Of a DNA stretch of 64,000 bases, positions 1 to 64,000 are shown in pieces. The stretch lies in the NCBI GenBank assembly GCA_965248265.1, contig CBDFJF010000001.1, forward strand, positions 2,144,001-2,208,000, read 5' to 3'. Below the pieces are notes generated by a model. The model was not told where the DNA came from. It saw nothing but the letters and a program-made list of their open reading frames with translations, and searched no databases. Every line of letters begins with the position of its first letter. Within the stretch, counting starts at the first letter, position 1. The translations under genes and the position numbers were made by a program. The DNA is from Candidatus Latescibacterota bacterium. GTDB taxonomy: Bacteria > Latescibacterota > UBA2968 > UBA8231.

Positions 1-1766
1 AGCGTTATGACTTGGTTGCGATTCCAGCTGGTTTGCCCGACGCGATGGTACACGGCGTCCAACACGAATCCGCCCGCCGTCCAAGCTGCGCCGACCGTGG
101 TCTTGTGGCGAGGCGTACCCCCACCTGAGGCCTGGCTGTCGATGGTACCGGTCAGTTTTTGATACGAATGATTACCGTACAGATCGAGGTTCGAGAGGGC
201 CTGGAACGCGGCGCCGATTTCCAGACCTCTGCCCCGGGTCTGCCCCATGTTGGTGAACGAGCTGTTGGCCGTGATGGTGGTGGAGTCGGAGACGGCGACC
301 TCCAGTTCTGAGGCCGCGTAGATATCGTCGAGGCGATAGTGAAAAATGGCGAAGTGAGACCGCAGCCGGTTGAGGTAGCTGCCGGTGTGGGCAAACTCAA
401 TGAAGCGCATCCGTTCGGGCTCCAGAGCGGTATTGCCGACGACTCGGAAGTCTACCGTGCTCAGATCGCCCAGCAGGGACAGCAGGGCCGCCGACAGACC
501 GAGTTGAGTTATGTCGACGGAACCGCGGATGTCGACATGATTGTCGAACAGATTCGGATTCCTGTACGAGGTACCGCTGGATACCCGCAGCACCTGCGTG
601 GGCTCGAGAGTGTACAGAATGCTCATCCGCGGTGAGAATTCTGTTCCGGTGTGAGGATGGCGGTCAATCCTCCCGCTGATCCACACATCCGTTTTCTCTG
701 ATGCCCGCCAGTGCCCCTCAGAGAACGCGGACCACAGGTGATGGGTCGCGACCGCTATTTCGGAATCGACGGCGTCGCGCCTGTACTCCGCCCCCGAGAC
801 CAGCTGGATTCGGGGCGAAATGGCGAATGCCTTCTGTACCATGCCATCGAAGGCGTCAAAATCCGCTCCCGTCGCTGAACCCTGGGCGAATTCCTTGAGC
901 AACGATCTGCCGAGTGTCCAAGAGAGTGTCGCCTGTCCGCCTTCACCGTCGGCGTAGTCGGCTCGGACAAATCGACGACGCCCTTCCTCGGTCGTGCGAC
1001 CCAGCCCCCCAACGGAGACATCGGTCTCGTGTGAGGCGCCACCCACTTCGAAGGTTGCGGATCGCCCCTGCCCCCAGCGGAACCCTATTTCTCCATGTGC
1101 CTTCTTGGATTCCGTGGCGGAGCGATCGCCATCCTCGAAACGACCCAGCCCCCTCCAGTCCCCTGCCAGCTTGTAGTCGATGCGCTCACCGGCCGCTCCG
1201 TAGGCAAGGCTGCCTGATTGTGTGCCTCGATCACCGATAGCCGTTCGAACGCGGCCGCCTCCGAGTTGTGCCGGTGTCGCAGTAATGATATTGATGACGC
1301 CGTTGATGGCGTTGGCACCGTACAGAGCGGAGGCTGGCCCCTCGACGATCTCGATCCTCTCGATCTCATCCGTCGGTATCGGAAACGCCTCCCAGTCAGG
1401 ACCCTCGGTGTGGGCATCCAGCACCCGCCTGCCATCGACCAGTATCAGGGTGCGGGCGTTTGTGAGTTTGTTGAGTCCTCGTATGCTGACAGCTGGGTGG
1501 CCGGTGCGAGCGCTGGCCACGTCGACACCGGGAACGCCTCGCAGCGCGTCCCACAGCAGGTGTGACCCAAAGGCGTCGAGCTGCCGGCGTGTTACCACGT
1601 GCACGGTTGCCGGGGCTTCGTGGCGGGCTTGGGGCTGGCGCGCTGCCGTGATGACCCGCGCCTCCTCACGAAAGAAGTCGAATGCGTCCGGATCGGTCGC
1701 CTCCGAGGGTGCAAGCCAGGCGGCCTGCAACACCGCCACGCATAACCATCGATTGAGGTGAGTCAC
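1..1766 (-). CDS. TonB-dependent outer-membrane receptor, 5' part (runs off window start)
   Basis: Not in the ORF track because there is no stop in the window. Manual minus-strand translation from GTG 1766: VTHLNRWLCVAVLQAAWLAPSEA (signal-like), then plug-domain motifs VITAARQPQARHEAPATVHVVT, LRGVPGVDV, SIRGLNKLTNARTLILVDGR and IERIEIVEGPASALYGANAINGVINIIT. Confidence 0.9.
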   Translation of the reverse strand, partial: MTHLNRWLCVAVLQAAWLAPSEATDPDAFDFFREEARVITAARQPQARHEAPATVHVVTRRQLDAFGSHLLWDALRGVPGVDVASARTGHPAVSIRGLNKLTNARTLILVDGRRVLDAHTEGPDWEAFPIPTDEIERIEIVEGPASALYGANAINGVINIITATPAQLGGGRVRTAIGDRGTQSGSLAYGAAGERIDYKLAGDWRGLGRFEDGDRSATESKKAHGEIGFRWGQGRSATFEVGGASHETDVSVGGLGRTTEEGRRRFVRADYADGEGGQATLSWTLGRSLLKEFAQGSATGADFDAFDGMVQKAFAISPRIQLVSGAEYRRDAVDSEIAVATHHLWSAFSEGHWRASEKTDVWISGRIDRHPHTGTEFSPRMSILYTLEPTQVLRVSSGTSYRNPNLFDNHVDIRGSVDITQLGLSAALLSLLGDLSTVDFRVVGNTALEPERMRFIEFAHTGSYLNRLRSHFAIFHYRLDDIYAASELEVAVSDSTTITANSSFTNMGQTRGRGLEIGAAFQALSNLDLYGNHSYQKLTGTIDSQASGGGTPRHKTTVGAAWTAGGFVLDAVYHRVGQTSWNRNQVIT

Positions 1767-1877
1767 TGGCTCGATTCTTTGTTTGTGTGCCTGAAGGGGG
1801 ACAACGATAACGGGAATTGAAACTATCTCGCCCTCTGTCCCCTGACAACTCTGTGGCCATGGCAATCGGGTCCAGGA

Positions 1878-1917
1878 TTCCGGCCAGCGGTGACGCGGAC
1901 AGGGCCGGGGGTTTTTT
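1878..1917 (+). terminator. Intrinsic-terminator-like hairpin upstream of the ankyrin gene
   Basis: TTCCGGCC(1878-85)...GGCCGGGG(1903-10) followed by GTTTTTT; long loop. Confidence 0.35.
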
Positions 1918-1995
1918 GTGGGCGGATGCAGTATTGTGCCTTATTTTTCAAGGTTGCTCTGGAGATTTACCCAAGACCGGAATCGGACTCGGAAT

Positions 1996-3744
1996 ATGCC
2001 CGGGGAATGGCAAAACGTAGGCCTGCTGCGCGCGGCCAAGAATGGCAACACCAAGAACGTGCGCACCTTGCTGCTCGATGGCGCCAACGTCAACGCCACC
2101 GACGAGGCCGGCAGCACGCCATTGATGCTGGCCTCGGGTCTGGGGCACGTTGAATCGGTACGTGCCATGGTCACGGCCGGAGCCGACATCGACGTCGCCG
2201 ACGGATCAGGCTGGACGGCACTGCTGCGGGCGGCGCGGCGTGGCTTTGTCGACGTCATGCGGGAACTGCTTCAGTCTGGGGCAGACATCAATGCCCAGGA
2301 CCGGCTTGGCTGGAATGCCCTGTGCCGGTCGGCGCGCAGCGGTCACGTGGAGTCGGTGCAGTTGCTGCTGGAAGCCGGCATCGACGTCGAGGCCAAGAAC
2401 TCGGAAGGCAATACGGCGTTAATGGTTGCGACGGGCGGGGGGTTTACCGACGTGGTCGAATTGTTGCTGCAGGTCGGAGTGGATGTCGATGCCCAGAACA
2501 ATGCCCGGCACACAGCACTGATGTTCGCCTCCCTCAGAGGTCCGGTGGAACTCGTCTGGCAGCTGCTGCAGGCCGGCGCCGATGTGACGCTTACCGACGC
2601 CACCGGAACAACCGCCCTCATGCTGGCGGCCAAACAGGGACAACTGGGAGCGGTTCGAGTACTGCTGAAGGCGGGATCCGACATCCAGGCCAAAGACCGC
2701 CTGGGACGCTCGGCGTTGACTCATGCAGCGTCAAACGAAAAGGTCCGCACGCTCCTGGAGGTGGCGGAGAAGGCGATCGCCACGGATGCCGCCGGCAACA
2801 GCGCCCTCGGCGAAGCCGCCAAATCGGGAAGCGCCGTGCAGATGCAGGCACTGATCAACGCCGGCGCCGATGTCAACGTCAAAGACGAATCCGGACGAAC
2901 ACCGCTCATGCATGCCACATCGAAGGAAGTCGTGCATCTGCTGGCCAAAGCCGGAGCCGATCTGGATGCGAAGGACCAGGGGGGTCGTACGGCACTGATG
3001 CACGCGGCGCGAACCGCATTGATGCAGGCGGCCCGCAAGGGCAACCTGGAAGTGTCACAGGCTTTACTCGAGACCGGCGCCGACGTCAATGCCCGAGACC
3101 GGCACGGCAAGACCGCTCTGATGTACGCGGTGGAAGCGGGGCATCTCGAGGTCACCCAATCCTTGATCGAGGCAGGCGCCGACGTCTCTGCGACCCTGAA
3201 CCAGGGCCGCACCGTGTTGATGTTCGCGGCCACTAGGGAAGTAACGGAGATGCTGCTGACCTCGGGCGCCGACCCGAATGCCTGCGACGAAGGAGGGCGT
3301 ACACCCCTGATCTATGCGGCCTCAGGCCAGGTTGTCAAGGCACTGCTGAAAGCCGGCGCCGATGTCAACGCCAAAGATTCAGAGGGCAACACACCATTGA
3401 TGTGCGCTGCCGACGACGGCGATGTGGACGTCCTCATCTCCCTGCTGGAAGCAGGTGCGGACATCAACGCTTCCACTACTACTGGACGCACGGCGCTCAT
3501 GTTTTCCGCCAGTCCGGAAATCGTCGAGGCGCTCGCCGAGGCCGGCGCCGACGTCACCGCCAGGGACGGTGCCGGCAACACGGCCCTGCTATGTGTGGTC
3601 GAGGAGGGCGACGCCGCCGTGGTGCGGGCTCTCGTAGAGGCCGGCGTCAAAGTCAGTGCATCGAACAAGGAAGGTCAGACCGCACTGAAGCTGGCAATGG
3701 AAGCCGGGCATGCGGATATCGTCAAGGGCCTCAAAGGAGCCTGA
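1996..3744 (+). CDS. Ankyrin repeat protein (roughly 17-18 repeats)
   Basis: Recurrent GADVNAKDxxGxTPL/TALMxAA units throughout. ATG 1996 (MPGEWQN) is preferred over GTG 1918. Confidence 0.93.
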   Translation: MPGEWQNVGLLRAAKNGNTKNVRTLLLDGANVNATDEAGSTPLMLASGLGHVESVRAMVTAGADIDVADGSGWTALLRAARRGFVDVMRELLQSGADINAQDRLGWNALCRSARSGHVESVQLLLEAGIDVEAKNSEGNTALMVATGGGFTDVVELLLQVGVDVDAQNNARHTALMFASLRGPVELVWQLLQAGADVTLTDATGTTALMLAAKQGQLGAVRVLLKAGSDIQAKDRLGRSALTHAASNEKVRTLLEVAEKAIATDAAGNSALGEAAKSGSAVQMQALINAGADVNVKDESGRTPLMHATSKEVVHLLAKAGADLDAKDQGGRTALMHAARTALMQAARKGNLEVSQALLETGADVNARDRHGKTALMYAVEAGHLEVTQSLIEAGADVSATLNQGRTVLMFAATREVTEMLLTSGADPNACDEGGRTPLIYAASGQVVKALLKAGADVNAKDSEGNTPLMCAADDGDVDVLISLLEAGADINASTTTGRTALMFSASPEIVEALAEAGADVTARDGAGNTALLCVVEEGDAAVVRALVEAGVKVSASNKEGQTALKLAMEAGHADIVKGLKGA

Positions 3745-3747
3745 CAG

Positions 3748-6132
3748 TCATCCACCCGGCTCAGTGGTCGCTACGATGTCCTTGCCGGACTTGCTGAACG
3801 CCACTCCAGCTGATCGTGCACCCGTCTCGAGCACGGCCTCCCCAATCTTGATCATCACCCCCGCCGCAACCTCTTCGCTGATCGTGATCGGGATGCCCTC
3901 GTAGATCCGGTTCTGTTTCTCCTCGAGTTCCCGCTTGAACTCCTGAGACTGTGTCCGCGACGAAGCCACCAGTTTCAGCTGCCTCAAGAGACCTGCAACC
4001 TTTTTTCTCTCGTGTGGGGGGCTGGTCTCGATGAGCCGTTTGAAATGGGTGGCGCTGATCTCGTTGACCCCGAGCGTGCGGAAAATGCGCAATGTATGGG
4101 TACGGCACGTTTCCAACCCGCGCTCCGCCTGCTCGATCTTGGAACTGAGTTCCCCGTCGGGGACAATCCTGAGCAAGCTCTCATCTTCTCCACGGTCGAT
4201 GACGCGAGCTTCGATCCCGATTCCTGCTGTGAGTGCTCCGCCAGTGACGCGTCCGCTGCCCGTGGGAGCGAAAAGCAAGCGTCCTCCGGCGTGCAGCGTG
4301 GCGTTCTCGGAGCGATCACCGATGGTGAGATCACCCCCCGCGGATACACTGGACTGCGCTGTGAAGCCAACCCTAACATCCCCTGCGCCCACAACCCGCG
4401 CTTCGCCGACGACGCCGCCTTCCACCGTTACCTCGTCTTCGGAGTCGATCTGGGCCCCGTTCTCAACCGAGCCGTCGATGAGGACGGCGCCCTTGGCCGT
4501 AAGCTTGACTCCGGAATTCAGTGAACCGCGAATGTGCACGTCTCTTCCCTCTTCGACTTCCAGATCCCTGTCCAGATCGCCGTCGATGATCGAGACCGGA
4601 CGCACGCTCAAGACTTGATTCCTGATGTTGGCGCGCCCCTCACGCTCGGCGAACAGGAAAGCGCGGCCTTCGCGGTTTTCGACGCGAACGTTCTTGCCGG
4701 CCATCAAGGTGGCAGTGTCGGCTTCGTCGGTCGAAGTCTGTGCCCCGGTCACATCGATTCCCGGTTTGCCCGCTTTCGGCGGAGTGACCTCGGCCAGCAG
4801 GTCTCCCATCATGACATGTGAAGCATGGTCCCCCGCCTCCACAAAGCTCAAGGTCACTTTGGAGGCTTCTGCTTCAACGCTGGGAGTTCCCTCCGCCAGG
4901 AGAACCGCCTCGGCCGTTGCCGACGATTCAGGCTGCAGCAGCAGTTTCTCCAGCCCGTCCACCTTGAGACCATGGCTCACCTCACACAACTGCAGCAGCT
5001 GCCTCAGCCACTGCTCATTCATCGCGACCTCGGGGCCGATCTGCGGCAGGCAGATGAAATAGGCCTGCATACACTCAGGCGTCAGCCAGACAGGGGGGAG
5101 AATCGAAATCTCGTCGTCGACGATGCAGATATAGCCGTGGAGTTTGGCGATGTAGAACTCACCCACGGATTGAACGTGAGGCCCCGCCCTTAGGAGTTTC
5201 TTTGCCATGACCGCCAGGTCCTCATCGGTCGCGGTGCCACGATCTTCCCCTGCGGGAATGAACTGTGCCAACTCTTCACCCGGCATCGCCAGCCGAGCCG
5301 ATGGGGCACTCGCCAGTACATCCGAAAGTTGACGCTGGGCGTAGGCCTGTTTCAACGCTGCACCAGGCAGTTCGGCGTTTTCCGCCAACGCCTTGAGGCA
5401 AGTGAACTCGATGTGCCCGAGTGTGGATTGATCCAGATCCAGATTAGTACCGATGGGGAAGTGCCCGCGTAGAACCCGGCCGGGTGACGCTGCCGCCTGC
5501 ATGGCCAGGCGCTTTACCATCTCGACATCGAGACCGCCCTGAATGCCGTACTCGTCCCGCAGCACATCGATCATGTCTTGTTCGCTCAGCTTCGCGTCAC
5601 CTCCGAAACTGAGAACTTGAAGGACTGCATCGCTCCTGGTGTGGGAAACTTCAACCTTCATCCAGCCGCTTCTGCTGGGACCGAAGTTGCGCCTTCGGTC
5701 AGAACCGCCAGACGCGGCTGGTAATTGAGGTTCCGGATGGGTCGGTTCAGTGGCATCAAGATCACTGATCGATATGTTGTCGTCATCGCCATCACCTGCT
5801 CCATCGGCTGGCCCGGCTTTGGCCTTCTCCTCCCTCAACTCAGGCAAGTCGGGCACGACGTTGCTCTTGTCGGTGTTGATCGTCACTTCGATGACGCCCA
5901 GGCCTTGGAGTGCTTTAACCTGCGCGTCAGACCTCACCAGCATACCTCCTGCCGCATTAACCTGCTCGTGCCTGCGTTTCATCAACCGCATGCGCCGGCT
6001 GGTTGACTCGCTGTACGCGGCACCACGCAGCTCGAGGAAATGCCGGACCGAGTTGTCCTTCATGACACTCAGAACGCTGGCCTCGAGAAACATACCGGAG
6101 CGCAGCTCTTTGATAGGAATCCTCAGATTCAT
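3748..6132 (-). CDS. FapA/DUF342-family protein with N-terminal DUF3391-like segment
   Basis: GDLLAEVTPPKAGKPGIDVTG, GKNV, beta-helix region DVHIRGSLNSGVKLTAKGAVLIDGSVENGAQI and C-terminal coiled coil. N-terminus RIPIKELRSGMFL resembles DUF3391. Confidence 0.8.
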   Translation of the reverse strand: MNLRIPIKELRSGMFLEASVLSVMKDNSVRHFLELRGAAYSESTSRRMRLMKRRHEQVNAAGGMLVRSDAQVKALQGLGVIEVTINTDKSNVVPDLPELREEKAKAGPADGAGDGDDDNISISDLDATEPTHPEPQLPAASGGSDRRRNFGPSRSGWMKVEVSHTRSDAVLQVLSFGGDAKLSEQDMIDVLRDEYGIQGGLDVEMVKRLAMQAAASPGRVLRGHFPIGTNLDLDQSTLGHIEFTCLKALAENAELPGAALKQAYAQRQLSDVLASAPSARLAMPGEELAQFIPAGEDRGTATDEDLAVMAKKLLRAGPHVQSVGEFYIAKLHGYICIVDDEISILPPVWLTPECMQAYFICLPQIGPEVAMNEQWLRQLLQLCEVSHGLKVDGLEKLLLQPESSATAEAVLLAEGTPSVEAEASKVTLSFVEAGDHASHVMMGDLLAEVTPPKAGKPGIDVTGAQTSTDEADTATLMAGKNVRVENREGRAFLFAEREGRANIRNQVLSVRPVSIIDGDLDRDLEVEEGRDVHIRGSLNSGVKLTAKGAVLIDGSVENGAQIDSEDEVTVEGGVVGEARVVGAGDVRVGFTAQSSVSAGGDLTIGDRSENATLHAGGRLLFAPTGSGRVTGGALTAGIGIEARVIDRGEDESLLRIVPDGELSSKIEQAERGLETCRTHTLRIFRTLGVNEISATHFKRLIETSPPHERKKVAGLLRQLKLVASSRTQSQEFKRELEEKQNRIYEGIPITISEEVAAGVMIKIGEAVLETGARSAGVAFSKSGKDIVATTEPGG

Positions 6133-6149
6133 GCCGATTATCGATGCGC

Positions 6150-7112
6150 TCAGCGGTCGATATCCTGATCGAGCTCGATGGCCTCGTCGAGCTCATCCTG
6201 CCATTCTGCGGGATCCAACCTGGCCTGAGCATCCTTGATGGCGACGGCGGCCTGCAGGGCAAGGCTGTTGAGCGTTCTCAGGTCTGAATCGACAACCGCA
6301 CGCTGACCGCGGCTCTCCACCTCGATCAAACCCAACATGTGGCCGCGTCGTGCGATCGGCGCCAGCAGATAGTCTTGACCATTGGTCGCAACCGCCGGGA
6401 TCAGCTGCTCCTCCACCTGTGCCAGAACAGCTGCCCGCTGTGGCGATTCCAGCATATTGCTCGCTCTTTGATTCAACTGGTCATCCGGCCATCCGATGGC
6501 GGCTGCGGGACGCAGGTTGTCTTCAGCTTTGAGGTACACCAGCGCTCGATCAACGTCGAGGACGTCGCATATGACTTCCAGCACGAGAGCCAGTGTTTCT
6601 TCGACCGTGTGCACGGTTAACATGTGCTCGTTGATACGGTCCCGGCCCTCGAGCTCACGCACTTTCAGGTTGAGCTCCCGCGTGCGCACCTCGACCGCCT
6701 CAGCCAGATTCCGCATCAGGATCGAGCGTTCGAGATGGGTACGGATACGCGACAACACCTCCTCCTTGCGGAATGGTTTCGTCATGTAGTCCAGGCCACC
6801 GGACTCGAACCCCTCGACGATTCCGGGCAGATCGTCACGGGCGGTCAAAAAGAGCACGGGGATGTGGGCAAGACGCTCATCTCGCTTGAGCCGGCGGCAG
6901 GTCTCGTAGCCGTCAATGCCCGGCATCATCACGTCGAGGAGGATCAGGTCGGGCTCGGAGTTGGCCGCCACCTCGATGGCGCTCTCGCCATCGGCGGCCA
7001 CAAGAATATTGTAGCTCTGGCCTTGTAGTGATTGGACCAACACATCCAGATTGGCCGGCATATCGTCAACGATCAATATCCGGCGGTCAGTCAGGTCGAG
7101 TTCATCAGCCAT
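6150..7112 (-). CDS. Response regulator: REC + GAF-like domain, no output domain
   Basis: [28 protein letters not shown]; C-terminal [17 protein letters not shown]...LALQAAVAI is GAF-like. GGAGGG SD precedes ATG 7112. Confidence 0.88.
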
Positions 7113-7159
7113 GGTATTCCCCTCCACTGCAAGTTGGTGATCCCGTCATCATTCGCGTG

Positions 7160-8848
7160 TCATGCCCTCCTGAGCTGCCGGTACTTTATGCGATGTGGCT
7201 GCTCCGCTTCTTCGCCCAGACGCTGGCGGCGGCGTTCTTCGTACTCAGAGTAGTTGCCTTCGAACCACACTACTTCGCTGTCGCCTTCGAAGGCCAGGAT
7301 GTGCGTGGCGATGCGATCCAGGAACCAGCGATCATGGCTGATCACGACAGCACAGCCGGCGAAGTTCTCCAGGCCTTCCTCCAGCGCCCTCATCGTATTC
7401 ACATCCAGATCGTTCGTGGGCTCGTCCAACAGTAGCACGTTGGCACCCTGTTTGAGAATCTTGGCCAGGTGTAGGCGGTTGCGCTCTCCACCCGACAAAG
7501 TGCCGACCAGTTTCTGCTGGTCCCCACCGGCAAAGTTGAACCGACCGGCATAGGCACGGGAATTCAGCCGCCGGTCGCCCAGGACCACCTCCTCTTCACC
7601 GCCGGAGATTTCCTGCCACACTGTCTTGTCTCCGTCCAGCGTTTCTCGGCTCTGGTCCACGTAAGCCAGCTGCACCGTCTGGCCTACCTGAAGATCGCCG
7701 GCGTCGGGCTTCTCCTGACCGACGATCATGCGAAACAGGGTGGTCTTGCCGGCGCCATTGGGGCCGATCACCCCGACGATACCACCAGCAGGTAGCGCGA
7801 AGGTCATTCCTTCGAATAGAAGGCGACCCTCGTAGCCTTTGCTGGTCCCCTTGGCCTCAATCACGAGCTCACCCAATCGCGGACCCGGCGGAATGTAGAT
7901 CTCCAGATCGCGATCACGCTGCACGCGATCCTCGTTGAGTCGTTCCTCGTAAGCTCGGATCCGCGCCTTGCTCTTGCTCTGCCGCGCCTTGGGAGCCATG
8001 CGGATCCATTCCAACTCCCGCTGCAAAGTCTTCTGGCGCTCTCCCTCGGAGCGTTCCTCTCTTGCCAGTCGGGCCTGCTTTTGATCGAGCCAGGATGAAT
8101 AGTTGCCCTTCCACGGGATGCCCTCTCCTTGATCCAGTTCGAGTATCCAACCGGCGACGTTGTCGAGAAAATAGCGATCATGCGTCACGGCGATCACGGT
8201 GCCGGCGTACTCCTGCAAGTGTCGCTCCAACCAGGCCACCGACTCAGCATCCAGATGGTTGGTCGGCTCGTCCAGCAGCAGAATGTCCGGTTGCCGCAAC
8301 AGCAGCCGGCACAGAGCAACTCGGCGGCGCTCGCCGCCTGAAATGATGTCGACGCACGTTTCCTCGGGGGGACAGCGAAGCGCGTCCATGGCCATCTGCA
8401 GCTTGCTGTCCAGGTCCCAGGCATCGGCCGCATCGATCTTCTCCTGCACGGTTGACTGTTTCTGCAACAGCTCGTTCATCTCGTCGTCTGACATCGGTTC
8501 GGCGAATTTCTCGTTGATCTGCTCGTACTCCTGCAGCAGATCGACGACGTCCTGAACCCCTTCCTCGACGAGCTGCCGTACCGTCTTGCCCTTGGACAAA
8601 ACAGGCTCCTGCTCCAAAAACCCAACCGTGTGGCCGGGGGCCAGGACCACTTCACCCTCAAATTCGGTGTCGACGCCGGCCATGATGCGCAGAAGCGTGC
8701 TCTTTCCCGCTCCGTTTAATCCCAGCACACCGATCTTGGCCCCGTAGAAATAGGACAGGGAAATATCCTTGAGCACGGCCTTTTTGTTGTGAAGTTTGCT
8801 GACCCTCATCATCGAGTAGATGATTTTCTCTGGCTCATGCTCACTCAT
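7160..8848 (-). CDS. ettA: Energy-dependent translational throttle ABC-F ATPase EttA
   Basis: [27 protein letters not shown], two ABC cassettes ([15 protein letters not shown]), C-terminal [10 protein letters not shown]. Confidence 0.95.
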
Positions 8849-8939
8849 CGATCTGATTCTCCTCTTTCATTTCATAGTTCATTGGCATTGGAGACCGGAG
8901 CAGCACTACCATCGCGATCCCGATGCCCACGCGCAAGAC

Positions 8940-10058
8940 ATGAGCAATTCCGTATCTTTTGGACGGCCGCAGCTTACACCAGGAAAGGTAATGGACAAAG
9001 ACCTCAGTTCCCCCGGCATGTTCATCGGCGTACAAGGGGAAGACGTCATCTCCTTCGGCTCAGGCCAACCCGACTTGCCTCCACCACCAGAAGCCTACGA
9101 GATCCTGCCGCACTACCGCGACTTCAAATATGGCCTCATTCAGGGCATGGTAGAGCTGCGCGAGGCCCTGGCGCAAAACTACCCAAGCTCGACTTCGGAG
9201 AGCTTCGTAATCACCAACGGCGCCTCCGAAGCACTCGACCTGGTGTTGCGAACGATCTCTGCTCAGGGCGACCCCAACAAGAACCGGGTGCTCATGGCCA
9301 GGCCCTACTACTACTCGTATCCCGAAATGGTGCGCTTTGCCGGCATGGAGCCGGTGTTCACGGACACCAGGGCCGGTCGTATAGACTTCGATGACTTCGC
9401 CGGCAAGGTGGCGGGCTGCAAGGCCGTCATCATCAACTCCCCTTCCAATCCGACGGGTCGCGTCGAGGCCATCGACACCCTGAAGAAGATCGAGCAACTG
9501 ACCAGCGAGTTGGGCGTCTACGTGCTCTCGGACGAGGTCTACAAGGATCTCATATACGTGCGTGAAAATTACCTCATACAGGGCCCGCATGTGGTCACCA
9601 TCAATTCGTTCTCGAAAACCTATGCCATGTGCGGGTTTCGCGTCGGCTACCTGTGGTCCCTCGACCGCGATCTGGTCGATCACGTCATCGCCATCAAAAC
9701 ACACACTTCCATGAACACGAACATCCTCGGCCAGGAAATGGCCCTGGCGGCCATCGGGGTGCCAGCAGACTTCATCAGCGAGCAGTTGCAAGTCTGGAAC
9801 CAGCGCCGTGACTTGATCTACGACGGACTGTCTGCCCTGGGCCTCGATTTGTGGAAGCCGGAGGGCGCGTTCTACGTCTTGCCGAAAGTGGAACGACCGC
9901 GAGACTTCGTATGGGATATGTACCAGCGCCATCAGGTCATCACCTACCTCGGCGAATGGTTCGGATCGCCGGATCGCGTGCGGCTGTCGTACGCCCTGGA
10001 TGTCGACAAGATTGAGGTGGGACTCGAGCGCATGGCAGCCTACCTGAAGAAACGCTGA
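8940..10058 (+). CDS. PLP-dependent aminotransferase class I/II
   Basis: GSGQPD, ITNGASEAL, NSPSNPTG, SDEVY, SFSKTYAMCGFRVG (PLP lysine). Alternative start ATG 8991 has the better SD. Confidence 0.92.
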   Translation: MSNSVSFGRPQLTPGKVMDKDLSSPGMFIGVQGEDVISFGSGQPDLPPPPEAYEILPHYRDFKYGLIQGMVELREALAQNYPSSTSESFVITNGASEALDLVLRTISAQGDPNKNRVLMARPYYYSYPEMVRFAGMEPVFTDTRAGRIDFDDFAGKVAGCKAVIINSPSNPTGRVEAIDTLKKIEQLTSELGVYVLSDEVYKDLIYVRENYLIQGPHVVTINSFSKTYAMCGFRVGYLWSLDRDLVDHVIAIKTHTSMNTNILGQEMALAAIGVPADFISEQLQVWNQRRDLIYDGLSALGLDLWKPEGAFYVLPKVERPRDFVWDMYQRHQVITYLGEWFGSPDRVRLSYALDVDKIEVGLERMAAYLKKR

Positions 10059-10067
10059 GCGTATACG

Positions 10068-10230
10068 ATGGCCTCACTCACCGACCGCACTGCTCTCGTG
10101 ACTGGCGCTGGCCGGGGCATTGGCAAGGGATGCGCCCTGGCATTGGCTCGTCACCGGTTCGGTCCTGCCCGTTGACGGCGCCTTCCGCTTCAAGGACTGT
10201 CGCCCACGCGACCTGACACCTGGAGAATGA
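10068..10230 (+). pseudogene. SDR oxidoreductase remnant with large internal deletion
   Basis: ATG 10068 gives MASLTDRTALVTGAGRGIGKGCALALAR (SDR N-terminus). From 10150 in another frame: VTGSVLPVDGAFRFKDCRPRDLTPGE* (SDR C-terminus). The catalytic core is absent. Confidence 0.85.
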
Positions 10231-10239
10231 GCACCTGTC

Positions 10240-11151
10240 ATGCAACTGCAACAAAATCGGATCGATGCGCCTGAAGAAGGCCCCAGGCTGCTGATAACAG
10301 GGGGTGTCCACGGCGATGAGTTCGAGCCGATGGCGGCGTCACGCAGGATGATCAAACTGCTGGAGTCCGGGAAAGTAAAGCTGTTACGTGGAGGACTCAC
10401 CATCGTCCCCGTGGTCAACGAAGCCGCCTTCCTGCATGGAGCCCGGGCGGCAGAGGACGGACTCGACCTGGCCCGGATCTGTCCGGGCGATGAGGATGGC
10501 ACCACGACTGAACGTACAGGGGCCGCGCTGAGCAAGCTGATCGCCGAAACCGAATATTACATCGACCTGCACACCGGCGGTACCATCATGGCAGTCGTAC
10601 CCATGACCGGTTACGGACTGCACTCGGATCCGCAGATCCTGGAGCAGCAACGCCGCATGGCGCAGGCCTTCAACCTTCCCTTCATCTGGGGTACCTGGCC
10701 GGGTCACGACGGCCGCTCCCTGTCGGTGGCGCGCGACGCCGGCATCCCCGCTATATATACAGAGTACGGCGGTGCCGCGGTTTGTGTGGCTGATGCGGTG
10801 GAAGCCTACGTCGACGGTTGCCTCAATGTCATGGGCATGCTTGGAATGATCGAGCGAGCGCAACCACGCTCTCGCGTCGAGCACGTCGTCGAAGACGATC
10901 GTCCCGATTCCGGTCACATGCAGGTGTGCTATCCGTCGCCGATGACCGGGTTCTTCGAATCCGCCGTGCGCTTGGGAGACCCGATCGTGAAGGGCGATCT
11001 TTTCGGCACGGTGTCTGATGTGCTGGGCCGCGACGTGCGTGTGGTGCCCGCCGAGCAGAGCGGCATCGTGCTGACCCTGCGCACCTTCACTCGCGTGCTG
11101 GAAGGGGATAGCCTGGGGGTCATCGTGGAGACGGCGGGTGGCCGCGGCTGA
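10240..11151 (+). CDS. Succinylglutamate desuccinylase/aspartoacylase (M14-like) family protein
   Basis: GGVHGDE, DLARICPG, IDLHTGG, YTEYGG; C-terminal lipoyl-like hairpin. Confidence 0.9.
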   Translation: MQLQQNRIDAPEEGPRLLITGGVHGDEFEPMAASRRMIKLLESGKVKLLRGGLTIVPVVNEAAFLHGARAAEDGLDLARICPGDEDGTTTERTGAALSKLIAETEYYIDLHTGGTIMAVVPMTGYGLHSDPQILEQQRRMAQAFNLPFIWGTWPGHDGRSLSVARDAGIPAIYTEYGGAAVCVADAVEAYVDGCLNVMGMLGMIERAQPRSRVEHVVEDDRPDSGHMQVCYPSPMTGFFESAVRLGDPIVKGDLFGTVSDVLGRDVRVVPAEQSGIVLTLRTFTRVLEGDSLGVIVETAGGRG

Positions 11152-12064
11152 ACCCCTCTTCCGCTTTGCCCAGATAAACGACCTGCACATGCCGGGGCCA
11201 GCGCTCGAAGCGGCGGATGAGCAAGCGAGCGAGCGCGGAGAACGAGCGCGCTGGCTCGTCAATGCCCTCCACGGCGAATCCTCCTCCTCCGAATCCCGCC
11301 TACCCCCACTCGACCTAATCCTGGGCGTCGGTGACTTCGTCCAGGGAGATGATGCCGAGTCGGCATCCACGGAACTCGACCTCTTCGCTTCGATGATGAG
11401 GGCACGCCAAGTGCCGTTCTATCCCGTGGTTGGCAATCACGACTACGAAGCAGGCAACGCCGAGGCCGAACGGCGTTTCCTGGAAGCTTGCGGTCAATCG
11501 GCGCCAAGCTATAGCTTCGAGCACCGAGGCATGGCCTTCATCATGCTCGACAACCGGCCGCTGTCGTCGCCGGAGTCGAACAGCCAGCGAATTGAATGGT
11601 TGCGGACGACCCTTGAGCAGCACGACTTGCCAAAGATCGTCTGTTGCCACATCCCCCTCATACCACTGAGGAATCAACGCAGTATGGAGCGAGCCGGGGT
11701 CGAAGGGTTCAGCCCCGGAGTGGTCGAAATGTTGGAAGTGGTGGAAGATCACTCAGACAGCCTGCTTGCCGTGCTGTCCGGCCACCTTCATCTCAGCGGA
11801 TTTCGCTGCACCCGATCGATTTTTCACATATGCATCGCCGGCACAGCGAGCTTTCCGTGCGATTTTGCCCTCTACTCCGTTTACGCTGACCGCATCGAAG
11901 TGGAGGTGCGGCAGCTGCCACTCACCCTTCTGCCGGAGCCTGCCAATTCCGGCTACAGCTCCGAGAAACTTGGGACCGACCTCGTCGACGGGGACCACGC
12001 CACCAACATCGAATTCATCATGGGGACCTACGACGAAAGGCGTTTCGTCATCTCGATGAAATGA
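11138..12064 (+). CDS. Calcineurin-like metallophosphoesterase (CpdA/Icc-like)
   Basis: All five motifs present: NDLH, GDFV, GNHD, CHIP, SGHLH. Confidence 0.88.
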   Translation: MAAAEPLFRFAQINDLHMPGPALEAADEQASERGERARWLVNALHGESSSSESRLPPLDLILGVGDFVQGDDAESASTELDLFASMMRARQVPFYPVVGNHDYEAGNAEAERRFLEACGQSAPSYSFEHRGMAFIMLDNRPLSSPESNSQRIEWLRTTLEQHDLPKIVCCHIPLIPLRNQRSMERAGVEGFSPGVVEMLEVVEDHSDSLLAVLSGHLHLSGFRCTRSIFHICIAGTASFPCDFALYSVYADRIEVEVRQLPLTLLPEPANSGYSSEKLGTDLVDGDHATNIEFIMGTYDERRFVISMK

Positions 12065-12172
12065 AGGGCACCCGCGACGCAGGTGCTCCGATTTCCCTTG
12101 GTATCTGAGGCCATAGTGTATATTGTTGGTCCCACCCCTGGATCCACGGCACGAATCTTTGTGAGGAATAGT

Positions 12173-13114
12173 ATGGCTGGCGAACGCGGTAACTCGGCTT
12201 TGGTCCAGATCATCAAGAAGATCCCGGTGTTCGAGCAGCTGTCTCCGAACCAGGTGCAGAAACTGCTGTCGATCTGCGTCTCAAAGACCTGTGACGCCGA
12301 TGATGTGCTGTGCGCTCACGGCACCCCCAGCGATGAGATGTTCGTGTTGATTTCGGGGGAACTCGCCATCGTCACCCCTGACGGTACCCGTGTGGCGACG
12401 GTGAAGCCGGTCACGACCGTAGGTGAGATGGGATTGGTGACGCGGCAGACGCGCGCGGCCACCGTGCAGGCGACCAAGCCGACCAAGGTGCTCGTCCTCA
12501 ACAAGAGCCAATTCGAAAACCTGCTGCGCAACGACCCCAGCGTGCAAGCGAGAGTCTACCGCAATATCATCGGCATTCTTTCAGACCGGATCGTCAACGA
12601 CAACGTGCGCATGCGCGACCACCTTGTCGAACAGGTCCGATTCGAAAAGCGCGTCAAGGAGGAAAAACGCCGCACCGACATCGTCCTGGACATGTTAACC
12701 GAGAATACCGACATCGCGCGCGAAGAGGCTCAATCCCGGGTGGACGACCAGATGATGGAGTCACCCGCTTTTACCGTCCTGATCGTTGACGATGAACCCG
12801 AGGTCCGGGATTTCGTCACCCGTGCGTTGTCACAGTACGACGTGGTCCAGGCCAGCGGTGGCACGGATGCTCTTGAAGTCGTGCAGCAAGCAAGCCCCGA
12901 TCTGGTCCTCGCTGATATCAAAATGCCAGACATGGATGGATTCGCGCTGTTGGGCAAATTGCGTGAGTCGAATCCCGGCCTGCCGGTCGTAGCCATCTCC
13001 GGCTACGCTCAGGAAATAGACATCGACGAACACGACTTCGACGGATTCATTCAAAAGCCGGTCGATCTCGAGAGTTTCCGCTTGACTGTGGAGAAGTCGC
13101 TGTCCCGGGACTAG
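12173..13114 (+). CDS. Cyclic-nucleotide-binding domain + C-terminal REC protein, paralog 1
   Basis: IPVFEQLS, MFVLISGEL, phosphate-binding cassette GEMGLVTRQTRAATV; REC VLIVDDE, LADIKMPDMDG, FIQKP. GAGGA SD before ATG 12173. Confidence 0.9.
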   Translation: MAGERGNSALVQIIKKIPVFEQLSPNQVQKLLSICVSKTCDADDVLCAHGTPSDEMFVLISGELAIVTPDGTRVATVKPVTTVGEMGLVTRQTRAATVQATKPTKVLVLNKSQFENLLRNDPSVQARVYRNIIGILSDRIVNDNVRMRDHLVEQVRFEKRVKEEKRRTDIVLDMLTENTDIAREEAQSRVDDQMMESPAFTVLIVDDEPEVRDFVTRALSQYDVVQASGGTDALEVVQQASPDLVLADIKMPDMDGFALLGKLRESNPGLPVVAISGYAQEIDIDEHDFDGFIQKPVDLESFRLTVEKSLSRD

Positions 13115-13344
13115 GACGCTAGACCCGCTCCGACGCTGGTCGAAATCTCACACCACCACCGCATCAAGATGCGTTCCACCTGGTTATCTCTTTCCCAGAT
13201 TCGTTGCATATTTCGCCCAGCAGGTGCCTGGATTTTTTCTTGGCGTGCAGAATTCGCATGACTATCCTTGAAAAGCAGGGCAGCAGAGATTCGCCTCCCC
13301 CTGCACCGCAGACGCTGTACATATGGAGATGATTGAGGAGCGAA

Positions 13345-14280
13345 ATGGCAGGAGAGCGTAGTTCAGCCCTGATTCAAATCATCGGGAAGATCCCGATCTT
13401 TCAGCAGCTCGCACCCAATCAGGTCCAGAAACTGTTGGGGATTTGCGTGGCGAGAACCTGCGAGACCGACGAGGTCTTGTGCGCCCACGGCACCTTCAGT
13501 GAGGAAATGTTCGTGTTGATCTCGGGAGAGTTGACCGTCGAGGCCCCCGACGGCGCTGAACTTGCGACCGTCAAGCCGGTGACTACGGTCGGCGAAATGG
13601 GGTTGGTGACAAAACAGGAACGCACCGCCACGATCAAAGCCAGCAAACCGACTCGCGTGCTGGTGCTGCAGAAAAGCAGATTCGAGAATCTGCTGCGGGG
13701 TGATATCGCGGCACAGGCGAGAATCTATCGCAATATCATCGGCATCCTGTCAGACAGGATAGTGAACGACAATACCAGAATGCGCGATCATCTTGTCGAG
13801 CAGGTACAGCAGGAAGAGCGCGTCTCGGAACAGAGCCGCAGGTCGGACATGGCGATAAAGATGCTGGCCAAGGAGGCCGGCATCCCTCAACAGGAGGCCG
13901 AGACCCGCGTCGACAGTGAGTTGGCTGAGACGAGCGCCTTCACGGTACTCGTCGTCGACGACGAGCCCCAGATCCGCAGCTTCCTCACACGCGCACTATC
14001 CCAATACAAAGTGGTCGAGGCCGGCGATGGCAACGAGGCGCTCGAGATCATCCAGAGCACCACACCTGACCTCGTTATCGCCGACATCAGAATGCCGGAC
14101 ATGGATGGCTTTGCCTTGTTGGGCAAGCTGCGCGAATCAGACCCCAACGTGCCGGTTGTCGCGATTTCTGGATTCGTTTCAGAAGAGGATGTCATCGAGT
14201 ATGATTTCGATGGGTTCCTTCCCAAACCCATCGATCTCGAGACCATGATGCAGACAGTCGAGAAGTCACTGTCTCGCTGA
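13345..14280 (+). CDS. Cyclic-nucleotide-binding domain + C-terminal REC protein, paralog 2
   Basis: Collinear with paralog 1; cassette GEMGLVTKQERTATI; REC VLVVDDE, IADIRMPDMDG, FLPKP. GAGGAG SD. Confidence 0.9.
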   Translation: MAGERSSALIQIIGKIPIFQQLAPNQVQKLLGICVARTCETDEVLCAHGTFSEEMFVLISGELTVEAPDGAELATVKPVTTVGEMGLVTKQERTATIKASKPTRVLVLQKSRFENLLRGDIAAQARIYRNIIGILSDRIVNDNTRMRDHLVEQVQQEERVSEQSRRSDMAIKMLAKEAGIPQQEAETRVDSELAETSAFTVLVVDDEPQIRSFLTRALSQYKVVEAGDGNEALEIIQSTTPDLVIADIRMPDMDGFALLGKLRESDPNVPVVAISGFVSEEDVIEYDFDGFLPKPIDLETMMQTVEKSLSR

Positions 14281-14313
14281 CGAAAACCCTACTCCGCCGC
14301 TATTTCTATTGCA

Positions 14314-14787
14314 CTATGGGGCCGGTCCCGGCTCCTGGCTTTCGCCAGACGGGGCGCTGTCGCGCTCTTGTTGTGCTTGTGCTTCCGCCGCCGCCGCGGC
14401 ATCTGCATCTGCTTTTGCCTTCGCAGCGTCCTGCGCCTGAACCACAAGCTCGACGTTGGAGAGCCGCTCGTCGAGAGCCTTCAAGCGTTTCATCGTCGAA
14501 TTGGAGTGCCTGACGGACAGCAAATCTGAAGGTTCTGGCATTGCATGGTCTTCCTCGAGCTCCAGCATCTCACGCTCAAGGCCAATGAGTAGTTGACCGT
14601 TGAAGAACAAACTCATGCTGAGTCGTCGAAGATTGTCGATCCGCAGCCGGGCATTGTGACTCTTCTTTACCAGGGACTCGACCTTGTCCAGCGTTTCTGC
14701 CATGCGACGACGCTTGCGGTCCATGTCGTACAGCATGAGGCCCACCAGTGCCAAAGCGCCAATGATGGCGAAGAAAATGGTTGTCAC
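14314..14787 (-). CDS. Hypothetical membrane-anchored coiled-coil protein
   Basis: N-terminal hydrophobic helix followed by RKRRR, helical heptads and an Ala/Gln-rich tail; GGGAG SD. Confidence 0.7.
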   Translation of the reverse strand: MTTIFFAIIGALALVGLMLYDMDRKRRRMAETLDKVESLVKKSHNARLRIDNLRRLSMSLFFNGQLLIGLEREMLELEEDHAMPEPSDLLSVRHSNSTMKRLKALDERLSNVELVVQAQDAAKAKADADAAAAAEAQAQQERDSAPSGESQEPGPAP

Positions 14788-15001
14788 TTCGGCACCGTGC
14801 TCCCTTGTGTGCGGGGGTAAATCAGATATTCAAGAAGGGGTTGGTCTGAGGAGTTGTTCTTACAAATCACAGGCTTTGAGTCGGTTTCCGCAAACGGTTT
14901 CAGCAAACGTGTTCGTTGACTCTTGCTAGCCAGGACCTCCGTATTATTACGGATAGGCGCATGGTGCGTCAAGCTTGGGGCAACGCTGACAAATCAATAA
15001 C

Positions 15002-15014
15002 AATCAATCTGTTA
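15002..15014 (+). promoter_or_regulatory. IHF-consensus site in divergent intergenic region
   Basis: AATCAATCTGTTA matches WATCAANNNNTTR, with an A-rich 5' flank, in a GC-rich genome. Confidence 0.4.
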
Positions 15015-15197
15015 CGAAATCCGCACGACACCGATTCACTGATTTTTGTAGCAAAAATGGACAAGAGTCATACGGAAACGCCAAGTTGATCCGGCCTTTG
15101 GGAAGAGCGGCTTGCCCATGGGCGCCTAGAGATCGAAGATATAGGGGTCCGGGCGGAATATCGACTGTATCACAGGAAGGTCTGCCTCCATCACCAT

Positions 15198-16535
15198 ATG
15201 AAACAAGTCGTTCATACCGAGCGCGAGTTCGCCCTCATTATCCGCCAGGCTCCGGATCCACCGCCGGTCATGCTCGTCTACCTGCGGCTGTTGCTCAATC
15301 ACCTGTACGGCCTGGAAATCCTCAACGGCCAGAAACTCCCCGACGTTGCCTCATTGGTCATGGAACATGGGCACAGCGTGCGCAGCATATTCCTGATTCA
15401 AAACGAGGAGATTTCGAGCCGCAACACCATCTCCGCGTTGAGCCAGAGAGGCAACCTGCCCGTCGTCCTCGTCATGCCGCCGCACCTGGCACAAGGCCAC
15501 GTCGCCATTTGTCAGGGTATGAAGAACGTATTCATTTGCGATTGGGATAAAGCCGTCGGCAACGCTGACACCTCCCTCCAGACCATAGTAGCTGGCGCCT
15601 TCGAAGCGCAGGGAATCGTCAAGCTGCCAACCGACGATGGCGAGCTGCCGCATGGGTTGCTGAAGAAACGCATTCAACAGCGACTCAAGTTCGGTGACAC
15701 ACTCCCCACGCTGCCGGAAATCGTCCTCCGTATCACACAAATGCTGGCCGATCCCCGCACCACGGCCGACGACCTCGAGGAGGTTATAAGCACCGACCAC
15801 GCCATCGTCCACAGACTCCTGCACGTGGTCAAGTCCTCCGTGTTCCAGGGAACACGGACGGATGGGCACTGGACGCTGAAGGAGGCCATCGTGCGCCTGG
15901 GGTCGAAACAGGTGGGGGCCGTAGCCCAGCAAGTCAAGCTCATCAACAGCCTGGTGCGGCCGGAGAACAGCCAATTCAACATCCGCCGGTTCTGGGAACA
16001 CTCTGTCGGTTGCGCCATTATCGCCGACAAGCTCTACGCCGACAAGCTGATTCCGATGAACACGAAGCTGGAGTTCGATCTCTACTGGATCGCTGCCCTC
16101 CTGCACGACGTCGGCAAGCTGATCCTTGGTTTTTTCGCCTGGGACTACTTCCAGGCGGTGATCGCCCGCATGCGAGAGGGCAATACCTCCTTCCAGCGCG
16201 CCGAAGAGCGCCTCGGACACGAAGTCACCCACGAGCATATTGGCCAGCTGTTGATGTTGAACTCCGATGCCGACAAACAGCTGGTGCAGGTTGCCGGCAA
16301 CCACAACAGTACCGGGGCCCAGCCAACGCCGCTCGTATCCTTGATCCACGTGGCGGACAACCTGGCCAAGGACTTCGGCATGGGATACCTGGAGGACGAA
16401 AGAGGGATCTATAACTCGTCCGTTTTGGTGACGCTGGGGATAACCAGAAAAGACATAGACAGCATTCGCGCCTCGATGGGCGACAGCATGGTGCGGGAAG
16501 TGCGCGAAATCGTCAGCAGATGCCTCCGGAGCTGA
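15198..16535 (+). CDS. HDOD domain signalling protein with unknown N-terminal domain
   Basis: LPTLPEIVLRI, TLKEAIVRLG, FWEHSVGCA, ALLHDVGKL, THEHIG. Confidence 0.9.
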   Translation: MKQVVHTEREFALIIRQAPDPPPVMLVYLRLLLNHLYGLEILNGQKLPDVASLVMEHGHSVRSIFLIQNEEISSRNTISALSQRGNLPVVLVMPPHLAQGHVAICQGMKNVFICDWDKAVGNADTSLQTIVAGAFEAQGIVKLPTDDGELPHGLLKKRIQQRLKFGDTLPTLPEIVLRITQMLADPRTTADDLEEVISTDHAIVHRLLHVVKSSVFQGTRTDGHWTLKEAIVRLGSKQVGAVAQQVKLINSLVRPENSQFNIRRFWEHSVGCAIIADKLYADKLIPMNTKLEFDLYWIAALLHDVGKLILGFFAWDYFQAVIARMREGNTSFQRAEERLGHEVTHEHIGQLLMLNSDADKQLVQVAGNHNSTGAQPTPLVSLIHVADNLAKDFGMGYLEDERGIYNSSVLVTLGITRKDIDSIRASMGDSMVREVREIVSRCLRS

Positions 16536-16536
16536 G

Positions 16537-16557
16537 ACGCGACCGACACCTCCACTA
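16537..16557 (+). repeat. 21-bp direct repeat, copy 1
   Basis: ACGCGACCGACACCTCCACTA, 20/21 identical to 17812-17832. Confidence 0.85.
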
Positions 16558-17529
16558 GATCACGACACGCCCACCCTCCGCCGCAGCCCTTTCAGCCCCC
16601 GCACTGATACGCGAAGAATCAAGCGATCGTTCAAGATCCTCGCGCCACAGTTCCTGCTCACCCAGAACCTCTTGCAGAAACATCTCCTCCATGCTCGCCG
16701 AAGCTTGCTCCTCCGCTTCAACAGCCTCTACACCGTCCGAAGTCGATCGCATCCACCCAGTGCCAGCTTCATTCATCAACGTGCCTTCCCCAAGCACGAG
16801 GCGCTGATACTGCTCGGCCTCGACAATCGGTACGCCTCCAGCCCAGGTCCAGTGAGCCTGACCCCCGCCCACAAACCCGACCGTCACCGTGTTGACGAAG
16901 CGCTCGTAGCGCCCGTCATCGCCAAGCCCAATGTAATCCGCATACCCTTCGACCCATTCCGCCGGCCCAAACAGATCCACGAGCGGGTAAATCTGGTAGA
17001 TAAAGAACAGGGCCGGCGGCCCTGACACCTCAAGATTGAACAGCATCTCCGGACGTGCACCTCGACCAGGCGTCAACCGCACGAAGAGAGCCGTCAGCAA
17101 CGGACCCATCGAAGACACCGCTCGTTTGAGCCCGCGATGCCTGGAGGAGTAGGATTCGTTGTGGGCGACCCTCAATACTCGATCGGAGTCCTGCGCCAAC
17201 TGCACCAGTCGTTCGCCGTCCTCCAGATGCCGCGCCAGCGGGTACTCCAGGAACACATGCTTGCCGGCCTCAAGCGCCGCGCATGCCATATCCGCATGGC
17301 TGTCGTTGTTCGTGCACACAGCGACAGCATCCACGTCATCTCGCTGAACAAGCTCCTGCCAGTTGACGGCAAGCGTCAAGCTGTGCTTGCCCGCAAGCTC
17401 CGTACCCGTCTCCGGGTTCCGTGCCGCCAACGCCACCAACTCACAGCCATCCAGACTCGAGAATGTCGCCGCCCTCGACCCTGCCATCCCACCCGAGCCC
17501 ACGATGCCAACGCGGATAGGTTCAGCCAT
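16555..17529 (-). CDS. Gfo/Idh/MocA family oxidoreductase
   Basis: RVGIVGSGGMA, DVDAVAVCT..H, ALEAGKHVFLEYPLA. Confidence 0.92.
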   Translation of the reverse strand: MAEPIRVGIVGSGGMAGSRAATFSSLDGCELVALAARNPETGTELAGKHSLTLAVNWQELVQRDDVDAVAVCTNNDSHADMACAALEAGKHVFLEYPLARHLEDGERLVQLAQDSDRVLRVAHNESYSSRHRGLKRAVSSMGPLLTALFVRLTPGRGARPEMLFNLEVSGPPALFFIYQIYPLVDLFGPAEWVEGYADYIGLGDDGRYERFVNTVTVGFVGGGQAHWTWAGGVPIVEAEQYQRLVLGEGTLMNEAGTGWMRSTSDGVEAVEAEEQASASMEEMFLQEVLGEQELWREDLERSLDSSRISAGAERAAAEGGRVVI

Positions 17530-17609
17530 TCGTCCACCTTATCGTTTTGTTGAACCGACAGCGTTTTGTCCCATAAGCTGCGATCTTGGGTTGTCTTTTG
17601 ACCTGCGGT

Positions 17610-17690
17610 CCATGGGGTGGTAATTCGGGTTTGGTTGGGTTGGGTTCGGGTTGGTTTTGGTTGATCGGTTTGCTTTTGCTTTGATTGGTT
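17610..17690 (+). repeat. G/T-rich low-complexity tract with canonical G-quadruplex motif
   Basis: GGG-TTTGGTT-GGG-TT-GGG-TTC-GGG at 17627-17650, then GGTT/GCTTTT iterations. Confidence 0.75.
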
Positions 17691-17832
17691 TGTCGGTCGC
17701 GTGTTGTGGCGAAGCGTCGTCTGTTGGTCTGCGCAGCAGGACCGCGTAGCGGACCAACAGTCGATCCGAAGGGAGCCAGGATGGCTCCCTTCGGTTTAGC
17801 GCAGCCACAACACGCGACCGGCACCTCCACTA
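17691..17832. repeat. Nested palindromic (REP/MITE-like) element, includes direct repeat copy 2
   Basis: 20-bp outer inverted repeat 17691-17710/17804-17823 (19/20). Inner stems CTGTTGGTC/GACCAACAG and perfect 13-bp CCGAAGGGAGCCA-GGA-TGGCTCCCTTCGG. Confidence 0.85.
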
Positions 17833-18660
17833 TAAATCACGCTCCACAGAATCCCGCGACCTAAAAAACGGATACACAATGCGCCCAACCAGCCCAGTAG
17901 GAAACCGCTCCATCCCAACAAACCCCAACTTCGGAGGTTGCTCCTCCTCTGGCCGATAAGCCGTACCAAAGAGCCAATCCCACACACAGAACAAGATGCC
18001 AAAGTTCTGTCCCGCGGCTTTTCCATGCGACACAACATCGTGATGCCACACATGAAAGCGGGGTGAGTTCACGACCTTTGTTAGTGGCCCCCAACCGAAG
18101 TTCAGATTCGAATGATTGATGTGTCCGATCAGCGTCCCAACCACGGCCACCCACAGGATTACACGACCTTCTACGCCCAGCAGCACCAGCGGCAGGTAGG
18201 TCAGTCCCTTGTAGACGACGATCTCCATCCAATGAAACCGCATGTTGCCGATCCAGTCCAGCTCTTCGATCGAGTGATGCAGCTTATGAAACTCCCACAG
18301 CCACGGCAGCCCGTGAAGGAGCCGGTGAACCCCGTACTCGACCAAATCCTTGGCCACGAGAAAGACCACGAACTGCATCCACGCCGGCTGTGTCGTCAAC
18401 AACTGCGCCGCTTCCGGTGACGGCAACGGCCAGCCCCCGATGGCAACGCCGGCACGGCCGATCAACCATGCGGCGATGTGCGCGATCAGAACTCCGGCAT
18501 AGTGGCCGTTGAACACCAGCCAGAACAGATCCTGCCCGAACTGATCTCGCCAGGCGCGCTGTGGTCGCCACGGCGCGAGACGTTCGAGAACCCAGCACAG
18601 CAGTGACACCACCAGTAACCAGAAGAAATAGTTTCGCGTGTCCCAGATCAGATGCAGCAC
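17830..18660 (-). CDS. Sterol desaturase / fatty-acid hydroxylase superfamily membrane protein
   Basis: His boxes HRLLH, HKLHH, HINH, HVWHH; QNFGILFCVWDWLFGT. GTG 18660 has a GGAGA SD; ORF track start is 18687. Confidence 0.9.
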   Translation of the reverse strand: MLHLIWDTRNYFFWLLVVSLLCWVLERLAPWRPQRAWRDQFGQDLFWLVFNGHYAGVLIAHIAAWLIGRAGVAIGGWPLPSPEAAQLLTTQPAWMQFVVFLVAKDLVEYGVHRLLHGLPWLWEFHKLHHSIEELDWIGNMRFHWMEIVVYKGLTYLPLVLLGVEGRVILWVAVVGTLIGHINHSNLNFGWGPLTKVVNSPRFHVWHHDVVSHGKAAGQNFGILFCVWDWLFGTAYRPEEEQPPKLGFVGMERFPTGLVGRIVYPFFRSRDSVERDL

Positions 18661-18661
18661 T

Positions 18662-19279
18662 TCACTTCTCCGAATTGTCAGCGACACTGTCGGCGGCGGC
18701 CGGTGTCGCCGTCAATCCCTGCCGTTCATTGACGAACACACCCCAGACCCGATCGTAGGGGTGAATGGCGTCAGTGGTGTCGGCGGCATCGTGGACGACG
18801 CGGCCCTCGTTATACCAGCGGAAGACACCGCCGCGCAGGTTGGCTACCGACAGTGCACCGGCCTCCACGGCGCTCCCGCGTACGCGCTCTGCCATCACCG
18901 AACTGCGGTAGCCGACGGAGCAGTAGAAGACCAGATGTTTGCCCTCTACCTTGTCGCCGAATTGCGTCTCGAATGCGCTGGCCTCTGTATCGGGCGCCAG
19001 GCGCTGGGCGCCGCGAACATGGCTGCGCTCGAATTCTGCCGGCTCTCGGACATCGAACAACAGATAGTCCGAGGAATCGACCGATGCGAGAGCAGCGGCG
19101 AGATCCTTCGTGGAGGTCTCGTCCACCGAAAACTGGACGGCAATAGCTGCCTCCACGGCTATAAGTGGATCCTCGACAGCGGCAAGCGCATCCTCCGTGG
19201 CGCCGGCCGACAACGCCTGTAGTACGGCAAGGGATATCAAGGCGCCGCTCGCGCGAATAATGGCAAGCCAACGCATCAT
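18662..19279 (-). CDS. Exported rhodanese-like domain protein
   Basis: Signal-like N-terminus MMRWLAII...; DVREPAEFERSHVRGA, VFYCSVGYRS, NLRGGVFRW. ATGA overlap with the upstream gene. Confidence 0.88.
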   Translation of the reverse strand: MMRWLAIIRASGALISLAVLQALSAGATEDALAAVEDPLIAVEAAIAVQFSVDETSTKDLAAALASVDSSDYLLFDVREPAEFERSHVRGAQRLAPDTEASAFETQFGDKVEGKHLVFYCSVGYRSSVMAERVRGSAVEAGALSVANLRGGVFRWYNEGRVVHDAADTTDAIHPYDRVWGVFVNERQGLTATPAAADSVADNSEK

Positions 19280-21204
19280 GAGCGTTCTCCCAGATAAACG
19301 GGTCGACCACCGTAGAAATAGCGTTCGACCAGATCCTCCGGAGGAGGAGCCGCCTTCACCGTGGCCGCGTACGAGCCGATGAAAGAAGCCGCCAGACCGA
19401 TGATGATCGGATCCATGCCTGCCAGTCGCACCGGAGAAAAAAAGCTGCCGTTCACGAATACTCCAGCGGTGTACATCGAGACATGTGCCAGGAATCCGCA
19501 CGCCATGCCGGCCATGCACCCGGTCGTATTGGCTCTCGGCCAGTAGAGTGCGAACACGGTGGGCGCCAGAAAACAGGCGGCCAGACCGCTGCCGGTGTAG
19601 ACGATGATGTCCTGAAGAAACTGTGGTGGGTTCACCGCGCCCAGGACCGCACCTGCTCCCACGATCGCGGTGACGAGATAGCTGAGCCTGCGAATGCGGC
19701 GATCGTCGACCTGTGGATTGATGTTGCGCTGGTAGACGTCGCGCACCAGGGCAGAGGAGATCATCAGCAGAAAGCTATCGACCGTCGACATCACCGCCGC
19801 GAACGGCGCCGCCACCAACAGGCCGCCGAGCCAGGCCAGACCGGCATTCTCGGTGATGAAGACGACGATCGCCGGCATGATTCGATCCGGCTCCGTTTCC
19901 ATCCCGGGCAGCAGAATCCGCGCGCAGCAGAAGATGATGACGAGGGGAAAGTAGATCAGCGAGTAGTGGACGGTGACGGTGATGATCGACCATCGCAGGG
20001 TCCGTGTGTCCCGAAAGGCCATCAGGCGAACATAGTGAGACGGCTGTCCCGTACCCGCGATCGCCCACATGATGAAGAAGGACACCGCCAGACTCAGTGG
20101 CAGAAAACCTGCCGACGAAGAGGGACTAGGACCTGGCCCGCTGACGTAGGTGCCGGTCTGCCCGGCCCCGTAGGCATACGGTCCCGGAGAGAATTGTGTA
20201 AGGCTGGATCCTTTTGGCGTAGACCCTACGACCTGGTTTGCCAATACGCGATCGACGTCACCGGGCGTCATTATCTCCAGCAACTCGACCTCTGCCTCCT
20301 GCACGCCTGCCTCGAAAGTGGCAGTGCGAGCCACCTTGAACAAGCGCGGAGATCTTGTCTCCCCCTGCGATCCCAACGAGGAGCGGATCCAAGTACCTGC
20401 CTGGAATACGACCTCTTGATTGTGTGATCCATCAACCCTGACCGAGCCTACTCCCTTGAGCGGCGGGGTCATCTGCGCCATCTGTCGTGTCGCTGACTCC
20501 AGCCCACCGACCTGGTGCAGAGCCAGTGGCAGCAAGATGACAACCCCCGCGACCATGATGATACCCTGCATAACATCGGTCCAGACTACCGCATGAAAAC
20601 CTCCATAGGCTGTGTACACGACGACGACGATTCCGAAGGCCATCAAACACAGCAGATATTCGGGGTCGACGCCGTGTAGCAGCTCCCAACCACCGAAAAA
20701 CTCTCCCACTGCGGCGGCGCCCTGGTGAAACGCCGAGACACTGTCCAGCACCGTACGCAGAATCAAACTACCTGCCTTAAACTGGGCCACCAGATTGAAG
20801 CTCATGAAGAAGACGATCAGGGCCGTGGCAAGGATCCCGAAAGCGGGACTGGCAAAGCGGTCGCGAAACACGTCCGGCACGGTAATGGCTCCGGAGATCC
20901 GCGCCACCTGGTTCAAGCGCTTACCGAGGATTCCGATCATGCAGATGGGGACGACCATGTAGCTGCTGATCCACAGGGCCATGATCCAGCCGTGGGTGTA
21001 GATCTTGGCTGGGAATCCAGTGAAGCTGCCGCCTGAAGCGCTGGTTGCGGCGAAGGTCATGGCAAACGCCCACATGCCCAGACTGCGACTGCCGAGGAAG
21101 TACTCGCTCAGAAAACTGCGATGCCGCAGCAGCCGGTTCGCCAGCCATGCCAGAACCAGCACGCCGGCGATGTAGAGGGAAAAGGTGACCAGTGCCGGGC
21201 TCAT
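19276..21204 (-). CDS. Sodium:solute symporter (PanF/PutP-like) with soluble insertion
   Basis: EYFLGSRSLG, SGGSFTGFP, GGFHAVVWTDVMQG, AAVMSTVDSFLL. Confidence 0.92.
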   Translation of the reverse strand: MSPALVTFSLYIAGVLVLAWLANRLLRHRSFLSEYFLGSRSLGMWAFAMTFAATSASGGSFTGFPAKIYTHGWIMALWISSYMVVPICMIGILGKRLNQVARISGAITVPDVFRDRFASPAFGILATALIVFFMSFNLVAQFKAGSLILRTVLDSVSAFHQGAAAVGEFFGGWELLHGVDPEYLLCLMAFGIVVVVYTAYGGFHAVVWTDVMQGIIMVAGVVILLPLALHQVGGLESATRQMAQMTPPLKGVGSVRVDGSHNQEVVFQAGTWIRSSLGSQGETRSPRLFKVARTATFEAGVQEAEVELLEIMTPGDVDRVLANQVVGSTPKGSSLTQFSPGPYAYGAGQTGTYVSGPGPSPSSSAGFLPLSLAVSFFIMWAIAGTGQPSHYVRLMAFRDTRTLRWSIITVTVHYSLIYFPLVIIFCCARILLPGMETEPDRIMPAIVVFITENAGLAWLGGLLVAAPFAAVMSTVDSFLLMISSALVRDVYQRNINPQVDDRRIRRLSYLVTAIVGAGAVLGAVNPPQFLQDIIVYTGSGLAACFLAPTVFALYWPRANTTGCMAGMACGFLAHVSMYTAGVFVNGSFFSPVRLAGMDPIIIGLAASFIGSYAATVKAAPPPEDLVERYFYGGRPVYLGERS

Positions 21205-21500
21205 GACTGCGCGGAATTCCCCAGATCATCCTCCGCCATGTAGCGTAAGCAGAACACGATCGTGAAAACGTTGGCCAGTAACCACGGCACGACGATGCCA
21301 CCGAATACCCAGGCCGGAATACCGTAGACCAACGGTAGTTGATTCCCGTCGATATTGTATCCGGTTGCATAGCAATACGGAACCGCCCACAACAAGGCCG
21401 CGACCCAGACCAGAAAAATAATGATGGCCTCGCGGCGCGAGTGCAGGAAGACAGGATCAGGAGAATTGGATCTGGGAGAGTTGGATCTAATTGTCGGCAT
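21201..21500 (-). CDS. YhdT/DUF997-like small membrane partner of the SSS transporter
   Basis: SRREA, two TM helices, YGIPAW, acidic end EDDLG; coupled by ATGA overlap to the symporter as in yhdT-panF. Confidence 0.8.
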   Translation of the reverse strand: MPTIRSNSPRSNSPDPVFLHSRREAIIIFLVWVAALLWAVPYCYATGYNIDGNQLPLVYGIPAWVFGGIVVPWLLANVFTIVFCLRYMAEDDLGNSAQS

Positions 21501-21551
21501 GAATTGGACTCCAATGCGGTCGCTCCTCGACGCGCTTATCTTTGCAAACCA

Positions 21552-22136
21552 ATGAACCTGCGCCTGATTCCAACTCTGCGAGATATCGCCCTCGACGCCG
21601 GACTGCCCGGAGTTCTCGGCTTGTCCTTCGTCGACTCTGCCGGCATTCCCACGGGCGGCGGTCCTGACTTCGCCGTCGTCATTCTGAGCGGACTACAGCC
21701 TGAGTTCCTGCGGGTCGCCCTGTTCGTGGTGGCGGCCACACTCGGATCGACCGTCGGTTGTACTGCCCTCTACTTTTTCGGGCGCAAGGGCGGTGAACTG
21801 GCCCTGCGCCGCTTCGACATAACCCATCGAGACCGTGTCAGAGATCAGATCGACCGCAACGGCTTCGGCGCCATCTTCATTGCCGCGATGGGACCCCCGC
21901 CCTTTCCGACCAAACTCTTCGTCATCTCCGCCGGGGTATTCGGCATGCCATTGAGGACCCTGGTGGCCAGCATGATGGTGGGGCGCGCCCTGCGCTATTC
22001 GATCGCAGCGTACCTGGGCGTTGTGTTGGGCGAGCAAGCCATCGTCTTCCTGCACGATCACGCCCCCCACGGGTTGGTTGCCGTACTATTGCTGGCCGTG
22101 TTACTCGGACTCGTACAGCTGATTCGCAGACGTTAG
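21552..22136 (+). CDS. DedA/YqaA (VTT/SNARE-associated) membrane protein
   Basis: ATLGSTVG..LYFFGRKGG, PPPFPTKLFVISAG, GRALRY. Confidence 0.85.
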   Translation: MNLRLIPTLRDIALDAGLPGVLGLSFVDSAGIPTGGGPDFAVVILSGLQPEFLRVALFVVAATLGSTVGCTALYFFGRKGGELALRRFDITHRDRVRDQIDRNGFGAIFIAAMGPPPFPTKLFVISAGVFGMPLRTLVASMMVGRALRYSIAAYLGVVLGEQAIVFLHDHAPHGLVAVLLLAVLLGLVQLIRRR

Positions 22137-24547
22137 CTGCTGGGCGGGTTTTTCTCGCGGGCCTGCAGAATAGCGGGCAACAAGGCGACGGCGGCGATAA
22201 AACAGCTGGCCAGACCGATCAATGCCAGCAGCCCCATCGAGTTGAGCCCCGGGTGCCGCACCAGAACCAGACCGCTGAAGCCGGCCATCGTCGTCAGCGT
22301 CGTCGCTGCCACGGCTTTACCGGTCGTTCCCAGGACGAGCGAGAGAGAACCGCGTCCTTCTTCCCTGTACCGATGCAGGATGTGGACGGCATTGACTATA
22401 CCCATGCCGGCAATCGTCGGAAATACCACGATGTTGTAGAGATCGAAGCGCAAATCCCACCCATGCATGATTCCGGCAACCCATAACAGCGCCGCGGTTA
22501 GCGGTGCCATCACCAGGATGGCCTCGGAGAGCTTGCGAAAGTCGAGAAGGACTACCACGAAGACGATGAGAAACGTAATGGCCATCGCCACCCGGCTGTC
22601 GGCTTCAACGACCTGCAGGACATCGGCGAACACGACGTTCGAGCTGGAGGCGTAATAGCTAGCGCCCGAAGGCAGGTTGATCTTGCCGATCTCCTTGGCA
22701 AAGCGGATGGCGTTCAATCCATCGTGCAGGAGCACCGAAGCACTGATGGCGACGAAATTGAGGATCTTGCCTTCCTTGTTCGTAAACGGGGTCGTGATCC
22801 CTTCCGGCAGATCCGCCAGTTCAATGCGCTCGAGGTCCAGCAGGTCGCGTAGCGAATCGACCCGGGCACGCTGATCTTCTGGGATAACGTCGACGGCGTC
22901 TGTGTCGATGAGTTGTCGCAGTTCTCCGATGATCTGGAGTTTCTCTTCCTGATCGGAAGGGATAACGGAGTGGACACTGCGCACGGATTTGATCGTTGAG
23001 TTGGGATCGAGCTCGCGAATACGCTCCACTTCTGAGACGATTTCCAAAGCCTCTGCGGCGGTCGGCGTCAGTACGATGGCCGGCGAACTCTCCGCCCGCA
23101 TGCGATCGGGCAGGTTCGCCTCCAGACCGGCATTCGGCGGTTGATAGCGCAGTTTCTCGAAGTTGTACTCCACCTGGAGATCGGTGGCACCGTAGAGGGA
23201 GTAGGCCGTGACGAGAGCTCCAATCGCCAGTGTGAGACGCGGGATCGGATACGCCCGGCGTTTGGGCATGCCGACAGCCGCGCTGTGGCGCAACTCCATC
23301 AGCCCAAGTTTCTCCCCCATCACGATGAAGGCAGGGCACACGACGATGGTGGCGACCAAAGACAGCAGAATGCCGATGCTGGCGATGAATCCGAAGTCGG
23401 AGAACGCCTTGAAATCCATGATCATCAACGAAGAGAAGGCGACGGACGTGGTTACCGCCGTCGTCACCAGGGCTCGACCGGTCTGTGACAGTGTTTCGAG
23501 CAAAGCCTCCTCTGAACCCAGCTCCCGGCGACGCCTGGCTTCGCGATATCGGGCGAAGATGTGGATGCCGAAGTCGATCCCCAGCCCGAAGAGGACGGCA
23601 AACAGGATCATCGTCACCTGGTTCAACTCGCCGACGGCGACGTAGGCGACGCCGAAGGTCCATGACAGGCTCATGGCCAGAGGAAACACGATCACCAGTG
23701 GCGCCAGCACATGGCGGAAGTACACCATGATCAACAGCAGTACACCGGCGATACCGTAGATGGCAGTACGACGCGCATCCCCGATGGCCATGTTGTAGTC
23801 GTTGGCCTGGTTCGTGAAGCTGCCGGCCAGCCCCACCTCAACCCTGTCAGCTCGACCTGCAGTCCTTAGCTCATCGATCGTACCCTGGACACTGGTGAGC
23901 AATCGATTGGTGAATCCCATGTCCGCGAAGTCACCGGTCGGGTACAGGATCAGGATGATGCCGTCGCCCTTCTTCGTCAGGAAGAACTCATCATCCAGGC
24001 CGTTGTCGATTTCTCGGTCAGCGTACTTGCTCTCGATGTCAGACAGATCCAGGACCGTTTCCTCGTCGTCGAGCGAGAAGTACAACGGCGACTGCTCGAC
24101 CTTCTTTTGTTCGATGAATTCCTCCACCCGCTCCGAAACGGTTTGAAGGTCTTCGAGATCCATGTAGAGGAGACGGTTTTTGACGAAGAAATCGCGATCG
24201 GAACGCAAGCGCTGCCAACTCAGGTGGGGATTGCCTTCGAGCCGGGCGCTCAGCTCGATGCCGAACTGACGCGCGGCCTCGGGCTCGTCGGAGGTGATGA
24301 CGACCAGCAGGGGTCGGGTATGACCGACCTCCTCCTTGATCTGGTTAAGGGTCTGTACGCTGGGATAGTTCTCAGGCAGCAGCTCGGCCAGGTTGGTGTT
24401 GAGCGTCAGCCCCGTGGCCATGTAGCCGAAGAATCCCGACAGCAACGACGACAGTAGGACGATGCTGACGTAGTGGTTGTAGACGTAGTGAACGATGCGG
24501 CGGCAACCGGCGTCGGCCAGTCGTACCACGAACTCTTTGGGCGCCAT
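22133..24547 (-). CDS. MMPL/RND-superfamily transporter
   Basis: Two repeated halves, each with a periplasmic loop and TM bundle; GLGIDFGIH..RYRE and GMGIVNAVH..HRYRE. Confidence 0.9.
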   Translation of the reverse strand: MAPKEFVVRLADAGCRRIVHYVYNHYVSIVLLSSLLSGFFGYMATGLTLNTNLAELLPENYPSVQTLNQIKEEVGHTRPLLVVITSDEPEAARQFGIELSARLEGNPHLSWQRLRSDRDFFVKNRLLYMDLEDLQTVSERVEEFIEQKKVEQSPLYFSLDDEETVLDLSDIESKYADREIDNGLDDEFFLTKKGDGIILILYPTGDFADMGFTNRLLTSVQGTIDELRTAGRADRVEVGLAGSFTNQANDYNMAIGDARRTAIYGIAGVLLLIMVYFRHVLAPLVIVFPLAMSLSWTFGVAYVAVGELNQVTMILFAVLFGLGIDFGIHIFARYREARRRRELGSEEALLETLSQTGRALVTTAVTTSVAFSSLMIMDFKAFSDFGFIASIGILLSLVATIVVCPAFIVMGEKLGLMELRHSAAVGMPKRRAYPIPRLTLAIGALVTAYSLYGATDLQVEYNFEKLRYQPPNAGLEANLPDRMRAESSPAIVLTPTAAEALEIVSEVERIRELDPNSTIKSVRSVHSVIPSDQEEKLQIIGELRQLIDTDAVDVIPEDQRARVDSLRDLLDLERIELADLPEGITTPFTNKEGKILNFVAISASVLLHDGLNAIRFAKEIGKINLPSGASYYASSSNVVFADVLQVVEADSRVAMAITFLIVFVVVLLDFRKLSEAILVMAPLTAALLWVAGIMHGWDLRFDLYNIVVFPTIAGMGIVNAVHILHRYREEGRGSLSLVLGTTGKAVAATTLTTMAGFSGLVLVRHPGLNSMGLLALIGLASCFIAAVALLPAILQAREKNPPSS

Positions 24548-24686
24548 GCAAGCGTTTCATTCGGGAAACTGCATCAATACCGAACTTCTCGAGCCTTATA
24601 TAATAAGGAAAAAGCCTGGATCCGGACGTTTCCGGTCCCAGGCTTGGTGTGAGCTGTGTCTGAAGGCGCTTGTCGATCCCCGGCCC

Positions 24687-24751
24687 TCAATCCAGAATGA
24701 CAATAGACGGGCGGCAGACCGGTGGAAATCGGTCCGGCTACGAGCGTCTCA
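24687..24751 (-). pseudogene. Fossil duplicate 3' end of the upstream lipoprotein gene
   Basis: Encodes ETLVAGPISTGLPPV/IVILD* (with a frameshift), homologous to internal EHVAGPISTGLPPVSIAILGD at about 25281-25343. Confidence 0.75.
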
Positions 24752-25885
24752 ATCCATGTCGACGATCGTGTCAGTGTCCGTATCGATGACGACGATGTAG
24801 CTCGTGCCAGTCGGCGCAAAGAGCGGGTCATTCGTGTCCAGTCGCTGGACGAGCACGTAGATCCGCGATCCGATTCGAGCCATCTGCGTCATCTCGGGCA
24901 GACCGTCGGCGTCGGCGAAGCCGCTCAGATCTATCGTGCCCAACTCCACGCCGTTGCGCGGATCGACAATTACCAATTCGGCTCGTGCCAGGCGGGTGAC
25001 GTACGCTTTGTCGGCGCTGATGACTTCGATGTCCTGCGGATTGCTGCCGTTACCGACCGAGAACTGGATCAGCGGAGCAGTCAGGTTGCTCGCGTCCAGA
25101 ACCAGGATGTTGTCCGCGTTCAGGCGGTTGATGATATAGACCTTGCCGTCGAAGAACCGGACCACGGCATCGGAATGGATGGTGAGTAGATCCGTGTCCG
25201 CGGCATCGGCGTCCGGGGCAAGAAAAGCGGTGCTGCCCGTCGTGAAGTCACTGGTCGCCACGAAGATCCCCGACCCGGTGTCGCCGAGGATGGCGATGCT
25301 GACCGGGGGCAGGCCCGTGGAAATCGGTCCTGCCACGTGCTCCTGGGTGCCAGCGTCGAAGATCACCAGTCCGGCCCCTTGGGGCTGGGCAAAGGAACCG
25401 GGATCGGCCACGATCAAGCGGTCGCCGTCGACGGCCAGACTCTGCATGAATCCGGTAGACAGCCCCTCCAGCCGCGGCCCGACATCTCCGGTCGCCAGGT
25501 CGAAGGGGACGACATGGTTGGCGAAATTCTCATCCGAGATGATGGCGTAGCCATGGTCCTCGTCCGCCATCGCGATGGAGTTGACGTCGCCTCCCAGTGC
25601 CGTTTCCCCAATCACCACACCGCGACTGCTGATGCTGTTGCCATCAGCCGACTCCAACACCTCCAACCCACCGATGCGGTCACCGAATTCCGACACCTCC
25701 GAGACGATCAGCGTCGAGCCGACCGCCACGATCGCATTCGGATTAGATGCTGCCAACTCGACACCCAGCGCAGTGTCATCGCGGATCTGGTCCTCTGGGG
25801 GCGCGGTAGGCGAATCGGAGTCGCAGCGCACGGCCAACCCTGCGCCCAAAGCGCAGAGAACGAAGAGACTGTTGCGGGCTTTCAC
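24749..25885 (-). CDS. Putative beta-propeller (YncE/BtuG-like) lipoprotein of the cobalamin uptake operon
   Basis: GTG 25885 with GGGAGG SD, overlapping the receptor stop; signal ending LAVR-C; blade-like motifs NPQDIEVISADKAYVT and GKVYIINRL. Confidence 0.75.
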   Translation of the reverse strand: MKARNSLFVLCALGAGLAVRCDSDSPTAPPEDQIRDDTALGVELAASNPNAIVAVGSTLIVSEVSEFGDRIGGLEVLESADGNSISSRGVVIGETALGGDVNSIAMADEDHGYAIISDENFANHVVPFDLATGDVGPRLEGLSTGFMQSLAVDGDRLIVADPGSFAQPQGAGLVIFDAGTQEHVAGPISTGLPPVSIAILGDTGSGIFVATSDFTTGSTAFLAPDADAADTDLLTIHSDAVVRFFDGKVYIINRLNADNILVLDASNLTAPLIQFSVGNGSNPQDIEVISADKAYVTRLARAELVIVDPRNGVELGTIDLSGFADADGLPEMTQMARIGSRIYVLVQRLDTNDPLFAPTGTSYIVVIDTDTDTIVDMD

Positions 25886-28230
25886 GGATTTCCTCCCTTG
25901 GTTGTATGGTGTTTCCAGGGTGAGTGGTCGGCCTGGATCGAAACGAAGAAGGAGCGTCCCGGCAGAGGGAACCCCCACAGATCGGCTGTTTGGTTGTCGG
26001 TCAGGTTCCTGATTTCGAGCGACAGCAGCGTCCCCGCCGTCAATTCGACCCGAGCACCAACCCCATGCAGGGTTCGCTCCGGAATAGACCGCAGGTTGGC
26101 GCGGTCGAGGTAGTGCTTACTGTCACGGCTGACTTCGTAGTGGGATACCAAGCCTCGTTTTGTTGTTGCTGTGACGCGGGCGTTCAGTGCGTGTCGCGGA
26201 GCGTTCGGTAGATCATTTCCATTCTCATAGAAAAGGGGGGATCGATTCTCAGGACGCTGGTACACGTAGTTGCCGTTGACGTCGAGGGAGCGATGCAGCC
26301 GTACCCGGGCTCGCGTCTCGAGGCCAAGAACCCTGGCACTGCCGAAGTTGTGCGGCTGTGATACGAACTGGGAGTTTTGCACGAAGCGAATCATGTTGTC
26401 GACCCGATTCTGATACCACACGGCCTCGGCAAAGACGATTCCCGTGGACACGGCACGCCCGGCTTCGTAGATGAGTCCACTGTCCCAGTTCCAGCCCTCT
26501 TCGCTGGCAAGATCACCGTTGCCGATGACACCACCGCGGTCCCCGAACAACTCGAAGAAGCTGGGGGGACGCTGGTACAAACCGGCATGGACGCGCAGGC
26601 TGAGCCGTCGACTCAATTGCCAACGCCCGCCGGCGTGATAGCCCCACAGCCTCATGCTGTCGTCATTGCGCCCGTCGCTGGTCAGATCCTCGTCGGTGGT
26701 CGTCAGGCGATTGGAAAGCAACTCGGCGTGGGTGCCCGCATTCAACAGCACTCGATCAGCATGGAGGGGAATCTCCACTTCGGTTGCCAGCGACGCGGCA
26801 TGGCGGCGACTGTCCTCGAAAGGGTCATCCGTTCCCAGCAGATCATCGGTCGCGAAGGTCTCGCGGCGCAGGCCACTGAAACCGGTGAGCAGCGCCTTCA
26901 TGGGGAGTACTGTGTGCCCTTCGACCTTGAGGCCGAAGGAACGCGTCGTGTTGCGATCATGAGCCGCGCCCACGCCGACTTCGCCTTGCGGATCTTGGTA
27001 CTCCCCCACTTCGACCGCGTGATAGCCCGTCACGCGATAGGCGGAGTTGCCCTCCTGTGCGGTCCCGGAAAACTCCGCCTCGGTGAGGTTTCTCCAGGTG
27101 TCATAGCGCGTGCGCTTCGACTGGTAGTTGCCGATTCCGGGGATACCGTGGTGGCTGACGTCGATGATGTTGTGCAATCTGACCCTGCGTAAACCAATTG
27201 GTCGCGACACCTTTGTCAGCCCCCGGAACGACAGGAAATCACTGTTCTCCCGGCGCACCCACTCGTCGTCGGTGAGGTTGTACTCGGTGCCGTTGTCGTC
27301 CAGGAAACGGAAGTCATTCTCAGCGGCACGGTAGTCGACGAGGCCACTGAACTTCCAGAGTCCACTGGCGCCACTGACACTGCCCCCGGCAATTCGGGTC
27401 GCGAACGAGCCGCCGTTGGCGTAGAATCGAACCTGCTTCCCCTCGGGAGCCGCCGTGCGCATGTGGACGACCCCGCCGATGCTGTTGCCGCCAAAGCGGA
27501 TAGGGACCGCGCCGCGGTAAACCTCTATCTCCTCTACCCCGGCAAGCGGCAGATAGCCGATGTCGACACCACCCCCGGATGCCTGATTCAGCGGCACCCC
27601 GTCCAGGTACACCAGCACCTGTTCCGAGGTCGAGCCCCGAATCGACACGCTTGCAGAGCTGCCCAGACCACCGTAGCGCCTTACCTGCAGACCGAGAGCA
27701 CGGTCGAGGACGCCGGGCAGGTCCGCCCCCGAGCTCTCACTATCGGCCACCTTGATGACCTCGACAAAGCCGGCTTCGCGCCCTTCCTCGTAGCTTGACC
27801 GGCGCATCCGCACCACCATTTCATCCAGCAGCAGCGGCTGTGGTTCCAGGCGCAGGACGACAAGCTCGGTCATCCCCTTGCTATCAACGGTTATCTGTTG
27901 ATCGATTTGACGATAGCCGATGCAATGTGCCTGCAGGCGCCACTGCCCGGCGCTCAGGTCGAGATTGAAAGCTCCGGCGCTATCGGATTGAGTTTGGGTC
28001 GGGGATGGTTCGGAAGTACTGGAAAGGTCGATTCCTCGTGCCTGGATCACGGCGCCGGTGATGGGCGCGCCTGTGTCGCTGTCCAGGATGCGTCCGTGAA
28101 GAATCGATTGTGCTTCGATTACCGCGGCTGCTCCCAGTACCACAAGGGCAGCGGGCCATAGGGGGCGGGAAACGAAAAACCCCAGCCTCGAAAGAGGCCG
28201 GGGAAAACATTCCCGGAAACGGTTCATCAC
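25882..28230 (-). CDS. TonB-dependent receptor, BtuB-like, with N-terminal CarboxypepD_reg-like domain
   Basis: GRILDSDTGAPITGAVI; plug VSIRGSTSEQVLVYLDGVPLN, IEVYRG; C-terminal IRNLTD..GFPLPGRSFFVSI; lies downstream of a B12 riboswitch. Confidence 0.9.
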   Translation of the reverse strand: MMNRFRECFPRPLSRLGFFVSRPLWPAALVVLGAAAVIEAQSILHGRILDSDTGAPITGAVIQARGIDLSSTSEPSPTQTQSDSAGAFNLDLSAGQWRLQAHCIGYRQIDQQITVDSKGMTELVVLRLEPQPLLLDEMVVRMRRSSYEEGREAGFVEVIKVADSESSGADLPGVLDRALGLQVRRYGGLGSSASVSIRGSTSEQVLVYLDGVPLNQASGGGVDIGYLPLAGVEEIEVYRGAVPIRFGGNSIGGVVHMRTAAPEGKQVRFYANGGSFATRIAGGSVSGASGLWKFSGLVDYRAAENDFRFLDDNGTEYNLTDDEWVRRENSDFLSFRGLTKVSRPIGLRRVRLHNIIDVSHHGIPGIGNYQSKRTRYDTWRNLTEAEFSGTAQEGNSAYRVTGYHAVEVGEYQDPQGEVGVGAAHDRNTTRSFGLKVEGHTVLPMKALLTGFSGLRRETFATDDLLGTDDPFEDSRRHAASLATEVEIPLHADRVLLNAGTHAELLSNRLTTTDEDLTSDGRNDDSMRLWGYHAGGRWQLSRRLSLRVHAGLYQRPPSFFELFGDRGGVIGNGDLASEEGWNWDSGLIYEAGRAVSTGIVFAEAVWYQNRVDNMIRFVQNSQFVSQPHNFGSARVLGLETRARVRLHRSLDVNGNYVYQRPENRSPLFYENGNDLPNAPRHALNARVTATTKRGLVSHYEVSRDSKHYLDRANLRSIPERTLHGVGARVELTAGTLLSLEIRNLTDNQTADLWGFPLPGRSFFVSIQADHSPWKHHTTKGGNP
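28175..28203 (-). terminator. Intrinsic terminator in the riboswitch expression platform / first codons of the receptor ORF
   Basis: Minus strand CCCCGGCCTC-TTTC-GAGGCTGGGG-TTTTT. Confidence 0.7.
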
Positions 28231-28260
28231 CTTTCCTCCGAAGGTTCTGGATCCATCTCC

Positions 28261-28510
28261 GGCTCAGGCAGGTCTCCTGGCTTCCGGCTTTCACTCTGGC
28301 TCACCCTTCCCAATCCTTGCGGATCAGTGGGAGGAACTGGGCGTTACCCAGCTCTCAGAGCCAAAGAGATCGAACGTCACCTGTCAGGCGACGTTCAGCC
28401 GGTTACAGTGGCGGGACCGCGGCAGATTTTCACTGCCTTCCCTATTCTTCACAAGACTTGCTTTGCAGTGCGTCGCGCTGTGAAGCAAGTCTTCTGACAC
28501 CTGAACCGTA
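28261..28510 (-). ncRNA. Cobalamin (AdoCbl) riboswitch
   Basis: Minus strand AGGTG...AATAGGGAAGGCAGTGAAAATCTGCCGCGGTCCCGCCACTGTAA...CCACTG..TGGGAAGG...AAGCCAGGAGACCTGCC (B12 box). Confidence 0.95.
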
Positions 28511-28575
28511 TTGTGTATTACTGCTGCTCCCCAATAAGGACACTGGAACGCCGGCCGTCAAGTGCCTCGGGTAAA

Positions 28576-29853
28576 TCAGACGGAATCCAGTGCCTGTTCG
28601 AGATCGGTGACCAGATCCTCCGGGTTTTCGACCCCCACGGACAACCTGATCATCCGTTCCGAAATCCCCATCCCGTCCCTCTCCTGAGGATCCACGTCGG
28701 CATGGGTCATGGTGGCAGGGTGCTCGGCCAGCGACTCCGTCCCACCAAGGCTGACTGCCAGCTTGATCAGCTGGAGCGCATTCAGAAAGCGAAAAGCCTC
28801 GGCTTCTCCACCGACGACGTCGAACGAGATCACCGCTCCCGGTGCCAGGCATTGCCGGCGATAGATCTCGTGCTGCGGATCATCCTCCGTGAGGTGTCCC
28901 AGGTAGTAGACGCGCTCGATCTTCGGATGGTCCGCCAACCAGTCCGCGACATAGCGGCTGTTCTTCATCTGGCAGGTCATCCGCAACTTGAGCGTCTCCA
29001 GACTCCGCAGCAACAACCATCCCGTCCAGGGTCCAGCCATGGTACCCAGAAACCCGCGCAGAGCCCGCACCTTGTCCATGAGATCTTGAGATCCGAGGCA
29101 GACACCGGCAATCACATCACTATGGCCCCCGATGTACTTCGTCGCCGAATAGAGAACCAGGTCGGCGCCGTGTTTGAGCGGGTGTTGCCACAGGGGACCC
29201 AGGAAGGTGTTGTCGACGGCCAGGGTCACCTTGCGCTCCGGCGTCGAATACCGGCGGGCAACCTCCGAACACTGCTCAATGTCCGCCAACTCATTGGTCG
29301 GGTTGGCCGGTGTCTCGACATAGATCATGGCCAGGTTGTCCGCCATCCCGGCCTCCGCCAACTTGGCTTCGATTTGATCGACCCCAGAGCCAGCTTTGAA
29401 GCCCAGTGGCCGGATGCCGAACTCGGTCAGGATGTGTTTTATCAGATAATCCGTGCCACCGTACAACGGCTCGCTATGCAGGAGCACGTCGCCTGGCCTG
29501 AGCAATTGCAGCAGCATGGTGCTGATCGCTGCCATGCCGCTCTGGAACACGGCCGCACTCTCGGCTTCGTCCCAAAGCGCGAGTCGGTCCTCCAGGATCT
29601 CGAGATCGGGGTTGTTGAAGCGAGAGTAGATGAGCCCGATCGCCTCCATCGGCCCCTGCTCTCTCTTGCCGTAAGCGACCTCGAAGAAGGCCTTGCCCTC
29701 CTCGGCGCTGTTGAACACGAAGGTCGACGTCTGGAAGATGGGACTCTTGAGAGCGCCCTCGGACAGTTCGGGTTGGTACCCGTAACTCATCATCAGGCTC
29801 TCCGGTCGCAACGCTTTCCCGCCTATGGTGGCCTCCGGTTTGCGTTCAGGCAT
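28576..29853 (-). CDS. Cystathionine gamma-synthase / methionine gamma-lyase family PLP enzyme
   Basis: PIFQTSTF, YSRFNNP, SGMAAI, ETPANPT, DNTF, SATKYIGGHSD, AVSLGGTESL. Confidence 0.92.
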   Translation of the reverse strand: MPERKPEATIGGKALRPESLMMSYGYQPELSEGALKSPIFQTSTFVFNSAEEGKAFFEVAYGKREQGPMEAIGLIYSRFNNPDLEILEDRLALWDEAESAAVFQSGMAAISTMLLQLLRPGDVLLHSEPLYGGTDYLIKHILTEFGIRPLGFKAGSGVDQIEAKLAEAGMADNLAMIYVETPANPTNELADIEQCSEVARRYSTPERKVTLAVDNTFLGPLWQHPLKHGADLVLYSATKYIGGHSDVIAGVCLGSQDLMDKVRALRGFLGTMAGPWTGWLLLRSLETLKLRMTCQMKNSRYVADWLADHPKIERVYYLGHLTEDDPQHEIYRRQCLAPGAVISFDVVGGEAEAFRFLNALQLIKLAVSLGGTESLAEHPATMTHADVDPQERDGMGISERMIRLSVGVENPEDLVTDLEQALDSV

Positions 29854-29883
29854 CAGTGTGCCTCCTTGGCGATTAGCGACTGC

Positions 29884-29920
29884 AAAAAAAAACCTGGCTC
29901 CGCATTAAACCGGTTCCAGG
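29884..29920 (-). terminator. Intrinsic terminator after spoVR
   Basis: Minus strand CCTGG..CCG-loop-CGG..CCAGG followed by T9. Confidence 0.7.
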
Positions 29921-29953
29921 CATCGTGTGGGATCGAAATTGTCCGCTACACTG

Positions 29954-31522
29954 TTACTTCATCGACCCAAACGCTGCCACCGGTTTACCCGCGGCACCGA
30001 ATGCAAGCTCTCCCTGGGCCACACCAAAGGCCACTTCGCTGTCGCCGTCGCACTCTTGCTCCATCGTCACGGGGAATCCCCATAGCGTCTCCACGTGGCG
30101 CATGACCGCGGTGGCCTCCTCTTCGTGGAGGTAGCGTCGGTTGGTGACGTGCTGGCGCAAGGTTAAGTTGCGATCGCCATGCCAGTCGACGGCTGATATC
30201 TCAATGTTCGGTACCTGGTTGCTGATATCGTGTTGGGCCGACAGGATCTTGCGTACATGGCGAAAGCCGGCATCGTCGTGAATAGCCGTCACCTCCAGCT
30301 CCTTTTGCTCGTCATCGTCAAGCAGCGAAAAGAGTCGGAAATGCCGCATCAGATTCGGCGACAGAAACTGCAGGATGGCGCTTTCGTCCTTGAAGGATTC
30401 GGCGGCGAACTTGATCGTCTGAAGCCAGGGGGCCCCGGCGATATCAGGAAACCATTGTCGATCCTCGTCCGTAGGGTTGTCGCACATGCGCTTGATGTCC
30501 GTGAACATGTGCATCCCCAGCGCGTACGGATTGATCTCCGCGAAATCGGGTTGCCGGGTCACGTCGGTGTGGGAATGCAGAAACTCCTGCATCGAACCCG
30601 GCGTGATCAAGCCCTTCTCGAGCAGGCGGTTCATGATGTAGTAGTGGGTGAAACAGGCGAAGCCCTCGTTCAGAACTTTTGTTTGCCGCTGGGGGTAGAA
30701 GTACTGCCCGATCTTGCGGACGATGCGGACAACTTCCCGTTTCCACTCGGGCAGATTCGGTGAGTATTTCTCGATGAAGTAGAGGATGTTTTCCTGTCCT
30801 TCGCAGAGGCACGGAATCACGCCTTCGCTGGCCTGCCCGGCCTCCTCTGTCTTCCCGGTAGCGTCCTGCGGCAGGGTGCTCCACAGAACATTCACATCAC
30901 GCTCCCGTTGAGCGCTGCGTTCCCGCTGGCGCTGCTCCTCTTCTTCGATGGACAACTCCTTGGGATGGTTGTAGCGATCGACACCATGCAACTGCAGCGC
31001 ATGGCAGGCATCCAGCACTTGTTCCACCTCCGTGACACCATAGCGCTCCTCGCACTCCGTGATGTACTTCCTGGCGAAGGCGAGATAGTCGAGGATGGCA
31101 TCGGCCTGGGTCCATTGTTTGAACAGGTAGTTGCTCTTCATGAAAGCGTTGTGCCCGAACGCCGCGTGGGCAATCACCAGCGCCTGCAGCGTCATCGAGT
31201 TCTCTTCCATGAGGTAGGCCAGGCAGGGATCCGAGTTGATGACGATCTCGTAGGCGAGCCCCATCAAGCCGCGGCGATAGCTCTCATTCACAGCGATGAA
31301 CCTTTTGCCGAACGACCAGTGATGGTAGTTGATCGGCATCCCGGCTGAAGTATATGAGTCCATCATCTGCTCGCTCGAGATGATCTCCAGCCTGAAGGGG
31401 TAGTAATCCAACTCGAGCTCTTCTTCGGCGATGCGCTCCATCGCGTCGGTAATCTGCTCGACCTTTTCGAAGGTCCATTCCGGCCCGGTGAAAATCGGTG
31501 CCTGTGCCAGGGTCTCAGCCAT
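29954..31522 (-). CDS. spoVR: SpoVR/YcgB family protein
   Basis: GMPINYHHWSFGK, GLAYEIVINSDPC, IAHAAFGHN, QTKVLNEGFA. Confidence 0.93.
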   Translation of the reverse strand: MAETLAQAPIFTGPEWTFEKVEQITDAMERIAEEELELDYYPFRLEIISSEQMMDSYTSAGMPINYHHWSFGKRFIAVNESYRRGLMGLAYEIVINSDPCLAYLMEENSMTLQALVIAHAAFGHNAFMKSNYLFKQWTQADAILDYLAFARKYITECEERYGVTEVEQVLDACHALQLHGVDRYNHPKELSIEEEEQRQRERSAQRERDVNVLWSTLPQDATGKTEEAGQASEGVIPCLCEGQENILYFIEKYSPNLPEWKREVVRIVRKIGQYFYPQRQTKVLNEGFACFTHYYIMNRLLEKGLITPGSMQEFLHSHTDVTRQPDFAEINPYALGMHMFTDIKRMCDNPTDEDRQWFPDIAGAPWLQTIKFAAESFKDESAILQFLSPNLMRHFRLFSLLDDDEQKELEVTAIHDDAGFRHVRKILSAQHDISNQVPNIEISAVDWHGDRNLTLRQHVTNRRYLHEEEATAVMRHVETLWGFPVTMEQECDGDSEVAFGVAQGELAFGAAGKPVAAFGSMK

Positions 31523-32810
31523 GAGACGGTACTCCTTCCTTTTCGAACAGACCACGAAAGACCGGAAAGATGTCCTTGACCTCAGCGATCCTCGCCATGG
31601 CCAGGATGGGGTGCTGGTTACGGATGTCTTCATAAACACCCCACAACGGGCTGCTGTCGCGTTTGCCGATCTCCACGTAGCCGTAGTACTGCACCAGCGG
31701 CAGGATGTGTTCGACCATGGCTTGTTGAGCCACCGGCAGATCCTGCTGGAAGTTGTCCCCATCCGAGGCCTGGCAACCGTAGATGTTCCAGTGCGTCGGC
31801 GAATAGCGCTCAGCTATCACCTGCTGCATCAGTGCCAGTGCCGTCGATACGACGGTCCCTCCTGATTCGCGCGAACTGAAGAACTCTTCTTCATCGACTT
31901 CCTTGGCCGTGTGATGGTGGCGGATGAAAACGATTTCAACCTTCTCGTAGCTACGCACCAGGAACAGGTAGAGCAGCATGAAGAAACGCTTGGCCACTTC
32001 CTTCTCTCGTTCACCCATGCTTCCCGAGACATCCATCAAGCAGAACATGACGGCACGCGTCACCGGCACGCTCACGCGCTCGTGCCGGCGATAGCGCAGG
32101 TCGACCTCGTCGAGGAATGGGATGGCCTTGATCTGTCGCTCCAACACCCTGATCTCCTCCTCGATCTGGGCAATGCGATCGCTTACCGGGCTGTTGAGTC
32201 CGCTCTGCACCAACTCGTCGCGCTCTTCTTCGAGCCTTCTCTTGCGGCGTTGCTTTGGTATGCGGAAGGCAATCCGGCGCGCCCGCGAATGCCGCATCGT
32301 GCGCAAGGGATCGAGGTTGCTCGGGGTGCCATCGCTGGCGTAGCCGGCCCGCTGCAGGCGGAACTGGTCTTCGCCCTCGAGCGCGCGCTTGACCATGTCG
32401 GGGAGTTCGAGCCCTTCGAAGAAGTAATTGAGGAACTCGGCCTGGGAAACCTCGAAGACGAAGGAATCTTCGCCGTCACCATCAGGAGAGCCCTCGCTGC
32501 CGCCGCTACCCTCACCACCGGCCTCACGTTTGATCTTATCGCCGCGTTGAAACTCTTTGTTTCCCGGGATTACGCGTTCGGTTACACCACCGTCCTGGTG
32601 GCGGAAGGTCGGCTCGTCAGTACCGCGACTGCTGACTTTCAGCTTTTTCGGCGCATCGGAAGCAATGTCCTTGACATCCGCCTCAACGATCTTTTCACGC
32701 ACGGCGGCCCGCACCTCCTGCCGGTGGCGCCGCAGAAAGCGCTGACGGTTTACCAGGCTCTTGTCTTTAGGGTTCTTACGCCGGTCGACGATGTCGAGGA
32801 ACACAGCCAT
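31515..32810 (-). CDS. yeaH: YeaH/YhbH (DUF444) vWA-like protein
   Basis: NRQRFLRR, PGNKEFQRGD, FCLMDVSGSM, ESGGTVVS, QASDGDN. Confidence 0.93.
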   Translation of the reverse strand: MAVFLDIVDRRKNPKDKSLVNRQRFLRRHRQEVRAAVREKIVEADVKDIASDAPKKLKVSSRGTDEPTFRHQDGGVTERVIPGNKEFQRGDKIKREAGGEGSGGSEGSPDGDGEDSFVFEVSQAEFLNYFFEGLELPDMVKRALEGEDQFRLQRAGYASDGTPSNLDPLRTMRHSRARRIAFRIPKQRRKRRLEEERDELVQSGLNSPVSDRIAQIEEEIRVLERQIKAIPFLDEVDLRYRRHERVSVPVTRAVMFCLMDVSGSMGEREKEVAKRFFMLLYLFLVRSYEKVEIVFIRHHHTAKEVDEEEFFSSRESGGTVVSTALALMQQVIAERYSPTHWNIYGCQASDGDNFQQDLPVAQQAMVEHILPLVQYYGYVEIGKRDSSPLWGVYEDIRNQHPILAMARIAEVKDIFPVFRGLFEKEGVPSHG

Positions 32811-32861
32811 GTGCACGACCTCTTGTCGGTGGAGCTCACTAAAAGGAGACGGGCGGTAGCT

Positions 32862-34835
32862 CTACGATGATCGCTGGACCCGCTGGTACCAATCGACGAC
32901 GAGTCTCACCTGATTCTCGGTGTACCCGCGGTCCATCATGCGCTGTACAAAGTCCTCGTGTTTCTGCTGCTCTTCGGCAGAGCTCTTCTTCGTGAACGAA
33001 ATAACCGGCAGCAAATCCTCCGTGCTGGCGAACATCTTCTTCTCGATGACTTCACGCAGCTTCTCGTACCCAGTCCACTCCGGGTTGTCGCCGTTGTGTT
33101 CGGCGCGCCAGCGCAGGACGAAATTGACGATCTCGTTCCTGAAGTCCTTCGGATTGGCGATGCCTGCCGGCTTCTCGATTTTTTCCAATTCCTGGTTCAA
33201 CGCCGCGCGGTCGAACATCTCACCCGTATCCTGGTCGCGATAATCCTCATCGCGGGTCCAGAAATCGGCGTACTGCACGTAGCGGTCGAAGATGTTCTGA
33301 CCATAGCCCGAATAGGACTCGACGAAGGCCGTCTGTATCTCCTTGCTGATAAATTCCTTGTAGCGTTCGGCCAGGTACTCATTGATGAAGCCGAGGAATT
33401 CTTCTTCGCGCTCGTGCTGCAGGTGCAGGATCTCCTGGCGCAACACGTACATCAGATGCACTGGGTTTATGGCCACCTCGTTGGTGCTGTAGTTGAAGGT
33501 CTTCGACAGCACCTTGAAGGCGAAACGCGTCGACAGGCCATCCATGCCCTCGTCGACCCCCGCGTCATCCCGGTATTCCTGTATCGCCTTGGCCTTGGGA
33601 TCCACGTCCTTGAGGCTCTCGCCGTCGTACGCCCGCATCTTCGAGTGCAGGTTTGATTTCTCGCCTGGATCACGCAGTCGTGACAGCACGGAGAACTGCG
33701 CCATCATTCGCAGGGTCTGCGGCGCGCAAGGCGCCTCAGAGAGAGAGCTCTCCCGAATCAGCTTGCTATAGATCTCTTCCTCTTCATTCACGCGCAGGCA
33801 ATAGGGCACCTTGACGATGTTCACCCGGTCGATGAACGCCTCGTTGCGCTTGTTGGTACGGAAGTCCTGCCACTCCGACTCATTGGAGTGAGCCAGGATC
33901 AAGCCATTGAACGGAATCGCGCCCAGGCCTTCGGTACCCTTGTAGTTGCTTTCCTGCGTCGCCGTCAGCAGCGGATTCAGCGTCTTGATTGGCGCCTTGA
34001 ACATTTCAACAAACTCCAGAATTCCCTGATTTCCGCGCGCCAGACCACCAGAATAGCTGTAGGCATCCGGGTCATCTTGGGAATATTCTTCCAACTTCCG
34101 GATATCGACCTTACCAACCAGGGAAGAAATGTCCTGGTTGTTTTCATCACCGGGCTCGGTCTTTGAAATGGCGATTTGATTCAGAATCGAGGGGTAGAGT
34201 TTGACCACCTTGAACTGGGTGATGTCACCGCCGTACTCCTTCAAACGCTTCGCTGCCCAGGGAGACATGACCCGGGGAATGAAGCGGGACGGAATATCGT
34301 ACTTGTCCTCGAGTGCCTTGCGCTGGAACTGGTCCGCGAACAAGCCGAGCGGAGACTCGTTGATGGGGGAGTCCAGAATGGCGTAGAAAGGCTCCTGCTC
34401 CATCAACTCCTTTATGCGCTCTGCCAGAGAGGATTTGCCACCTCCCACCGGTCCGAGCAGGTACAGCACCTGCTTGAGTTCCTCGAGGCCCTGGGCCCCG
34501 TGACGCAGGAAGGAAACGATGTGATCGATCGTGTCCTCCATGCCGTAGAACTCGGCGAACGACGGATAGGTACGGATCACCCTGTTCGAGAAGATGCGGC
34601 TGAGGCGCTCGTCACCACTGGTGTCCAGGAGCACAGGGTCGCCGATGGCCTTGAGTAGCCTCTCGTGCGAAGAGGCGTACATGGTCGCATCGGCTTTGCA
34701 ATGCCCCAGGTACTCCAGCAGGTCCATCGACTCCTGCTGATGCTGGTCGAATAAGTCCTTGTACCAGTCGAGTTGATCAGATCGGTCACGAGAATGGTCT
34801 TGACCATTCTCCCTGGCCGTGGTGACGGTGGACAT
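32862..34835 (-). CDS. prkA: PrkA/YeaG AAA+ serine protein kinase
   Basis: LLGPVGGGKSSL, TEPGDENNQDISSLVGK, EFVEMFKAPIK, AHSNESEW. Confidence 0.95.
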   Translation of the reverse strand: MSTVTTARENGQDHSRDRSDQLDWYKDLFDQHQQESMDLLEYLGHCKADATMYASSHERLLKAIGDPVLLDTSGDERLSRIFSNRVIRTYPSFAEFYGMEDTIDHIVSFLRHGAQGLEELKQVLYLLGPVGGGKSSLAERIKELMEQEPFYAILDSPINESPLGLFADQFQRKALEDKYDIPSRFIPRVMSPWAAKRLKEYGGDITQFKVVKLYPSILNQIAISKTEPGDENNQDISSLVGKVDIRKLEEYSQDDPDAYSYSGGLARGNQGILEFVEMFKAPIKTLNPLLTATQESNYKGTEGLGAIPFNGLILAHSNESEWQDFRTNKRNEAFIDRVNIVKVPYCLRVNEEEEIYSKLIRESSLSEAPCAPQTLRMMAQFSVLSRLRDPGEKSNLHSKMRAYDGESLKDVDPKAKAIQEYRDDAGVDEGMDGLSTRFAFKVLSKTFNYSTNEVAINPVHLMYVLRQEILHLQHEREEEFLGFINEYLAERYKEFISKEIQTAFVESYSGYGQNIFDRYVQYADFWTRDEDYRDQDTGEMFDRAALNQELEKIEKPAGIANPKDFRNEIVNFVLRWRAEHNGDNPEWTGYEKLREVIEKKMFASTEDLLPVISFTKKSSAEEQQKHEDFVQRMMDRGYTENQVRLVVDWYQRVQRSS

Positions 34836-34899
34836 GACTGAACCTCCTGCTCTGAGCGCGATCAACTGCTTCAATGCAAGCTTCGTTTGCCAAGAACCT

Positions 34900-34915
34900 T
34901 GCAAGATCGGTGCCG
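34900..34915 (-). promoter_or_regulatory. Sigma-54 (-24/-12) promoter of prkA-yeaH-spoVR
   Basis: Minus strand CGGCACCGATCTTGCA, exact GG-N10-GC spacing, about 65 bp upstream of the ATG. Confidence 0.7.
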
Positions 34916-35032
34916 AAGCAAGTAATGTTGTTGATATAGAGGCGTGCAGGAAGGTTAGTGGGGCAAATGCCCATTATCAGATCAACTACAGAGGCACTCG
35001 CGGGATTTCACAGGAGGATTGCCGGGTAATCT

Positions 35033-36067
35033 TCAGATCTCGAGGACGATTTTACCGAATTGATCTCCTCGCTCCATGAGGTCGTACGCCTCGCGCCCTT
35101 CACTCAAGGGCATCTGGCGGTCGATGACCGGACTGAGCTTGCCGGCCCAGACCAACCGCATCACGCGGTCGAACTCCATCGGGGTCCCCAGAGTCGAACC
35201 GATGATGCGAAGTTGCTTGAAGAAGATGAAGCGGATGTCGATCTCTGCTTTGGGGCCGGTGGTATTACCCACGGTCACCAGCCTGCCGCCGCGCTTGAGT
35301 GCCCCCAGGCTCTTTTGAAAGGTCGCCTGCCCCACATTGTCGACGACGATATCGACCCCCGACTTGTCCGTGAGCTTGTACACACTCTTGGGCCACTCTT
35401 CGTCACGATAGTCGAACACTTCATCGGCTCCCAGTTCGCGTGCCTGCTCCATCTTTTTCTCCGAACCACATAGAACGATTGCGTCGGCGCCGCACAACTT
35501 GACGATTTGCACCGCCGCCGTGTTGACGCCGCCACCGGAACCGACAATAAGGACGGTCTCGCCGGGACGTATTTCTGCCTGGGTTACCAGCATGCGCCAT
35601 GCGGTCAGGTAAGTAAGCTGCGCCGCTACGGTCTTCGTGTATTCAGCCTCGGCAGGCATCGGCACCAACGCCTGTGCGGGAACCGACACATACTCGGCAA
35701 AGGTGCCCGAGCGGTGCTCTCCCAGAATGCAGAACCGCGGGCTCAACGGATGCTGTCCCCGGCGCGTAAACTCGTCCACAGCCGTGGCGAAACCTGGACA
35801 GATGGCAACCCGTGTCCCCACGGTAATGCCGTCCACGTCAACACCTTCACCCAACTCGATCACCTCTCCGACGCCATCAGCACCGCCCACATGCGGCATC
35901 TCCAACTTCAGACCCGGCCAACCGCGCCGTATCCACAGATCCAGATGGTTGAGGGAGGCGGCGCGCAGGCGCACGACAACCTCCCCCGGACCTGGTGAGG
36001 GATCTGGCACCTGATCGTACTGCAGTACGTCAACATTGCCGTGCTCGTTGAATAGGAGAGCCTTCAT
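35033..36067 (-). CDS. MDR-family (quinone oxidoreductase / alcohol dehydrogenase-like) protein
   Basis: AASLNHLDLW, PHVGGADGVG, GETVLIVGSGGGV, QFGKIVL. Start MKALLF at 36067. Confidence 0.9.
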   Translation of the reverse strand: MKALLFNEHGNVDVLQYDQVPDPSPGPGEVVVRLRAASLNHLDLWIRRGWPGLKLEMPHVGGADGVGEVIELGEGVDVDGITVGTRVAICPGFATAVDEFTRRGQHPLSPRFCILGEHRSGTFAEYVSVPAQALVPMPAEAEYTKTVAAQLTYLTAWRMLVTQAEIRPGETVLIVGSGGGVNTAAVQIVKLCGADAIVLCGSEKKMEQARELGADEVFDYRDEEWPKSVYKLTDKSGVDIVVDNVGQATFQKSLGALKRGGRLVTVGNTTGPKAEIDIRFIFFKQLRIIGSTLGTPMEFDRVMRLVWAGKLSPVIDRQMPLSEGREAYDLMERGDQFGKIVLEI

Positions 36068-37329
36068 ATAGATGATACCTCCATGCCAAGAGGGCCGTAG
36101 AGATGGTGAAAACCGGTGGTGACGACGACATCGACGTCCTCGCCACAGGTGGCGATTCCGTCGTTCAGGAGATCTGTCGCGATCCGCTTTGACACTCGAA
36201 AATAGTTTATCGCCATGTTCGTGCCGGCACCCGGATTGGCCATCAGCCACTCGAAATGGCTGCGCACCTGCTTGTCGACGTCCGGTTGCCCCCGCAGCTC
36301 CTTCCAGCTGCGACTTGGCTTTGCCAAGTCGCCCAGCTCTTCGTCCATCTCCGCAGCAATCGTCGCAAGCGGCTTGTATGTTCCACCCTCGATATCGTAG
36401 ACGTCAGTAATGCGGTAGCCATCGTAGCGGAAGAAGCCATCCTTCTGCGAGCCATCCCCATGCTGCCCCCCTTTGGCACCGGCGCTAAGCATGCGTTCCA
36501 CGGTGGCGGAAACGAAGCTCTCTTTGGTGATGTAGCGCTCCATGACCTCCATGATCGCCGCACAGATATCGACGCCGGCATAGTCCATCACCTGGAAGAT
36601 CCCCATCGGTCGCAACAGGCCAACTCGGCTGACCTTGTCAACCGCATAGACGACCTTTGAAAAGCCATCGCGTGCCTGTAGGTGTTCAATCTGATGAAGT
36701 CCGTAGAGACACTCTCTGATGAAGTGTCCGTTGCCAATGAAACCGGCCACATCGCGCGATGTGACGACGGTCTTGCCCAGGTCGACGGCGAGTTGGCGGG
36801 CAGCAGCCCCGAGCGCGGGCGCTGTGGATGCCGCCGGAATCACCTCCAGCAGCTTCTGCACTGGGGGTGGATTGTAGAAATGAAAACCGACAACCCTGCC
36901 TTCGAGGCGCGCCTGCCGGTCCAGCTCCGCGATTGGAATCGAGGATGTGTTTGAAAGAAACCATGTATCCGGTGAGCACGAATCCTGAAGTTGGCACAAA
37001 GCCTCTACCTTGAGCGCTTCGATTTCGGGCAAAGCCTCGAACACAAGGTGGGCCTCCGCTGCCCGCTGCGGATCCGTCGTCATTTGCACAATCGACGACA
37101 GATTGACCGGCTGGCCACTGCGTGCTGCCCTCTTGGCAACCTGAGTTTCCAGGTACTGCTCCAGGCCGCCAAGCGCCTGTTCCTGGGTGTCGATGAGGGT
37201 CAGGCGGGGCGGGGTTGCATGCCCCCCTCTACCGGCCATGTGTTCGGCCAGGAGCAATGCTATGCCGCGCCCCATCTTGCCGGCCGCGCCGATGACGGCG
37301 ACGTCACGCAGGCGATTCTCAAGTTCCAT
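36064..37329 (-). CDS. 3-hydroxyacyl-CoA dehydrogenase family protein
   Basis: VIGAAGKMGRGIA, VFEALPE, SNTSSIPI, GFHFYNPP, GFIGN. Confidence 0.9.
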   Translation of the reverse strand: MELENRLRDVAVIGAAGKMGRGIALLLAEHMAGRGGHATPPRLTLIDTQEQALGGLEQYLETQVAKRAARSGQPVNLSSIVQMTTDPQRAAEAHLVFEALPEIEALKVEALCQLQDSCSPDTWFLSNTSSIPIAELDRQARLEGRVVGFHFYNPPPVQKLLEVIPAASTAPALGAAARQLAVDLGKTVVTSRDVAGFIGNGHFIRECLYGLHQIEHLQARDGFSKVVYAVDKVSRVGLLRPMGIFQVMDYAGVDICAAIMEVMERYITKESFVSATVERMLSAGAKGGQHGDGSQKDGFFRYDGYRITDVYDIEGGTYKPLATIAAEMDEELGDLAKPSRSWKELRGQPDVDKQVRSHFEWLMANPGAGTNMAINYFRVSKRIATDLLNDGIATCGEDVDVVVTTGFHHLYGPLGMEVSSI

Positions 37330-37368
37330 GCGTGCGGAAGGTAGGGTGAGCTGCGGAACCAGTCGAGG

Positions 37369-37406
37369 AAGACCCTCCAAGGGACAAAGCCCTCGGAGGG
37401 TCTTTT
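37369..37406. terminator. Hairpin between the ybaK-like gene and the dehydrogenase gene
   Basis: AAGACCCTCC...GGAGGGTCTT 10-bp stem; U-tract weak on the coding strand. Confidence 0.5.
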
Positions 37407-37433
37407 AAGCGTGGTGGTGAATCTCGAGGCTAA

Positions 37434-37895
37434 TCAGGAGTAGATCTTGGCGACTGTCGGTCTCACCAGTCTCTCGTAATCCTGATAGGCGATGCGGATC
37501 AATTCGCTGTGATTGCCGGCGTTGAAAGCGATCTCGGCGTCGTCGGCAAGCGGATCCGCCACGTAGACGGGCATGTCGTAGAGATTGCCGAAGGGAGGCA
37601 TGGCCCCGACTTCACACTCGGGAAACAGTTCGGCAAACTCGTTCTCCGACGCCAGTTCGACGTCGTCGGCACCAGCCGCTTCGCGAAGACAATCGAAATC
37701 CACTTTCAACGAGGCAGGCAGGACCGCCATCGCCATCTTACCGTCGATCTTCACCATCACCGTCTTGGCCATCTCTCTCCCGGGTATATGGGCGGAGGCG
37801 GCGATCTCCTGCGCCGTGTACGCGGGCGAGTGGCTGATCGTGATGTACTTCACATAGTGACTGTCGAGGAACTCCCTGGTCTTGTTTCCCGGCAT
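37434..37895 (-). CDS. YbaK/EbsC (aminoacyl-tRNA deacylase-like) protein
   Basis: MAKTVMVK, FPECEVGAMPPFG, FNAGNHSELI. GGAGG SD before ATG 37895. Confidence 0.9.
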   Translation of the reverse strand: MPGNKTREFLDSHYVKYITISHSPAYTAQEIAASAHIPGREMAKTVMVKIDGKMAMAVLPASLKVDFDCLREAAGADDVELASENEFAELFPECEVGAMPPFGNLYDMPVYVADPLADDAEIAFNAGNHSELIRIAYQDYERLVRPTVAKIYS

Positions 37896-37977
37896 GGTGA
37901 ACCTCCCTCCACGAAAATCGCTGTCCCCCCAAACCTGTTCGCCCTTCGAACGTCTGTACGCACCCGATGCCGAATTG

Positions 37978-38670
37978 CTACGGGGCCGGTGGCGCGTTAA
38001 CTCCTTCTTGCAGCCGAACGGCGTCCGTGATGAGATCGACGGCGCCATCTATCCCGAGTCTCCCCGTGTTCAGGAGAAGGTGATAGAGCCCTGGATCAAC
38101 CCAGTCGATGCCGTGATGGCGTTTCAGATAGCGTTGCCTTTGCGTATCGATCGCGCGCAGCTGCTTACAAGCCTCTGCCCTGTTGAAGCCATCCCGCTCC
38201 ATCGCAGTAGTGATGCGAAATTCGCGTGGAGCGCTGATGCTCACATGTAGCGCGTTGGCCCCTGCCAGCACCGCCTGCCCACCCCGCCCGACGAACACTG
38301 CGTTCCCCTGATTCGCCATCTGCTCCATGACCTCGCGTATCATATCGACGCAACGGTCTTCATCCAGTGGCGGCGGTCCGTCCTCTTCAAGCATTTCTGG
38401 ATAAACTGGATATACGTGCCAACCCTCGTGCCAGCCGGCAAAAAGGGCCTCGCCACTCTCCGGCAGCAGGGCTTTTTTTAGAATGCGCTTTACCGACCCT
38501 TCCGGGTGTTCGTCCAAATCCTCCACCGTTGCCACCGGTACCTTGGCTTTGCGCGCGACGGCGACGATCAACGCGTGATCGACGAAGGCATACCCCAGTT
38601 TCCTGGCCACCTTGTAGCCAACGGTGCGACCGCCACTGCCGTACTCGCGTGAGATCGTTATCGCGTGCAT
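37978..38670 (-). CDS. Cytidylate-kinase-like family protein
   Basis: ITISREYGSGG, VFVGRGG, YHLLLNT. Confidence 0.88.
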   Translation of the reverse strand: MHAITISREYGSGGRTVGYKVARKLGYAFVDHALIVAVARKAKVPVATVEDLDEHPEGSVKRILKKALLPESGEALFAGWHEGWHVYPVYPEMLEEDGPPPLDEDRCVDMIREVMEQMANQGNAVFVGRGGQAVLAGANALHVSISAPREFRITTAMERDGFNRAEACKQLRAIDTQRQRYLKRHHGIDWVDPGLYHLLLNTGRLGIDGAVDLITDAVRLQEGVNAPPAP

Positions 38671-38692
38671 GTCCGCCTCCTCTCTCCAGACT

Positions 38693-39118
38693 TTATGGCA
38701 CCCGGGCGAATTCCACCCCCGGATCCTCGGACGGCGCTGGACTTACAAAGGGGTCTCCAGCCAGCGCGTGTTCGATGGCGGGGTGCAGCGCTGTGAATGC
38801 ACTCCGCTTTATCACGAATCCGGACGCACCTGCTGACCGCATGGCCTCCACGAACACCTGGTCTCGATGGATGGACAGGCCGACCACCTTCGCTGCAGTC
38901 GTGCTCCGGATTCTACGCGTCGCCTCGATGCCGTTGACCCTAGGCAGGCCGACGTCCATGATGACGACATCTGGTTTGAGTTGCTCTGTGAGTCGAACGG
39001 CTGACTCCCCATCTTCGACCTCGGCGACGATGGCGATGTCGGGATCGCGCTCCAGTACTACCCGCAATCCATCTCGCACCATCGGGTGATCGTCCGCCAG
39101 AATGACCTCGATAGTCAC
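38693..39118 (-). CDS. Stand-alone NarL-type receiver domain protein (no HTH)
   Basis: ILADDHPMVRDGL, DVVIMDVGLP, GASGFVIK; ends before any LuxR HTH. Confidence 0.85.
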   Translation of the reverse strand: MTIEVILADDHPMVRDGLRVVLERDPDIAIVAEVEDGESAVRLTEQLKPDVVIMDVGLPRVNGIEATRRIRSTTAAKVVGLSIHRDQVFVEAMRSAGASGFVIKRSAFTALHPAIEHALAGDPFVSPAPSEDPGVEFARVP

Positions 39119-39119
39119 C

Positions 39120-39344
39120 TTACCCTCTCTCGTTTTCGCTGAGGACCTCCTGCAGATTCCACAGCCGCTCTGACTTCGAGACCAATTCTGAAATCAGCTG
39201 CGGATGAGCACGCACCGTGTGAGCATCAATACGCTTGTACGCGGGTTGCTCGATCCCGGCTCGGTCCCTGGTGACCACGGCTGGGTCCTCGATTACGTAG
39301 ACATCATCAGGGCGACCGGCGCCTTCATACATGTAAAGGGGCAT
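39120..39344 (-). CDS. Small hypothetical protein (74 aa)
   Basis: GAGGT SD, AT-rich upstream region, 1-bp gap to the downstream gene. Confidence 0.6.
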   Translation of the reverse strand: MPLYMYEGAGRPDDVYVIEDPAVVTRDRAGIEQPAYKRIDAHTVRAHPQLISELVSKSERLWNLQEVLSENERG

Positions 39345-39554
39345 TCAGACCTCACTATCTAATAAGTAAATCATTAATAAACAGGCGCTTACGACCCGTA
39401 TGCACCGTACAGACGTCCCTGCATAGTCCGTCTTGGATGAAAAATAGGGTTGTGGAAGAACCTCCCCAATACGCTAACGACCTGATTTTGGGGTTCGGCC
39501 GGGAGGATTATTGGCTGAATCAGCGTGGCAGAGCAGGCTGTGCTCTGATTGGTT

Positions 39555-40214
39555 TCAGGATTCCAGGAAGGTGAGCCCTTCACGGATGGCGAACTTGGTC
39601 AACTCCGCCACATTGTGGATGTCTAGTTTCTCCATTATGTGCTGGCGATGCGTACCGATCGTCTTCTCGCTGACGTTGAGCGCCGCGGCAATGTCCGGTG
39701 TGGTTTTGCCTTCGACGATCAGCTGAAGCACCTCGCGCTCTCGGGCAGTCAGGGTGGCATTGCCGGCAGTGCTGGGGCTGGTGCCCAGATGCTGCACATA
39801 GTCCTCGATCACGGCGCCGGCCACTTTCGGACTCAGATAGATCTGGTTGTCCGCCACCTGACGGATGGCCTCGATCAGCTCTCGAGCAGCCCCCTTCTTC
39901 AATAGGTATCCGGACGCCCCGGCCTGAAACATCCCGGACACGAAGCGTTTGTCGGCGTGCATGGACAGGGCCACGACCTTGACGCCCTCACACCTGCGAA
40001 CGATCTGCCGGGCCGCATCGATGCCGTTGAGATCGGGCATGGCGATGTCCATGACGACGATGTCCGGTTGGGTTTTCGCCACCAGGTCAACGGCCTCCCG
40101 GCCGTTTCCGGCCTCACCCACCACCTTCAGGTCGGTCTGCTGCTCCAGCATGGCGCGCAGTCCCTCCCTGAACATTTCGTGGTCGTCGACGAGTACGACG
40201 CGCATGGACTTCAC
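39555..40214 (-). CDS. NarL/FixJ-family DNA-binding response regulator
   Basis: VLVDDHEMFREGL, MDIAMPDLNG, LTAREREVLQLI..KTIGTHRQHIMEKL (LuxR HTH). Confidence 0.95.
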   Translation of the reverse strand: MKSMRVVLVDDHEMFREGLRAMLEQQTDLKVVGEAGNGREAVDLVAKTQPDIVVMDIAMPDLNGIDAARQIVRRCEGVKVVALSMHADKRFVSGMFQAGASGYLLKKGAARELIEAIRQVADNQIYLSPKVAGAVIEDYVQHLGTSPSTAGNATLTAREREVLQLIVEGKTTPDIAAALNVSEKTIGTHRQHIMEKLDIHNVAELTKFAIREGLTFLES

Positions 40215-40223
40215 TTCACCCCC

Positions 40224-41312
40224 TCACGCTCCTGGAGACGCGGAGGCTGAGTCTCCGGGGACCATCATGATGCAGCGAGTGCCGTCGCCGAGACGCGATT
40301 CGACGCGCAGCCCACCGCCGACAAAGCGCAGCCGCTCCCGTATGCTGAAGAGCCCAAACCCGGCGTGACCTCTTGGAGTTGCCAATTCTGATACGTCGAA
40401 ACCACAGCCATCGTCTTCCACCGTGATGCGAAGGCTATCTCCATCGACGTCGAGGCCGACGGTTGCGGTGTTGGCCTGGGCGTGCTTGGCCACGTTGAGC
40501 AACAACTCACGAACGCAACGGAACAACAGAGCTCGCCTGTCCTCCTGTAGCGGCTCTGCCTGTTCATCTTCCTCGACCCGCACTTCAAGGTCGTACTGAT
40601 GGTTCAGCTGTTCGGCGAACCATTCGATCGCCTGACGGATACCCAGGGCATACAACACGGGTGGGCTCAGGTCGAAGGTCAACGAACGCACGTCCACATC
40701 CATCTGATCGAGTGCCGCCAGCAACTGATCCATAAGTTCGGCACGCTCCTGATCGGATGTCGATACCCGCAGGGTTTCAAGCTTCAGATTGGCCAACGCA
40801 AGTGTCTGTCCAACCTGATCGTGGAGTCCTTCGGCAATTCGGCGCCGCTCGCGCTCTTCGGTCTCTCCCATTTGGGCAGCCAGGGAGCGCAGCTCCTCTT
40901 GGTAACTCAGCAGTTTGTTTTCCAGGGATTTGCGGTCTGTGACATCCCGTACGATTCCCTGGTAACCGAGGACGTTGCCATCGGCGTCTTTGCGGACAGA
41001 CGTCGTCAGCAGGCAGTCGAGTTCATCGCCATCCTTGGTGCGCAGTTTGACCTCATAGTCACGGACGAAGCCGTGTGTCTCGATCTCTTCCTTGAAACGC
41101 GCCCGGTCTGTCGGGTGAGCGTAGAGGCTGCGGACATCGATGCCGACAATTTCACCTCGTGAGTAACCGAACAGCCCGCATGCCGCCTGGTTGGCCTCGA
41201 TGATCCCGCCGTCCCGCTCGCTGATCAGGATGGCGTCACGGGAGTCCTCGAACAGCGATCGGTACCACTGCTCGCTCTGGAAAGCCGTCTCTGAGATTGT
41301 CTGATCAGTCAT
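40224..41312 (-). CDS. Cytoplasmic PAS sensor histidine kinase (HisKA_3)
   Basis: PAS/PAC, ERRRIAEGLHDQVGQTL, ELLLNVAKHA, DDGCGF, GFGLFSIRER; no TM segments. Confidence 0.93.
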   Translation of the reverse strand: MTDQTISETAFQSEQWYRSLFEDSRDAILISERDGGIIEANQAACGLFGYSRGEIVGIDVRSLYAHPTDRARFKEEIETHGFVRDYEVKLRTKDGDELDCLLTTSVRKDADGNVLGYQGIVRDVTDRKSLENKLLSYQEELRSLAAQMGETEERERRRIAEGLHDQVGQTLALANLKLETLRVSTSDQERAELMDQLLAALDQMDVDVRSLTFDLSPPVLYALGIRQAIEWFAEQLNHQYDLEVRVEEDEQAEPLQEDRRALLFRCVRELLLNVAKHAQANTATVGLDVDGDSLRITVEDDGCGFDVSELATPRGHAGFGLFSIRERLRFVGGGLRVESRLGDGTRCIMMVPGDSASASPGA

Positions 41313-41375
41313 ACGAGCTATCGTAGTGATCGACCGTCACCAGATCAAGCAGCGTCAGCAGCCATCCTCTTTGGC

Positions 41376-41408
41376 AAAAAAAAAGAGGCCGAGATAAGTC
41401 TCGGCCTC
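41376..41408 (-). terminator. Strong intrinsic terminator
   Basis: Minus strand GAGGCCGAGA-CTTA-TCTCGGCCTC followed by a T run. Confidence 0.9.
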
Positions 41409-41710
41409 AACATTCCTGCTATGGGATCCGTCTCGCTCTGAGCGGAACGGCGGCAGCGTGGCCTCCCCTTCAATCAACCACCACTCGAGAAGCACAGCGC
41501 GACCGCCCAATACAGTCCGGCGGCATAGGCTACCCTCCTAACTGAATGAACGGTCCAGCATCCCCTTCGCTCGCAGCACCTCAGTCGACTCCTGCGGCCC
41601 TCTTCTGGGACGTTGATCCCGACTCAGAATCAAAACCTGAGCACTTGGGGCGCCTCGGGCCAACTGCGACGTGCTGCCCGAACCATTGCTGCACAAACCC
41701 TCTTCATGTT
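41376..41710 (-). ncRNA. Candidate structured small RNA (GGA-rich), may contain an 18-codon ORF
   Basis: About 490-bp gene-free gap ending in an orphan terminator; several hairpins and nine GGA motifs on the minus strand. The 5' end is a guess. Confidence 0.35.
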
Positions 41711-41746
41711 GCGTTTGAAATTTAATGCCGTGCTCCACCTGAAGTA

Positions 41747-41795
41747 ATAGGGTAATGACCTGATTCGAGTGGTCTGAAATCAGTATTTACCTGAT
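41747..41795. promoter_or_regulatory. Paired operator-like imperfect palindromes
   Basis: ATAGGGTAATGACCTGAT (41747-64) and ATCAGTATTTACCTGAT (41779-95), 31 bp apart. Confidence 0.5.
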
Positions 41796-41800
41796 TCCCA

Positions 41801-42613
41801 TCATACGCCGCAGAAAGCGGAGAACCCGCCATCCACCGCGACTATGGACCCGGTGACGAAGGAGGCGTTGTCCGACAACAACCAGAGGGCGGCGCCTACG
41901 ATCTCCTCCGGTTTGCCAAAGCGCGACATGGGCACATTCTGCAGCACGGTTTCGCCTCGCGCCGTGAGATTACCCGTCTGCGCGTCCTCGAGCAGGAAAC
42001 GGTTCTGCTCCGTGATCATGAAACCTGGAGCGATCGCGTTGACCCGTATCTGAGGGGCGTAGGTCGTCGCCATGTGCACGGCCAACCAGCGAGTGAAGCT
42101 GTCGGCGGCCGCCTTGCCGTTGGAGTATCCCAGAGCACGGGACAGCGGCAGCCCACCAGCGATTGAGGTGATGTTGACGATGGCCCCGGCTTTCTTTTGT
42201 GCGAACACCCGACCGACCGCCTGACAGGGGACTATGGCCGTGATGTGGTTGAGATCCATCGCTTTCCTGATCGCCGCCGGGGCGATATCGAAGAACTCGA
42301 GATCCGGAGTTGTGGTCGTGTTTTTGTCGCCGCCGCCGGCCCCGTTGACGAGCAAGTCGACGGTCGAAAACGCGGCGATCGTGCCTTCGAGGGCCTTGCC
42401 GACACTCTCCTCGTCCGTGGCATCGCACGCGAATGCAGCTGCCTCGCCGTCCTGGGCGGCAATCTGGTCGGCCCTTGCCTTACCCGCATCGGCGTTGATA
42501 TCCCATATGGCGACCCGGGCGCCCTCGCCCGCCAGGCCACTGGCGATCTCGCCGCATATCGCCCCGCCCGCGGCGGTGACGACGACGGTCTTGCCCTCGA
42601 ACTGCCCACTCAT
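41801..42613 (-). CDS. SDR oxidoreductase (D-mannonate oxidoreductase-like)
   Basis: VVTAAGGAIC, LVNGAGG, NITS, YSNGK, RVNAIAPGF..EQNRFLL, VDGGFSA. Confidence 0.88.
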   Translation of the reverse strand: MSGQFEGKTVVVTAAGGAICGEIASGLAGEGARVAIWDINADAGKARADQIAAQDGEAAAFACDATDEESVGKALEGTIAAFSTVDLLVNGAGGGDKNTTTTPDLEFFDIAPAAIRKAMDLNHITAIVPCQAVGRVFAQKKAGAIVNITSIAGGLPLSRALGYSNGKAAADSFTRWLAVHMATTYAPQIRVNAIAPGFMITEQNRFLLEDAQTGNLTARGETVLQNVPMSRFGKPEEIVGAALWLLSDNASFVTGSIVAVDGGFSAFCGV

Positions 42614-42694
42614 GAAAAACACCTGTCTGGTTGATCTGCTTGCTGTGGCAGTGAGAATTAAGGGCAACCGCGTCCCCACTGGCAAGCCTCCTCC

Positions 42695-44593
42695 TTACCG
42701 CAACACCCTCACATCGCCGTTGCGCTGGGTGGTGCCGTCGCTGTCGAACCGATTCAGCAAAGCCAGGGCATAGCGTCGATTGCTGCCGATGAGATCACGG
42801 AAGCCGGATACGGTGATCTCGGAATGGGCCTGCAGATGTTGCCGCAGCCGTTCGCGCACGTCGTCGATCGTCGTCGTGTGAAGGACCAGGGTGCCCTCCA
42901 GGAAGGTCACCTGCCCCAATCCCTCCAGTGCTCTCAAAATGACTTCGACGCTTGTGGCATCGGCTCCGGCTTGCTGCGCCAGCTCCTTTGTATCGGGAAC
43001 CTGATCCAAGGTCGCCTTTCTCAAGGCAGTCTCTATCTGCTGCTTGAGTTGTTCTTCAGCCCCCGAGAACTGGATGCGATGATCGGCCGCGCGTACCAGG
43101 GATCCCTCGATGGCAATGCGGCCGTCCACCATCAGAGACTCCAGGACTCGTTGAAACAGGGATGGAGGCACGTAGCGACCCAGCTGACGGCGCAGATCCT
43201 CGCGGTTGAGCCCCTTGGCCAGCGGGGTCTGTTCGTGGAAGGCAGCCAGCATCTCCTCGATCCCGGTTGCGATCTCGTTCCAGCGCTGCGCGTGCACCAG
43301 ACTGTCTTCTTGATCGACGATCAGGCGCAGGGCGCGGCCGTCGCTGACCAGCTGTCCGGCCAGCTCGTGAACTTGCTCACGCGTCAGTCCCATGTCGCTG
43401 CCCAGTTTCAGCAGACTGGCAAAGCCGCTGCTGGTCCCTGCCAACTTTGCTTCCACGACCTCGGCTCCGTCCCCCGACTCGATCGCCTTGAGGCGCTCGA
43501 CGAGGCCGCGTTCCGTCCGTCGATGCTTGATCGGATGTGCTTCGAGGATCAACCCGCCGCCGATCGTCAACGGCGGGGAGTAACGCCTGATCACGAAACG
43601 GTCACCCCATGCGGCCGCGACCGGAGACTCTAATCGCAACTGTACCAATCCGTCCTCTCCAGGCTGCAGGCGATCCTGCTCCAGCAGAACCACCCGGGCC
43701 ATGACCTCACACGTGCCCAGGTGCAAACGCACTCGCGTCCGGTGCTCGAGTTCCTTGGGACAGCTGGAAACCAGGCGCAGACGCGCGTCCAGCATGGAAC
43801 TGGGGGCCAGCGATCCGGGCTCGGCCAGCACGTCTCCACGCTGAATCGGCAAACGCTCCTGTCCGACGACGTTGACGGCGGCCCGATCGCCGGCGCTGAC
43901 GGCATCCACTTCCTCTCCGTGGCGCTGCAGGCTGCGTGTGCGGACCTCCTTGCCTGCCGGCAGTACCTCCAGCTCGTTCCCCTTCGACAGGTTTCCCGAC
44001 AACACCGTGCCCGTGCACACCAGTCCGAAGCCCTTGGCAGAGAACGCGCGGTCGACGCTGAGCCTGAAAGGCCCCTCGGATCGCTTTTCCTGGGTCTGCG
44101 CGATGGTCTGCTCCAGCTGCTGCTTGAGGTCGTCCATTCCCACCATCGAGATCGCCGAAACCCGAACGATTGGAGCCTCCTCCAGAAAGGTCCCCGATAC
44201 CAGCTCGCGGATGTCTTCCTCCACCAGGTCCAACCAGTCATCATCTGCCAGGTCGACCTTGTTGAGCGCGATGACGCCGCGCTCAACACCCAAAAGCTCG
44301 AGGACATCAAGATGCTCCCGCGATTGCGGCATGACGCTGTCGTCCGCGGCGATGACGAGGAGGGCAACGTCGATCGTACTGACGCCGGCCACCATGGTCT
44401 TGACGAAGCGCTCGTGTCCGGGGACATCGATGATGGTGGCGTGTTCGCCATAAAAGGCGAAGCCCAACTCGATCGTTATTCCCCGAGCCTTCTCTTCTGG
44501 CGTTCGGTCGGTATCGGTACCGGTCAATCCCTTGACCAGCAAGGTCTTGCCGTGATCGATGTGGCCGGCCGTGCCTATGATGGTATGCGCCAT
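42695..44593 (-). CDS. selB: Selenocysteine-specific elongation factor SelB
   Basis: [40 protein letters not shown]; winged-helix end [16 protein letters not shown]. Confidence 0.95.
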
Positions 44594-44705
44594 ATGACGG
44601 AATCTAATCGGCTGCCGTCTCGGCAACAAAAGTGCTGCAGCTTTGTCGTCCCCATGGCATCCCCTATATTCGCGACCGCATTCACTGAAAAATAGAGGAC
44701 GAGTC

Positions 44706-45329
44706 TTGGCGGAAGTACTACACATCGATCCCGAGCATATCAGGGGTCGCTCGATCGCCCGTGCGGCGGAAATCCTCAGGGAGGGCCGGGTTGTCATTTA
44801 CCCGACGGACACGATCTACGGCATGGGATGTGACATCACCGTCAAAGCGGGACTCGAGCGGATCAGAAGGATGAAGGGGACGGACGCGAAGAAGCCGATG
44901 TCATTCGTGTGCAGCGACCTCAACGACATCAGCAGGTACGCCAAGGTGTCGAATTTTGCCTACCGCATCCTGAAGCGGTGTCTGCCAGGCGCCTACACTT
45001 TCGTGCTACCGGCGACGAAGGAGACCCCTCGAATGGTCCAGAGCAAGCAGAAGACGGTCGGCATTCGCATACCGGATCATCCCGTCCCGTTGGCTCTCGT
45101 GTCCGAGCTTGGCAACCCTATCGTCAGCACCAGCGCCAACCGCACAACAGAAGAGGTGATAACGGACCCCATCGACCTGGAACGCCAGTTCGGTTCACAG
45201 GTCGGAGTGATTCTCGAATGCGGCCTGCTCCCGGTGCAGCCATCAACCGTCATCTCCCTGGTCGGAGATGAGGTAACCATCCTGCGTGAAGGTCAGGGGG
45301 ATGTCGAGCTGTTTCGCGAGCCGGTGTAA
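44706..45329 (+). CDS. Sua5/YciO/YrdC threonylcarbamoyl-AMP synthase family
   Basis: YPTDTIYGMGC, LPGAYTF, VGIRIP, STSAN; TTG 44706 after GAGGA. Confidence 0.9.
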   Translation: MAEVLHIDPEHIRGRSIARAAEILREGRVVIYPTDTIYGMGCDITVKAGLERIRRMKGTDAKKPMSFVCSDLNDISRYAKVSNFAYRILKRCLPGAYTFVLPATKETPRMVQSKQKTVGIRIPDHPVPLALVSELGNPIVSTSANRTTEEVITDPIDLERQFGSQVGVILECGLLPVQPSTVISLVGDEVTILREGQGDVELFREPV

Positions 45330-45333
45330 GCAC

Positions 45334-45603
45334 TCAACTGTCTTCCTCGCCATCGTCGTCGTCTTCGAAGTAATCTCCGTATAACTCTACCAGTTCAGGG
45401 GTGTCACGAACGTATTGGCGCCAGTCATCGAGTACGGACTTCGAGTCCACGCACTTGGGACACAAAACCAGCATATTGTGTTCATCCGTGCCCTGAAAAC
45501 CGCGGTCGTAACACACCTTGCATTTCGATGTACGACGGTGATGCAGCGCCAGGTCTTTGGCTTTGTCCAGATGGTTGTCCGGTAGTCTCGGTGTTTCGCT
45601 CAT
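45334..45603 (-). CDS. Small putative zinc-ribbon protein
   Basis: CKVCYDRG...LCPKC (two CxxC motifs) and an acidic tail. Confidence 0.7.
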   Translation of the reverse strand: MSETPRLPDNHLDKAKDLALHHRRTSKCKVCYDRGFQGTDEHNMLVLCPKCVDSKSVLDDWRQYVRDTPELVELYGDYFEDDDDGEEDS

Positions 45604-45668
45604 GAAGTTATTGCTCGACGGGGTCTCCCGGCCTGATGCCCCGGGGTTGTGATAGAAGGAATCGAAAG

Positions 45669-48167
45669 ATGAAAAGTGACCATCAGCAACACAAGAGTAG
45701 TCCTCTTCTTCTAACCGTTGTTGGGGTTGCCCTGGCATTCACCCTGGGCATGTACCCGGCTCCCAGTATCGCGGTAGATTTTACTCCGTTTGCGGCCCGT
45801 ACTGAATTCCTGCCCCAATCACCGGGTGGGGCACGTACCGGCCTGTACGGGTACGTGAACCCGGCCATGCTGACCTATGTCGACGAAATGGAAAGCGTGT
45901 TCACCTGGTCGGATGAAACGGCCATCGCCGGTGCTGCCAACGACTGGGGGTGGTACATGGGACTGCCCCACCTGGGATTTGGCGTGGCAGACCGCGCCGT
46001 TCCCGGAGGTGGGGAAGGGTACAGGGAATACCGACTCGCCCTCGCCGGCGGCGATCGCACTCACGGCGTAGGTCTGGCCTACGGGTGGGCCAATGGTGGC
46101 ACCTCACTTGTACGGCCGCCAAACGTTCTCGTCATTGGCTCGCTGATCAGACCGTCACCATCCTTGTCAGTCGGTCTGACATTGACCTCGACACCCTCTG
46201 CCTCTGCTCGCGAGGGTGCCGCTGATCTGTCGTTGCGGCCACTCGCCGACGACCGTCTCACTCTGTTCGGCGCCGCGGCGGCATCGAACGACCGTGCCGG
46301 AGGAGAACGCTTCTGGAGGACCGGCGCAACCCTGACTCCATTGCCGGGATTGAGTATCTCCGCCGGCTATCGCGACGATGGGACCGTGACTGCCGGCGTC
46401 CACGTGAATCTTGGCAGTTTGGATCTGTGGACGCAGACGCTACGCAATCGGTCCTCCTCTGTGCCTGGCGGCCCGGAGCGGACCCGTCAGACCTATGCGA
46501 TCCGCCTCGGAGGCCAACGCGCCAATCTGATGTCTCTGCTGATGCCCAGCCCGACACGCTATCTGGACATCGACCTCAACGGACCGCTGAACCATCGTCG
46601 ATTCCCCCTCTTCGATCAGTCACGCACCTTGGCAAAGCTGTTGGTGACCATCCGGCAGGCGCAAGACGACCCTGACATCAGCGGCATCGCCATCAACACT
46701 TCTGGTATGCGCATAAGCTGGGAAAAAGCCTGGGAGGTGCGTCGTGCCTTGAAGGAATTCCGTCAGACCGGCAAGCAGATCGTCGTCTTTGCGGACCGCC
46801 TGGACCTGCGGGGTTATCATTTCGCCTCGATCGCCGACCGCCTTGTCCTCGACCCGGCCGGAATGGTAACCCTGGAGGGCTTTGTAGCTGGGCAGACCTA
46901 CTACAGTAAGGCGCTGGAGAAGATCGGCGTCGGCGTGGAGGAATGGCGCTACTTCAAATACAAGTCAATGTTCGAACCCCTGACCCGTGAACAGATGTCA
47001 GAGGCCGACCGAGAACAATGGCAGGCGTTGCTGGACGACTTCTACACACTGGCCCGCGACGAGATTGTCGCTGAGCGACCGTTGACGGGTGCGCAGTATG
47101 ACGAGCTCATCAACCAGACCGTGGTATTGTTTCCCTCCGAGGCCGTCGCTCACGGTCTCGTCGATACGCTGGGTCGTCCCGAGGACCTCGAATCCATCAT
47201 TGAGGCCTCCGTTGGATCCAGTCCGTTGATGATCGCGGACCATTCGTACCGACCGCATGCCCGCGACGATTGGGGGGAGCCTCCCAGAATCGCCGTCGTC
47301 TATGCACTGGGCATGTGCGCGATGGACAGCGGCATTCGCGCCCGCACCCTCATCAAGGACATCGAGACAGCGGTGGAGGACCAGCATGTCAAGGCAGTCG
47401 TCCTGCGCGTCGATTCGCCCGGGGGTTACGTACTGGCCTCTGACCGAGTTGCTGAAGCGGTGCGTCAGGGGCGTGATCACAAGCCCTTTGTCGTGTCGCA
47501 GGGATCGGTTGCCGCTTCAGGCGGCTATTGGCTTTCCATGTACGGTGACGCCGTGGTCGCCGCGCCCAACACCATCACAGGCTCGATCGGCGTGATTAGC
47601 GGATGGATCTACAACCGGGGATTGAAGGAGAAGCTGGCATTGTCCACCGACCACGTTCAGGTAGGCCGCCACGCCGATGCCAGGTTCGGCATGAGCCTGC
47701 CCCTGATCGGTGTGAAGTTGCCCGACCGCAACCTCAACCAGGCCGAAATGGCACGGGTCGAGCATGTCATCCGGACCACGTATGATCAGTTCGTCGGCAA
47801 GGTCGCCGACGGTCGAAAACGCACGCTAGAGGATATTGGTGAGATAGCGCAGGGCCGTGTCTGGTCTGGAGTACAAGCCCTGGAGATCGGCCTGGTCGAT
47901 CAGTTGGGTGGATTGGATGTAGCGATCAATGTAGCCAAACAGAAGGCGGGAATAGACGGTGTCCCCACCAACATCGTGGAGTATCCCCGTCTCGGTCTGT
48001 TCGATGCTGAACTACTCAGGCCGCAGCTGTTGGGAATCGGCGCTGGGGTACCCGATCAGCTGGAAGCGACGAACTCGGCCTCCGATTATCTGCGCTTCAG
48101 GATCGAGCACAACGGCGAGCCGCTGTTGCTGATGCCGATGGATCAAGCGTTGCGCCTTGGGAACTGA
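45669..48167 (+). CDS. sppA: S49 peptidase (SppA, two-domain) with long N-terminal beta-rich extension
   Basis: YKSMFEP, VLRVDSPGG, AASGGYW, TITGSIGV, AQGRVWSG, GLVDQLGGL. Confidence 0.88.
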   Translation: MKSDHQQHKSSPLLLTVVGVALAFTLGMYPAPSIAVDFTPFAARTEFLPQSPGGARTGLYGYVNPAMLTYVDEMESVFTWSDETAIAGAANDWGWYMGLPHLGFGVADRAVPGGGEGYREYRLALAGGDRTHGVGLAYGWANGGTSLVRPPNVLVIGSLIRPSPSLSVGLTLTSTPSASAREGAADLSLRPLADDRLTLFGAAAASNDRAGGERFWRTGATLTPLPGLSISAGYRDDGTVTAGVHVNLGSLDLWTQTLRNRSSSVPGGPERTRQTYAIRLGGQRANLMSLLMPSPTRYLDIDLNGPLNHRRFPLFDQSRTLAKLLVTIRQAQDDPDISGIAINTSGMRISWEKAWEVRRALKEFRQTGKQIVVFADRLDLRGYHFASIADRLVLDPAGMVTLEGFVAGQTYYSKALEKIGVGVEEWRYFKYKSMFEPLTREQMSEADREQWQALLDDFYTLARDEIVAERPLTGAQYDELINQTVVLFPSEAVAHGLVDTLGRPEDLESIIEASVGSSPLMIADHSYRPHARDDWGEPPRIAVVYALGMCAMDSGIRARTLIKDIETAVEDQHVKAVVLRVDSPGGYVLASDRVAEAVRQGRDHKPFVVSQGSVAASGGYWLSMYGDAVVAAPNTITGSIGVISGWIYNRGLKEKLALSTDHVQVGRHADARFGMSLPLIGVKLPDRNLNQAEMARVEHVIRTTYDQFVGKVADGRKRTLEDIGEIAQGRVWSGVQALEIGLVDQLGGLDVAINVAKQKAGIDGVPTNIVEYPRLGLFDAELLRPQLLGIGAGVPDQLEATNSASDYLRFRIEHNGEPLLLMPMDQALRLGN

Positions 48168-48189
48168 ATCGCCACCACACTGCTTCCGG

Positions 48190-48486
48190 CTAATCGTCAT
48201 CATTGTCCTGGCTTGGTGGTGGTGGCGGCACCCGGCGATCATTCGGTGCTGGTGATATGCGTCGCCGTCCACGACCCCGTCCGCGACCCCGTCCGCGGCT
48301 CTGATTGCCACCGGACCCACCGCTGCCATACGCCGTTTCGCTGAGCAGGAATGTTTCGATCACCGGGGCCACGTAGGCTACCTTCTTGATGAATTCGCGG
48401 CGGCTTGCGCCTGGGCGTTCGCCTTCGTTCGCATCCTGGGCCTGCGAATCAGACTGTTGGGTTTTCTCTTCGTCGGAATCAGACAT
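48190..48486 (-). CDS. Small protein with twin-arginine motif and RG/Pro-rich C-terminus
   Basis: SRREFIKKVAYVAP; SRGRGRGRGRGRRR; PPPPP; fills the gap between two genes. Confidence 0.7.
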   Translation of the reverse strand: MSDSDEEKTQQSDSQAQDANEGERPGASRREFIKKVAYVAPVIETFLLSETAYGSGGSGGNQSRGRGRGRGRGRRRISPAPNDRRVPPPPPSQDNDDD

Positions 48487-48584
48487 CGTTTACTCGTGGA
48501 ATGTGATTGCGACTGCTCGTCGCACGAATATACCTCTGGCCGGGGAATCTTCCAATGTTGCGAGTGTCCGCATCCGTTGGCTCC

Positions 48585-49355
48585 CTACTCTCCGCTCTCG
48601 TAGAGATCATCCGGATCAGCTTCCGCCAGCTCCACCAGAAACTCTCCGATCCGATCCCCAAGACCCTGCAGACAGCGTTCACCCTTCTCCGGCGTGGCTG
48701 CGTGCGGATTGCCGATTCCGGTGTCCGCCGTCGCCTGCACCCAGTCGCGTGGCGACCAGGCCATCCCCTCTCTCAGGGCCTCGATCTTGAACTTGCGCTC
48801 TGCGCCGTCCCCCGCCTCTGACAACGGCAGGGCCCAGTCAGGGCGAATATGCTGAATCAGGCTGGTTTCCATTTCATCGGCATGATCACCAGCCTCCTGA
48901 AACAGCGACTGGTCCACCCATTTGTACCAATCCAGCGTGCACATGAACAAGCGGTAGTGCGGCCACAGCTCTCGTAACATCTGACGAAAATCGTTTCCAC
49001 CGTGTCCATTCAGGATCACCAGTTTGGGGATCCTCTGATGCTCGAGCACGTCGACGATGTCGCGCAGAACGGCCAGCTGTGTCGACGGATTCAGATTGAT
49101 ATCCAGCTTGATTTCGATCTGTGAGGTGTTGACGCCGAAGGGCACCGTCGGCAACACCACCACACGCGCCCCTTTGTCCCAGGCCTTGCCGGCCGCGGCC
49201 GCAGCGATCGACTCCGACTCCAGCACGTCGGTCCCGTACGGCAGGTGATAGTTGTGCGCCTCCGTGGCTCCCCAGGGCAGGATGGCCACTTCGTAGTCCG
49301 TCTGCGCGACTGTCTTCCATGTCGTTTCAGCGAGTATGTATGGCCTTCCAGTCAT
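48585..49355 (-). CDS. Creatininase-family amidohydrolase
   Basis: PWGATEAHNYHLPYGTD, LNGHGGN, DHADEMETS, ATPEKG. Confidence 0.92.
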   Translation of the reverse strand: MTGRPYILAETTWKTVAQTDYEVAILPWGATEAHNYHLPYGTDVLESESIAAAAAGKAWDKGARVVVLPTVPFGVNTSQIEIKLDINLNPSTQLAVLRDIVDVLEHQRIPKLVILNGHGGNDFRQMLRELWPHYRLFMCTLDWYKWVDQSLFQEAGDHADEMETSLIQHIRPDWALPLSEAGDGAERKFKIEALREGMAWSPRDWVQATADTGIGNPHAATPEKGERCLQGLGDRIGEFLVELAEADPDDLYESGE

Positions 49356-49486
49356 GACAGATAGAGATCTCCCGATTTGGTGCGAGTGTAGTTAGCATGC
49401 GAACCAGTCGCGCGTCGGTGCAGTTGTTTTTCATACGAAGTAATAATAGTCGCATCAATTGGAGATAACCACCGAAGTCCGCTCCG

Positions 49487-49515
49487 AGTTGCGCTCAGCG
49501 CAGTTGCGCTCAGCG
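49487..49515 (+). repeat. 14-bp tandem duplication in divergent intergenic region
   Basis: AGTTGCGCTCAGCG twice with a 1-bp spacer; contains the hairpin TGCGCT-C-AGCGCA. Confidence 0.7.
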
Positions 49516-49605
49516 ACAGGGACGGCTTTCTTGATTCGATCCGCCTCCACGTCTCGGCCGCGGGTGCCGTATGGGAAATCTTTCAGAAACGAGGTTTTGA
49601 CGACA

Positions 49606-50811
49606 TTGCGCTGGGCATCTGCCATCACGAATGACCTGGATGTGAGGTCCGCTGTGGCCGACCTCAAGGCACAGCTGTCCTCCACGCTGGAAGACGAGCC
49701 TCTGGATCTGGCGCTCGCCTTCGTGAGTCCTCACTACGGTGACAGCTTCGACCTCCTTGCCGAGTTGATCACCTCCCAGATCGGTCCCCGACATTGTATC
49801 GGCTGCACGGCGATGGGCGTCATCGGCGGCGGACGGGAGATCGAGCAACAGCCCGCTCTATCGCTTACCGTGGCCAGACTACCGGATGTGGAGATCGACA
49901 CCTTCCACCTGGAAGCCGATGCCCTCCCCGATCCTGACGTCGGACCCGAGGCCTGGATCGATACGCTCGGAGTCCCGGGCGATCCCGTGCCCCAGTTTCT
50001 TCTGCTGGCAAACCCGATGGGGACAAGCGCTTTCGATCCGAGGCCGCTGTTGATGGGATTGGACTTCGCCTACTCACGGTCGATGGTCGTCGGCGGTCTG
50101 GCCTCGGCTCTGCAGGGCAATACCCTCTTCATCGATGGCGTGGTCGTGCATTCGGGGTGTGTCGGCCTTGCCCTGCGCGGCAACATCAGCGTCGACCCGG
50201 TCGTGGCACAGGGTTGCCGAGCCGTCGGTCAGCCAATGGTGATTACCGGCTGCACCGGACACTACCTGGAGGGATTGGACGATCGCCCCTCGTTTGAGGT
50301 GCTGCTCGAGTTGTTCCAGAATCTTCCGGAGTCCGACCAGGAGTTGATGAAGTCCAACGGCCTCTTCCTCGGCATCGCCTCTACGGCGCTCAAGCAGGAG
50401 CTCAAGCACGGTGACTTTCTGATCCGCAATGTCATCCGGCTGGATTCGTCCAGCGGCATAATCGGGGTCGGCGACATGCTGCGCCCGGGCCAGACGGTCC
50501 AGTTTCACCTGCGTGATGCAGACACGGCCACGGAAGATCTCGAACTCATGCTGCGACAGTACTCTGAGGCCGCCTCGACCCGGGACACGATTGGCGGATC
50601 GCCTGCCGGCGCATTGCTGTTCACCTGCACCGGGCGCGGCGAGCACCTGTTCGAGCGGCCGAACCACGACTCTGACAAGTTCACCGCGGCCATGGGTGAC
50701 ATACCGCTGGGTGGATTCTTCTGTGGAGGTGAGATCGGACCTGTGGGTGGCGCCACCCACCTGCACGGCTACACCTGCTCGTTCGCCATCTTCAGACCCG
50801 CCCACGGTTGA
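49606..50811 (+). CDS. FIST N/C domain signal-sensing protein
   Basis: IGCTAMGVIG..EIE, VVGGLAS, VAQGCR, GDFLIRNV, LFTCTGRG, GFFCGGEIGP. Start uncertain (TTG 49597 or 49606). Confidence 0.9.
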   Translation: MRWASAITNDLDVRSAVADLKAQLSSTLEDEPLDLALAFVSPHYGDSFDLLAELITSQIGPRHCIGCTAMGVIGGGREIEQQPALSLTVARLPDVEIDTFHLEADALPDPDVGPEAWIDTLGVPGDPVPQFLLLANPMGTSAFDPRPLLMGLDFAYSRSMVVGGLASALQGNTLFIDGVVVHSGCVGLALRGNISVDPVVAQGCRAVGQPMVITGCTGHYLEGLDDRPSFEVLLELFQNLPESDQELMKSNGLFLGIASTALKQELKHGDFLIRNVIRLDSSSGIIGVGDMLRPGQTVQFHLRDADTATEDLELMLRQYSEAASTRDTIGGSPAGALLFTCTGRGEHLFERPNHDSDKFTAAMGDIPLGGFFCGGEIGPVGGATHLHGYTCSFAIFRPAHG

Positions 50812-50828
50812 GTCCGCAGGGGCGAACC

Positions 50829-52022
50829 CTACCCACGGGTACTGGCGATGGCCCATCGTCCCAGGGCCGGCAAGCGACCGAGCGCCGTCAGCCCAAGGGT
50901 TCCGGCTATGTCGCTCAGCAGTAGAGCCTGTAGCTGATTCCCAAGTCGTATACGCAGACCGAATTCACGCCGCCATTGCCGTCTGTAGGAGTCCAGCATC
51001 CGGGCGCCAGAGATAGCCCCGTCCAGGTAGCGGTCGGCGAGTGGCGCCGCCAGTTGTGCGGCGCGCAACGCCATCGAAATCCCGTCCCCGCACAGGGGTG
51101 CTATGGCGCCGGCGCTGTCACCGACGCACAATCGCCCGGTGTGCGGTGCAGGGCCGAATTGCAGGTTGGCCACGGCCAGGGCCTGCGACCAATCAGGCTG
51201 CAGCTGCTCCAGCCTGGAGGCGAGACTTGCATTGGCCGCCATCACCTGGTCGGCTAGCCGTTGCGGATCCTTGCCAACCCGGCGCAAGGCTGAGGATTTC
51301 ACCATGGCGCACACGTTCACTCGCTCACCTTCCACGGCAGCCAGGCCGAGATAACCGCCGTCGAAACCGTGTAACTCGACGGTGCTGCCCAGCTGTTCCG
51401 CGCCTTGAGTATGCAGTTTCAACCCCAGCATGCCATCGTCAGTCCCCGTCCCCCGGGACCACCACCTGGAGGCCTTCTCTCGCACGTGTTCACCCTCAGG
51501 AGGATGGCGCAGCAGAGCGCTCTGGCGGCCGCAGGCGTATATGACCAGGCGACATGCCAGCCGTTCACCCGACGCAAGATGGACAGCAGTAGATGCGGGT
51601 ACCGAATCGGTAGAGACTCTCTGGTGCAGGCCGTCGTCGTCGACCCCGGCGACACGGACCCCCTCGCGTACATCGACACCCGCACTCACGCACTGCTTCA
51701 GCAGCTGATAGTCCAACGCCGCCCGAGTGCACCCCACGGCATTCTGCGGCAGGCGCTCCTGCCACACCGCACCGCGTCGGCTGGAGACCAGAACCTGGTC
51801 GATATCGGGGCTGGTTGTCGCCAACCATTCACCCAGACCGAGATCCGCCAGGGCTGCGACGCCCTCGGAGGAAATGAATTCGCCGCAAAGTTTGTCGCGG
51901 GGAAACCTGGCCCGCTCCAGCAGTGTTACCCGCCTGCCTGCCCGCATCAGTTGGATTGCCATCGCAGAGCCAGCCGGACCGGCACCGATGACGACGACAT
52001 CAATGCGTTCGATCCCTTCCAC
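50829..52022 (-). CDS. FAD/NAD(P)-dependent oxidoreductase (geranylgeranyl reductase/FixC-like)
   Basis: DVVVIGAGPAG, FPRDKLCGEFIS, VGDSAGAIAPLCGDGISMAL. Confidence 0.9.
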   Translation of the reverse strand: MEGIERIDVVVIGAGPAGSAMAIQLMRAGRRVTLLERARFPRDKLCGEFISSEGVAALADLGLGEWLATTSPDIDQVLVSSRRGAVWQERLPQNAVGCTRAALDYQLLKQCVSAGVDVREGVRVAGVDDDGLHQRVSTDSVPASTAVHLASGERLACRLVIYACGRQSALLRHPPEGEHVREKASRWWSRGTGTDDGMLGLKLHTQGAEQLGSTVELHGFDGGYLGLAAVEGERVNVCAMVKSSALRRVGKDPQRLADQVMAANASLASRLEQLQPDWSQALAVANLQFGPAPHTGRLCVGDSAGAIAPLCGDGISMALRAAQLAAPLADRYLDGAISGARMLDSYRRQWRREFGLRIRLGNQLQALLLSDIAGTLGLTALGRLPALGRWAIASTRG

Positions 52023-52028
52023 CTTCGT

Positions 52029-52781
52029 TTACGCAGTCTCCGGTGGCAGGCACAGAGCCCAACGAAACCCCCAGCGCCAGCTCAACGACGATGGGCTGGC
52101 GCCTGCGGCACGCGAGAGTTCCTCAAGTTCGTGGCGGCGAAACCCGCGCAGAACGCTCAGCGGCCCGTCATGGCGGACAAACTTGCTGGCCGAGAACAGA
52201 GCCGATCCCAGACGGACGGACCAGTAAGCCAGCGGATGACGATGCAGGTCGTTGACGATTACGCCTACTCTGGCCAGCCCACGGAAGGTTCGCAGAATCA
52301 TGGCCGCTTCTTGGTCATCAAAGTGATGCAGAAACAGAGAGCTGTGAACGATGTCGAAGCTGGCCGGCCGAAACGGCACTCGGAAGACATCTCCGGCCAC
52401 GACGGCCGCTGCGACAACGGCCGGCGTTCCGGGGGGCAAATCCGTGTCGGCGACTCGCCTCAACAGGACCCGAGCACGGGCACAGGTGAAGGTGTTGATG
52501 TCCATGGATACTACCTGAAGAGACCGACCTGCCCGTCTCGACCAACGCTCCATCTCGACAGCGGTATCGGCTCCCCCGGCTCCGACATCCAGCACCGTCA
52601 ACTCCCGGCTCTTTGGTTCCGCGCGCAGCAGCTGCTCGATGCTGAGAATGCTGGCCCTGTGCCCCCCGAGGTGGCGGTTGATGATCTCGAGCTCTCGCAG
52701 AGCGTCATGGAGGACATCCCCGGCGATGTCCGGCTCATCCATGTACTCATGCCCGCGAGCGCGGGCGCCATAGCGGCTCAT
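52029..52781 (-). CDS. Class I SAM-dependent methyltransferase
   Basis: EYMD, INRHLGG, VLDVGAGGAD, SSLFLHHF, NDLHRH, DGPLSVLRGF. Confidence 0.9.
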   Translation of the reverse strand: MSRYGARARGHEYMDEPDIAGDVLHDALRELEIINRHLGGHRASILSIEQLLRAEPKSRELTVLDVGAGGADTAVEMERWSRRAGRSLQVVSMDINTFTCARARVLLRRVADTDLPPGTPAVVAAAVVAGDVFRVPFRPASFDIVHSSLFLHHFDDQEAAMILRTFRGLARVGVIVNDLHRHPLAYWSVRLGSALFSASKFVRHDGPLSVLRGFRRHELEELSRAAGASPSSLSWRWGFRWALCLPPETA

Positions 52782-52782
52782 G

Positions 52783-53880
52783 TCAGCGCGTGAAGCGCAT
52801 GCCCTCGATGCTGAGTCCCGGTCCGAAGCTCAGCGCCGCGCCAGTGCCGCCCTGCTCCATAGCACGCAGCGTACGCTCCAGCACGAACAGAACCGTCGGC
52901 GACGACATGTTCCCGAAGTCACGCAGTACACTTCTTGAACCATCTACCATTGCTGCCGGCAATCGCAGCGCTTCCTGAGCCGCATCCAGAATCGCCGGCC
53001 CACCCGGGTGGATGGCCCAGTGGGGATTCTCCTCCCGCTCTGGCGCCAATAGCTGCTGGGCGAAAGCGGGCAAACTCTTGGCCAGCACCCTCGGCGTGCC
53101 AGAGTCCAGTCCCATGCTGAAGGCGGCGTTGTCGATGCGCCAGGTGAGAAAGTCAGCGCTGTCTTCGAGCACACACGATTCGAAGCCTCGAATGCGTGCA
53201 TGACTCCCGTCGATACAATCCGGATTGGAGCTCAGGATCGCGGCCGCGGCACCATCCGCGAACAGGCAGTTGGCCACCAGATCCTCATCCATGTCCGAGT
53301 TGCGAAAATGCAGGGAACACAACTCAGCACATACCAGCAGTACTCTTGCGGCCGGCTCGCTGCGGCAGAAGGCGTCGGCGACCTGCAGGCCGTGCAGTGC
53401 CGCCTGGCATCCCATGAAGCCGATTTGCAGTCGTCGCAGATCGGTGCGCAAACCGAGCGCCCGTGCCACCTGCTGATCCGGTCCCGGGGCAACAAAACCG
53501 GTACAGGTGGCGAAGACCAGGTGCGTGATCTGTGCGGCGGCCGTTGCCGTTCGCTCCAACGCGGACTCGCAAGCCCGCACGGCCAGCGGTACCACTTCAC
53601 GCTCGTAGCGCTGCATGCGTTCGGCCAGAGTCATGTGTGCCGCCGTTATAGCCGATCCGTCCGCGAACTCTGAACAACAACTGTAGCGGGATTCGATTCC
53701 CGAGCGTCTGTAGAGGTAGTCGATGCGGCGTTCGAGCAGGCGCTTTTGCTGTGGCGATCGCCGTTCGTCACCAGCACCTTCAAGATGAACTCGCTTCATG
53801 AAACGGGCGGCCTCGTCCTGAGCTATGCGGTATCGCGGCACTGCAGTTGCGATTCCCAGCAACAGGGTCTCCGGCTTCAC
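52783..53880 (-). CDS. Type III polyketide synthase (chalcone synthase-like)
   Basis: Cys-His-Asn triad: GFMGC, AIHPGG, FGNMSS; also ELCSLH, LFADGAAA, FGPGL. Confidence 0.95.
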   Translation of the reverse strand: MKPETLLLGIATAVPRYRIAQDEAARFMKRVHLEGAGDERRSPQQKRLLERRIDYLYRRSGIESRYSCCSEFADGSAITAAHMTLAERMQRYEREVVPLAVRACESALERTATAAAQITHLVFATCTGFVAPGPDQQVARALGLRTDLRRLQIGFMGCQAALHGLQVADAFCRSEPAARVLLVCAELCSLHFRNSDMDEDLVANCLFADGAAAAILSSNPDCIDGSHARIRGFESCVLEDSADFLTWRIDNAAFSMGLDSGTPRVLAKSLPAFAQQLLAPEREENPHWAIHPGGPAILDAAQEALRLPAAMVDGSRSVLRDFGNMSSPTVLFVLERTLRAMEQGGTGAALSFGPGLSIEGMRFTR

Positions 53881-55265
53881 TGCTCGACCCCGATCCTTGT
53901 CTGTTTGCGTCGATCGAGCTCGGCTCCAATAGCAGGCAACATCCGGCGCAACTGACGTCGCACCACCACGGCTGCGATGAAAGACGGAACGAAAGCAGGT
54001 GGTTCGATGGCGGCGGCGTAGTCAACACGGGTCCCGCCGCGATCTGAGCTGAAATCCCAGGTACCGGAGAATCGGTCCACCGCCCCCTCGACCATGTGGA
54101 AGTGCAGTCGTTGCGGCAGCTGCTCCAGGAACTCCAGGGTCACGGCGAAACGAATCGGCACGACGAAGCGGCTGTTTACGCCTTGGCGCACCCTCGCAAC
54201 GCTGTCGCTGCGCGCCAGCACCACACTGCTCTCCACATTGGGCATGAAAGCGCTCAGACTTTCGTAGTCCGTCATCAACGCCCAGACCTCTCCGGGCGAG
54301 CAATCAAGCCACAGCGACGCCTGCACCGACACCACTCCGTCCTCCTGCGTCACCTTGAGCTCCGGTTCGGTGTGGGGTTGGTCCTGACTCGCCCCGGCGT
54401 ACTGGGCCAGGATAAGCAGCCAGAACACGGCGGCCATCAACGCACTCAGGCGAAACGACCAGTTGCCGTTTTCGTACACAGTGCGCTTGCCGAACCCGCG
54501 CTGCCATGATCTGAGGAGAACCAGGAAAGCGACCAGGAAAGCTGCCATGCCCGTTCCCCAGACCACTTCCACCCGTCCCGTCGCAATCGACAGCGCCAGA
54601 GCGAGGAGGCCGCAGGCAGTGAAGATGAAAGCGAGGCGGAAAACCGTGGCCGTGCCGAAACGCACCGCGAAGGTGATGTCGCCGCGCGCTCGATCCTCGT
54701 CTTGCTGGTACACCTGGGTCAGCGGATAAAGCGCCGTGATCACGGAGACACTGATCAGCCCCAGGGCAACCCGCTCCACCGAATTTAAATCGGGGCGCCA
54801 CCCCCCTCCTGCCATAACCCCCATGAAGAACGGCAGCAGCCCCTGCCCACAGGCCACGAGGACGAGCCCGAAAAGGGCGCGCGCCTTCCACCGCCAACGC
54901 GGGTGCGAGTACCCGACTCCCATCAGCAACATCACGAAGCCGAGCAGTCCCAGCTTCAGGTCCACGAAAAAACCCATGACCAGAACGGCAGCGCACTGCA
55001 AGCCGAGACCACCCCACAATTCCATTTGGCTTACCGCCGGCGGGTGTAGCAGGCCTCCCACCGGGCCCTCGTCGCGATCGTAGTAGCTGTTGTAGGCGGT
55101 AGCGCCGCCGTACAGCCCCACGTGCAACAGCAGGAATACCAGCACGAAGTGGCCATCCGGCTGTGCACCGGATGCCCAGTACCCGAGCAGGAAGACCGGG
55201 GCGAGCACCAACTGAAAGTGCAATCGCAGATGTTTGAGGAAGTCGAGCACGGAGCCGCGTCGCAA
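53877..55265 (-). CDS. UbiA-family prenyltransferase fused to a C-terminal SRPBCC/START (polyketide cyclase/Coq10-like) domain
   Basis: About 9 TM helices with YNSYYDRDEG, YSHP and TQVYQQDEDRARGD, then without a stop PGEVWALMTDYESLSAFMPNV..EGAVDRFSGTW..TRVDY. Confidence 0.88.
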   Translation of the reverse strand: MRRGSVLDFLKHLRLHFQLVLAPVFLLGYWASGAQPDGHFVLVFLLLHVGLYGGATAYNSYYDRDEGPVGGLLHPPAVSQMELWGGLGLQCAAVLVMGFFVDLKLGLLGFVMLLMGVGYSHPRWRWKARALFGLVLVACGQGLLPFFMGVMAGGGWRPDLNSVERVALGLISVSVITALYPLTQVYQQDEDRARGDITFAVRFGTATVFRLAFIFTACGLLALALSIATGRVEVVWGTGMAAFLVAFLVLLRSWQRGFGKRTVYENGNWSFRLSALMAAVFWLLILAQYAGASQDQPHTEPELKVTQEDGVVSVQASLWLDCSPGEVWALMTDYESLSAFMPNVESSVVLARSDSVARVRQGVNSRFVVPIRFAVTLEFLEQLPQRLHFHMVEGAVDRFSGTWDFSSDRGGTRVDYAAAIEPPAFVPSFIAAVVVRRQLRRMLPAIGAELDRRKQTRIGVEQ

Positions 55266-55267
55266 GG

Positions 55268-55870
55268 CTACGGGGTGTTGTATGCCGCGCCGAATTCGGC
55301 ACGGTGCAGGACATGGTACTCCGCGCCCGCCGGCGTCAGGTCGCTGTGCAACAGCGTCATTCCCGTTATTTGAAAGCGTTGCTCGGGTACCCTGGGTGGG
55401 CCGTTTTCGCCGAAACGGCCGCGTTGTCCACGACCGCGGACTCGCGCCAGCGTGATATGCGGCTTGAACACTTGCCGCTGGCGTTGCCAGCCCAACCGCC
55501 GGGCCAAACGCTCCACCTGTTTTTGCAGCGGCAGCAGCACCTGATCGTCTCCCTCTTCGCCCACACTGACCCAGATGGCCTGACCCCTGCGCAGTGTCGG
55601 AAATCCTCCGAGCTCTCCGGGGACCGCATCGAATGAAGCCTGCTGTTGGGCGATTCCGTCCATTCCGGAGATCAGCTCGGTCACGTTTCCCTGTTGGGTG
55701 TCACCCAGAAAACGCAGGGTCAAATGGAGGTTGTCTGCCTTCACCCATCGTAGAGCTCCTTCCGGCCAGAACGGCTGCAACTGTCTAGCCCAGTCCGACA
55801 GCTGCACTCGAACCGTTGTCGGCAGCTCGAGAGCGATGAATGTGCGGATCGTTTCCGGATCCTTATCGAT
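55268..55870 (-). CDS. thpR: RNA 2',3'-cyclic phosphodiesterase (2H family); start codon non-canonical or uncertain
   Basis: RTFIALEL, LHLTLRFLG, FKPHITLAR, SDLTPAGAEY. The frame is open to about 55900 but has no ATG/GTG/TTG before RTFIAL. Confidence 0.85.
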   Translation of the reverse strand: MDKDPETIRTFIALELPTTVRVQLSDWARQLQPFWPEGALRWVKADNLHLTLRFLGDTQQGNVTELISGMDGIAQQQASFDAVPGELGGFPTLRRGQAIWVSVGEEGDDQVLLPLQKQVERLARRLGWQRQRQVFKPHITLARVRGRGQRGRFGENGPPRVPEQRFQITGMTLLHSDLTPAGAEYHVLHRAEFGAAYNTP

Positions 55871-56054
55871 AATAGTACCTCGTGCAACGATATTCTTGCG
55901 TCAGCCTATATCATTGTGGACGCGTTGGTTCAATAAGTAGGACGGACTCAGGATTAGGGTCAATCGCGTTAGCTCCATTCTGCTTGCTCCGGTCACACCC
56001 CCCAACTACATTGAAAGATTCTCCCAGCCGTTAATCCCGAATAGATACCTATCT

Positions 56055-59000
56055 ATGGACCCAGGCCACATCTGCGTCAGAGGCGCCCGAGTTCATAACC
56101 TCAAGGACGTCAGTCTCGAACTACCCAAGAACCAGCTGATCTGCTTCACCGGCGTCAGCGGGTCGGGCAAGTCTTCGATGGCGTTTGACACCCTCTATGC
56201 GGAGGGGCAGCGCCGGTACGTGGCGTCGCTGTCAGCCTACGCCCGTCAGTTCCTCGGCCAGATGGAAAAGCCGGATGTCGACCAGATCGAGGGCCTGGCA
56301 CCGACCATCTCCATCTCCCAGAAATCGGGTGGCCACAACCCGCGCTCCACCGTCGGCACGATCACGGAGGTCTACGACTATCTGCGGGTGTTGTTTGCCC
56401 GCTGCGGTACCCCTCACTGCGTGGAGTGTGACAGTGAGATTGGTGCCCAGACCAGGGACCAGATCGTCAGCCGCATCGCCGCCTTGCCGGCCAAGAGTCG
56501 CATCCACGTGATGGCCCCGGTCGTCCAGGAACGCAAGGGCGAATATCATGAACTCTTCGATGACCTGCTCAAGGACGGCTACCTGCGCGTGCGCGTCGAC
56601 GGACAGCAATTCAGTCTGGAGCAACCTCCCGACCTCGACCGCTACAGCCGTCATACGATAGAAGTCGTCATCGACCGCTTGGTCATCAAGCCATCCATCG
56701 GTCCCCGCCTTGAGGAGGCCGTCGATGGAGCCCTGCGCATGGGCGACGGTTCACTGATCGTCCAGGTGGATGAGTCGGCGCAAGACTGGCTGCTAAGCGC
56801 CAACTTCGATTGTCCCTCCTGCGGTATTTCCTACCAGGAACCGACACCGCAGATGTTCTCGTTCAACAATCCGCAGGGAATGTGTCCGGATTGCGGTGGC
56901 CTCGGCAGCAAGGTGGTGATGAGTGAACGCTTGATCGTTCCGGATGAAAGCAAATCCATCATGGCCGGCGCCGTGGAGCCCCTCGGTAACGTCACCAGCA
57001 ATCGGTGGCGTCTCCATCTCTACGAAGGCATTGCCGAGCACCTTGGATTCTCCCTCGACACCCCGTGGAAGAAGCTGTCCCGCGAGCACCGAGACCGTTT
57101 TCTGCATGGAATGGGCGCCGAGAAGATCGAGTTCACCTACACCAACCAGAACGGCTATTCCTGGAGTCACAACGACCGCTACGACGGGGCGTTGCAGTAC
57201 CTGGAGGAGCGTTTTCACTCCTCCAACGCGAGGGCGCGTCGCGAGCTTGCCGGCTACGCGCGTTCCGAAATTTGTCCCACCTGCACTGGCGGACGACTGA
57301 AGAAGCAGGCTCTGGCTGTCACCATCGATGGAGAGCCACTGCCACGGTTGACGGGACTGTCGATCGAGCGCTGCCGGCACTTTTTCGACCAGCTGGAGCT
57401 TGATGGCAACAAGGCCCTGATCGCCGAGGACGCCCTCAAGGAGATCCGCGGACGCCTTGCGCTGCTCGTCGACATCGGCCTCAGTTACCTGACCCTGGAC
57501 CGGGGCGCCCACACCCTCTCGGGTGGCGAGTCGCAACGGATCCGCCTGGCCAGCCAGATCGGCTCGGGTCTGGTCGGCGTGCTCTACGTACTGGACGAGC
57601 CTTCTATCGGATTACACAATCGAGATAATCAGAAGCTGCTCGGCACCTTGCGGCGGCTGCGCGACGTCGGCAACACCGTCGTCGTCGTCGAGCACGATGA
57701 AGACACCATGCGCCAGGCCGATCTCCTCGTCGATTTCGGGCCAGGGGCCGGGGATCGCGGCGGCCATCTGGTCACCAGCGGGACTCCGGAGGAGGTCACC
57801 CAATGCCGCGAGTCGCAAACCGCCAGCTACCTGACGGGCGAGTCGCGCATCGAGATCCCAAGCCAGCGCCGCACCCTGCAACCCGATCGCTTCCTCACCG
57901 TGGTCGGGGCTCGGCACAATAACCTCAAGGACCTCACCGTACGCCTGCCCCTGTCCGTTTTCACCTGTGTGACCGGAGTGTCTGGATCGGGAAAGAGTTC
58001 ACTCGTCAACGACATCCTCTTCAAAGCCCTCGATCGCGATCTCCACAACGCCTTGACCGAACCGGGCGACCACGACGATATCCAGAACGTGGAGCACCTC
58101 GACAAGGTAATCCGCATCGACCAGAAGCCGATCGGGCGCACACCCCGTTCCAACCCGGCGACCTACACCGATGCCCTGACACCGATTCGGCAGTTGTTCG
58201 CGCAGCTGCCCGATGCTCGCCTCCGGGGATACAAGCAAGGTCGCTTCAGCTTCAATGTCGCCGGGGGACGCTGCGAAGCCTGCGACGGCAATGGTGCCAA
58301 TCTGGTGCAAATGGAGTTCCTCGCGGATGTCTGGGTTACCTGCGAAATCTGTGAAGGCCGGCGCTTCAACCGCGAGACCCTGACCATCAAGTTCAGGGAT
58401 CACTCGATCGCCGACATCCTCAATCTTGAGGTCGAAGAGGCTACGACACTGTTCGAGAATGTCCCCCACGTGAAGCGCGTGCTGCAGACTCTGTGCGACG
58501 TCGGACTCGGCTACATCAAGCTCGGACAACCAGCCCCCACCCTCTCCGGAGGCGAAGCGCAACGAGTGAAGCTGGCCAAGGAGCTATGCCGTGCCAGCAC
58601 CGGCCGCACCCTCTACCTGCTGGACGAACCGACAACTGGTCTACACTTCTCCGACATCGAGAAACTGCTACGCATCTTGCACACCTTCGTCGACCAGGGG
58701 AATACCGTCGTCGTTATCGAGCATAACATGGAGGTGATCAAGACCGCCGATCACCTCATCGATATGGGACCCGAAGGAGGCGAGGAGGGAGGCCTGGTGC
58801 TGGCCTCGGGCACACCCGAAGAGATCGCCGCCGTCCCCGGGTCGCACACCGGCCAGGCTCTGGTCTCAGCACTCGCCCCCGCGACATCCCGCAAGGCCGC
58901 CGCCAGGAAAAAACGCACCGGGCACACCAACGAGAAACCAAAAGCAGGTGGCAACGGATCCAATGGGAGCAATGGCTGGATCCGTGAAATCGAGGTCGTG

Positions 59001-61796
59001 GGAGCTCGCATGCACAACCTGCGTGACGTCGACGTCCGCATTCCACGGGACCAGATGACGGTCGTTTCCGGGGTCAGCGGCTCGGGCAAATCATCCCTCG
59101 CTTTTGATACGATTTATGCCGAGGGCCAGCGGCGTTATGTCGAATCCCTGTCGGCCTATGCGCGTCAGTTCCTGGCCCAGATGCAGAAACCGAAGGTCGA
59201 ACGCATCACCGGTCTATCGCCGGCCGTGGCCATCGAGCAGAAGAGCCCCAGTAAGAATCCGCGATCCACTGTCGGTACCATCACCGAGGTCAGCGATTAC
59301 ATCCGCGCCCTGTACGCGACCATCGGCGTCCAGCATTGTCCTCGCTGCGCCGTGCCGGTGGGAGCCCAGACGGTCCAGCACATGGTGGATCGTATTCTGC
59401 ACGAACCGGAGCGCCGCGTCATGGTGCTGGCCCCACTGGAACCGGTGCGCAACGAGGGCTACGAGGCCCTGTTGGCGCGTGCGCGCCGCGACGGCTTCGG
59501 CCGCGTCCGCATCGACGGCGAACTGCACGAGTTGAGCGAAGAGGACGTACAACTGGAGCGCCGGCATCGCCATCGGGTCGAAGTCGTCGTCGACCGCATC
59601 ATCGTCCGCCGGCGCGAACGGGCTCGTATTGCCGAGGCCGTGGAGCGTGCCCTGGAGCTGTCTGGTGGCGAGATAGTCATTGCCTCGATGGATGATGATT
59701 CGCAAACCTCACGCGAGGCTTCACAAGTGGAACGCTTCAGCCGGCGCTTTTCCTGTCCTTCTTGCGGTACCGGATTCGATGCCCTGGTCCCCCAGAGTTT
59801 CTCCTTCAATCACCGCGAGGGGATGTGTGAGATCTGCGAGGGACTCGGAGTCGGCGAAGGGGTGGACCGCGAGCTGTTGCTGCCCAACCGCCGCGTCTCC
59901 GTCCGTGACGGCGCGATTTCGGTTTGGGGTCCGATCGAGTCCGGTCGTTTCGGCGACTACCTGGAGGCCTGCGGCAGCGCCTTGGGATTCGATCTGGATA
60001 CCCCCATTGCCGAGCTGTCCACCGAAGGACAGCAGGCACTCCTCTACGGGGCTCCGGATCACTCCATCGAGATCGGCGGCGGCCTGCACCTGCGCTTCGC
60101 CGGGGTTTTTCCGACCGTTGACGAGTGCGCCCGTCACCACGTGAACCTCAAGAGTATGATGCAGGATGTGGCGTGCTCGGCGTGCCAGGGCAGTCGCCTG
60201 AAACCGGAGAGCCGCGCCGTCCACCTGCGCGAGCACACGATCGTCCAGTTGTTGTCGCAGCCGATCAGCGAGTGCCAGGCGTTTTTCGACCGCCTCGAGC
60301 TCGACGCCAAGGAGCAGGAAACCTCAGGCGAATTGCTCGGTGAGATCCGCAGCCGCCTGCATTTCCTCAACCGCGTTGGCCTCGGTTACATCTCACTGGA
60401 TCGACGCGCCGCCACACTTTCAGGTGGAGAGGCCCAACGCATCCGCCTCGCTGGCCAAATCGGCTCGGGGCTTACCGGCGTCCTTTACCTGTTGGATGAG
60501 CCCACCATCGGGCTTCATCCGCGGGACAACCGGCGACTCCTCGACGCGCTCGAGGAGCTCAAACAGCTCGGTAACACCGTGGTCATGGTGGAACACGACA
60601 GGGAAACGCTGGAAGCTGCCGACCATCTCATAGACCTGGGCCCCGGCGCAGGCACGGAGGGCGGGCACGTCGTCGCCAGCGGTCCGCCCGCCAAGGTGGC
60701 GAAGGCTCGCACGCGCACGGGGCAGTCGCTTACCGTCGACTACCTGCGGGGCAAGCTGAGCATTCCTTTGCCCAAGTCGCGCCGGCGACTGACCCGCGAC
60801 CATGAGATCCGCGTCATCGGCGCACGCCAGAACAACCTCAAGAATATCGATGTCGCTTTCCCTCTCGGGTTGATGATATGCGTCACCGGCGTCTCGGGGT
60901 CGGGCAAGAGCTCTCTGGTCGAGGAGGTTCTTCACAAGGGGCTGGCGTCAGCGTTGCAGCGCTCAAAGGGAGGCACCGGCGGGGGCGAGTATGATGAGAT
61001 CCGGGGTTTGGACCTGGTCGACAAAGTCATAAACATCGATCAAGCTCCGATCGGTCACTCGCCGCGCAGCACCCCGGCCACCGTCATGGGTGTCTTCGAT
61101 CAGGTCCGACAGCTCTTCGCCCGTCTGCCGGAAGCGTTGGTGCGTGGTTTCAAACCGGGTCGCTTCAGCTTCAATCGGGCTGGCGGACGTTGTGAGTCGT
61201 GTGAAGGTCTGGGATCGCGATGCATCGAGATGCACTTTCTGCCGGATGTCTGGGTGCGATGCGAAGCCTGCATGGGCCAGCGTTACGCCAACGAAATTCT
61301 CCAGGTCCGCTTCAAAGGCCACTCCATTGCCGCCGTCCTGGAGATGACGGTGAGCTCAAACCTGAAACTGTTCGCCAACGTCAACGGCGTTCGTGAACGC
61401 CTGCAGGTGATGGAGGATGTCGGTCTCGGCTACATGTCACTGGGTCAGTCTTCGACCACGCTCTCGGGGGGTGAAGCGCAACGACTGAAGCTGGCGGCGG
61501 AGCTGGCGCGGCCGGACACCGGCAACACCTTCTACATCATGGACGAGCCTACGACGGGGTTGCATTTCGCCGACATCCAGAAACTATTGCTCGTCGTCGA
61601 GCGTCTCGTCCAGGGTGGCAACACCGTCGTCATCGTCGAGCACAACATCGATGTCATCAAAACAGCCGACCATGTCATCGACATGGGTCCCGAAGGCGGC
61701 GATGCCGGCGGCCGCATCGTCACCAGCGGCACGCCGGAAAAGGTCGCGCGCAGCAAGCGCTCGCACACCGGTAAGATCCTGAGTGAAATCCTGTGA
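56055..61796 (+). CDS. uvrA: Excinuclease ABC subunit A, double-length tandem form
   Basis: Four Walker A motifs (GVSGSGKSS), four LSGGE and DEP motifs, UvrA zinc fingers twice, joined by a linker at about 58860-58980. Confidence 0.95.
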   Translation: MDPGHICVRGARVHNLKDVSLELPKNQLICFTGVSGSGKSSMAFDTLYAEGQRRYVASLSAYARQFLGQMEKPDVDQIEGLAPTISISQKSGGHNPRSTVGTITEVYDYLRVLFARCGTPHCVECDSEIGAQTRDQIVSRIAALPAKSRIHVMAPVVQERKGEYHELFDDLLKDGYLRVRVDGQQFSLEQPPDLDRYSRHTIEVVIDRLVIKPSIGPRLEEAVDGALRMGDGSLIVQVDESAQDWLLSANFDCPSCGISYQEPTPQMFSFNNPQGMCPDCGGLGSKVVMSERLIVPDESKSIMAGAVEPLGNVTSNRWRLHLYEGIAEHLGFSLDTPWKKLSREHRDRFLHGMGAEKIEFTYTNQNGYSWSHNDRYDGALQYLEERFHSSNARARRELAGYARSEICPTCTGGRLKKQALAVTIDGEPLPRLTGLSIERCRHFFDQLELDGNKALIAEDALKEIRGRLALLVDIGLSYLTLDRGAHTLSGGESQRIRLASQIGSGLVGVLYVLDEPSIGLHNRDNQKLLGTLRRLRDVGNTVVVVEHDEDTMRQADLLVDFGPGAGDRGGHLVTSGTPEEVTQCRESQTASYLTGESRIEIPSQRRTLQPDRFLTVVGARHNNLKDLTVRLPLSVFTCVTGVSGSGKSSLVNDILFKALDRDLHNALTEPGDHDDIQNVEHLDKVIRIDQKPIGRTPRSNPATYTDALTPIRQLFAQLPDARLRGYKQGRFSFNVAGGRCEACDGNGANLVQMEFLADVWVTCEICEGRRFNRETLTIKFRDHSIADILNLEVEEATTLFENVPHVKRVLQTLCDVGLGYIKLGQPAPTLSGGEAQRVKLAKELCRASTGRTLYLLDEPTTGLHFSDIEKLLRILHTFVDQGNTVVVIEHNMEVIKTADHLIDMGPEGGEEGGLVLASGTPEEIAAVPGSHTGQALVSALAPATSRKAAARKKRTGHTNEKPKAGGNGSNGSNGWIREIEVVGARMHNLRDVDVRIPRDQMTVVSGVSGSGKSSLAFDTIYAEGQRRYVESLSAYARQFLAQMQKPKVERITGLSPAVAIEQKSPSKNPRSTVGTITEVSDYIRALYATIGVQHCPRCAVPVGAQTVQHMVDRILHEPERRVMVLAPLEPVRNEGYEALLARARRDGFGRVRIDGELHELSEEDVQLERRHRHRVEVVVDRIIVRRRERARIAEAVERALELSGGEIVIASMDDDSQTSREASQVERFSRRFSCPSCGTGFDALVPQSFSFNHREGMCEICEGLGVGEGVDRELLLPNRRVSVRDGAISVWGPIESGRFGDYLEACGSALGFDLDTPIAELSTEGQQALLYGAPDHSIEIGGGLHLRFAGVFPTVDECARHHVNLKSMMQDVACSACQGSRLKPESRAVHLREHTIVQLLSQPISECQAFFDRLELDAKEQETSGELLGEIRSRLHFLNRVGLGYISLDRRAATLSGGEAQRIRLAGQIGSGLTGVLYLLDEPTIGLHPRDNRRLLDALEELKQLGNTVVMVEHDRETLEAADHLIDLGPGAGTEGGHVVASGPPAKVAKARTRTGQSLTVDYLRGKLSIPLPKSRRRLTRDHEIRVIGARQNNLKNIDVAFPLGLMICVTGVSGSGKSSLVEEVLHKGLASALQRSKGGTGGGEYDEIRGLDLVDKVINIDQAPIGHSPRSTPATVMGVFDQVRQLFARLPEALVRGFKPGRFSFNRAGGRCESCEGLGSRCIEMHFLPDVWVRCEACMGQRYANEILQVRFKGHSIAAVLEMTVSSNLKLFANVNGVRERLQVMEDVGLGYMSLGQSSTTLSGGEAQRLKLAAELARPDTGNTFYIMDEPTTGLHFADIQKLLLVVERLVQGGNTVVIVEHNIDVIKTADHVIDMGPEGGDAGGRIVTSGTPEKVARSKRSHTGKILSEIL

Positions 61797-62479
61797 ACCT
61801 GCCGTCTCTGTCGCATCGCGCGTTCTTCGGGTTTTCCTTTGACTGCCACTACCGGGAAGAAGCCCCCCGCATCGACGCTGACCTCAAGGATTGGGAGCCC
61901 GAGTTGCGCGTGCCCGAGCTCTCCGGCATCGATGGCGGTCCGGCTGCGTTCGGCGAGCTCAGCATGGCCTGGAATGACGATGGCCTGTATTTCGCCCTCG
62001 AGGTCAAGGGCGGCAAGCCGGGCGGCAAGACGGGGTACAAAATCGACCCACGCAAGTACTGGCAGGGAGATTGTCTTGAAATGTGGATCGACACCCGTGA
62101 TGTCAAGGATGCCCACAGGGCCAACCGGTTTTGCCATCACTTCATCTTTTTGCCGGGAGGACAGGGCCGTGACGGCAAGAGTCCTATCGGACGCCAGACC
62201 TCCATCGACAAAGCCCGCGAGCAGGCCCCACCCTGTCCCGAGGAACTCATCCAGGTCGCGCTCAAACGCCTCAAACGCAGCTATCGCATGGAAATGCACC
62301 TGCCGGCGCCCGGCCTCAACGGTTTTCAACCACGCGAGTTCCAGCGCCTCGGTTTCAACTACATCCTCCACGACAGCGACCTGGGTGCACAGTCATGGTC
62401 AGTCAGTCGCGGCGCCATTCCACTTGTCCATGATCCCAGCACCTGGGGCAGCGTCGAACTGCTTTCGATAAATCCGTAA
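61793..62479 (+). CDS. DOMON/CBM9-like domain protein
   Basis: IDADLKDW, MAWNDDGLYFALEV, WQGDCLEMWID, LGFNY; GTGA overlap with uvrA. Confidence 0.7.
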   Translation: MNLPSLSHRAFFGFSFDCHYREEAPRIDADLKDWEPELRVPELSGIDGGPAAFGELSMAWNDDGLYFALEVKGGKPGGKTGYKIDPRKYWQGDCLEMWIDTRDVKDAHRANRFCHHFIFLPGGQGRDGKSPIGRQTSIDKAREQAPPCPEELIQVALKRLKRSYRMEMHLPAPGLNGFQPREFQRLGFNYILHDSDLGAQSWSVSRGAIPLVHDPSTWGSVELLSINP

Positions 62480-62565
62480 CAGCCTTAGATTTGGAGCGCC
62501 CTCCCTGAGCCAGCATTACCATCCTCCGCATCTCGAATTCGACCTTGGAAACATACCGTAGCACG

Positions 62566-64000
62566 ATGCTCCATCGCCTAATCGGGATAGGCGTATTCCT
62601 CCTGGTCCTCGTCCTGTTCATCAAGACGATGGCGCCGTCGGTCTCGTTCTGGGACACGGGGGAATTCATCGCCTGCTCCTACATCCTCGGCGTCCCGCAT
62701 CCACCCGGGGCCCCCCTCTACATACTACTGGGGCGCGTATTCACGCTGTTGCCTATCAGCGAAGTGGCGTGGCGCGTCGTGTTCATGTCCGTGCTCACCT
62801 CAGCCGGGGCCATCTGGTGCACCTATCTGAGTTCGGTCGTCCTGATCCGCCGGTCCCTGGGAGGCCATGCCCTCAAGCCGTTCGGCGATGATCGCGACAT
62901 CAGCGTCATCACCGGAGCTGTCGTGGCTTCCCTATCGCTCGCGTTCTCTTACACCTTCTGGTTCAATGCCACCGAGGCCGAGGTTTACGGTTATTCCATT
63001 CTGTTCGCCTGCCTGGGGTTCTGGCTCGTCCTCTACTGGGACGGCACCCAGCACGGCAGCTCCAACGACCGCTGGCTGTACTTTCTCGCCTACCTTTTCG
63101 GTCTGGGCGGCGGCATCCACCTGCTGTGCCTGCTGACCGTACCAGCCCTGTTGATCCTGGCCTGGTTTGCCGACAAGGAATTGCGCCGGCTGGTACTGAT
63201 CGGAGTGGGCGGCGGACTGGTCGGCCTGGCCTACATCTCCCTGTTCGCGCAATACCCTCCGTCGGCGAAGTTCATCGGTCTGCTCGCCCTGGCCGCCGCC
63301 GCCGTGCTCCTGGCATATGCCTGGCGCCTGCGGGAGGATTTGCGACCGACGGTGAAAATTCTGGCCGGCCTCGGCGTCGTCACCCTGTTTATGGGCTTGC
63401 TGTCGGTTGGGGTCCCTCAGTTCATCACGCTCAGCAAGATCATTCCCGTGGCGGGCGCTGTCCTCATCGTACGTGAACTCTACCTGCGCGATAGGCGTGC
63501 ACTCAATCTGTCCCTGGGCTTTGGTATCCTCTTCGCCATTGGCTACTCGACCTATCTCGCCCTGCTGATTCGTTCCGGCCTCGACCCGGCCATCGACGAG
63601 AACGACCCGGAAACCTGGGCCGCGTTCATGAGTTTCCTGAACCGCGAGCAGTACGGCACCGACAGCATGCTGTTGATGATCCTGGAGCCGCGTGCTTCTC
63701 GTGTCTATCAGTTGTGGGACCAGCAGTTCAAGTATTTCTTCCAGCAGTTTCCCTTCCAGCTGGGGACCTTCTGGGCGCAGTTCCGCTGGGCAACCGAGAA
63801 CCTGCCGCACCACATCTCCATATCGGTGTTCCCCTACCTGTTGGGTCTGTTTGGCCTGATCTGGCACGCTGTCCGCGACGTGCGCCGCTTCCTCGCCATC
63901 GCCGCCCTGTTCGTGGTGATGGGTTTCGGCCTGTCGCTGTACCTGAATATGCCCGACCCGCAACCGCGCGAGCGGCATTACGTGTTCGGCGGCATGTTCT
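62566..64000 (+). CDS. DUF2723 (TMEM260-like GT-C) polytopic membrane protein, 3' end outside window
   Basis: Manual translation from ATG 62566: TMAPSVSFWDTGEFIACSYILGVPHPPGAPLYILLGR, FWFNATEAEVY, LNREQYG, QPRERHYVF. Confidence 0.9.
   Translation, partial: MLHRLIGIGVFLLVLVLFIKTMAPSVSFWDTGEFIACSYILGVPHPPGAPLYILLGRVFTLLPISEVAWRVVFMSVLTSAGAIWCTYLSSVVLIRRSLGGHALKPFGDDRDISVITGAVVASLSLAFSYTFWFNATEAEVYGYSILFACLGFWLVLYWDGTQHGSSNDRWLYFLAYLFGLGGGIHLLCLLTVPALLILAWFADKELRRLVLIGVGGGLVGLAYISLFAQYPPSAKFIGLLALAAAAVLLAYAWRLREDLRPTVKILAGLGVVTLFMGLLSVGVPQFITLSKIIPVAGAVLIVRELYLRDRRALNLSLGFGILFAIGYSTYLALLIRSGLDPAIDENDPETWAAFMSFLNREQYGTDSMLLMILEPRASRVYQLWDQQFKYFFQQFPFQLGTFWAQFRWATENLPHHISISVFPYLLGLFGLIWHAVRDVRRFLAIAALFVVMGFGLSLYLNMPDPQPRERHYVFGGMF

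Follow-up and report, generated by a model that had tools for sequence, protein, structure and literature searches.

Four minus-strand genes are tightly packed at positions 50829–55265 of the window (the whole 64-kb stretch of DNA analyzed), as delineated by ORF calls and Pfam matches. In order of transcription, they encode a fusion of a UbiA-type prenyltransferase and a START domain (53877–55265, 462 aa; PF01040 and PF03364), a type III polyketide synthase (PKS; 52783–53880, 365 aa; Chal_sti_synt_N and Chal_sti_synt_C), a class I methyltransferase (MT; 52029–52781, 250 aa; Methyltransf_11/25), and an FAD flavoprotein (50829–52022, 397 aa; FAD_binding_3). Read from the DNA, the junctions are a GTGA start/stop overlap between UbiA and PKS, TGA-C-ATG with a 1-nt gap between PKS and MT, and TAA-ACGAAG-GTG with a 6-nt gap between MT and flavoprotein. 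The four enzyme classes, the intact PKS triad, and the tight coupling reported in the preliminary description are borne out by the Pfam matches, the residues, and these junctions. The start of the UbiA gene is ambiguous and could be the TTG at 55265 or a GTG five codons downstream, the latter being used by database relatives. The gene thpR, encoding an RNA 2',3'-cyclic phosphodiesterase (55268–55807, minus strand; TIGR02258, 101.2 bits against a cut-off of 65.7), ends 2 nt upstream of this TTG; it is therefore probably co-transcribed with the module, and the transcript may hold five genes. By tblastn, thpR was matched at none of the 80 loci of the best 80 of 238 UbiA relatives, and it lies outside the conserved module. 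Two long ORFs that overlap these genes, 51405–52793 on the opposite (plus) strand, which has no Pfam match, and 54304–55314 in another frame of the minus strand, are taken to be high-G+C artifacts. No promoter-like site was found, and terminator-like sites occur no more often than in shuffled sequence. Pfam searches of the 64-kb window revealed no prenyl diphosphate synthase, acyl-CoA ligase, or carrier protein gene beside the module.

The same 80 loci were used to survey conservation. A type III PKS gene lies within 3.5 kb of the UbiA gene in 41 of them; 13 loci are co-linear with the window, and in 10 the UbiA(-START)–PKS–MT–FAD order is complete. The co-linear loci come from metagenome-assembled genomes (MAGs) labeled Latescibacterota, Gemmatimonas, and Eisenbacteria. 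In the remaining 39 loci, a PKS was not seen, although 15 of these have 9 kb or more of sequence on each side; hence, UbiA–PKS adjacency is frequent but not obligatory. As a rough expectation, chance would place a PKS beside a random gene in well under 1% of cases, and the observed adjacency exceeds this. The preliminary description had named a lack of UbiA–PKS co-occurrence in relatives as grounds against its reading, an objection that falls away with these counts. Because the neighboring genes vary from locus to locus, the module is autonomous. Actinomycetota are not represented among the best 80 of 238 UbiA relatives.

The PKS matches both chalcone/stilbene synthase families (PF00195, 106.4 bits; PF02797, 69.4 bits; cut-off 27 for each) and carries an intact Cys158–His291–Asn324 triad, as expected for the type III PKS superfamily. 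It is 41% identical to CepA (P0188) and, in a quick tree, falls with CepA and the PKSs of six co-linear loci in a clade with an SH-aLRT value of 97. The closest solved structures are 7cb3 and Pks18 (1ted), at E about 1e-49. Resorcinol formation is associated with a Trp at the site of ArsB Trp281, which is Gly in ArsC and Leu in Pks18 (PMC7064976 and the available part of PMC9927152). The window PKS has the ArsB/CepA-type residue, since its Trp247 aligns with CepA Trp243 and Pks18 Leu266. Among the 41 UbiA-linked PKSs, 39 have this Trp and all have the triad. The Pks18 tunnel positions Thr144, Cys205, and Ala209 correspond to Thr, Cys, and Phe in the window PKS, and the last two are Cys and Phe in CepA by pairwise alignment. 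CepA is a palmitoyl-primed (C16) pyrone/resorcinol synthase (PMC7064976). Based on these features, the window PKS is predicted to be a long-chain alkylresorcinol synthase, and its clade membership with CepA suggests a long-chain fatty acyl starter.

The UbiA-family membrane prenyltransferase domain spans 54387–55265 on the minus strand (residues 1 to ~293 of the fusion). Its PF01040 match covers residues 21–255 (67.9 bits against a cut-off of 34.2), and hydropathy analysis gives nine hydrophobic segments, the first of which is only weakly hydrophobic. There are two Asp-rich motifs, N59-x3-D63-x-D65 and E190/D191...D196, in which N59, D63, D65, D191, and D196 are invariant across 38 sequences; the first, N-x3-D-x-D, differs from the textbook NDxxDxxxD. 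The Pfam score, the two motifs, and the nine segments together place the domain in the UbiA superfamily. The single sequence gave no match to solved structures at E values up to 1, whereas the family profile matched ApUbiA (4od4) at E 0.009. None of the named NCBIfam UbiA subfamilies (UbiA, MenA, DGGGP synthase, etc.) reached its cut-off, the sole match being PRK12884 with 26.4 bits against 269.

Fused C-terminally to the ninth membrane helix, beyond a short acidic linker (54354–54386, minus strand), is a START/SRPBCC (Polyketide_cyc) domain (53880–54353, minus strand). Its assignment is supported by PF03364 (fusion residues 323–443; 64.1 bits against 23.4) and PF10604 (41.7 bits against 27.4). 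The nearest solved relative is TTHA0849 (2d4r), at 2.5e-7 with the single sequence and 4.6e-9 with the profile, which also matches the lipid-binding protein 3qsz at 3e-4 and the COQ10 homolog of Caulobacter (1t17) at E 0.02. Strong START matches occur in only 5 of the 80 loci of the best 80 of 238 UbiA relatives, so the domain is an accessory part of the module. Four loci (L001, L002, L006, and L009) encode START separately, in a gene directly adjoining or overlapping the stop codon of UbiA; its product starts with a positively charged n-region, followed by a hydrophobic core and an Ala-x-Ala site. This signal-like reading takes the start codon nearest the UbiA stop; use of a later ATG in L001/L002 and L006 would delete it. 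A hydrophobic 10-mer lies within the first 45 residues of 91 of 131 stand-alone START relatives, compared with 6 of 131 in a control stretch, and P0005 and P0006 have a lipobox-like LVAGC directly after helix 9. In the UbiA domain of the window, 15 Lys and Arg residues lie in the predicted cytoplasmic loops and 3 in the outside loops. The topology given for AfUbiA in the available part of PMC4106721 is N-in and C-out, with cytoplasmic Asp motifs. Given this topology, the charge bias, the position after the ninth helix, the signal-like separate STARTs, the hydrophobic N termini, and the lipobox-like sites, START most likely lies outside the cytoplasm, on the predicted periplasmic face, a location backed by three lines of sequence evidence. 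The proposed extracytoplasmic location is new here and had no place in the preliminary description, and no description of a START–UbiA fusion was found in the literature searched.

The MT matches class I families alone (Methyltransf_11/25/31/23/12) and is kept in the co-linear loci at 36–48% identity. Its family profile retrieved generic SAM-binding folds from the PDB and nothing else, and the enzyme is a class I SAM-dependent MT of an uncharacterized family. Two candidate identities were rejected: the NF004851 (PRK06202) equivalog, at 155 bits against a cut-off of 243, and an SrsB-like membrane enzyme of the ICMT type, given the exclusively class I Pfam matches.

Our preferred reading, which we hold with moderate confidence, is that the module is a self-contained pathway to a two-tailed, prenylated phenolic lipid, with START on the periplasmic side. 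The PKS would condense a long fatty acyl thioester with three malonyl units, and an aldol ring closure would then yield a 5-alkylresorcinol, as suggested by its clade membership and Trp247. The MT and flavoprotein would tailor the ring; the hid, srs/pkq, and agq pathways make it likeliest, by analogy, that it is methylated and hydroxylated to yield a head group of the hydroquinone/quinone type. UbiA, as its conserved adjacency to the PKS suggests, would act at the cytoplasmic face of the inner membrane, where it would attach the isoprenoid moiety of a prenyl diphosphate to the ring itself or to one of its oxygens. START, which would be suspended in the periplasm by the ninth helix, may bind the hydrophobic product at the outer leaflet and either hold it or hand it to the envelope; we infer both ligand and destination. 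As the PKS clade uses long fatty acyl starters, the product would bear two tails, one alkyl and one prenyl. The prenylated, hydroquinone-type compound of the preliminary description is a fair guess; the additional alkyl tail would set the product apart from a ubiquinone-like prenylquinone. Overall, that interpretation is partly supported. Comparable chemistry in the MAG lineages carrying the module (Latescibacterota, Eisenbacteria, and Chloroflexota) was not described in the literature searched.

The closest characterized precedent is the agqABCD cluster (Awakawa et al. 2011, ChemBioChem 12:439), which is not known to contain a START domain. This cluster, from Actinoplanes missouriensis and hence a different phylum, encodes a type III PKS, a monooxygenase, an MT, and a UbiA-like prenyltransferase and yields alkyl-O-dihydrogeranyl-methoxyhydroquinones, according to the citing text available in PMC10896814 and PMC7692728. 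Likened by enzyme class, with the agq oxygenase being a flavoprotein, the module has the same clustered four-enzyme composition, and the agq product, like the one proposed here, is an alkylresorcinol-derived, methylated, and prenylated hydroquinone. The earlier remark that no characterized product is known was, in view of agqABCD, too strong. The PKS has a counterpart in cepAB of 'Entotheonella', where a PKS of the same clade and with the same Trp determinant is followed by a SAM-dependent MT, the two genes being either 1 bp apart or overlapping by 8 bp, compared with the 1-nt gap in the window; the cep cluster consists of these two genes alone, without prenyltransferase, flavoprotein, or START (PMC7064976). 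The hidABC genes of cyanobacteria, which direct hierridin synthesis, and a planctomycetal operon combine an alkylresorcinol synthase with a soluble MT and an FAD oxidoreductase, as does the window when the tailoring enzymes are likened by class, but their order is MT–oxidoreductase–PKS and they lack START (PMC8086630, PMC10896814). They also lack UbiA, save for one cyanobacterial cluster with a prenyltransferase (PMC8086630). The point that the PKS–MT–oxidoreductase trio recurs in other phyla was correct; the trio is widespread, as shown by hidABC and by 58 of the 96 type III PKS genes of planctomycetes (PMC10896814). In srsABC of Streptomyces griseus and pkqABC of Mycobacterium smegmatis, a PKS-derived alkylresorcinol is methylated and oxidized to an alkylquinone. 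These systems have no prenyltransferase and use an ICMT-type membrane MT rather than a class I enzyme, a contrast rightly drawn for SrsB in the preliminary description (available part of PMC13730376). An srs-like operon of Jiangella that comes with a divergent UbiA gene is on record, though uncharacterized (PMC13608877).

The flavoprotein had been assigned as a standard ring oxidizer; by sequence, it is not a classical ring hydroxylase. Its family, which has no curated model, is related to both phenolic halogenases and geranylgeranyl reductases and has the invariant residues P41, K44, C46, G47, and E48; the predicted role of the enzyme is ring hydroxylation or prenyl-chain reduction. If it were a reductase resembling MenJ or geranylgeranyl reductase, the isoprenoid would be partly saturated and the ring would not be hydroxylated by this enzyme. 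Such a role, which we regard as possible but doubtful, is suggested by the best NCBIfam match, the geranylgeranyl reductase family (2e-32; MenJ, 1e-24), and by the invariant Cys-Gly-Glu in FPRDKLCGEF, which resembles the motif of such reductases. All NCBIfam matches nevertheless fall below their curated cut-offs, and membership in TIGR02032 (113.1 bits against 158.8) or MenJ (87.1 against 700) was rejected; QhpG scored 97.4. Trp-hydroxylating enzymes (QhpG, GoxB, and LodB) match too, and the family profile favors the phenolic halogenase type (CndH, 1.3e-42; CmlS, 2e-42) far over the solved reductase 3oz2 (8e-30), with QhpG (7ctq) at 1.1e-20. The two loci with UbiA, FAD, and MT genes together but no PKS (L066 and L069) and the dihydrogeranyl group of the agq product (available parts of PMC10896814 and PMC7692728) would fit a reductase, whereas hid, srs, and pkq, which are likened here by operon role and all lack a prenyltransferase, have ring oxidation assigned to their flavoprotein (PMC8086630 and the available parts of PMC13730376 and PMC9927152). 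The nearest solved relatives, which also include ChlB4, PltA, and Bmp2, are halogenases acting on phenols and pyrroles, and the enzyme that chlorinates hierridin C is not known (PMC8086630), so that a flavin-dependent halogenase and a halogenated phenolic lipid like hierridin C come into consideration. This we regard as most improbable, because the WxWxIP motif of halogenases is absent from the family: GWFWYIP of CndH aligns with G-Y-c-G-l-s-e. The column opposite CndH Lys76, the catalytic lysine of the halogenase, is not conserved either.

START itself might act as a polyketide cyclase, converting the PKS product to resorcylic acid for use by the fused prenyltransferase, in the manner of olivetolic acid cyclase and its UbiA-type partner in cannabinoid synthesis. 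Its Pfam family is named 'polyketide cyclase/dehydrase', and the profile distantly matches type II PKS cyclases (3tl1, 3tvr, and 2kf2 at E about 0.03; 3tfz at 0.06), but the lipid-binding START proteins 2d4r and 3qsz match equally well or better. We consider this role very unlikely, given the predicted extracytoplasmic site, where neither the soluble PKS nor its CoA substrates would be at hand, and the absence of START from most loci that retain UbiA and PKS; moreover, type III PKSs with the Trp determinant close the ring unaided (PMC7064976). Less remote, though still unlikely, is a chorismate-independent respiratory prenylquinone with a PKS-derived head group and a prenyl membrane anchor, acting as an electron carrier like the polyketide quinones of mycobacteria and Streptomyces. 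Polyketide quinones from PKS–MT–oxidoreductase systems are alternative electron carriers, the pkq and MNU77 products being respiratory (available part of PMC9927152), and the CepA authors compared their products with mycobacterial redox cofactors (PMC7064976). Some UbiA relatives also have quinone-style neighbors: a UbiE/COQ5-like MT overlapping the UbiA start (L027 and L010), an ABC1/UbiB-like kinase just upstream of UbiA (L005), and two cytochrome c genes just upstream of UbiA–FAD–MT (L066). On the other hand, the C16 starter of the PKS clade would already supply an alkyl anchor, the patchy distribution and varying contexts are those of accessory pathways, and no respiratory gene adjoins the module within the 64-kb window. 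The predicted exported START suits envelope lipid handling as well as redox work, and the two readings overlap, as the phenolic lipid that we favor could itself be redox-active.

For the two-tailed phenolic lipid, we tentatively suggest that synthesis is coupled to extracytoplasmic delivery: a polyketide–isoprenoid hydroquinone lipid would be made at the inner membrane and collected by a dedicated, exported START, tethered in the window to the prenyltransferase, which would carry or present it in the periplasm. COQ10 and bacterial START proteins are likewise small hydrophobic-ligand binders for one isoprenoid or quinone lipid class; COQ10 acts on the matrix/cytoplasmic side, unlike the predicted location of START. 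Precedent for the transit of a special lipid across the periplasm is provided by the sterol carriers BstB and BstC of Methylococcus, which have folds other than START (available part of PMC10942540). If the suggestion is true, the lipid could serve as an outer-membrane lipid or as a redox shuttle for periplasmic or outer-membrane partners, and its delivery would represent a type of lipid transfer that is new for bacterial phenolic lipids. In fusions of the L047/P0399/P0437 type, helix 9 is followed by an additional hydrophobic stretch, which could flip START to the cytoplasm in that lineage.

The module comprises four genes on the minus strand, and their reading frames, Pfam matches and DNA junctions bear out as written the tight coupling claimed in the preliminary description. 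The leading gene (positions 53877–55265) encodes a fusion of a UbiA prenyltransferase domain (PF01040, residues 21–255, 67.9 bits against a cut-off of 34.2) with a START/SRPBCC domain (PF03364, residues 323–443, 64.1 bits against 23.4). It is followed by genes for a type III polyketide synthase (PKS; 52783–53880, both chalcone-synthase domains in Pfam), a class I methyltransferase (52029–52781, Pfam) and a flavoprotein (50829–52022, Pfam FAD_binding_3). The UbiA and PKS genes overlap by GTGA, whereas the next two junctions read TGA-C-ATG and TAA-ACGAAG-GTG. The catalytic triad of the PKS, described earlier as intact, is indeed kept in full (Cys158, His291, and Asn324).

Only 2 nt separate the end of the gene thpR (55268–55807, minus strand) from the TTG codon with which the UbiA gene starts, and the transcript of the module may accordingly begin further upstream. 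A scan for promoters and terminators gave no promoter-like site and no excess of terminator-like sites over shuffled sequence. As a member of the module thpR was rejected, since tblastn gave a match in none of the 80 related loci described below. Next to the module these loci share no other conserved gene, as their flanks vary; together with the failure of thpR to recur, this argues that the four genes act as an autonomous unit. Downstream lies a convergent FIST-domain gene, whose end is 17 nt from the flavoprotein stop codon. The remaining genes of the window are housekeeping and signalling genes, and no quinone or isoprenoid genes were found in the rest of the 64 kb. The start of thpR itself seems unusual: the frame above its GTG at 55807 (55808–55903, minus strand) reads by eye as a typical ThpR N-terminus (I-R-T-F-I-A-L-E-L-P...) and contains no ATG, GTG, or TTG before the stop codon at 55903–55901, so that a non-standard start codon, ATC or ATT, is likely.

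Related loci were collected in a genome scan that used an alignment of UbiA relatives as query and one genome per species. This gave 286 pattern matches, 238 of them encoding UbiA relatives, and the best 80 of these 238 were kept as loci (numbered from L001), in which neighbouring genes were counted by tblastn with the window proteins. The highest identity to the window UbiA protein in the scan was 49%. The proposed pathway depends on UbiA accompanying the PKS in relatives, and a type III PKS is present in 41 of these best 80 loci, each time within 3.5 kb of the UbiA gene. It is co-linear and directly downstream in 13 loci, and the whole order UbiA(-START)–PKS–methyltransferase–flavoprotein is found in 10 (L001, L002, L003, L004, L005, L007, L009, L015, L029, and L055), eight of which are labelled Latescibacterota, Gemmatimonas or Eisenbacteria, whereas L004 and L005 bear no label beyond “uncultured bacterium”. 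In Chloroflexota loci, the flavoprotein, (methyltransferase) and PKS genes run divergently from the UbiA gene, which is often preceded by a gene for a UbiE-like methyltransferase; in Polyangiales, the PKS belongs to a distant clade and a UbiE-like methyltransferase gene converges on the UbiA gene. A PKS is missing from 39 loci, of which 15 extend at least 9 kb to both sides and 24 are shorter on at least one side. A plasmid search (tblastn with the UbiA–START fusion) returned one SRPBCC match only, in Chroococcidiopsis, and no cluster.

Some individual loci deserve mention. L001 and L002 are almost identical, including the START reading frame and the flanking genes; one is labelled as a Gemmatimonas phototrophica MAG and the other as a Latescibacterota MAG, which suggests either very recent transfer or a mistake in binning or labelling. 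The methyltransferase frame of the co-linear locus L003 (11935–12630, plus strand) has an in-frame stop, reflecting a pseudogene or an assembly error, and was for that reason left out of alignment A4. In two Anaerolineae MAGs (L066, 8971–12851, and L069), UbiA, flavoprotein and methyltransferase genes stand together with no PKS within 10 kb, and in L066 this group is immediately preceded by two genes for cytochrome c, with a gap of about 28 nt.

The solved structures closest to the window PKS are 7cb3 and Pks18 of Mycobacterium tuberculosis (E about 1e-49), and a named protein among its database relatives is CepA of “Entotheonella” (P0188; 41% identity), a palmitoyl-primed pyrone/resorcinol synthase. 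A quick maximum-likelihood tree of 83 rows, with SH-aLRT as the sole support measure, combined the window PKS with every one of the 41 PKSs from the loci and with 41 of the 120 database matches listed (CepA and every third match longer than 330 residues). In this tree, the window PKS, six co-linear loci and CepA form a clade with an SH-aLRT value of 97. A Trp residue is regarded as the mark of resorcinol formers (ArsB Trp281 and CepA Trp243, as opposed to ArsC Gly284 and Pks18 Leu266; PMC7064976). Trp247 of the window PKS aligns with CepA Trp243 and, in Pks18, with a Leu. All 41 UbiA-linked PKSs have an intact triad and 39 have the Trp, the exceptions being L073 (Tyr) and L079 (Phe); the UbiA family is thus paired with resorcinol-type PKSs, drawn from three PKS clades. 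In Labilithrix luteola (L075, 8033–10354, minus strand), the longest reading frame containing the PKS has 773 residues and an N-terminal part that is weakly SRPBCC-like (PF03364, 23.7 bits), which could be an extra domain or an over-extended reading frame.

No named UbiA subfamily fits the prenyltransferase part of the fusion (best NCBIfam match 26 bits against a cut-off of 269), and a single-sequence search of the PDB gave no match to it. The alignment of relatives shows that the Asp-rich motifs are kept, and the family profile gives a weak alignment to ApUbiA (E = 0.009). UbiA and START are rarely fused: they share one protein in 7 of the 120 relatives listed, and UbiA fusions make up 5 of the best 150 START representatives. 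Some START relatives are long multi-START proteins, in which no Pfam domain of another kind was seen.

Three lines of sequence evidence predict that the START domain is located outside the cytoplasm. The UbiA part has nine hydrophobic segments, with 15 Lys and Arg residues in the predicted inside loops versus 3 outside, and AfUbiA is described with an inside N-terminus, an outside C-terminus and cytoplasmic Asp motifs (PMC4106721); helix 1 is weakly hydrophobic in the window protein, and fusions of the L047/P0399/P0437 type have an additional hydrophobic stretch behind helix 9. In L001/L002, L006, and L009, START has a gene of its own, which directly adjoins the UbiA stop codon or overlaps it (by ATGA in L009), and the Pfam domain of the encoded protein begins 45 to 110 residues in. 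When read from the start codon nearest the UbiA stop, these proteins open with a charged n-region followed by a hydrophobic core and an Ala-x-Ala site, a signal-like start that a later ATG in L001/L002 and L006 would drop. Stand-alone START proteins of at most 300 residues (131 among 147 new representatives) have a hydrophobic 10-mer within their first 45 residues in 91 cases, compared with 6 of 131 for the control residues 61–105. Two Eisenbacteria fusions carry a lipobox-like LVAGC after helix 9, where the window fusion has Ala-Gly-Ala-Ser; cleavage at either site is speculation. P0376, a relative of 224 residues whose START part is 81% identical, runs from about 35 N-terminal UbiA residues through a short unrelated stretch into START, as if the fusion had undergone a deletion or a frame shift. 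Small SRPBCC genes lacking an N-terminal extension occur in two Chloroflexota loci (L072, 14129–14605, and L077, 12651–13148, both minus strand), adjoining a halogenase-like FAD gene and lying 2 to 4 kb from the UbiA gene.

The START domain could also be read as a polyketide cyclase acting on the PKS product. We put this role low because the domain is predicted to lie outside the cytoplasm and is missing from most loci that keep UbiA and the PKS, strong START matches being confined to 5 of the 80 loci. The NCBIfam matches of the flavoprotein all fall below cut-off; the best is to the geranylgeranyl reductase family (113 bits, cut-off 158.8), with QhpG at 97 and MenJ at 87 bits. A prenyl reductase is a live alternative. 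At profile level, the top solved relatives are phenol and pyrrole halogenases (CndH, 1.3e-42), followed by reductase 3oz2 (8e-30) and QhpG (1.1e-20); a halogenase nevertheless seems improbable, as the WxWxIP motif is absent. By analogy with the published hid, srs/pkq, and agq pathways, we favour a ring hydroxylase. The class I family to which the methyltransferase belongs is uncharacterised (NF004851, 155 bits against a cut-off of 243), and the profile of this family matched only generic SAM-binding folds in the PDB, with no pointer to C- or O-methylation.

The agqABCD genes of Actinoplanes missouriensis reportedly direct the formation of alkyl-O-dihydrogeranyl-methoxyhydroquinones (attributed to Awakawa and colleagues, 2011). 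Two later papers describe the AgqA products as alkylresorcinols that are afterwards prenylated and hydroxylated (PMC10896814) and name agqA–agqD as a gene set (PMC7692728). In the loseolamycin region of Micromonospora, a UbiA-family prenyltransferase, a putative methyltransferase and an acyl-CoA dehydrogenase adjoin the type III PKS (PMC7587189, Table 1); a srs-like operon of Jiangella has a divergent UbiA gene (PMC13608877), and one cyanobacterial hid-like cluster includes a prenyltransferase (PMC8086630). In kind, then, the combination is already known. Ubi-297/EboC, a UbiA-like protein of a conserved operon, was discarded as a relative system, as it belongs to the unrelated ebo cluster. The route to a prenylated (hydro)quinone or meroterpenoid put forward in the preliminary description is thus supported in part: the UbiA–PKS linkage is conserved, but an agq-type combination was already known. 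Our literature search for a UbiA–START fusion, or an exported START partner for phenolic lipids, found none in print, and looking for type III PKSs together with UbiA brought up no papers beyond those named here.

Type III PKSs make phenolic lipids that stiffen membranes and protect resting cells and that, in actinomycetes, substitute for menaquinone under low oxygen. The product of the module is most likely a long-chain alkylresorcinol derivative that is prenylated, methylated and probably hydroxylated. The last steps of its synthesis would take place in the inner membrane, and the START domain would meet the finished lipid on the periplasmic side. An exported START protein that takes a specialised lipid from its finishing enzyme is a concrete, testable idea, and the interest of the module lies in this putative exported lipid-binding partner and in its spread in little-known phyla. 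With this module, the range of prenylated phenolic lipids, so far represented by one actinomycete example, would take in several phyla that are mostly uncultured. The module also yields a candidate family of alkylresorcinol prenyltransferases, whose PKS partner has the resorcinol-type Trp at 39 of the 41 loci.

Other features of the window were also recorded. Divergent from the thpR–PKS operon, a gene at 56055–61796 (plus strand) encodes a protein of 1913 residues with two full UvrA copies in tandem (NF001503, 2633 bits over two stretches), which also matches the long UvrA model PRK00635 (1809 positions) below its cut-off. A cobalamin riboswitch (RF00174, 95.3 bits; 28250–28519, minus strand) immediately precedes the gene for a TonB-dependent receptor (25882–28230, minus strand). 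The genes for PrkA kinase (32862–34904) and SpoVR (29954–31762), both on the minus strand, form a pair with an unassigned reading frame on the opposite strand between them (31911–32870, plus strand). SelB, encoded at 42695–44797, implies selenocysteine use, and a protein of 608 residues (1918–3744, plus strand) consists of ankyrin repeats nearly throughout.

Follow-up and report, generated by a model that had tools for sequence, protein, structure and literature searches.

Identity and Integrity of the Fused Gene

The locus described here raises the question of whether a prenyltransferase in the membrane can carry a lipid-binding domain of its own, and what such a domain would do. A single open reading frame in the window (the whole stretch of 64,000 nucleotides of Candidatus Latescibacterota DNA that was analyzed) encodes a UbiA-type prenyltransferase domain followed in frame by a SRPBCC/START domain (Table 1). 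The first-pass annotation had given the coordinates of this 462-aa frame correctly but omitted that it lies on the minus strand; the plus-strand frame over the same positions is interrupted by stops. The fusion itself was borne out by translation, Pfam, AlphaFold2, and other assemblies, and the linker and the motif QVYQQDED (residues 184–191) were both found in the translation as quoted. An alternative GTG start at position 55250, five codons into the frame, would yield a protein of 457 aa, and a database copy with 100% identity (P0002; 457 aa) begins at this GTG.

Table 1. Features of the fused gene and its neighbors in the window.
Feature	Position	Strand	Basis and remarks
FAD-dependent oxidoreductase/monooxygenase	50829..52022	minus	FAD_binding_3; GG-reductase and UbiH-type models matched below cut-off
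SAM-dependent methyltransferase	52029..52781	minus	Pfam, NCBIfam
Type III PKS	52783..53880	minus	Begins with a GTG that overlaps the fusion's stop codon (GTGA)
Whole fusion ORF	53877..55265	minus	462 aa from TTG, stop codon counted
SRPBCC/START helix-grip domain	53880..54359	minus	Residues 303–462; Pfam PF03364, AlphaFold2, Foldseek, profile search
Polar linker SQDQPHTEPE	54360..54389	minus	Residues 293–302; varies among close relatives; pLDDT down to 69 (block 291–300)
UbiA-type prenyltransferase domain, nine TM helices	54387..55265	minus	Residues 1–293; Pfam PF01040, AlphaFold2, Foldseek
TM9	54390..54461	minus	Residues 269–292; ends A-G-A before the linker; cytoplasmic to periplasmic side
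Variant motif II, Q184-V-Y-Q187-Q-D-E-D191 ... G195-D196	54678..54716	minus	Alignment, profile alignment to 6m31 and 4od4
Asp-rich motif I, N59-S-Y-Y-D63-R-D65	55071..55091	minus	N59, D63, and D65 at least 90% conserved
LigT-type 2',3'-cyclic phosphodiesterase	55268..55807	minus	Upstream, co-directional; Pfam and NCBIfam

Neither the translation nor the database copy has a stop or a frame change at the junction of the two domains, whose composition is alike (GC/GC3 of 0.632/0.79 vs. 0.623/0.744). The AlphaFold2 model, calculated from a 95-row alignment, has a mean pLDDT of 94.3 and a pTM of 0.78 and consists of nine long helices that reach to residue 293, followed by two strands, two helices, six strands, and a long helix. 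The same fused frame recurs in other assemblies at 77–88% identity and in four further 50%-identity clusters; full-length copies of 457 aa lie on several contigs from differing sources. Identity to the relatives P0003 and P0004 is 91% and 81% in the SRPBCC part and 88% and 76% over the whole protein, respectively. Fused relatives thus exist, and the two domains are not always encoded by unlinked genes: full-length two-domain proteins make up six of the best 150 representatives at 50% identity and seven of the best 120 clusters at 90% identity (one of them a fragment), the other 113 being UbiA only.

It is extremely improbable that the fusion is an artefact of assembly or annotation, or a decaying read-through of two genes. 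One assembly of the P0004 cluster does contain pieces of 348 and 108 aa on a single contig, but this break falls within the SRPBCC domain and not at the junction. Moreover, three of the 90%-identity clusters, drawn from several sources, contain full-length copies of 457 aa; conservation extends over the two halves, their composition is uniform, and the model is confident along the whole length. The UbiA–SRPBCC fusion is a real gene and goes beyond chance. Sequence comparison further indicates that it is under selection, and that the link between the two domains is functional and not accidental.

The UbiA Domain and Its Asp-Rich Motifs

The N-terminal part of the protein matches the Pfam UbiA family over residues 21–255 (E = 1.1e-18; 67.9 bits against a curated cut-off of 34.2). 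AlphaFold2 placed helices at residues 15–31, 38–63, 80–101, 103–120, 130–152, 162–179, 199–228, 234–260, and 263–293, and the UbiA fold is described as having eight or nine TM helices (PMC4106721). Foldseek matched the domain to AfUbiA (4tq4_D; E = 7.9e-7; TM-score on target 0.72) and 7bpu_A (0.65). The nine-TM fold, motif I in part, and a Y-S pair after TM4 are shared with AfUbiA, ApUbiA, DGGGP synthase, and chlorophyll synthase, although sequence similarity to solved enzymes of the superfamily is low (profile E-values of 6e-8 to 2e-5); these enzymes differ from the fusion in having Asp where its motif II has two Gln, and in lacking a C-terminal soluble domain.

Motif I aligns with the N..D.D of ApUbiA (4od4). 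Compared with the pattern NDxxDxxxD, N59, D63, and D65 are kept and E66 is present, and G67 occupies the position of the last canonical Asp. The canonical second motif DxxxD is absent and Q187-x-x-x-D191 is found instead; in the profile alignment, the positions of Q184 and Q187 are occupied by Asp in DGGGP synthase and ApUbiA. The variant QVYQQDED reported in the first-pass annotation is present but not peculiar to the fusion protein, as QxxQxxxD is invariant in the 14-row alignment (Q184, Q187, D191, and also D196). The alignment marks this motif as a hallmark of the whole UbiA family studied here, and the peptide YP[LI]TQVYQ matched 596 genome stretches. The case draws attention to a large UbiA family whose second metal motif is Gln-substituted. 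Since motif II lacks the two canonical Asp residues, prenyl transfer by the UbiA domain is assumed.

The C-Terminal START Domain

The C-terminal part matches Polyketide_cyc (PF03364) over residues 323–443 (E = 2e-17; 64.1 bits against a curated cut-off of 23.4) and Polyketide_cyc2 over residues 313–442 (E = 1.7e-10). That it adopts a helix-grip fold was confirmed by the secondary structure of the AlphaFold2 model, with pLDDT mostly above 90, and by Foldseek (TM-scores on target of 0.86 for 2d4r, 0.87 for 3tvq, and 0.83 for 5z8o). A protein search with residues 296–462 retrieved six proteins, all of them close fragments, and a search for sequence neighbors of a stand-alone SRPBCC protein (that of locus L001) retrieved seven; neighbors in the Atlas were only clusters with generic SRPBCC or COQ10 START names. 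None of the NCBIfam RatA/Coq10 models matched the fusion.

The closest solved relative is TTHA0849 of Thermus thermophilus (2d4r; E = 2.7e-7 in phmmer, 2.3e-15 with the family profile), which superimposes on the fused domain in Foldseek with an rmsd of 1.8 over 143 columns at 23% identity. It differs in being a free cytosolic protein, and its cavity is reportedly very small, the pocket being given as only about 18 cubic angstroms (PMC13525633), so that a roomy lipid pocket cannot be presumed for the fused domain. The family profile next found a START lipid-transfer protein of Xanthomonas (E = 4e-9) and ABA receptors (about 1e-5), followed at the weak end by CC1736 (1t17; 0.0072) and the type II cyclase ZhuI (0.43). 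Because the profile favors TTHA0849, the lipid-transfer protein, and the ABA receptors over ZhuI, the domain is most likely a ligand binder rather than an enzyme. Coq10, PasT (RatA), CC1736, and CoxG resemble it in Pfam family, helix-grip fold, and their described association with prenylated or alkylated quinone-like lipids, but these proteins are either soluble or anchored on their own, work on the cytoplasmic or matrix side, are not fused to a prenyltransferase, and are only weakly related in sequence.

Membrane Topology

The first-pass annotation had argued that an odd number of TM helices would turn the domain outward, and this agrees with the nine TM helices of the AlphaFold2 model and with the distribution of Lys and Arg, of which 14 lie on the N-terminus and the odd (inside) loops and two on the even (outside) loops. 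AfUbiA likewise is described with nine TM helices, the N-terminus inside, the C-terminus outside, and both Asp motifs cytoplasmic (PMC4106721). An N-terminal hydrophobic, signal-like stretch precedes the domain in seven of the 11 stand-alone SRPBCC relatives examined, and the remaining four, as annotated, begin at the domain without a signal peptide. Based on the number of helices, the charge distribution, the precedent of AfUbiA, and the signal-like stretches, the fused SRPBCC domain most likely lies at the inner membrane on its periplasmic side. The window also encodes two TonB-dependent receptors, from which it follows that the source organism has an outer membrane. Among the relatives, the SRPBCC gene in locus L001 has as its database start an ATG with GAGGAG before it, from which a cytoplasmic protein of 154 aa would result, and in fusions of the P0123/L006 type a second hydrophobic stretch after TM9 makes the topology ambiguous.

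Operon Context and Proposed Pathway

The fusion opens the conserved part of a tightly packed operon and is followed by genes for a type III PKS, whose closest solved structures are 7cb3 and PKS18 of M. tuberculosis (1ted), a SAM methyltransferase, and a FAD oxidoreductase. Among 80 related loci, the PKS was found in 51, the methyltransferase in 49, the oxidoreductase in 46, and all three in 40. The LigT homolog was found in none of the 80 and thus lies outside the conserved cassette. None of the ORFs scanned in the window matched a type II PKS gene, no respiratory genes adjoin the operon, and a Pfam scan of 60 neighboring ORFs and of longer relatives detected no further known lipid-binding family beside UbiA relatives. 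A scan of positions 50300–56200 predicted no promoters and four terminators, with 3.9 expected from shuffled sequences.

As judged from the annotated functions, the gene content of the operon is that of the Agq, Srs, and Hid pathways leading from alkylresorcinols to alkyl(hydro)quinones; such operons are very widespread. The Agq cluster of Actinoplanes missouriensis is described as combining a type III PKS, a monooxygenase, a methyltransferase, and a UbiA-like O-prenyltransferase and as forming 6-alkyl-4-O-dihydrogeranyl-2-methoxyhydroquinones (PMC10896814, PMC4044012, PMC3569393); according to these accounts, the alkylresorcinols made by AgqA become prenylated and hydroxylated, a membrane-bound UbiA-like enzyme O-prenylating the small polyketide (PMC10896814, PMC4044012). 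The likeness to Agq rests on gene content and was drawn by description, and the operon in the window adds a predicted periplasmic START domain. To our knowledge, the Agq prenyltransferase has no such domain, and its host is a monoderm actinomycete and hence lacks a periplasm. The Srs operon of Streptomyces griseus, the Hid operon of Cyanobium, and planctomycetal operons share the trio of type III PKS, methyltransferase, and FAD oxidoreductase, for which methylated and hydroxylated or oxidized alkylresorcinols are given as products (PMC10896814), but they contain neither a UbiA gene nor a START domain. An operon of the three-gene type in “S. ferox” is described as also holding a lipoprotein and a lipid/isoprenoid-binding protein (PMC10896814).

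By analogy to these systems, we infer the chemistry of the operon product: the type III PKS would produce a long-chain alkylresorcinol or alkylpyrone, which the methyltransferase and the flavoprotein would convert to a methoxy-(hydro)quinone, and the UbiA domain, with its active site on the cytoplasmic face, would add the prenyl chain.

Possible Roles of the Fused Domain

With chances slightly better than even, the UbiA domain is the membrane prenyltransferase of a phenolic-lipid pathway of the Agq/Srs/Hid kind, and the periplasmic SRPBCC domain is a non-catalytic pocket that receives the finished lipid. Both the binding of the operon product by this domain and the onward destination of the product are what we infer: the pocket would pick up the completed amphiphilic lipid at the outer leaflet and then retain it, present it, or relay it in the direction of the envelope. 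A domain on a tether of 10 residues cannot itself span the periplasm. The predicted periplasmic location argues for a product-receiving or carrier role and against a cyclase, and the preference for a carrier expressed in the first-pass annotation was upheld in this sense. The aromatase considered there as an alternative, i.e., a cyclase of the TcmN, WhiE-ORFVI, or ZhuI type acting before prenylation, is highly improbable. Its attraction lies in the name of the Pfam family and in the shared fold (TM-scores on target of 0.74–0.87 to TcmN, WhiE, and ZhuI entries); however, such cyclases are described in a review as serving type II PKS with ACP-bound poly-beta-ketone intermediates, the partner here is a type III PKS from which the domain is predicted to be separated by the membrane, and the profile barely recognized ZhuI.

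Alternatively, the domain could be a quinone chaperone for electron transfer in the manner of Coq10, PasT, or CoxG, handing a polyketide quinone to periplasm-facing redox enzymes instead of exporting it. This is unlikely, although PF03364 is the Coq10/RatA family, the Atlas neighbors include COQ10 START clusters, PasT, CC1736, and CoxG are presented as quinone couriers in a review, alkylquinones reportedly serve mycobacteria as alternate electron carriers (PMC10896814), and one UbiA relative (locus L013) lies among genes for cytochrome c, cyt-b5/DUF2231, COX2, and a FAD monooxygenase. Against it stand the cytoplasmic or matrix location of known Coq10-type proteins, the missing matches to NCBIfam RatA/Coq10 models, the weak profile hit to CC1736, and the lack of respiratory genes adjacent to the operon in the window. 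A slightly less probable role is that of a cap docked on UbiA from the periplasmic side, structural or regulatory in nature, which would tune stability, oligomerization, or product release and carry nothing; the short tether, the two-domain pTM, which suggests a defined mutual arrangement, and the tiny pocket reported for TTHA0849 would fit such a cap, but most relatives (113 of the best 120 clusters at 90% identity) do without the domain, and its relatives also occur as free proteins with signal peptides.

The preferred reading, a pocket receiving the lipid, has a working analogy in STARD3/MLN64, where, according to a review, a polytopic membrane domain holds the START domain and concentrates its lipid at the donor membrane; this protein differs in being eukaryotic, and its four-helix MENTAL membrane part is unrelated and not an enzyme. 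A bolder proposal, which we consider doubtful, is a device for synthesis plus export, in which TM9 would act as an internal signal sequence cut after A-G-A, or lipid-modified at the V-A-G-C that fusions from Eisenbacteria have in its place, and the released or anchored START carrier would bring the phenolic lipid, once prenylated, across from the inner membrane to the outer. If this were true, one START carrier would be delivered co-translationally to the periplasm per synthase made, a START-based route of periplasmic lipid trafficking that has no published precedent in bacteria.

As presumed in the first-pass annotation, a literature search on UbiA and SRPBCC found no description of such a fusion. 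A review from 2026 on the START proteins of bacteria, which treats them as mostly cytosolic, contains no occurrence of “prenyltransferase,” “signal peptide,” or “periplasm”; an exported domain would extend these proteins by an exported subfamily. The fusion suggests a built-in receiver for the lipid made by its own enzyme, and a prenyltransferase with its own outward-facing START domain would offer a testable handle on the destination and transport of these lipids in diderms, a case that is strengthened by the relatives that have the domain as a secreted protein.

Evolution and Split Forms

A recent origin of the fusion, suggested in the first-pass annotation, was not borne out as a one-time event, given its presence within its own clade at 76–88% identity and in at least three separate places of a tree of 63 UbiA domains. 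This tree requires at least five state changes, and a single clade of the fused forms was rejected by the AU test (p = 6e-8). Nor is the last TM helix a relic signal peptide, as it aligns with TM9 of unfused UbiA relatives.

The neighborhood survey, which leaves out the metagenomic fusions P0003, P0004, P0006–P0008, and P0123–P0125, found a SRPBCC domain in just three of the 80 related loci. Two loci (L001 and L002) encode it apart from UbiA, as an ORF in a different frame that is flanked by the UbiA and type III PKS genes; L004, which is close to L001, has no SRPBCC gene, and the PKS directly follows UbiA. Judging by this low number of loci and the arrangement in L004, the pathway can do without the domain. 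Contigs of equal size were also considered as a sign that stand-alone SRPBCC genes lie beside UbiA, for P0194/P0014 (12465) and P0247/P0032 (25470), but were discarded as evidence; P0285 equals L014 in size (5987) yet is not located on it.

Other candidates for an outward-facing partner occur in the wider UbiA family: a further C-terminal domain of 200–260 aa, and a lipoprotein in Hymenobacteraceae, whose model (pLDDT 76) found no match in the PDB at E ≤ 0.001. Under the proposal of a device for synthesis plus export, the wider family seems to have paired repeatedly with differing outward-facing partners, including a START domain.

Fused reading frame and predicted structure

The gene encoding the UbiA prenyltransferase and SRPBCC domains lies on the minus strand, and the plus strand of the same interval is interrupted by stops. 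The first-pass annotation had described this ORF and its coordinates correctly, omitting the strand; the linker (residues 293–302) and the motif QVYQQDED (residues 184–191) that it quoted are present in the translation. The publicly deposited copy, P0002, has 457 amino acids at 100% identity, its GTG start lying five codons downstream of the TTG. GC and GC3 are alike across both halves of the gene and the neighbouring genes.

Table. Features of the window (residues of the fusion protein are counted from the TTG start)
Feature	Position	Strand	Remarks
TonB-dependent receptor	1–1865		
Ankyrin-repeat protein	1918–3744	+	608 aa
TonB-dependent receptor	25882–28230		
PrkA kinase and SpoVR-like protein; farther, SelB	29954–34904 and 42695–44797	−	
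FAD oxidoreductase	50829–52022	−	third gene 3′ of fusion
Antisense ORF	51405–52793	+	462 aa
SAM methyltransferase	52029–52781	−	second gene 3′ of fusion
Type III PKS	52783–53880	−	first gene 3′ of fusion; GTG start overlaps fusion stop
Fusion ORF	53877–55265	−	462 codons, uninterrupted, TTG start
UbiA (Pfam)	residues 21–255	−	E = 1.1e-18; 67.9 bits (cut-off 34.2)
Polyketide_cyc2 (Pfam)	residues 313–442	−	
Polyketide_cyc (Pfam)	residues 323–443	−	E = 2e-17; 64.1 bits (cut-off 23.4)
LigT-type phosphodiesterase	55268–55807		upstream of fusion
Double-UvrA protein	56055–61796	+	1913 aa

The AlphaFold2 model (95-row alignment; mean pLDDT 94.3, pTM 0.78) has nine long helices in its N-terminal half, the last ending at residue 293, followed by the linker, where pLDDT falls to 69, and a C-terminal half that begins with two strands and two short helices, continues with six strands and closes with a long helix. 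According to this model the SRPBCC domain is a helix-grip fold, as the first-pass annotation had expected. Foldseek matched the two halves separately to structures in the PDB: the N-terminal half to AfUbiA (4tq4_D; E = 7.9e-7, TM-score on target 0.72, 306 columns) and DGGGP synthase (7bpu), and the C-terminal half to TTHA0849 (2d4r_C; TM-score on target 0.86, rmsd 1.8, 23% identity), the Xanthomonas START lipid-transfer protein 3qsz, the type II cyclases WhiE-ORFVI, TcmN and ZhuI, and ABA receptors. A single-sequence search of solved structures with the SRPBCC domain retrieved only 2d4r (2.7e-7) and 3qsz (0.029), and the family profile ranked 2d4r (2.3e-15) ahead of 3qsz (4e-9) and PYL2 ABA receptors (~1e-5), with weaker matches to the Caulobacter Coq10 homologue 1t17 (0.0072) and ZhuI (0.43). 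The pocket of TTHA0849, the closest solved relative, reportedly measures only ~18 cubic angstroms (PMC13525633).

In the UbiA half, the first Asp-rich motif is largely retained (N59, D63, D65), and the second reads Q184-x-x-Q187-x-x-x-D191, both glutamines aligning with Asp of DGGGP synthase and ApUbiA. Q184 and Q187 are invariant in a 14-row family alignment, and judged from such comparisons the Gln-substituted motif is a trait of a large UbiA family and not peculiar to the window gene.

A four-gene cassette and recurrent gene fusion

Scanning one genome per species for the family peptide YP[LI]TQVYQ matched at least 596 stretches; 588 passed confirmation, and the 80 best were retained; the window's own genome is absent from these, and the best locus is 49% identical. 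Among these 80 loci the UbiA gene is accompanied by a type III PKS in 51, a methyltransferase in 49 and an FAD enzyme in 46, with all three partners in 40 and none in 24. The gene order of the window, where only a few bases separate the operon genes, recurs in Latescibacterota and Gemmatimonadota MAGs and is divergent in Cytophagales. Since partners and gene order recur in related loci, the UbiA gene is regarded as part of a widespread four-gene cassette. The nearest solved relatives of the window PKS are 7cb3 and the long-chain PKS18 of M. tuberculosis. The Agq cluster of Actinoplanes has the same gene content: its type III PKS forms alkylresorcinols that are prenylated and hydroxylated, and a membrane-bound UbiA-like enzyme O-prenylates a small polyketide; the window cassette also extends the Srs, Hid and planctomycetal operons, which have three genes (PMC10896814, PMC4044012, PMC3569393).

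The SRPBCC domain is an accessory to this pathway. Both Pfam domains occur in seven of the best 120 clusters at 90% identity (one a 299-aa fragment), and the other 113 have UbiA only; the best 150 representatives at 50% identity include six full-length fusions, two junction-spanning fragments and eight free SRPBCC proteins, the others matching the UbiA part. An SRPBCC HMM found the domain in three of the best 80 loci: L006 carries a fusion broken off at the contig end, and L001 and L002, which are near-identical, encode the domain separately, by an ORF in a different frame that overlaps the UbiA 3′ end and precedes the PKS. In L004 (8843–8854) a UbiA gene very close to that of L001 is followed directly by the PKS, whereas L001 (8746–9396) has the SRPBCC gene between them, a difference that, on gene order, indicates recent gain or loss of the SRPBCC gene.

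In a tree of 63 UbiA domains (9 fused, 33 hand-picked unfused database proteins and 21 of the 80 loci), fused forms occupy at least three separate clades and require at least five changes of state; a single fused clade was rejected by the AU test (p = 6e-8). Identity to P0003 and P0004, relatives from the window protein's own clade, is 91% and 81% in the SRPBCC part and 88% and 76% over the whole protein. Because fused forms lie in separate clades and the SRPBCC domain is conserved within the window clade, the link is considered recurrent and selected. In one assembly of the P0004 cluster the protein is split on a single contig into pieces of 348 and 108 aa; because the split falls within the SRPBCC domain, it is ascribed to a frameshift or sequencing error.

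Membrane topology

Hydropathy and the AlphaFold2 model both give nine TM helices, in agreement with the first-pass argument that an odd number would turn the domain towards the periplasm. Lys and Arg are concentrated on the N-terminus and loops 2–3, 4–5, 6–7 and 8–9 (14 residues, against 2 on the remaining loops). The structure paper on AfUbiA describes nine helices, an inward N-terminus, an outward C-terminus and both Asp motifs on the cytoplasmic side, matching the orientation measured for E. coli UbiA (PMC4106721). TM9 aligns with the final helix of unfused relatives, which end directly after it. Taken together, these four lines of evidence predict that the SRPBCC domain should be periplasmic, and, as the two TonB-dependent receptors in the window show, the organism has an outer membrane and a periplasm.

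Independent support comes from free SRPBCC relatives, as 7 of 11 stand-alone clusters examined (P0194, P0197, P0203, P0224, P0247, P0253 and P0299) carry a hydrophobic N-terminal stretch of signal-peptide type (best 11-residue hydropathy window 1.9–3.5); in the other four (P0250, P0263/P0286, P0293 and P0297) the annotated start is at the domain itself. For the L001 protein, a GTG or TTG start farther upstream in the same frame would add a textbook signal peptide, but the annotated ATG, which follows a GAGGAG, is also the start used in five database clusters, so that the location of the protein is ambiguous from sequence. The P0123/L006-type fusion has a second hydrophobic stretch 3′ of TM9, as expected from read-through of an L001-like gene pair, and its topology likewise appears ambiguous.

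Ten of the 80 loci, from Rufibacter and Hymenobacter (L030, L031, L033, L039, L052, L057, L065, L068, L071 and L076; ~8913–9569 each), lack the PKS partner and have a same-strand conserved lipoprotein of ~200 aa directly downstream of the UbiA relative. It has a lipobox and no Pfam match, and its AF2 model (pLDDT 76) gave no match to PDB folds at E <= 0.001; it may be another outward-facing partner of the family. Three further UbiA relatives (P0186, P0212 and P0238; 491–561 aa) end in a domain of another kind, 200–260 aa long; these domains are 22–28% identical to one another and have no Pfam match.

Possible roles of the SRPBCC domain

Given the modelled fold and predicted location, the SRPBCC domain is most likely a non-catalytic lipid pocket at the periplasmic surface of the inner membrane, a reading tempered by the very small pocket reported for TTHA0849. 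Once the finished amphiphilic lipid had reached the outer leaflet, the domain would take it up and retain it, present it or hand it on. A close rival is a quinone courier of the Coq10/PasT/CoxG kind. This would suit the L013 locus of an Anaerolineales genome (6013–11093), where the UbiA relative lies between genes for cytochrome c, a cyt-b5/DUF2231 protein, COX2 and an FAD monooxygenase, which by gene content places one branch of the family in a respiratory setting. On its 10-residue tether, the fused form could not shuttle unless cut. Such a cut might be provided by TM9 if it worked as an internal signal sequence, either freeing the domain or leaving it lipid-anchored, because in all nine fusions a small-x-small motif closes the final hydrophobic stretch (A-G-A in the window clade; A-S-A, A-R-A or A-E-A in others), two Eisenbacteria fusions ending in the lipobox-like V-A-G-C. 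However, GC-rich genomes often encode Ala-rich tails.

The first-pass annotation had also considered that the domain aromatises the PKS product, an idea to which the Foldseek matches to type II cyclases are relevant. Type III PKSs carry out the cyclisation of their products themselves, and the domain is predicted to lie across the membrane, out of reach of the CoA-bound intermediate, which makes an aromatase or cyclase very unlikely. A 2026 review of bacterial START proteins assigns cyclases of the START type to type II systems.

The first-pass annotation did not recognise the architecture as described, and our literature search on UbiA with SRPBCC likewise returned no account of such a fused protein; a search combining type III PKS with either UbiA or prenyltransferase returned cluster tables only. 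The 2026 review describes bacterial START proteins as mostly cytosolic unless fused to TM helices, and the terms "prenyltransferase," "signal peptide," and "periplasm" occur nowhere in it. Judged from this literature, each part of the fusion is known, and the combination and predicted outward location appear to be new.

Neighbouring genes

The LigT-type phosphodiesterase gene and a FIST gene past the operon were excluded from the system since homologues of both are found in none of the 80 best related loci. The ORF antisense to the methyltransferase and FAD genes, coincidentally of the same length as the fusion, is considered a shadow ORF of a GC-rich region, the Pfam matches there being on the minus strand. 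Divergent from the operon, a single protein consists of two complete UvrA units (NF001503 matched twice; four ABC ATPase stretches). Elsewhere in the window, PrkA kinase and SpoVR-like genes surround an unmatched 319-aa ORF, with the selenocysteine elongation factor SelB farther away, and another protein consists almost entirely of ankyrin repeats.
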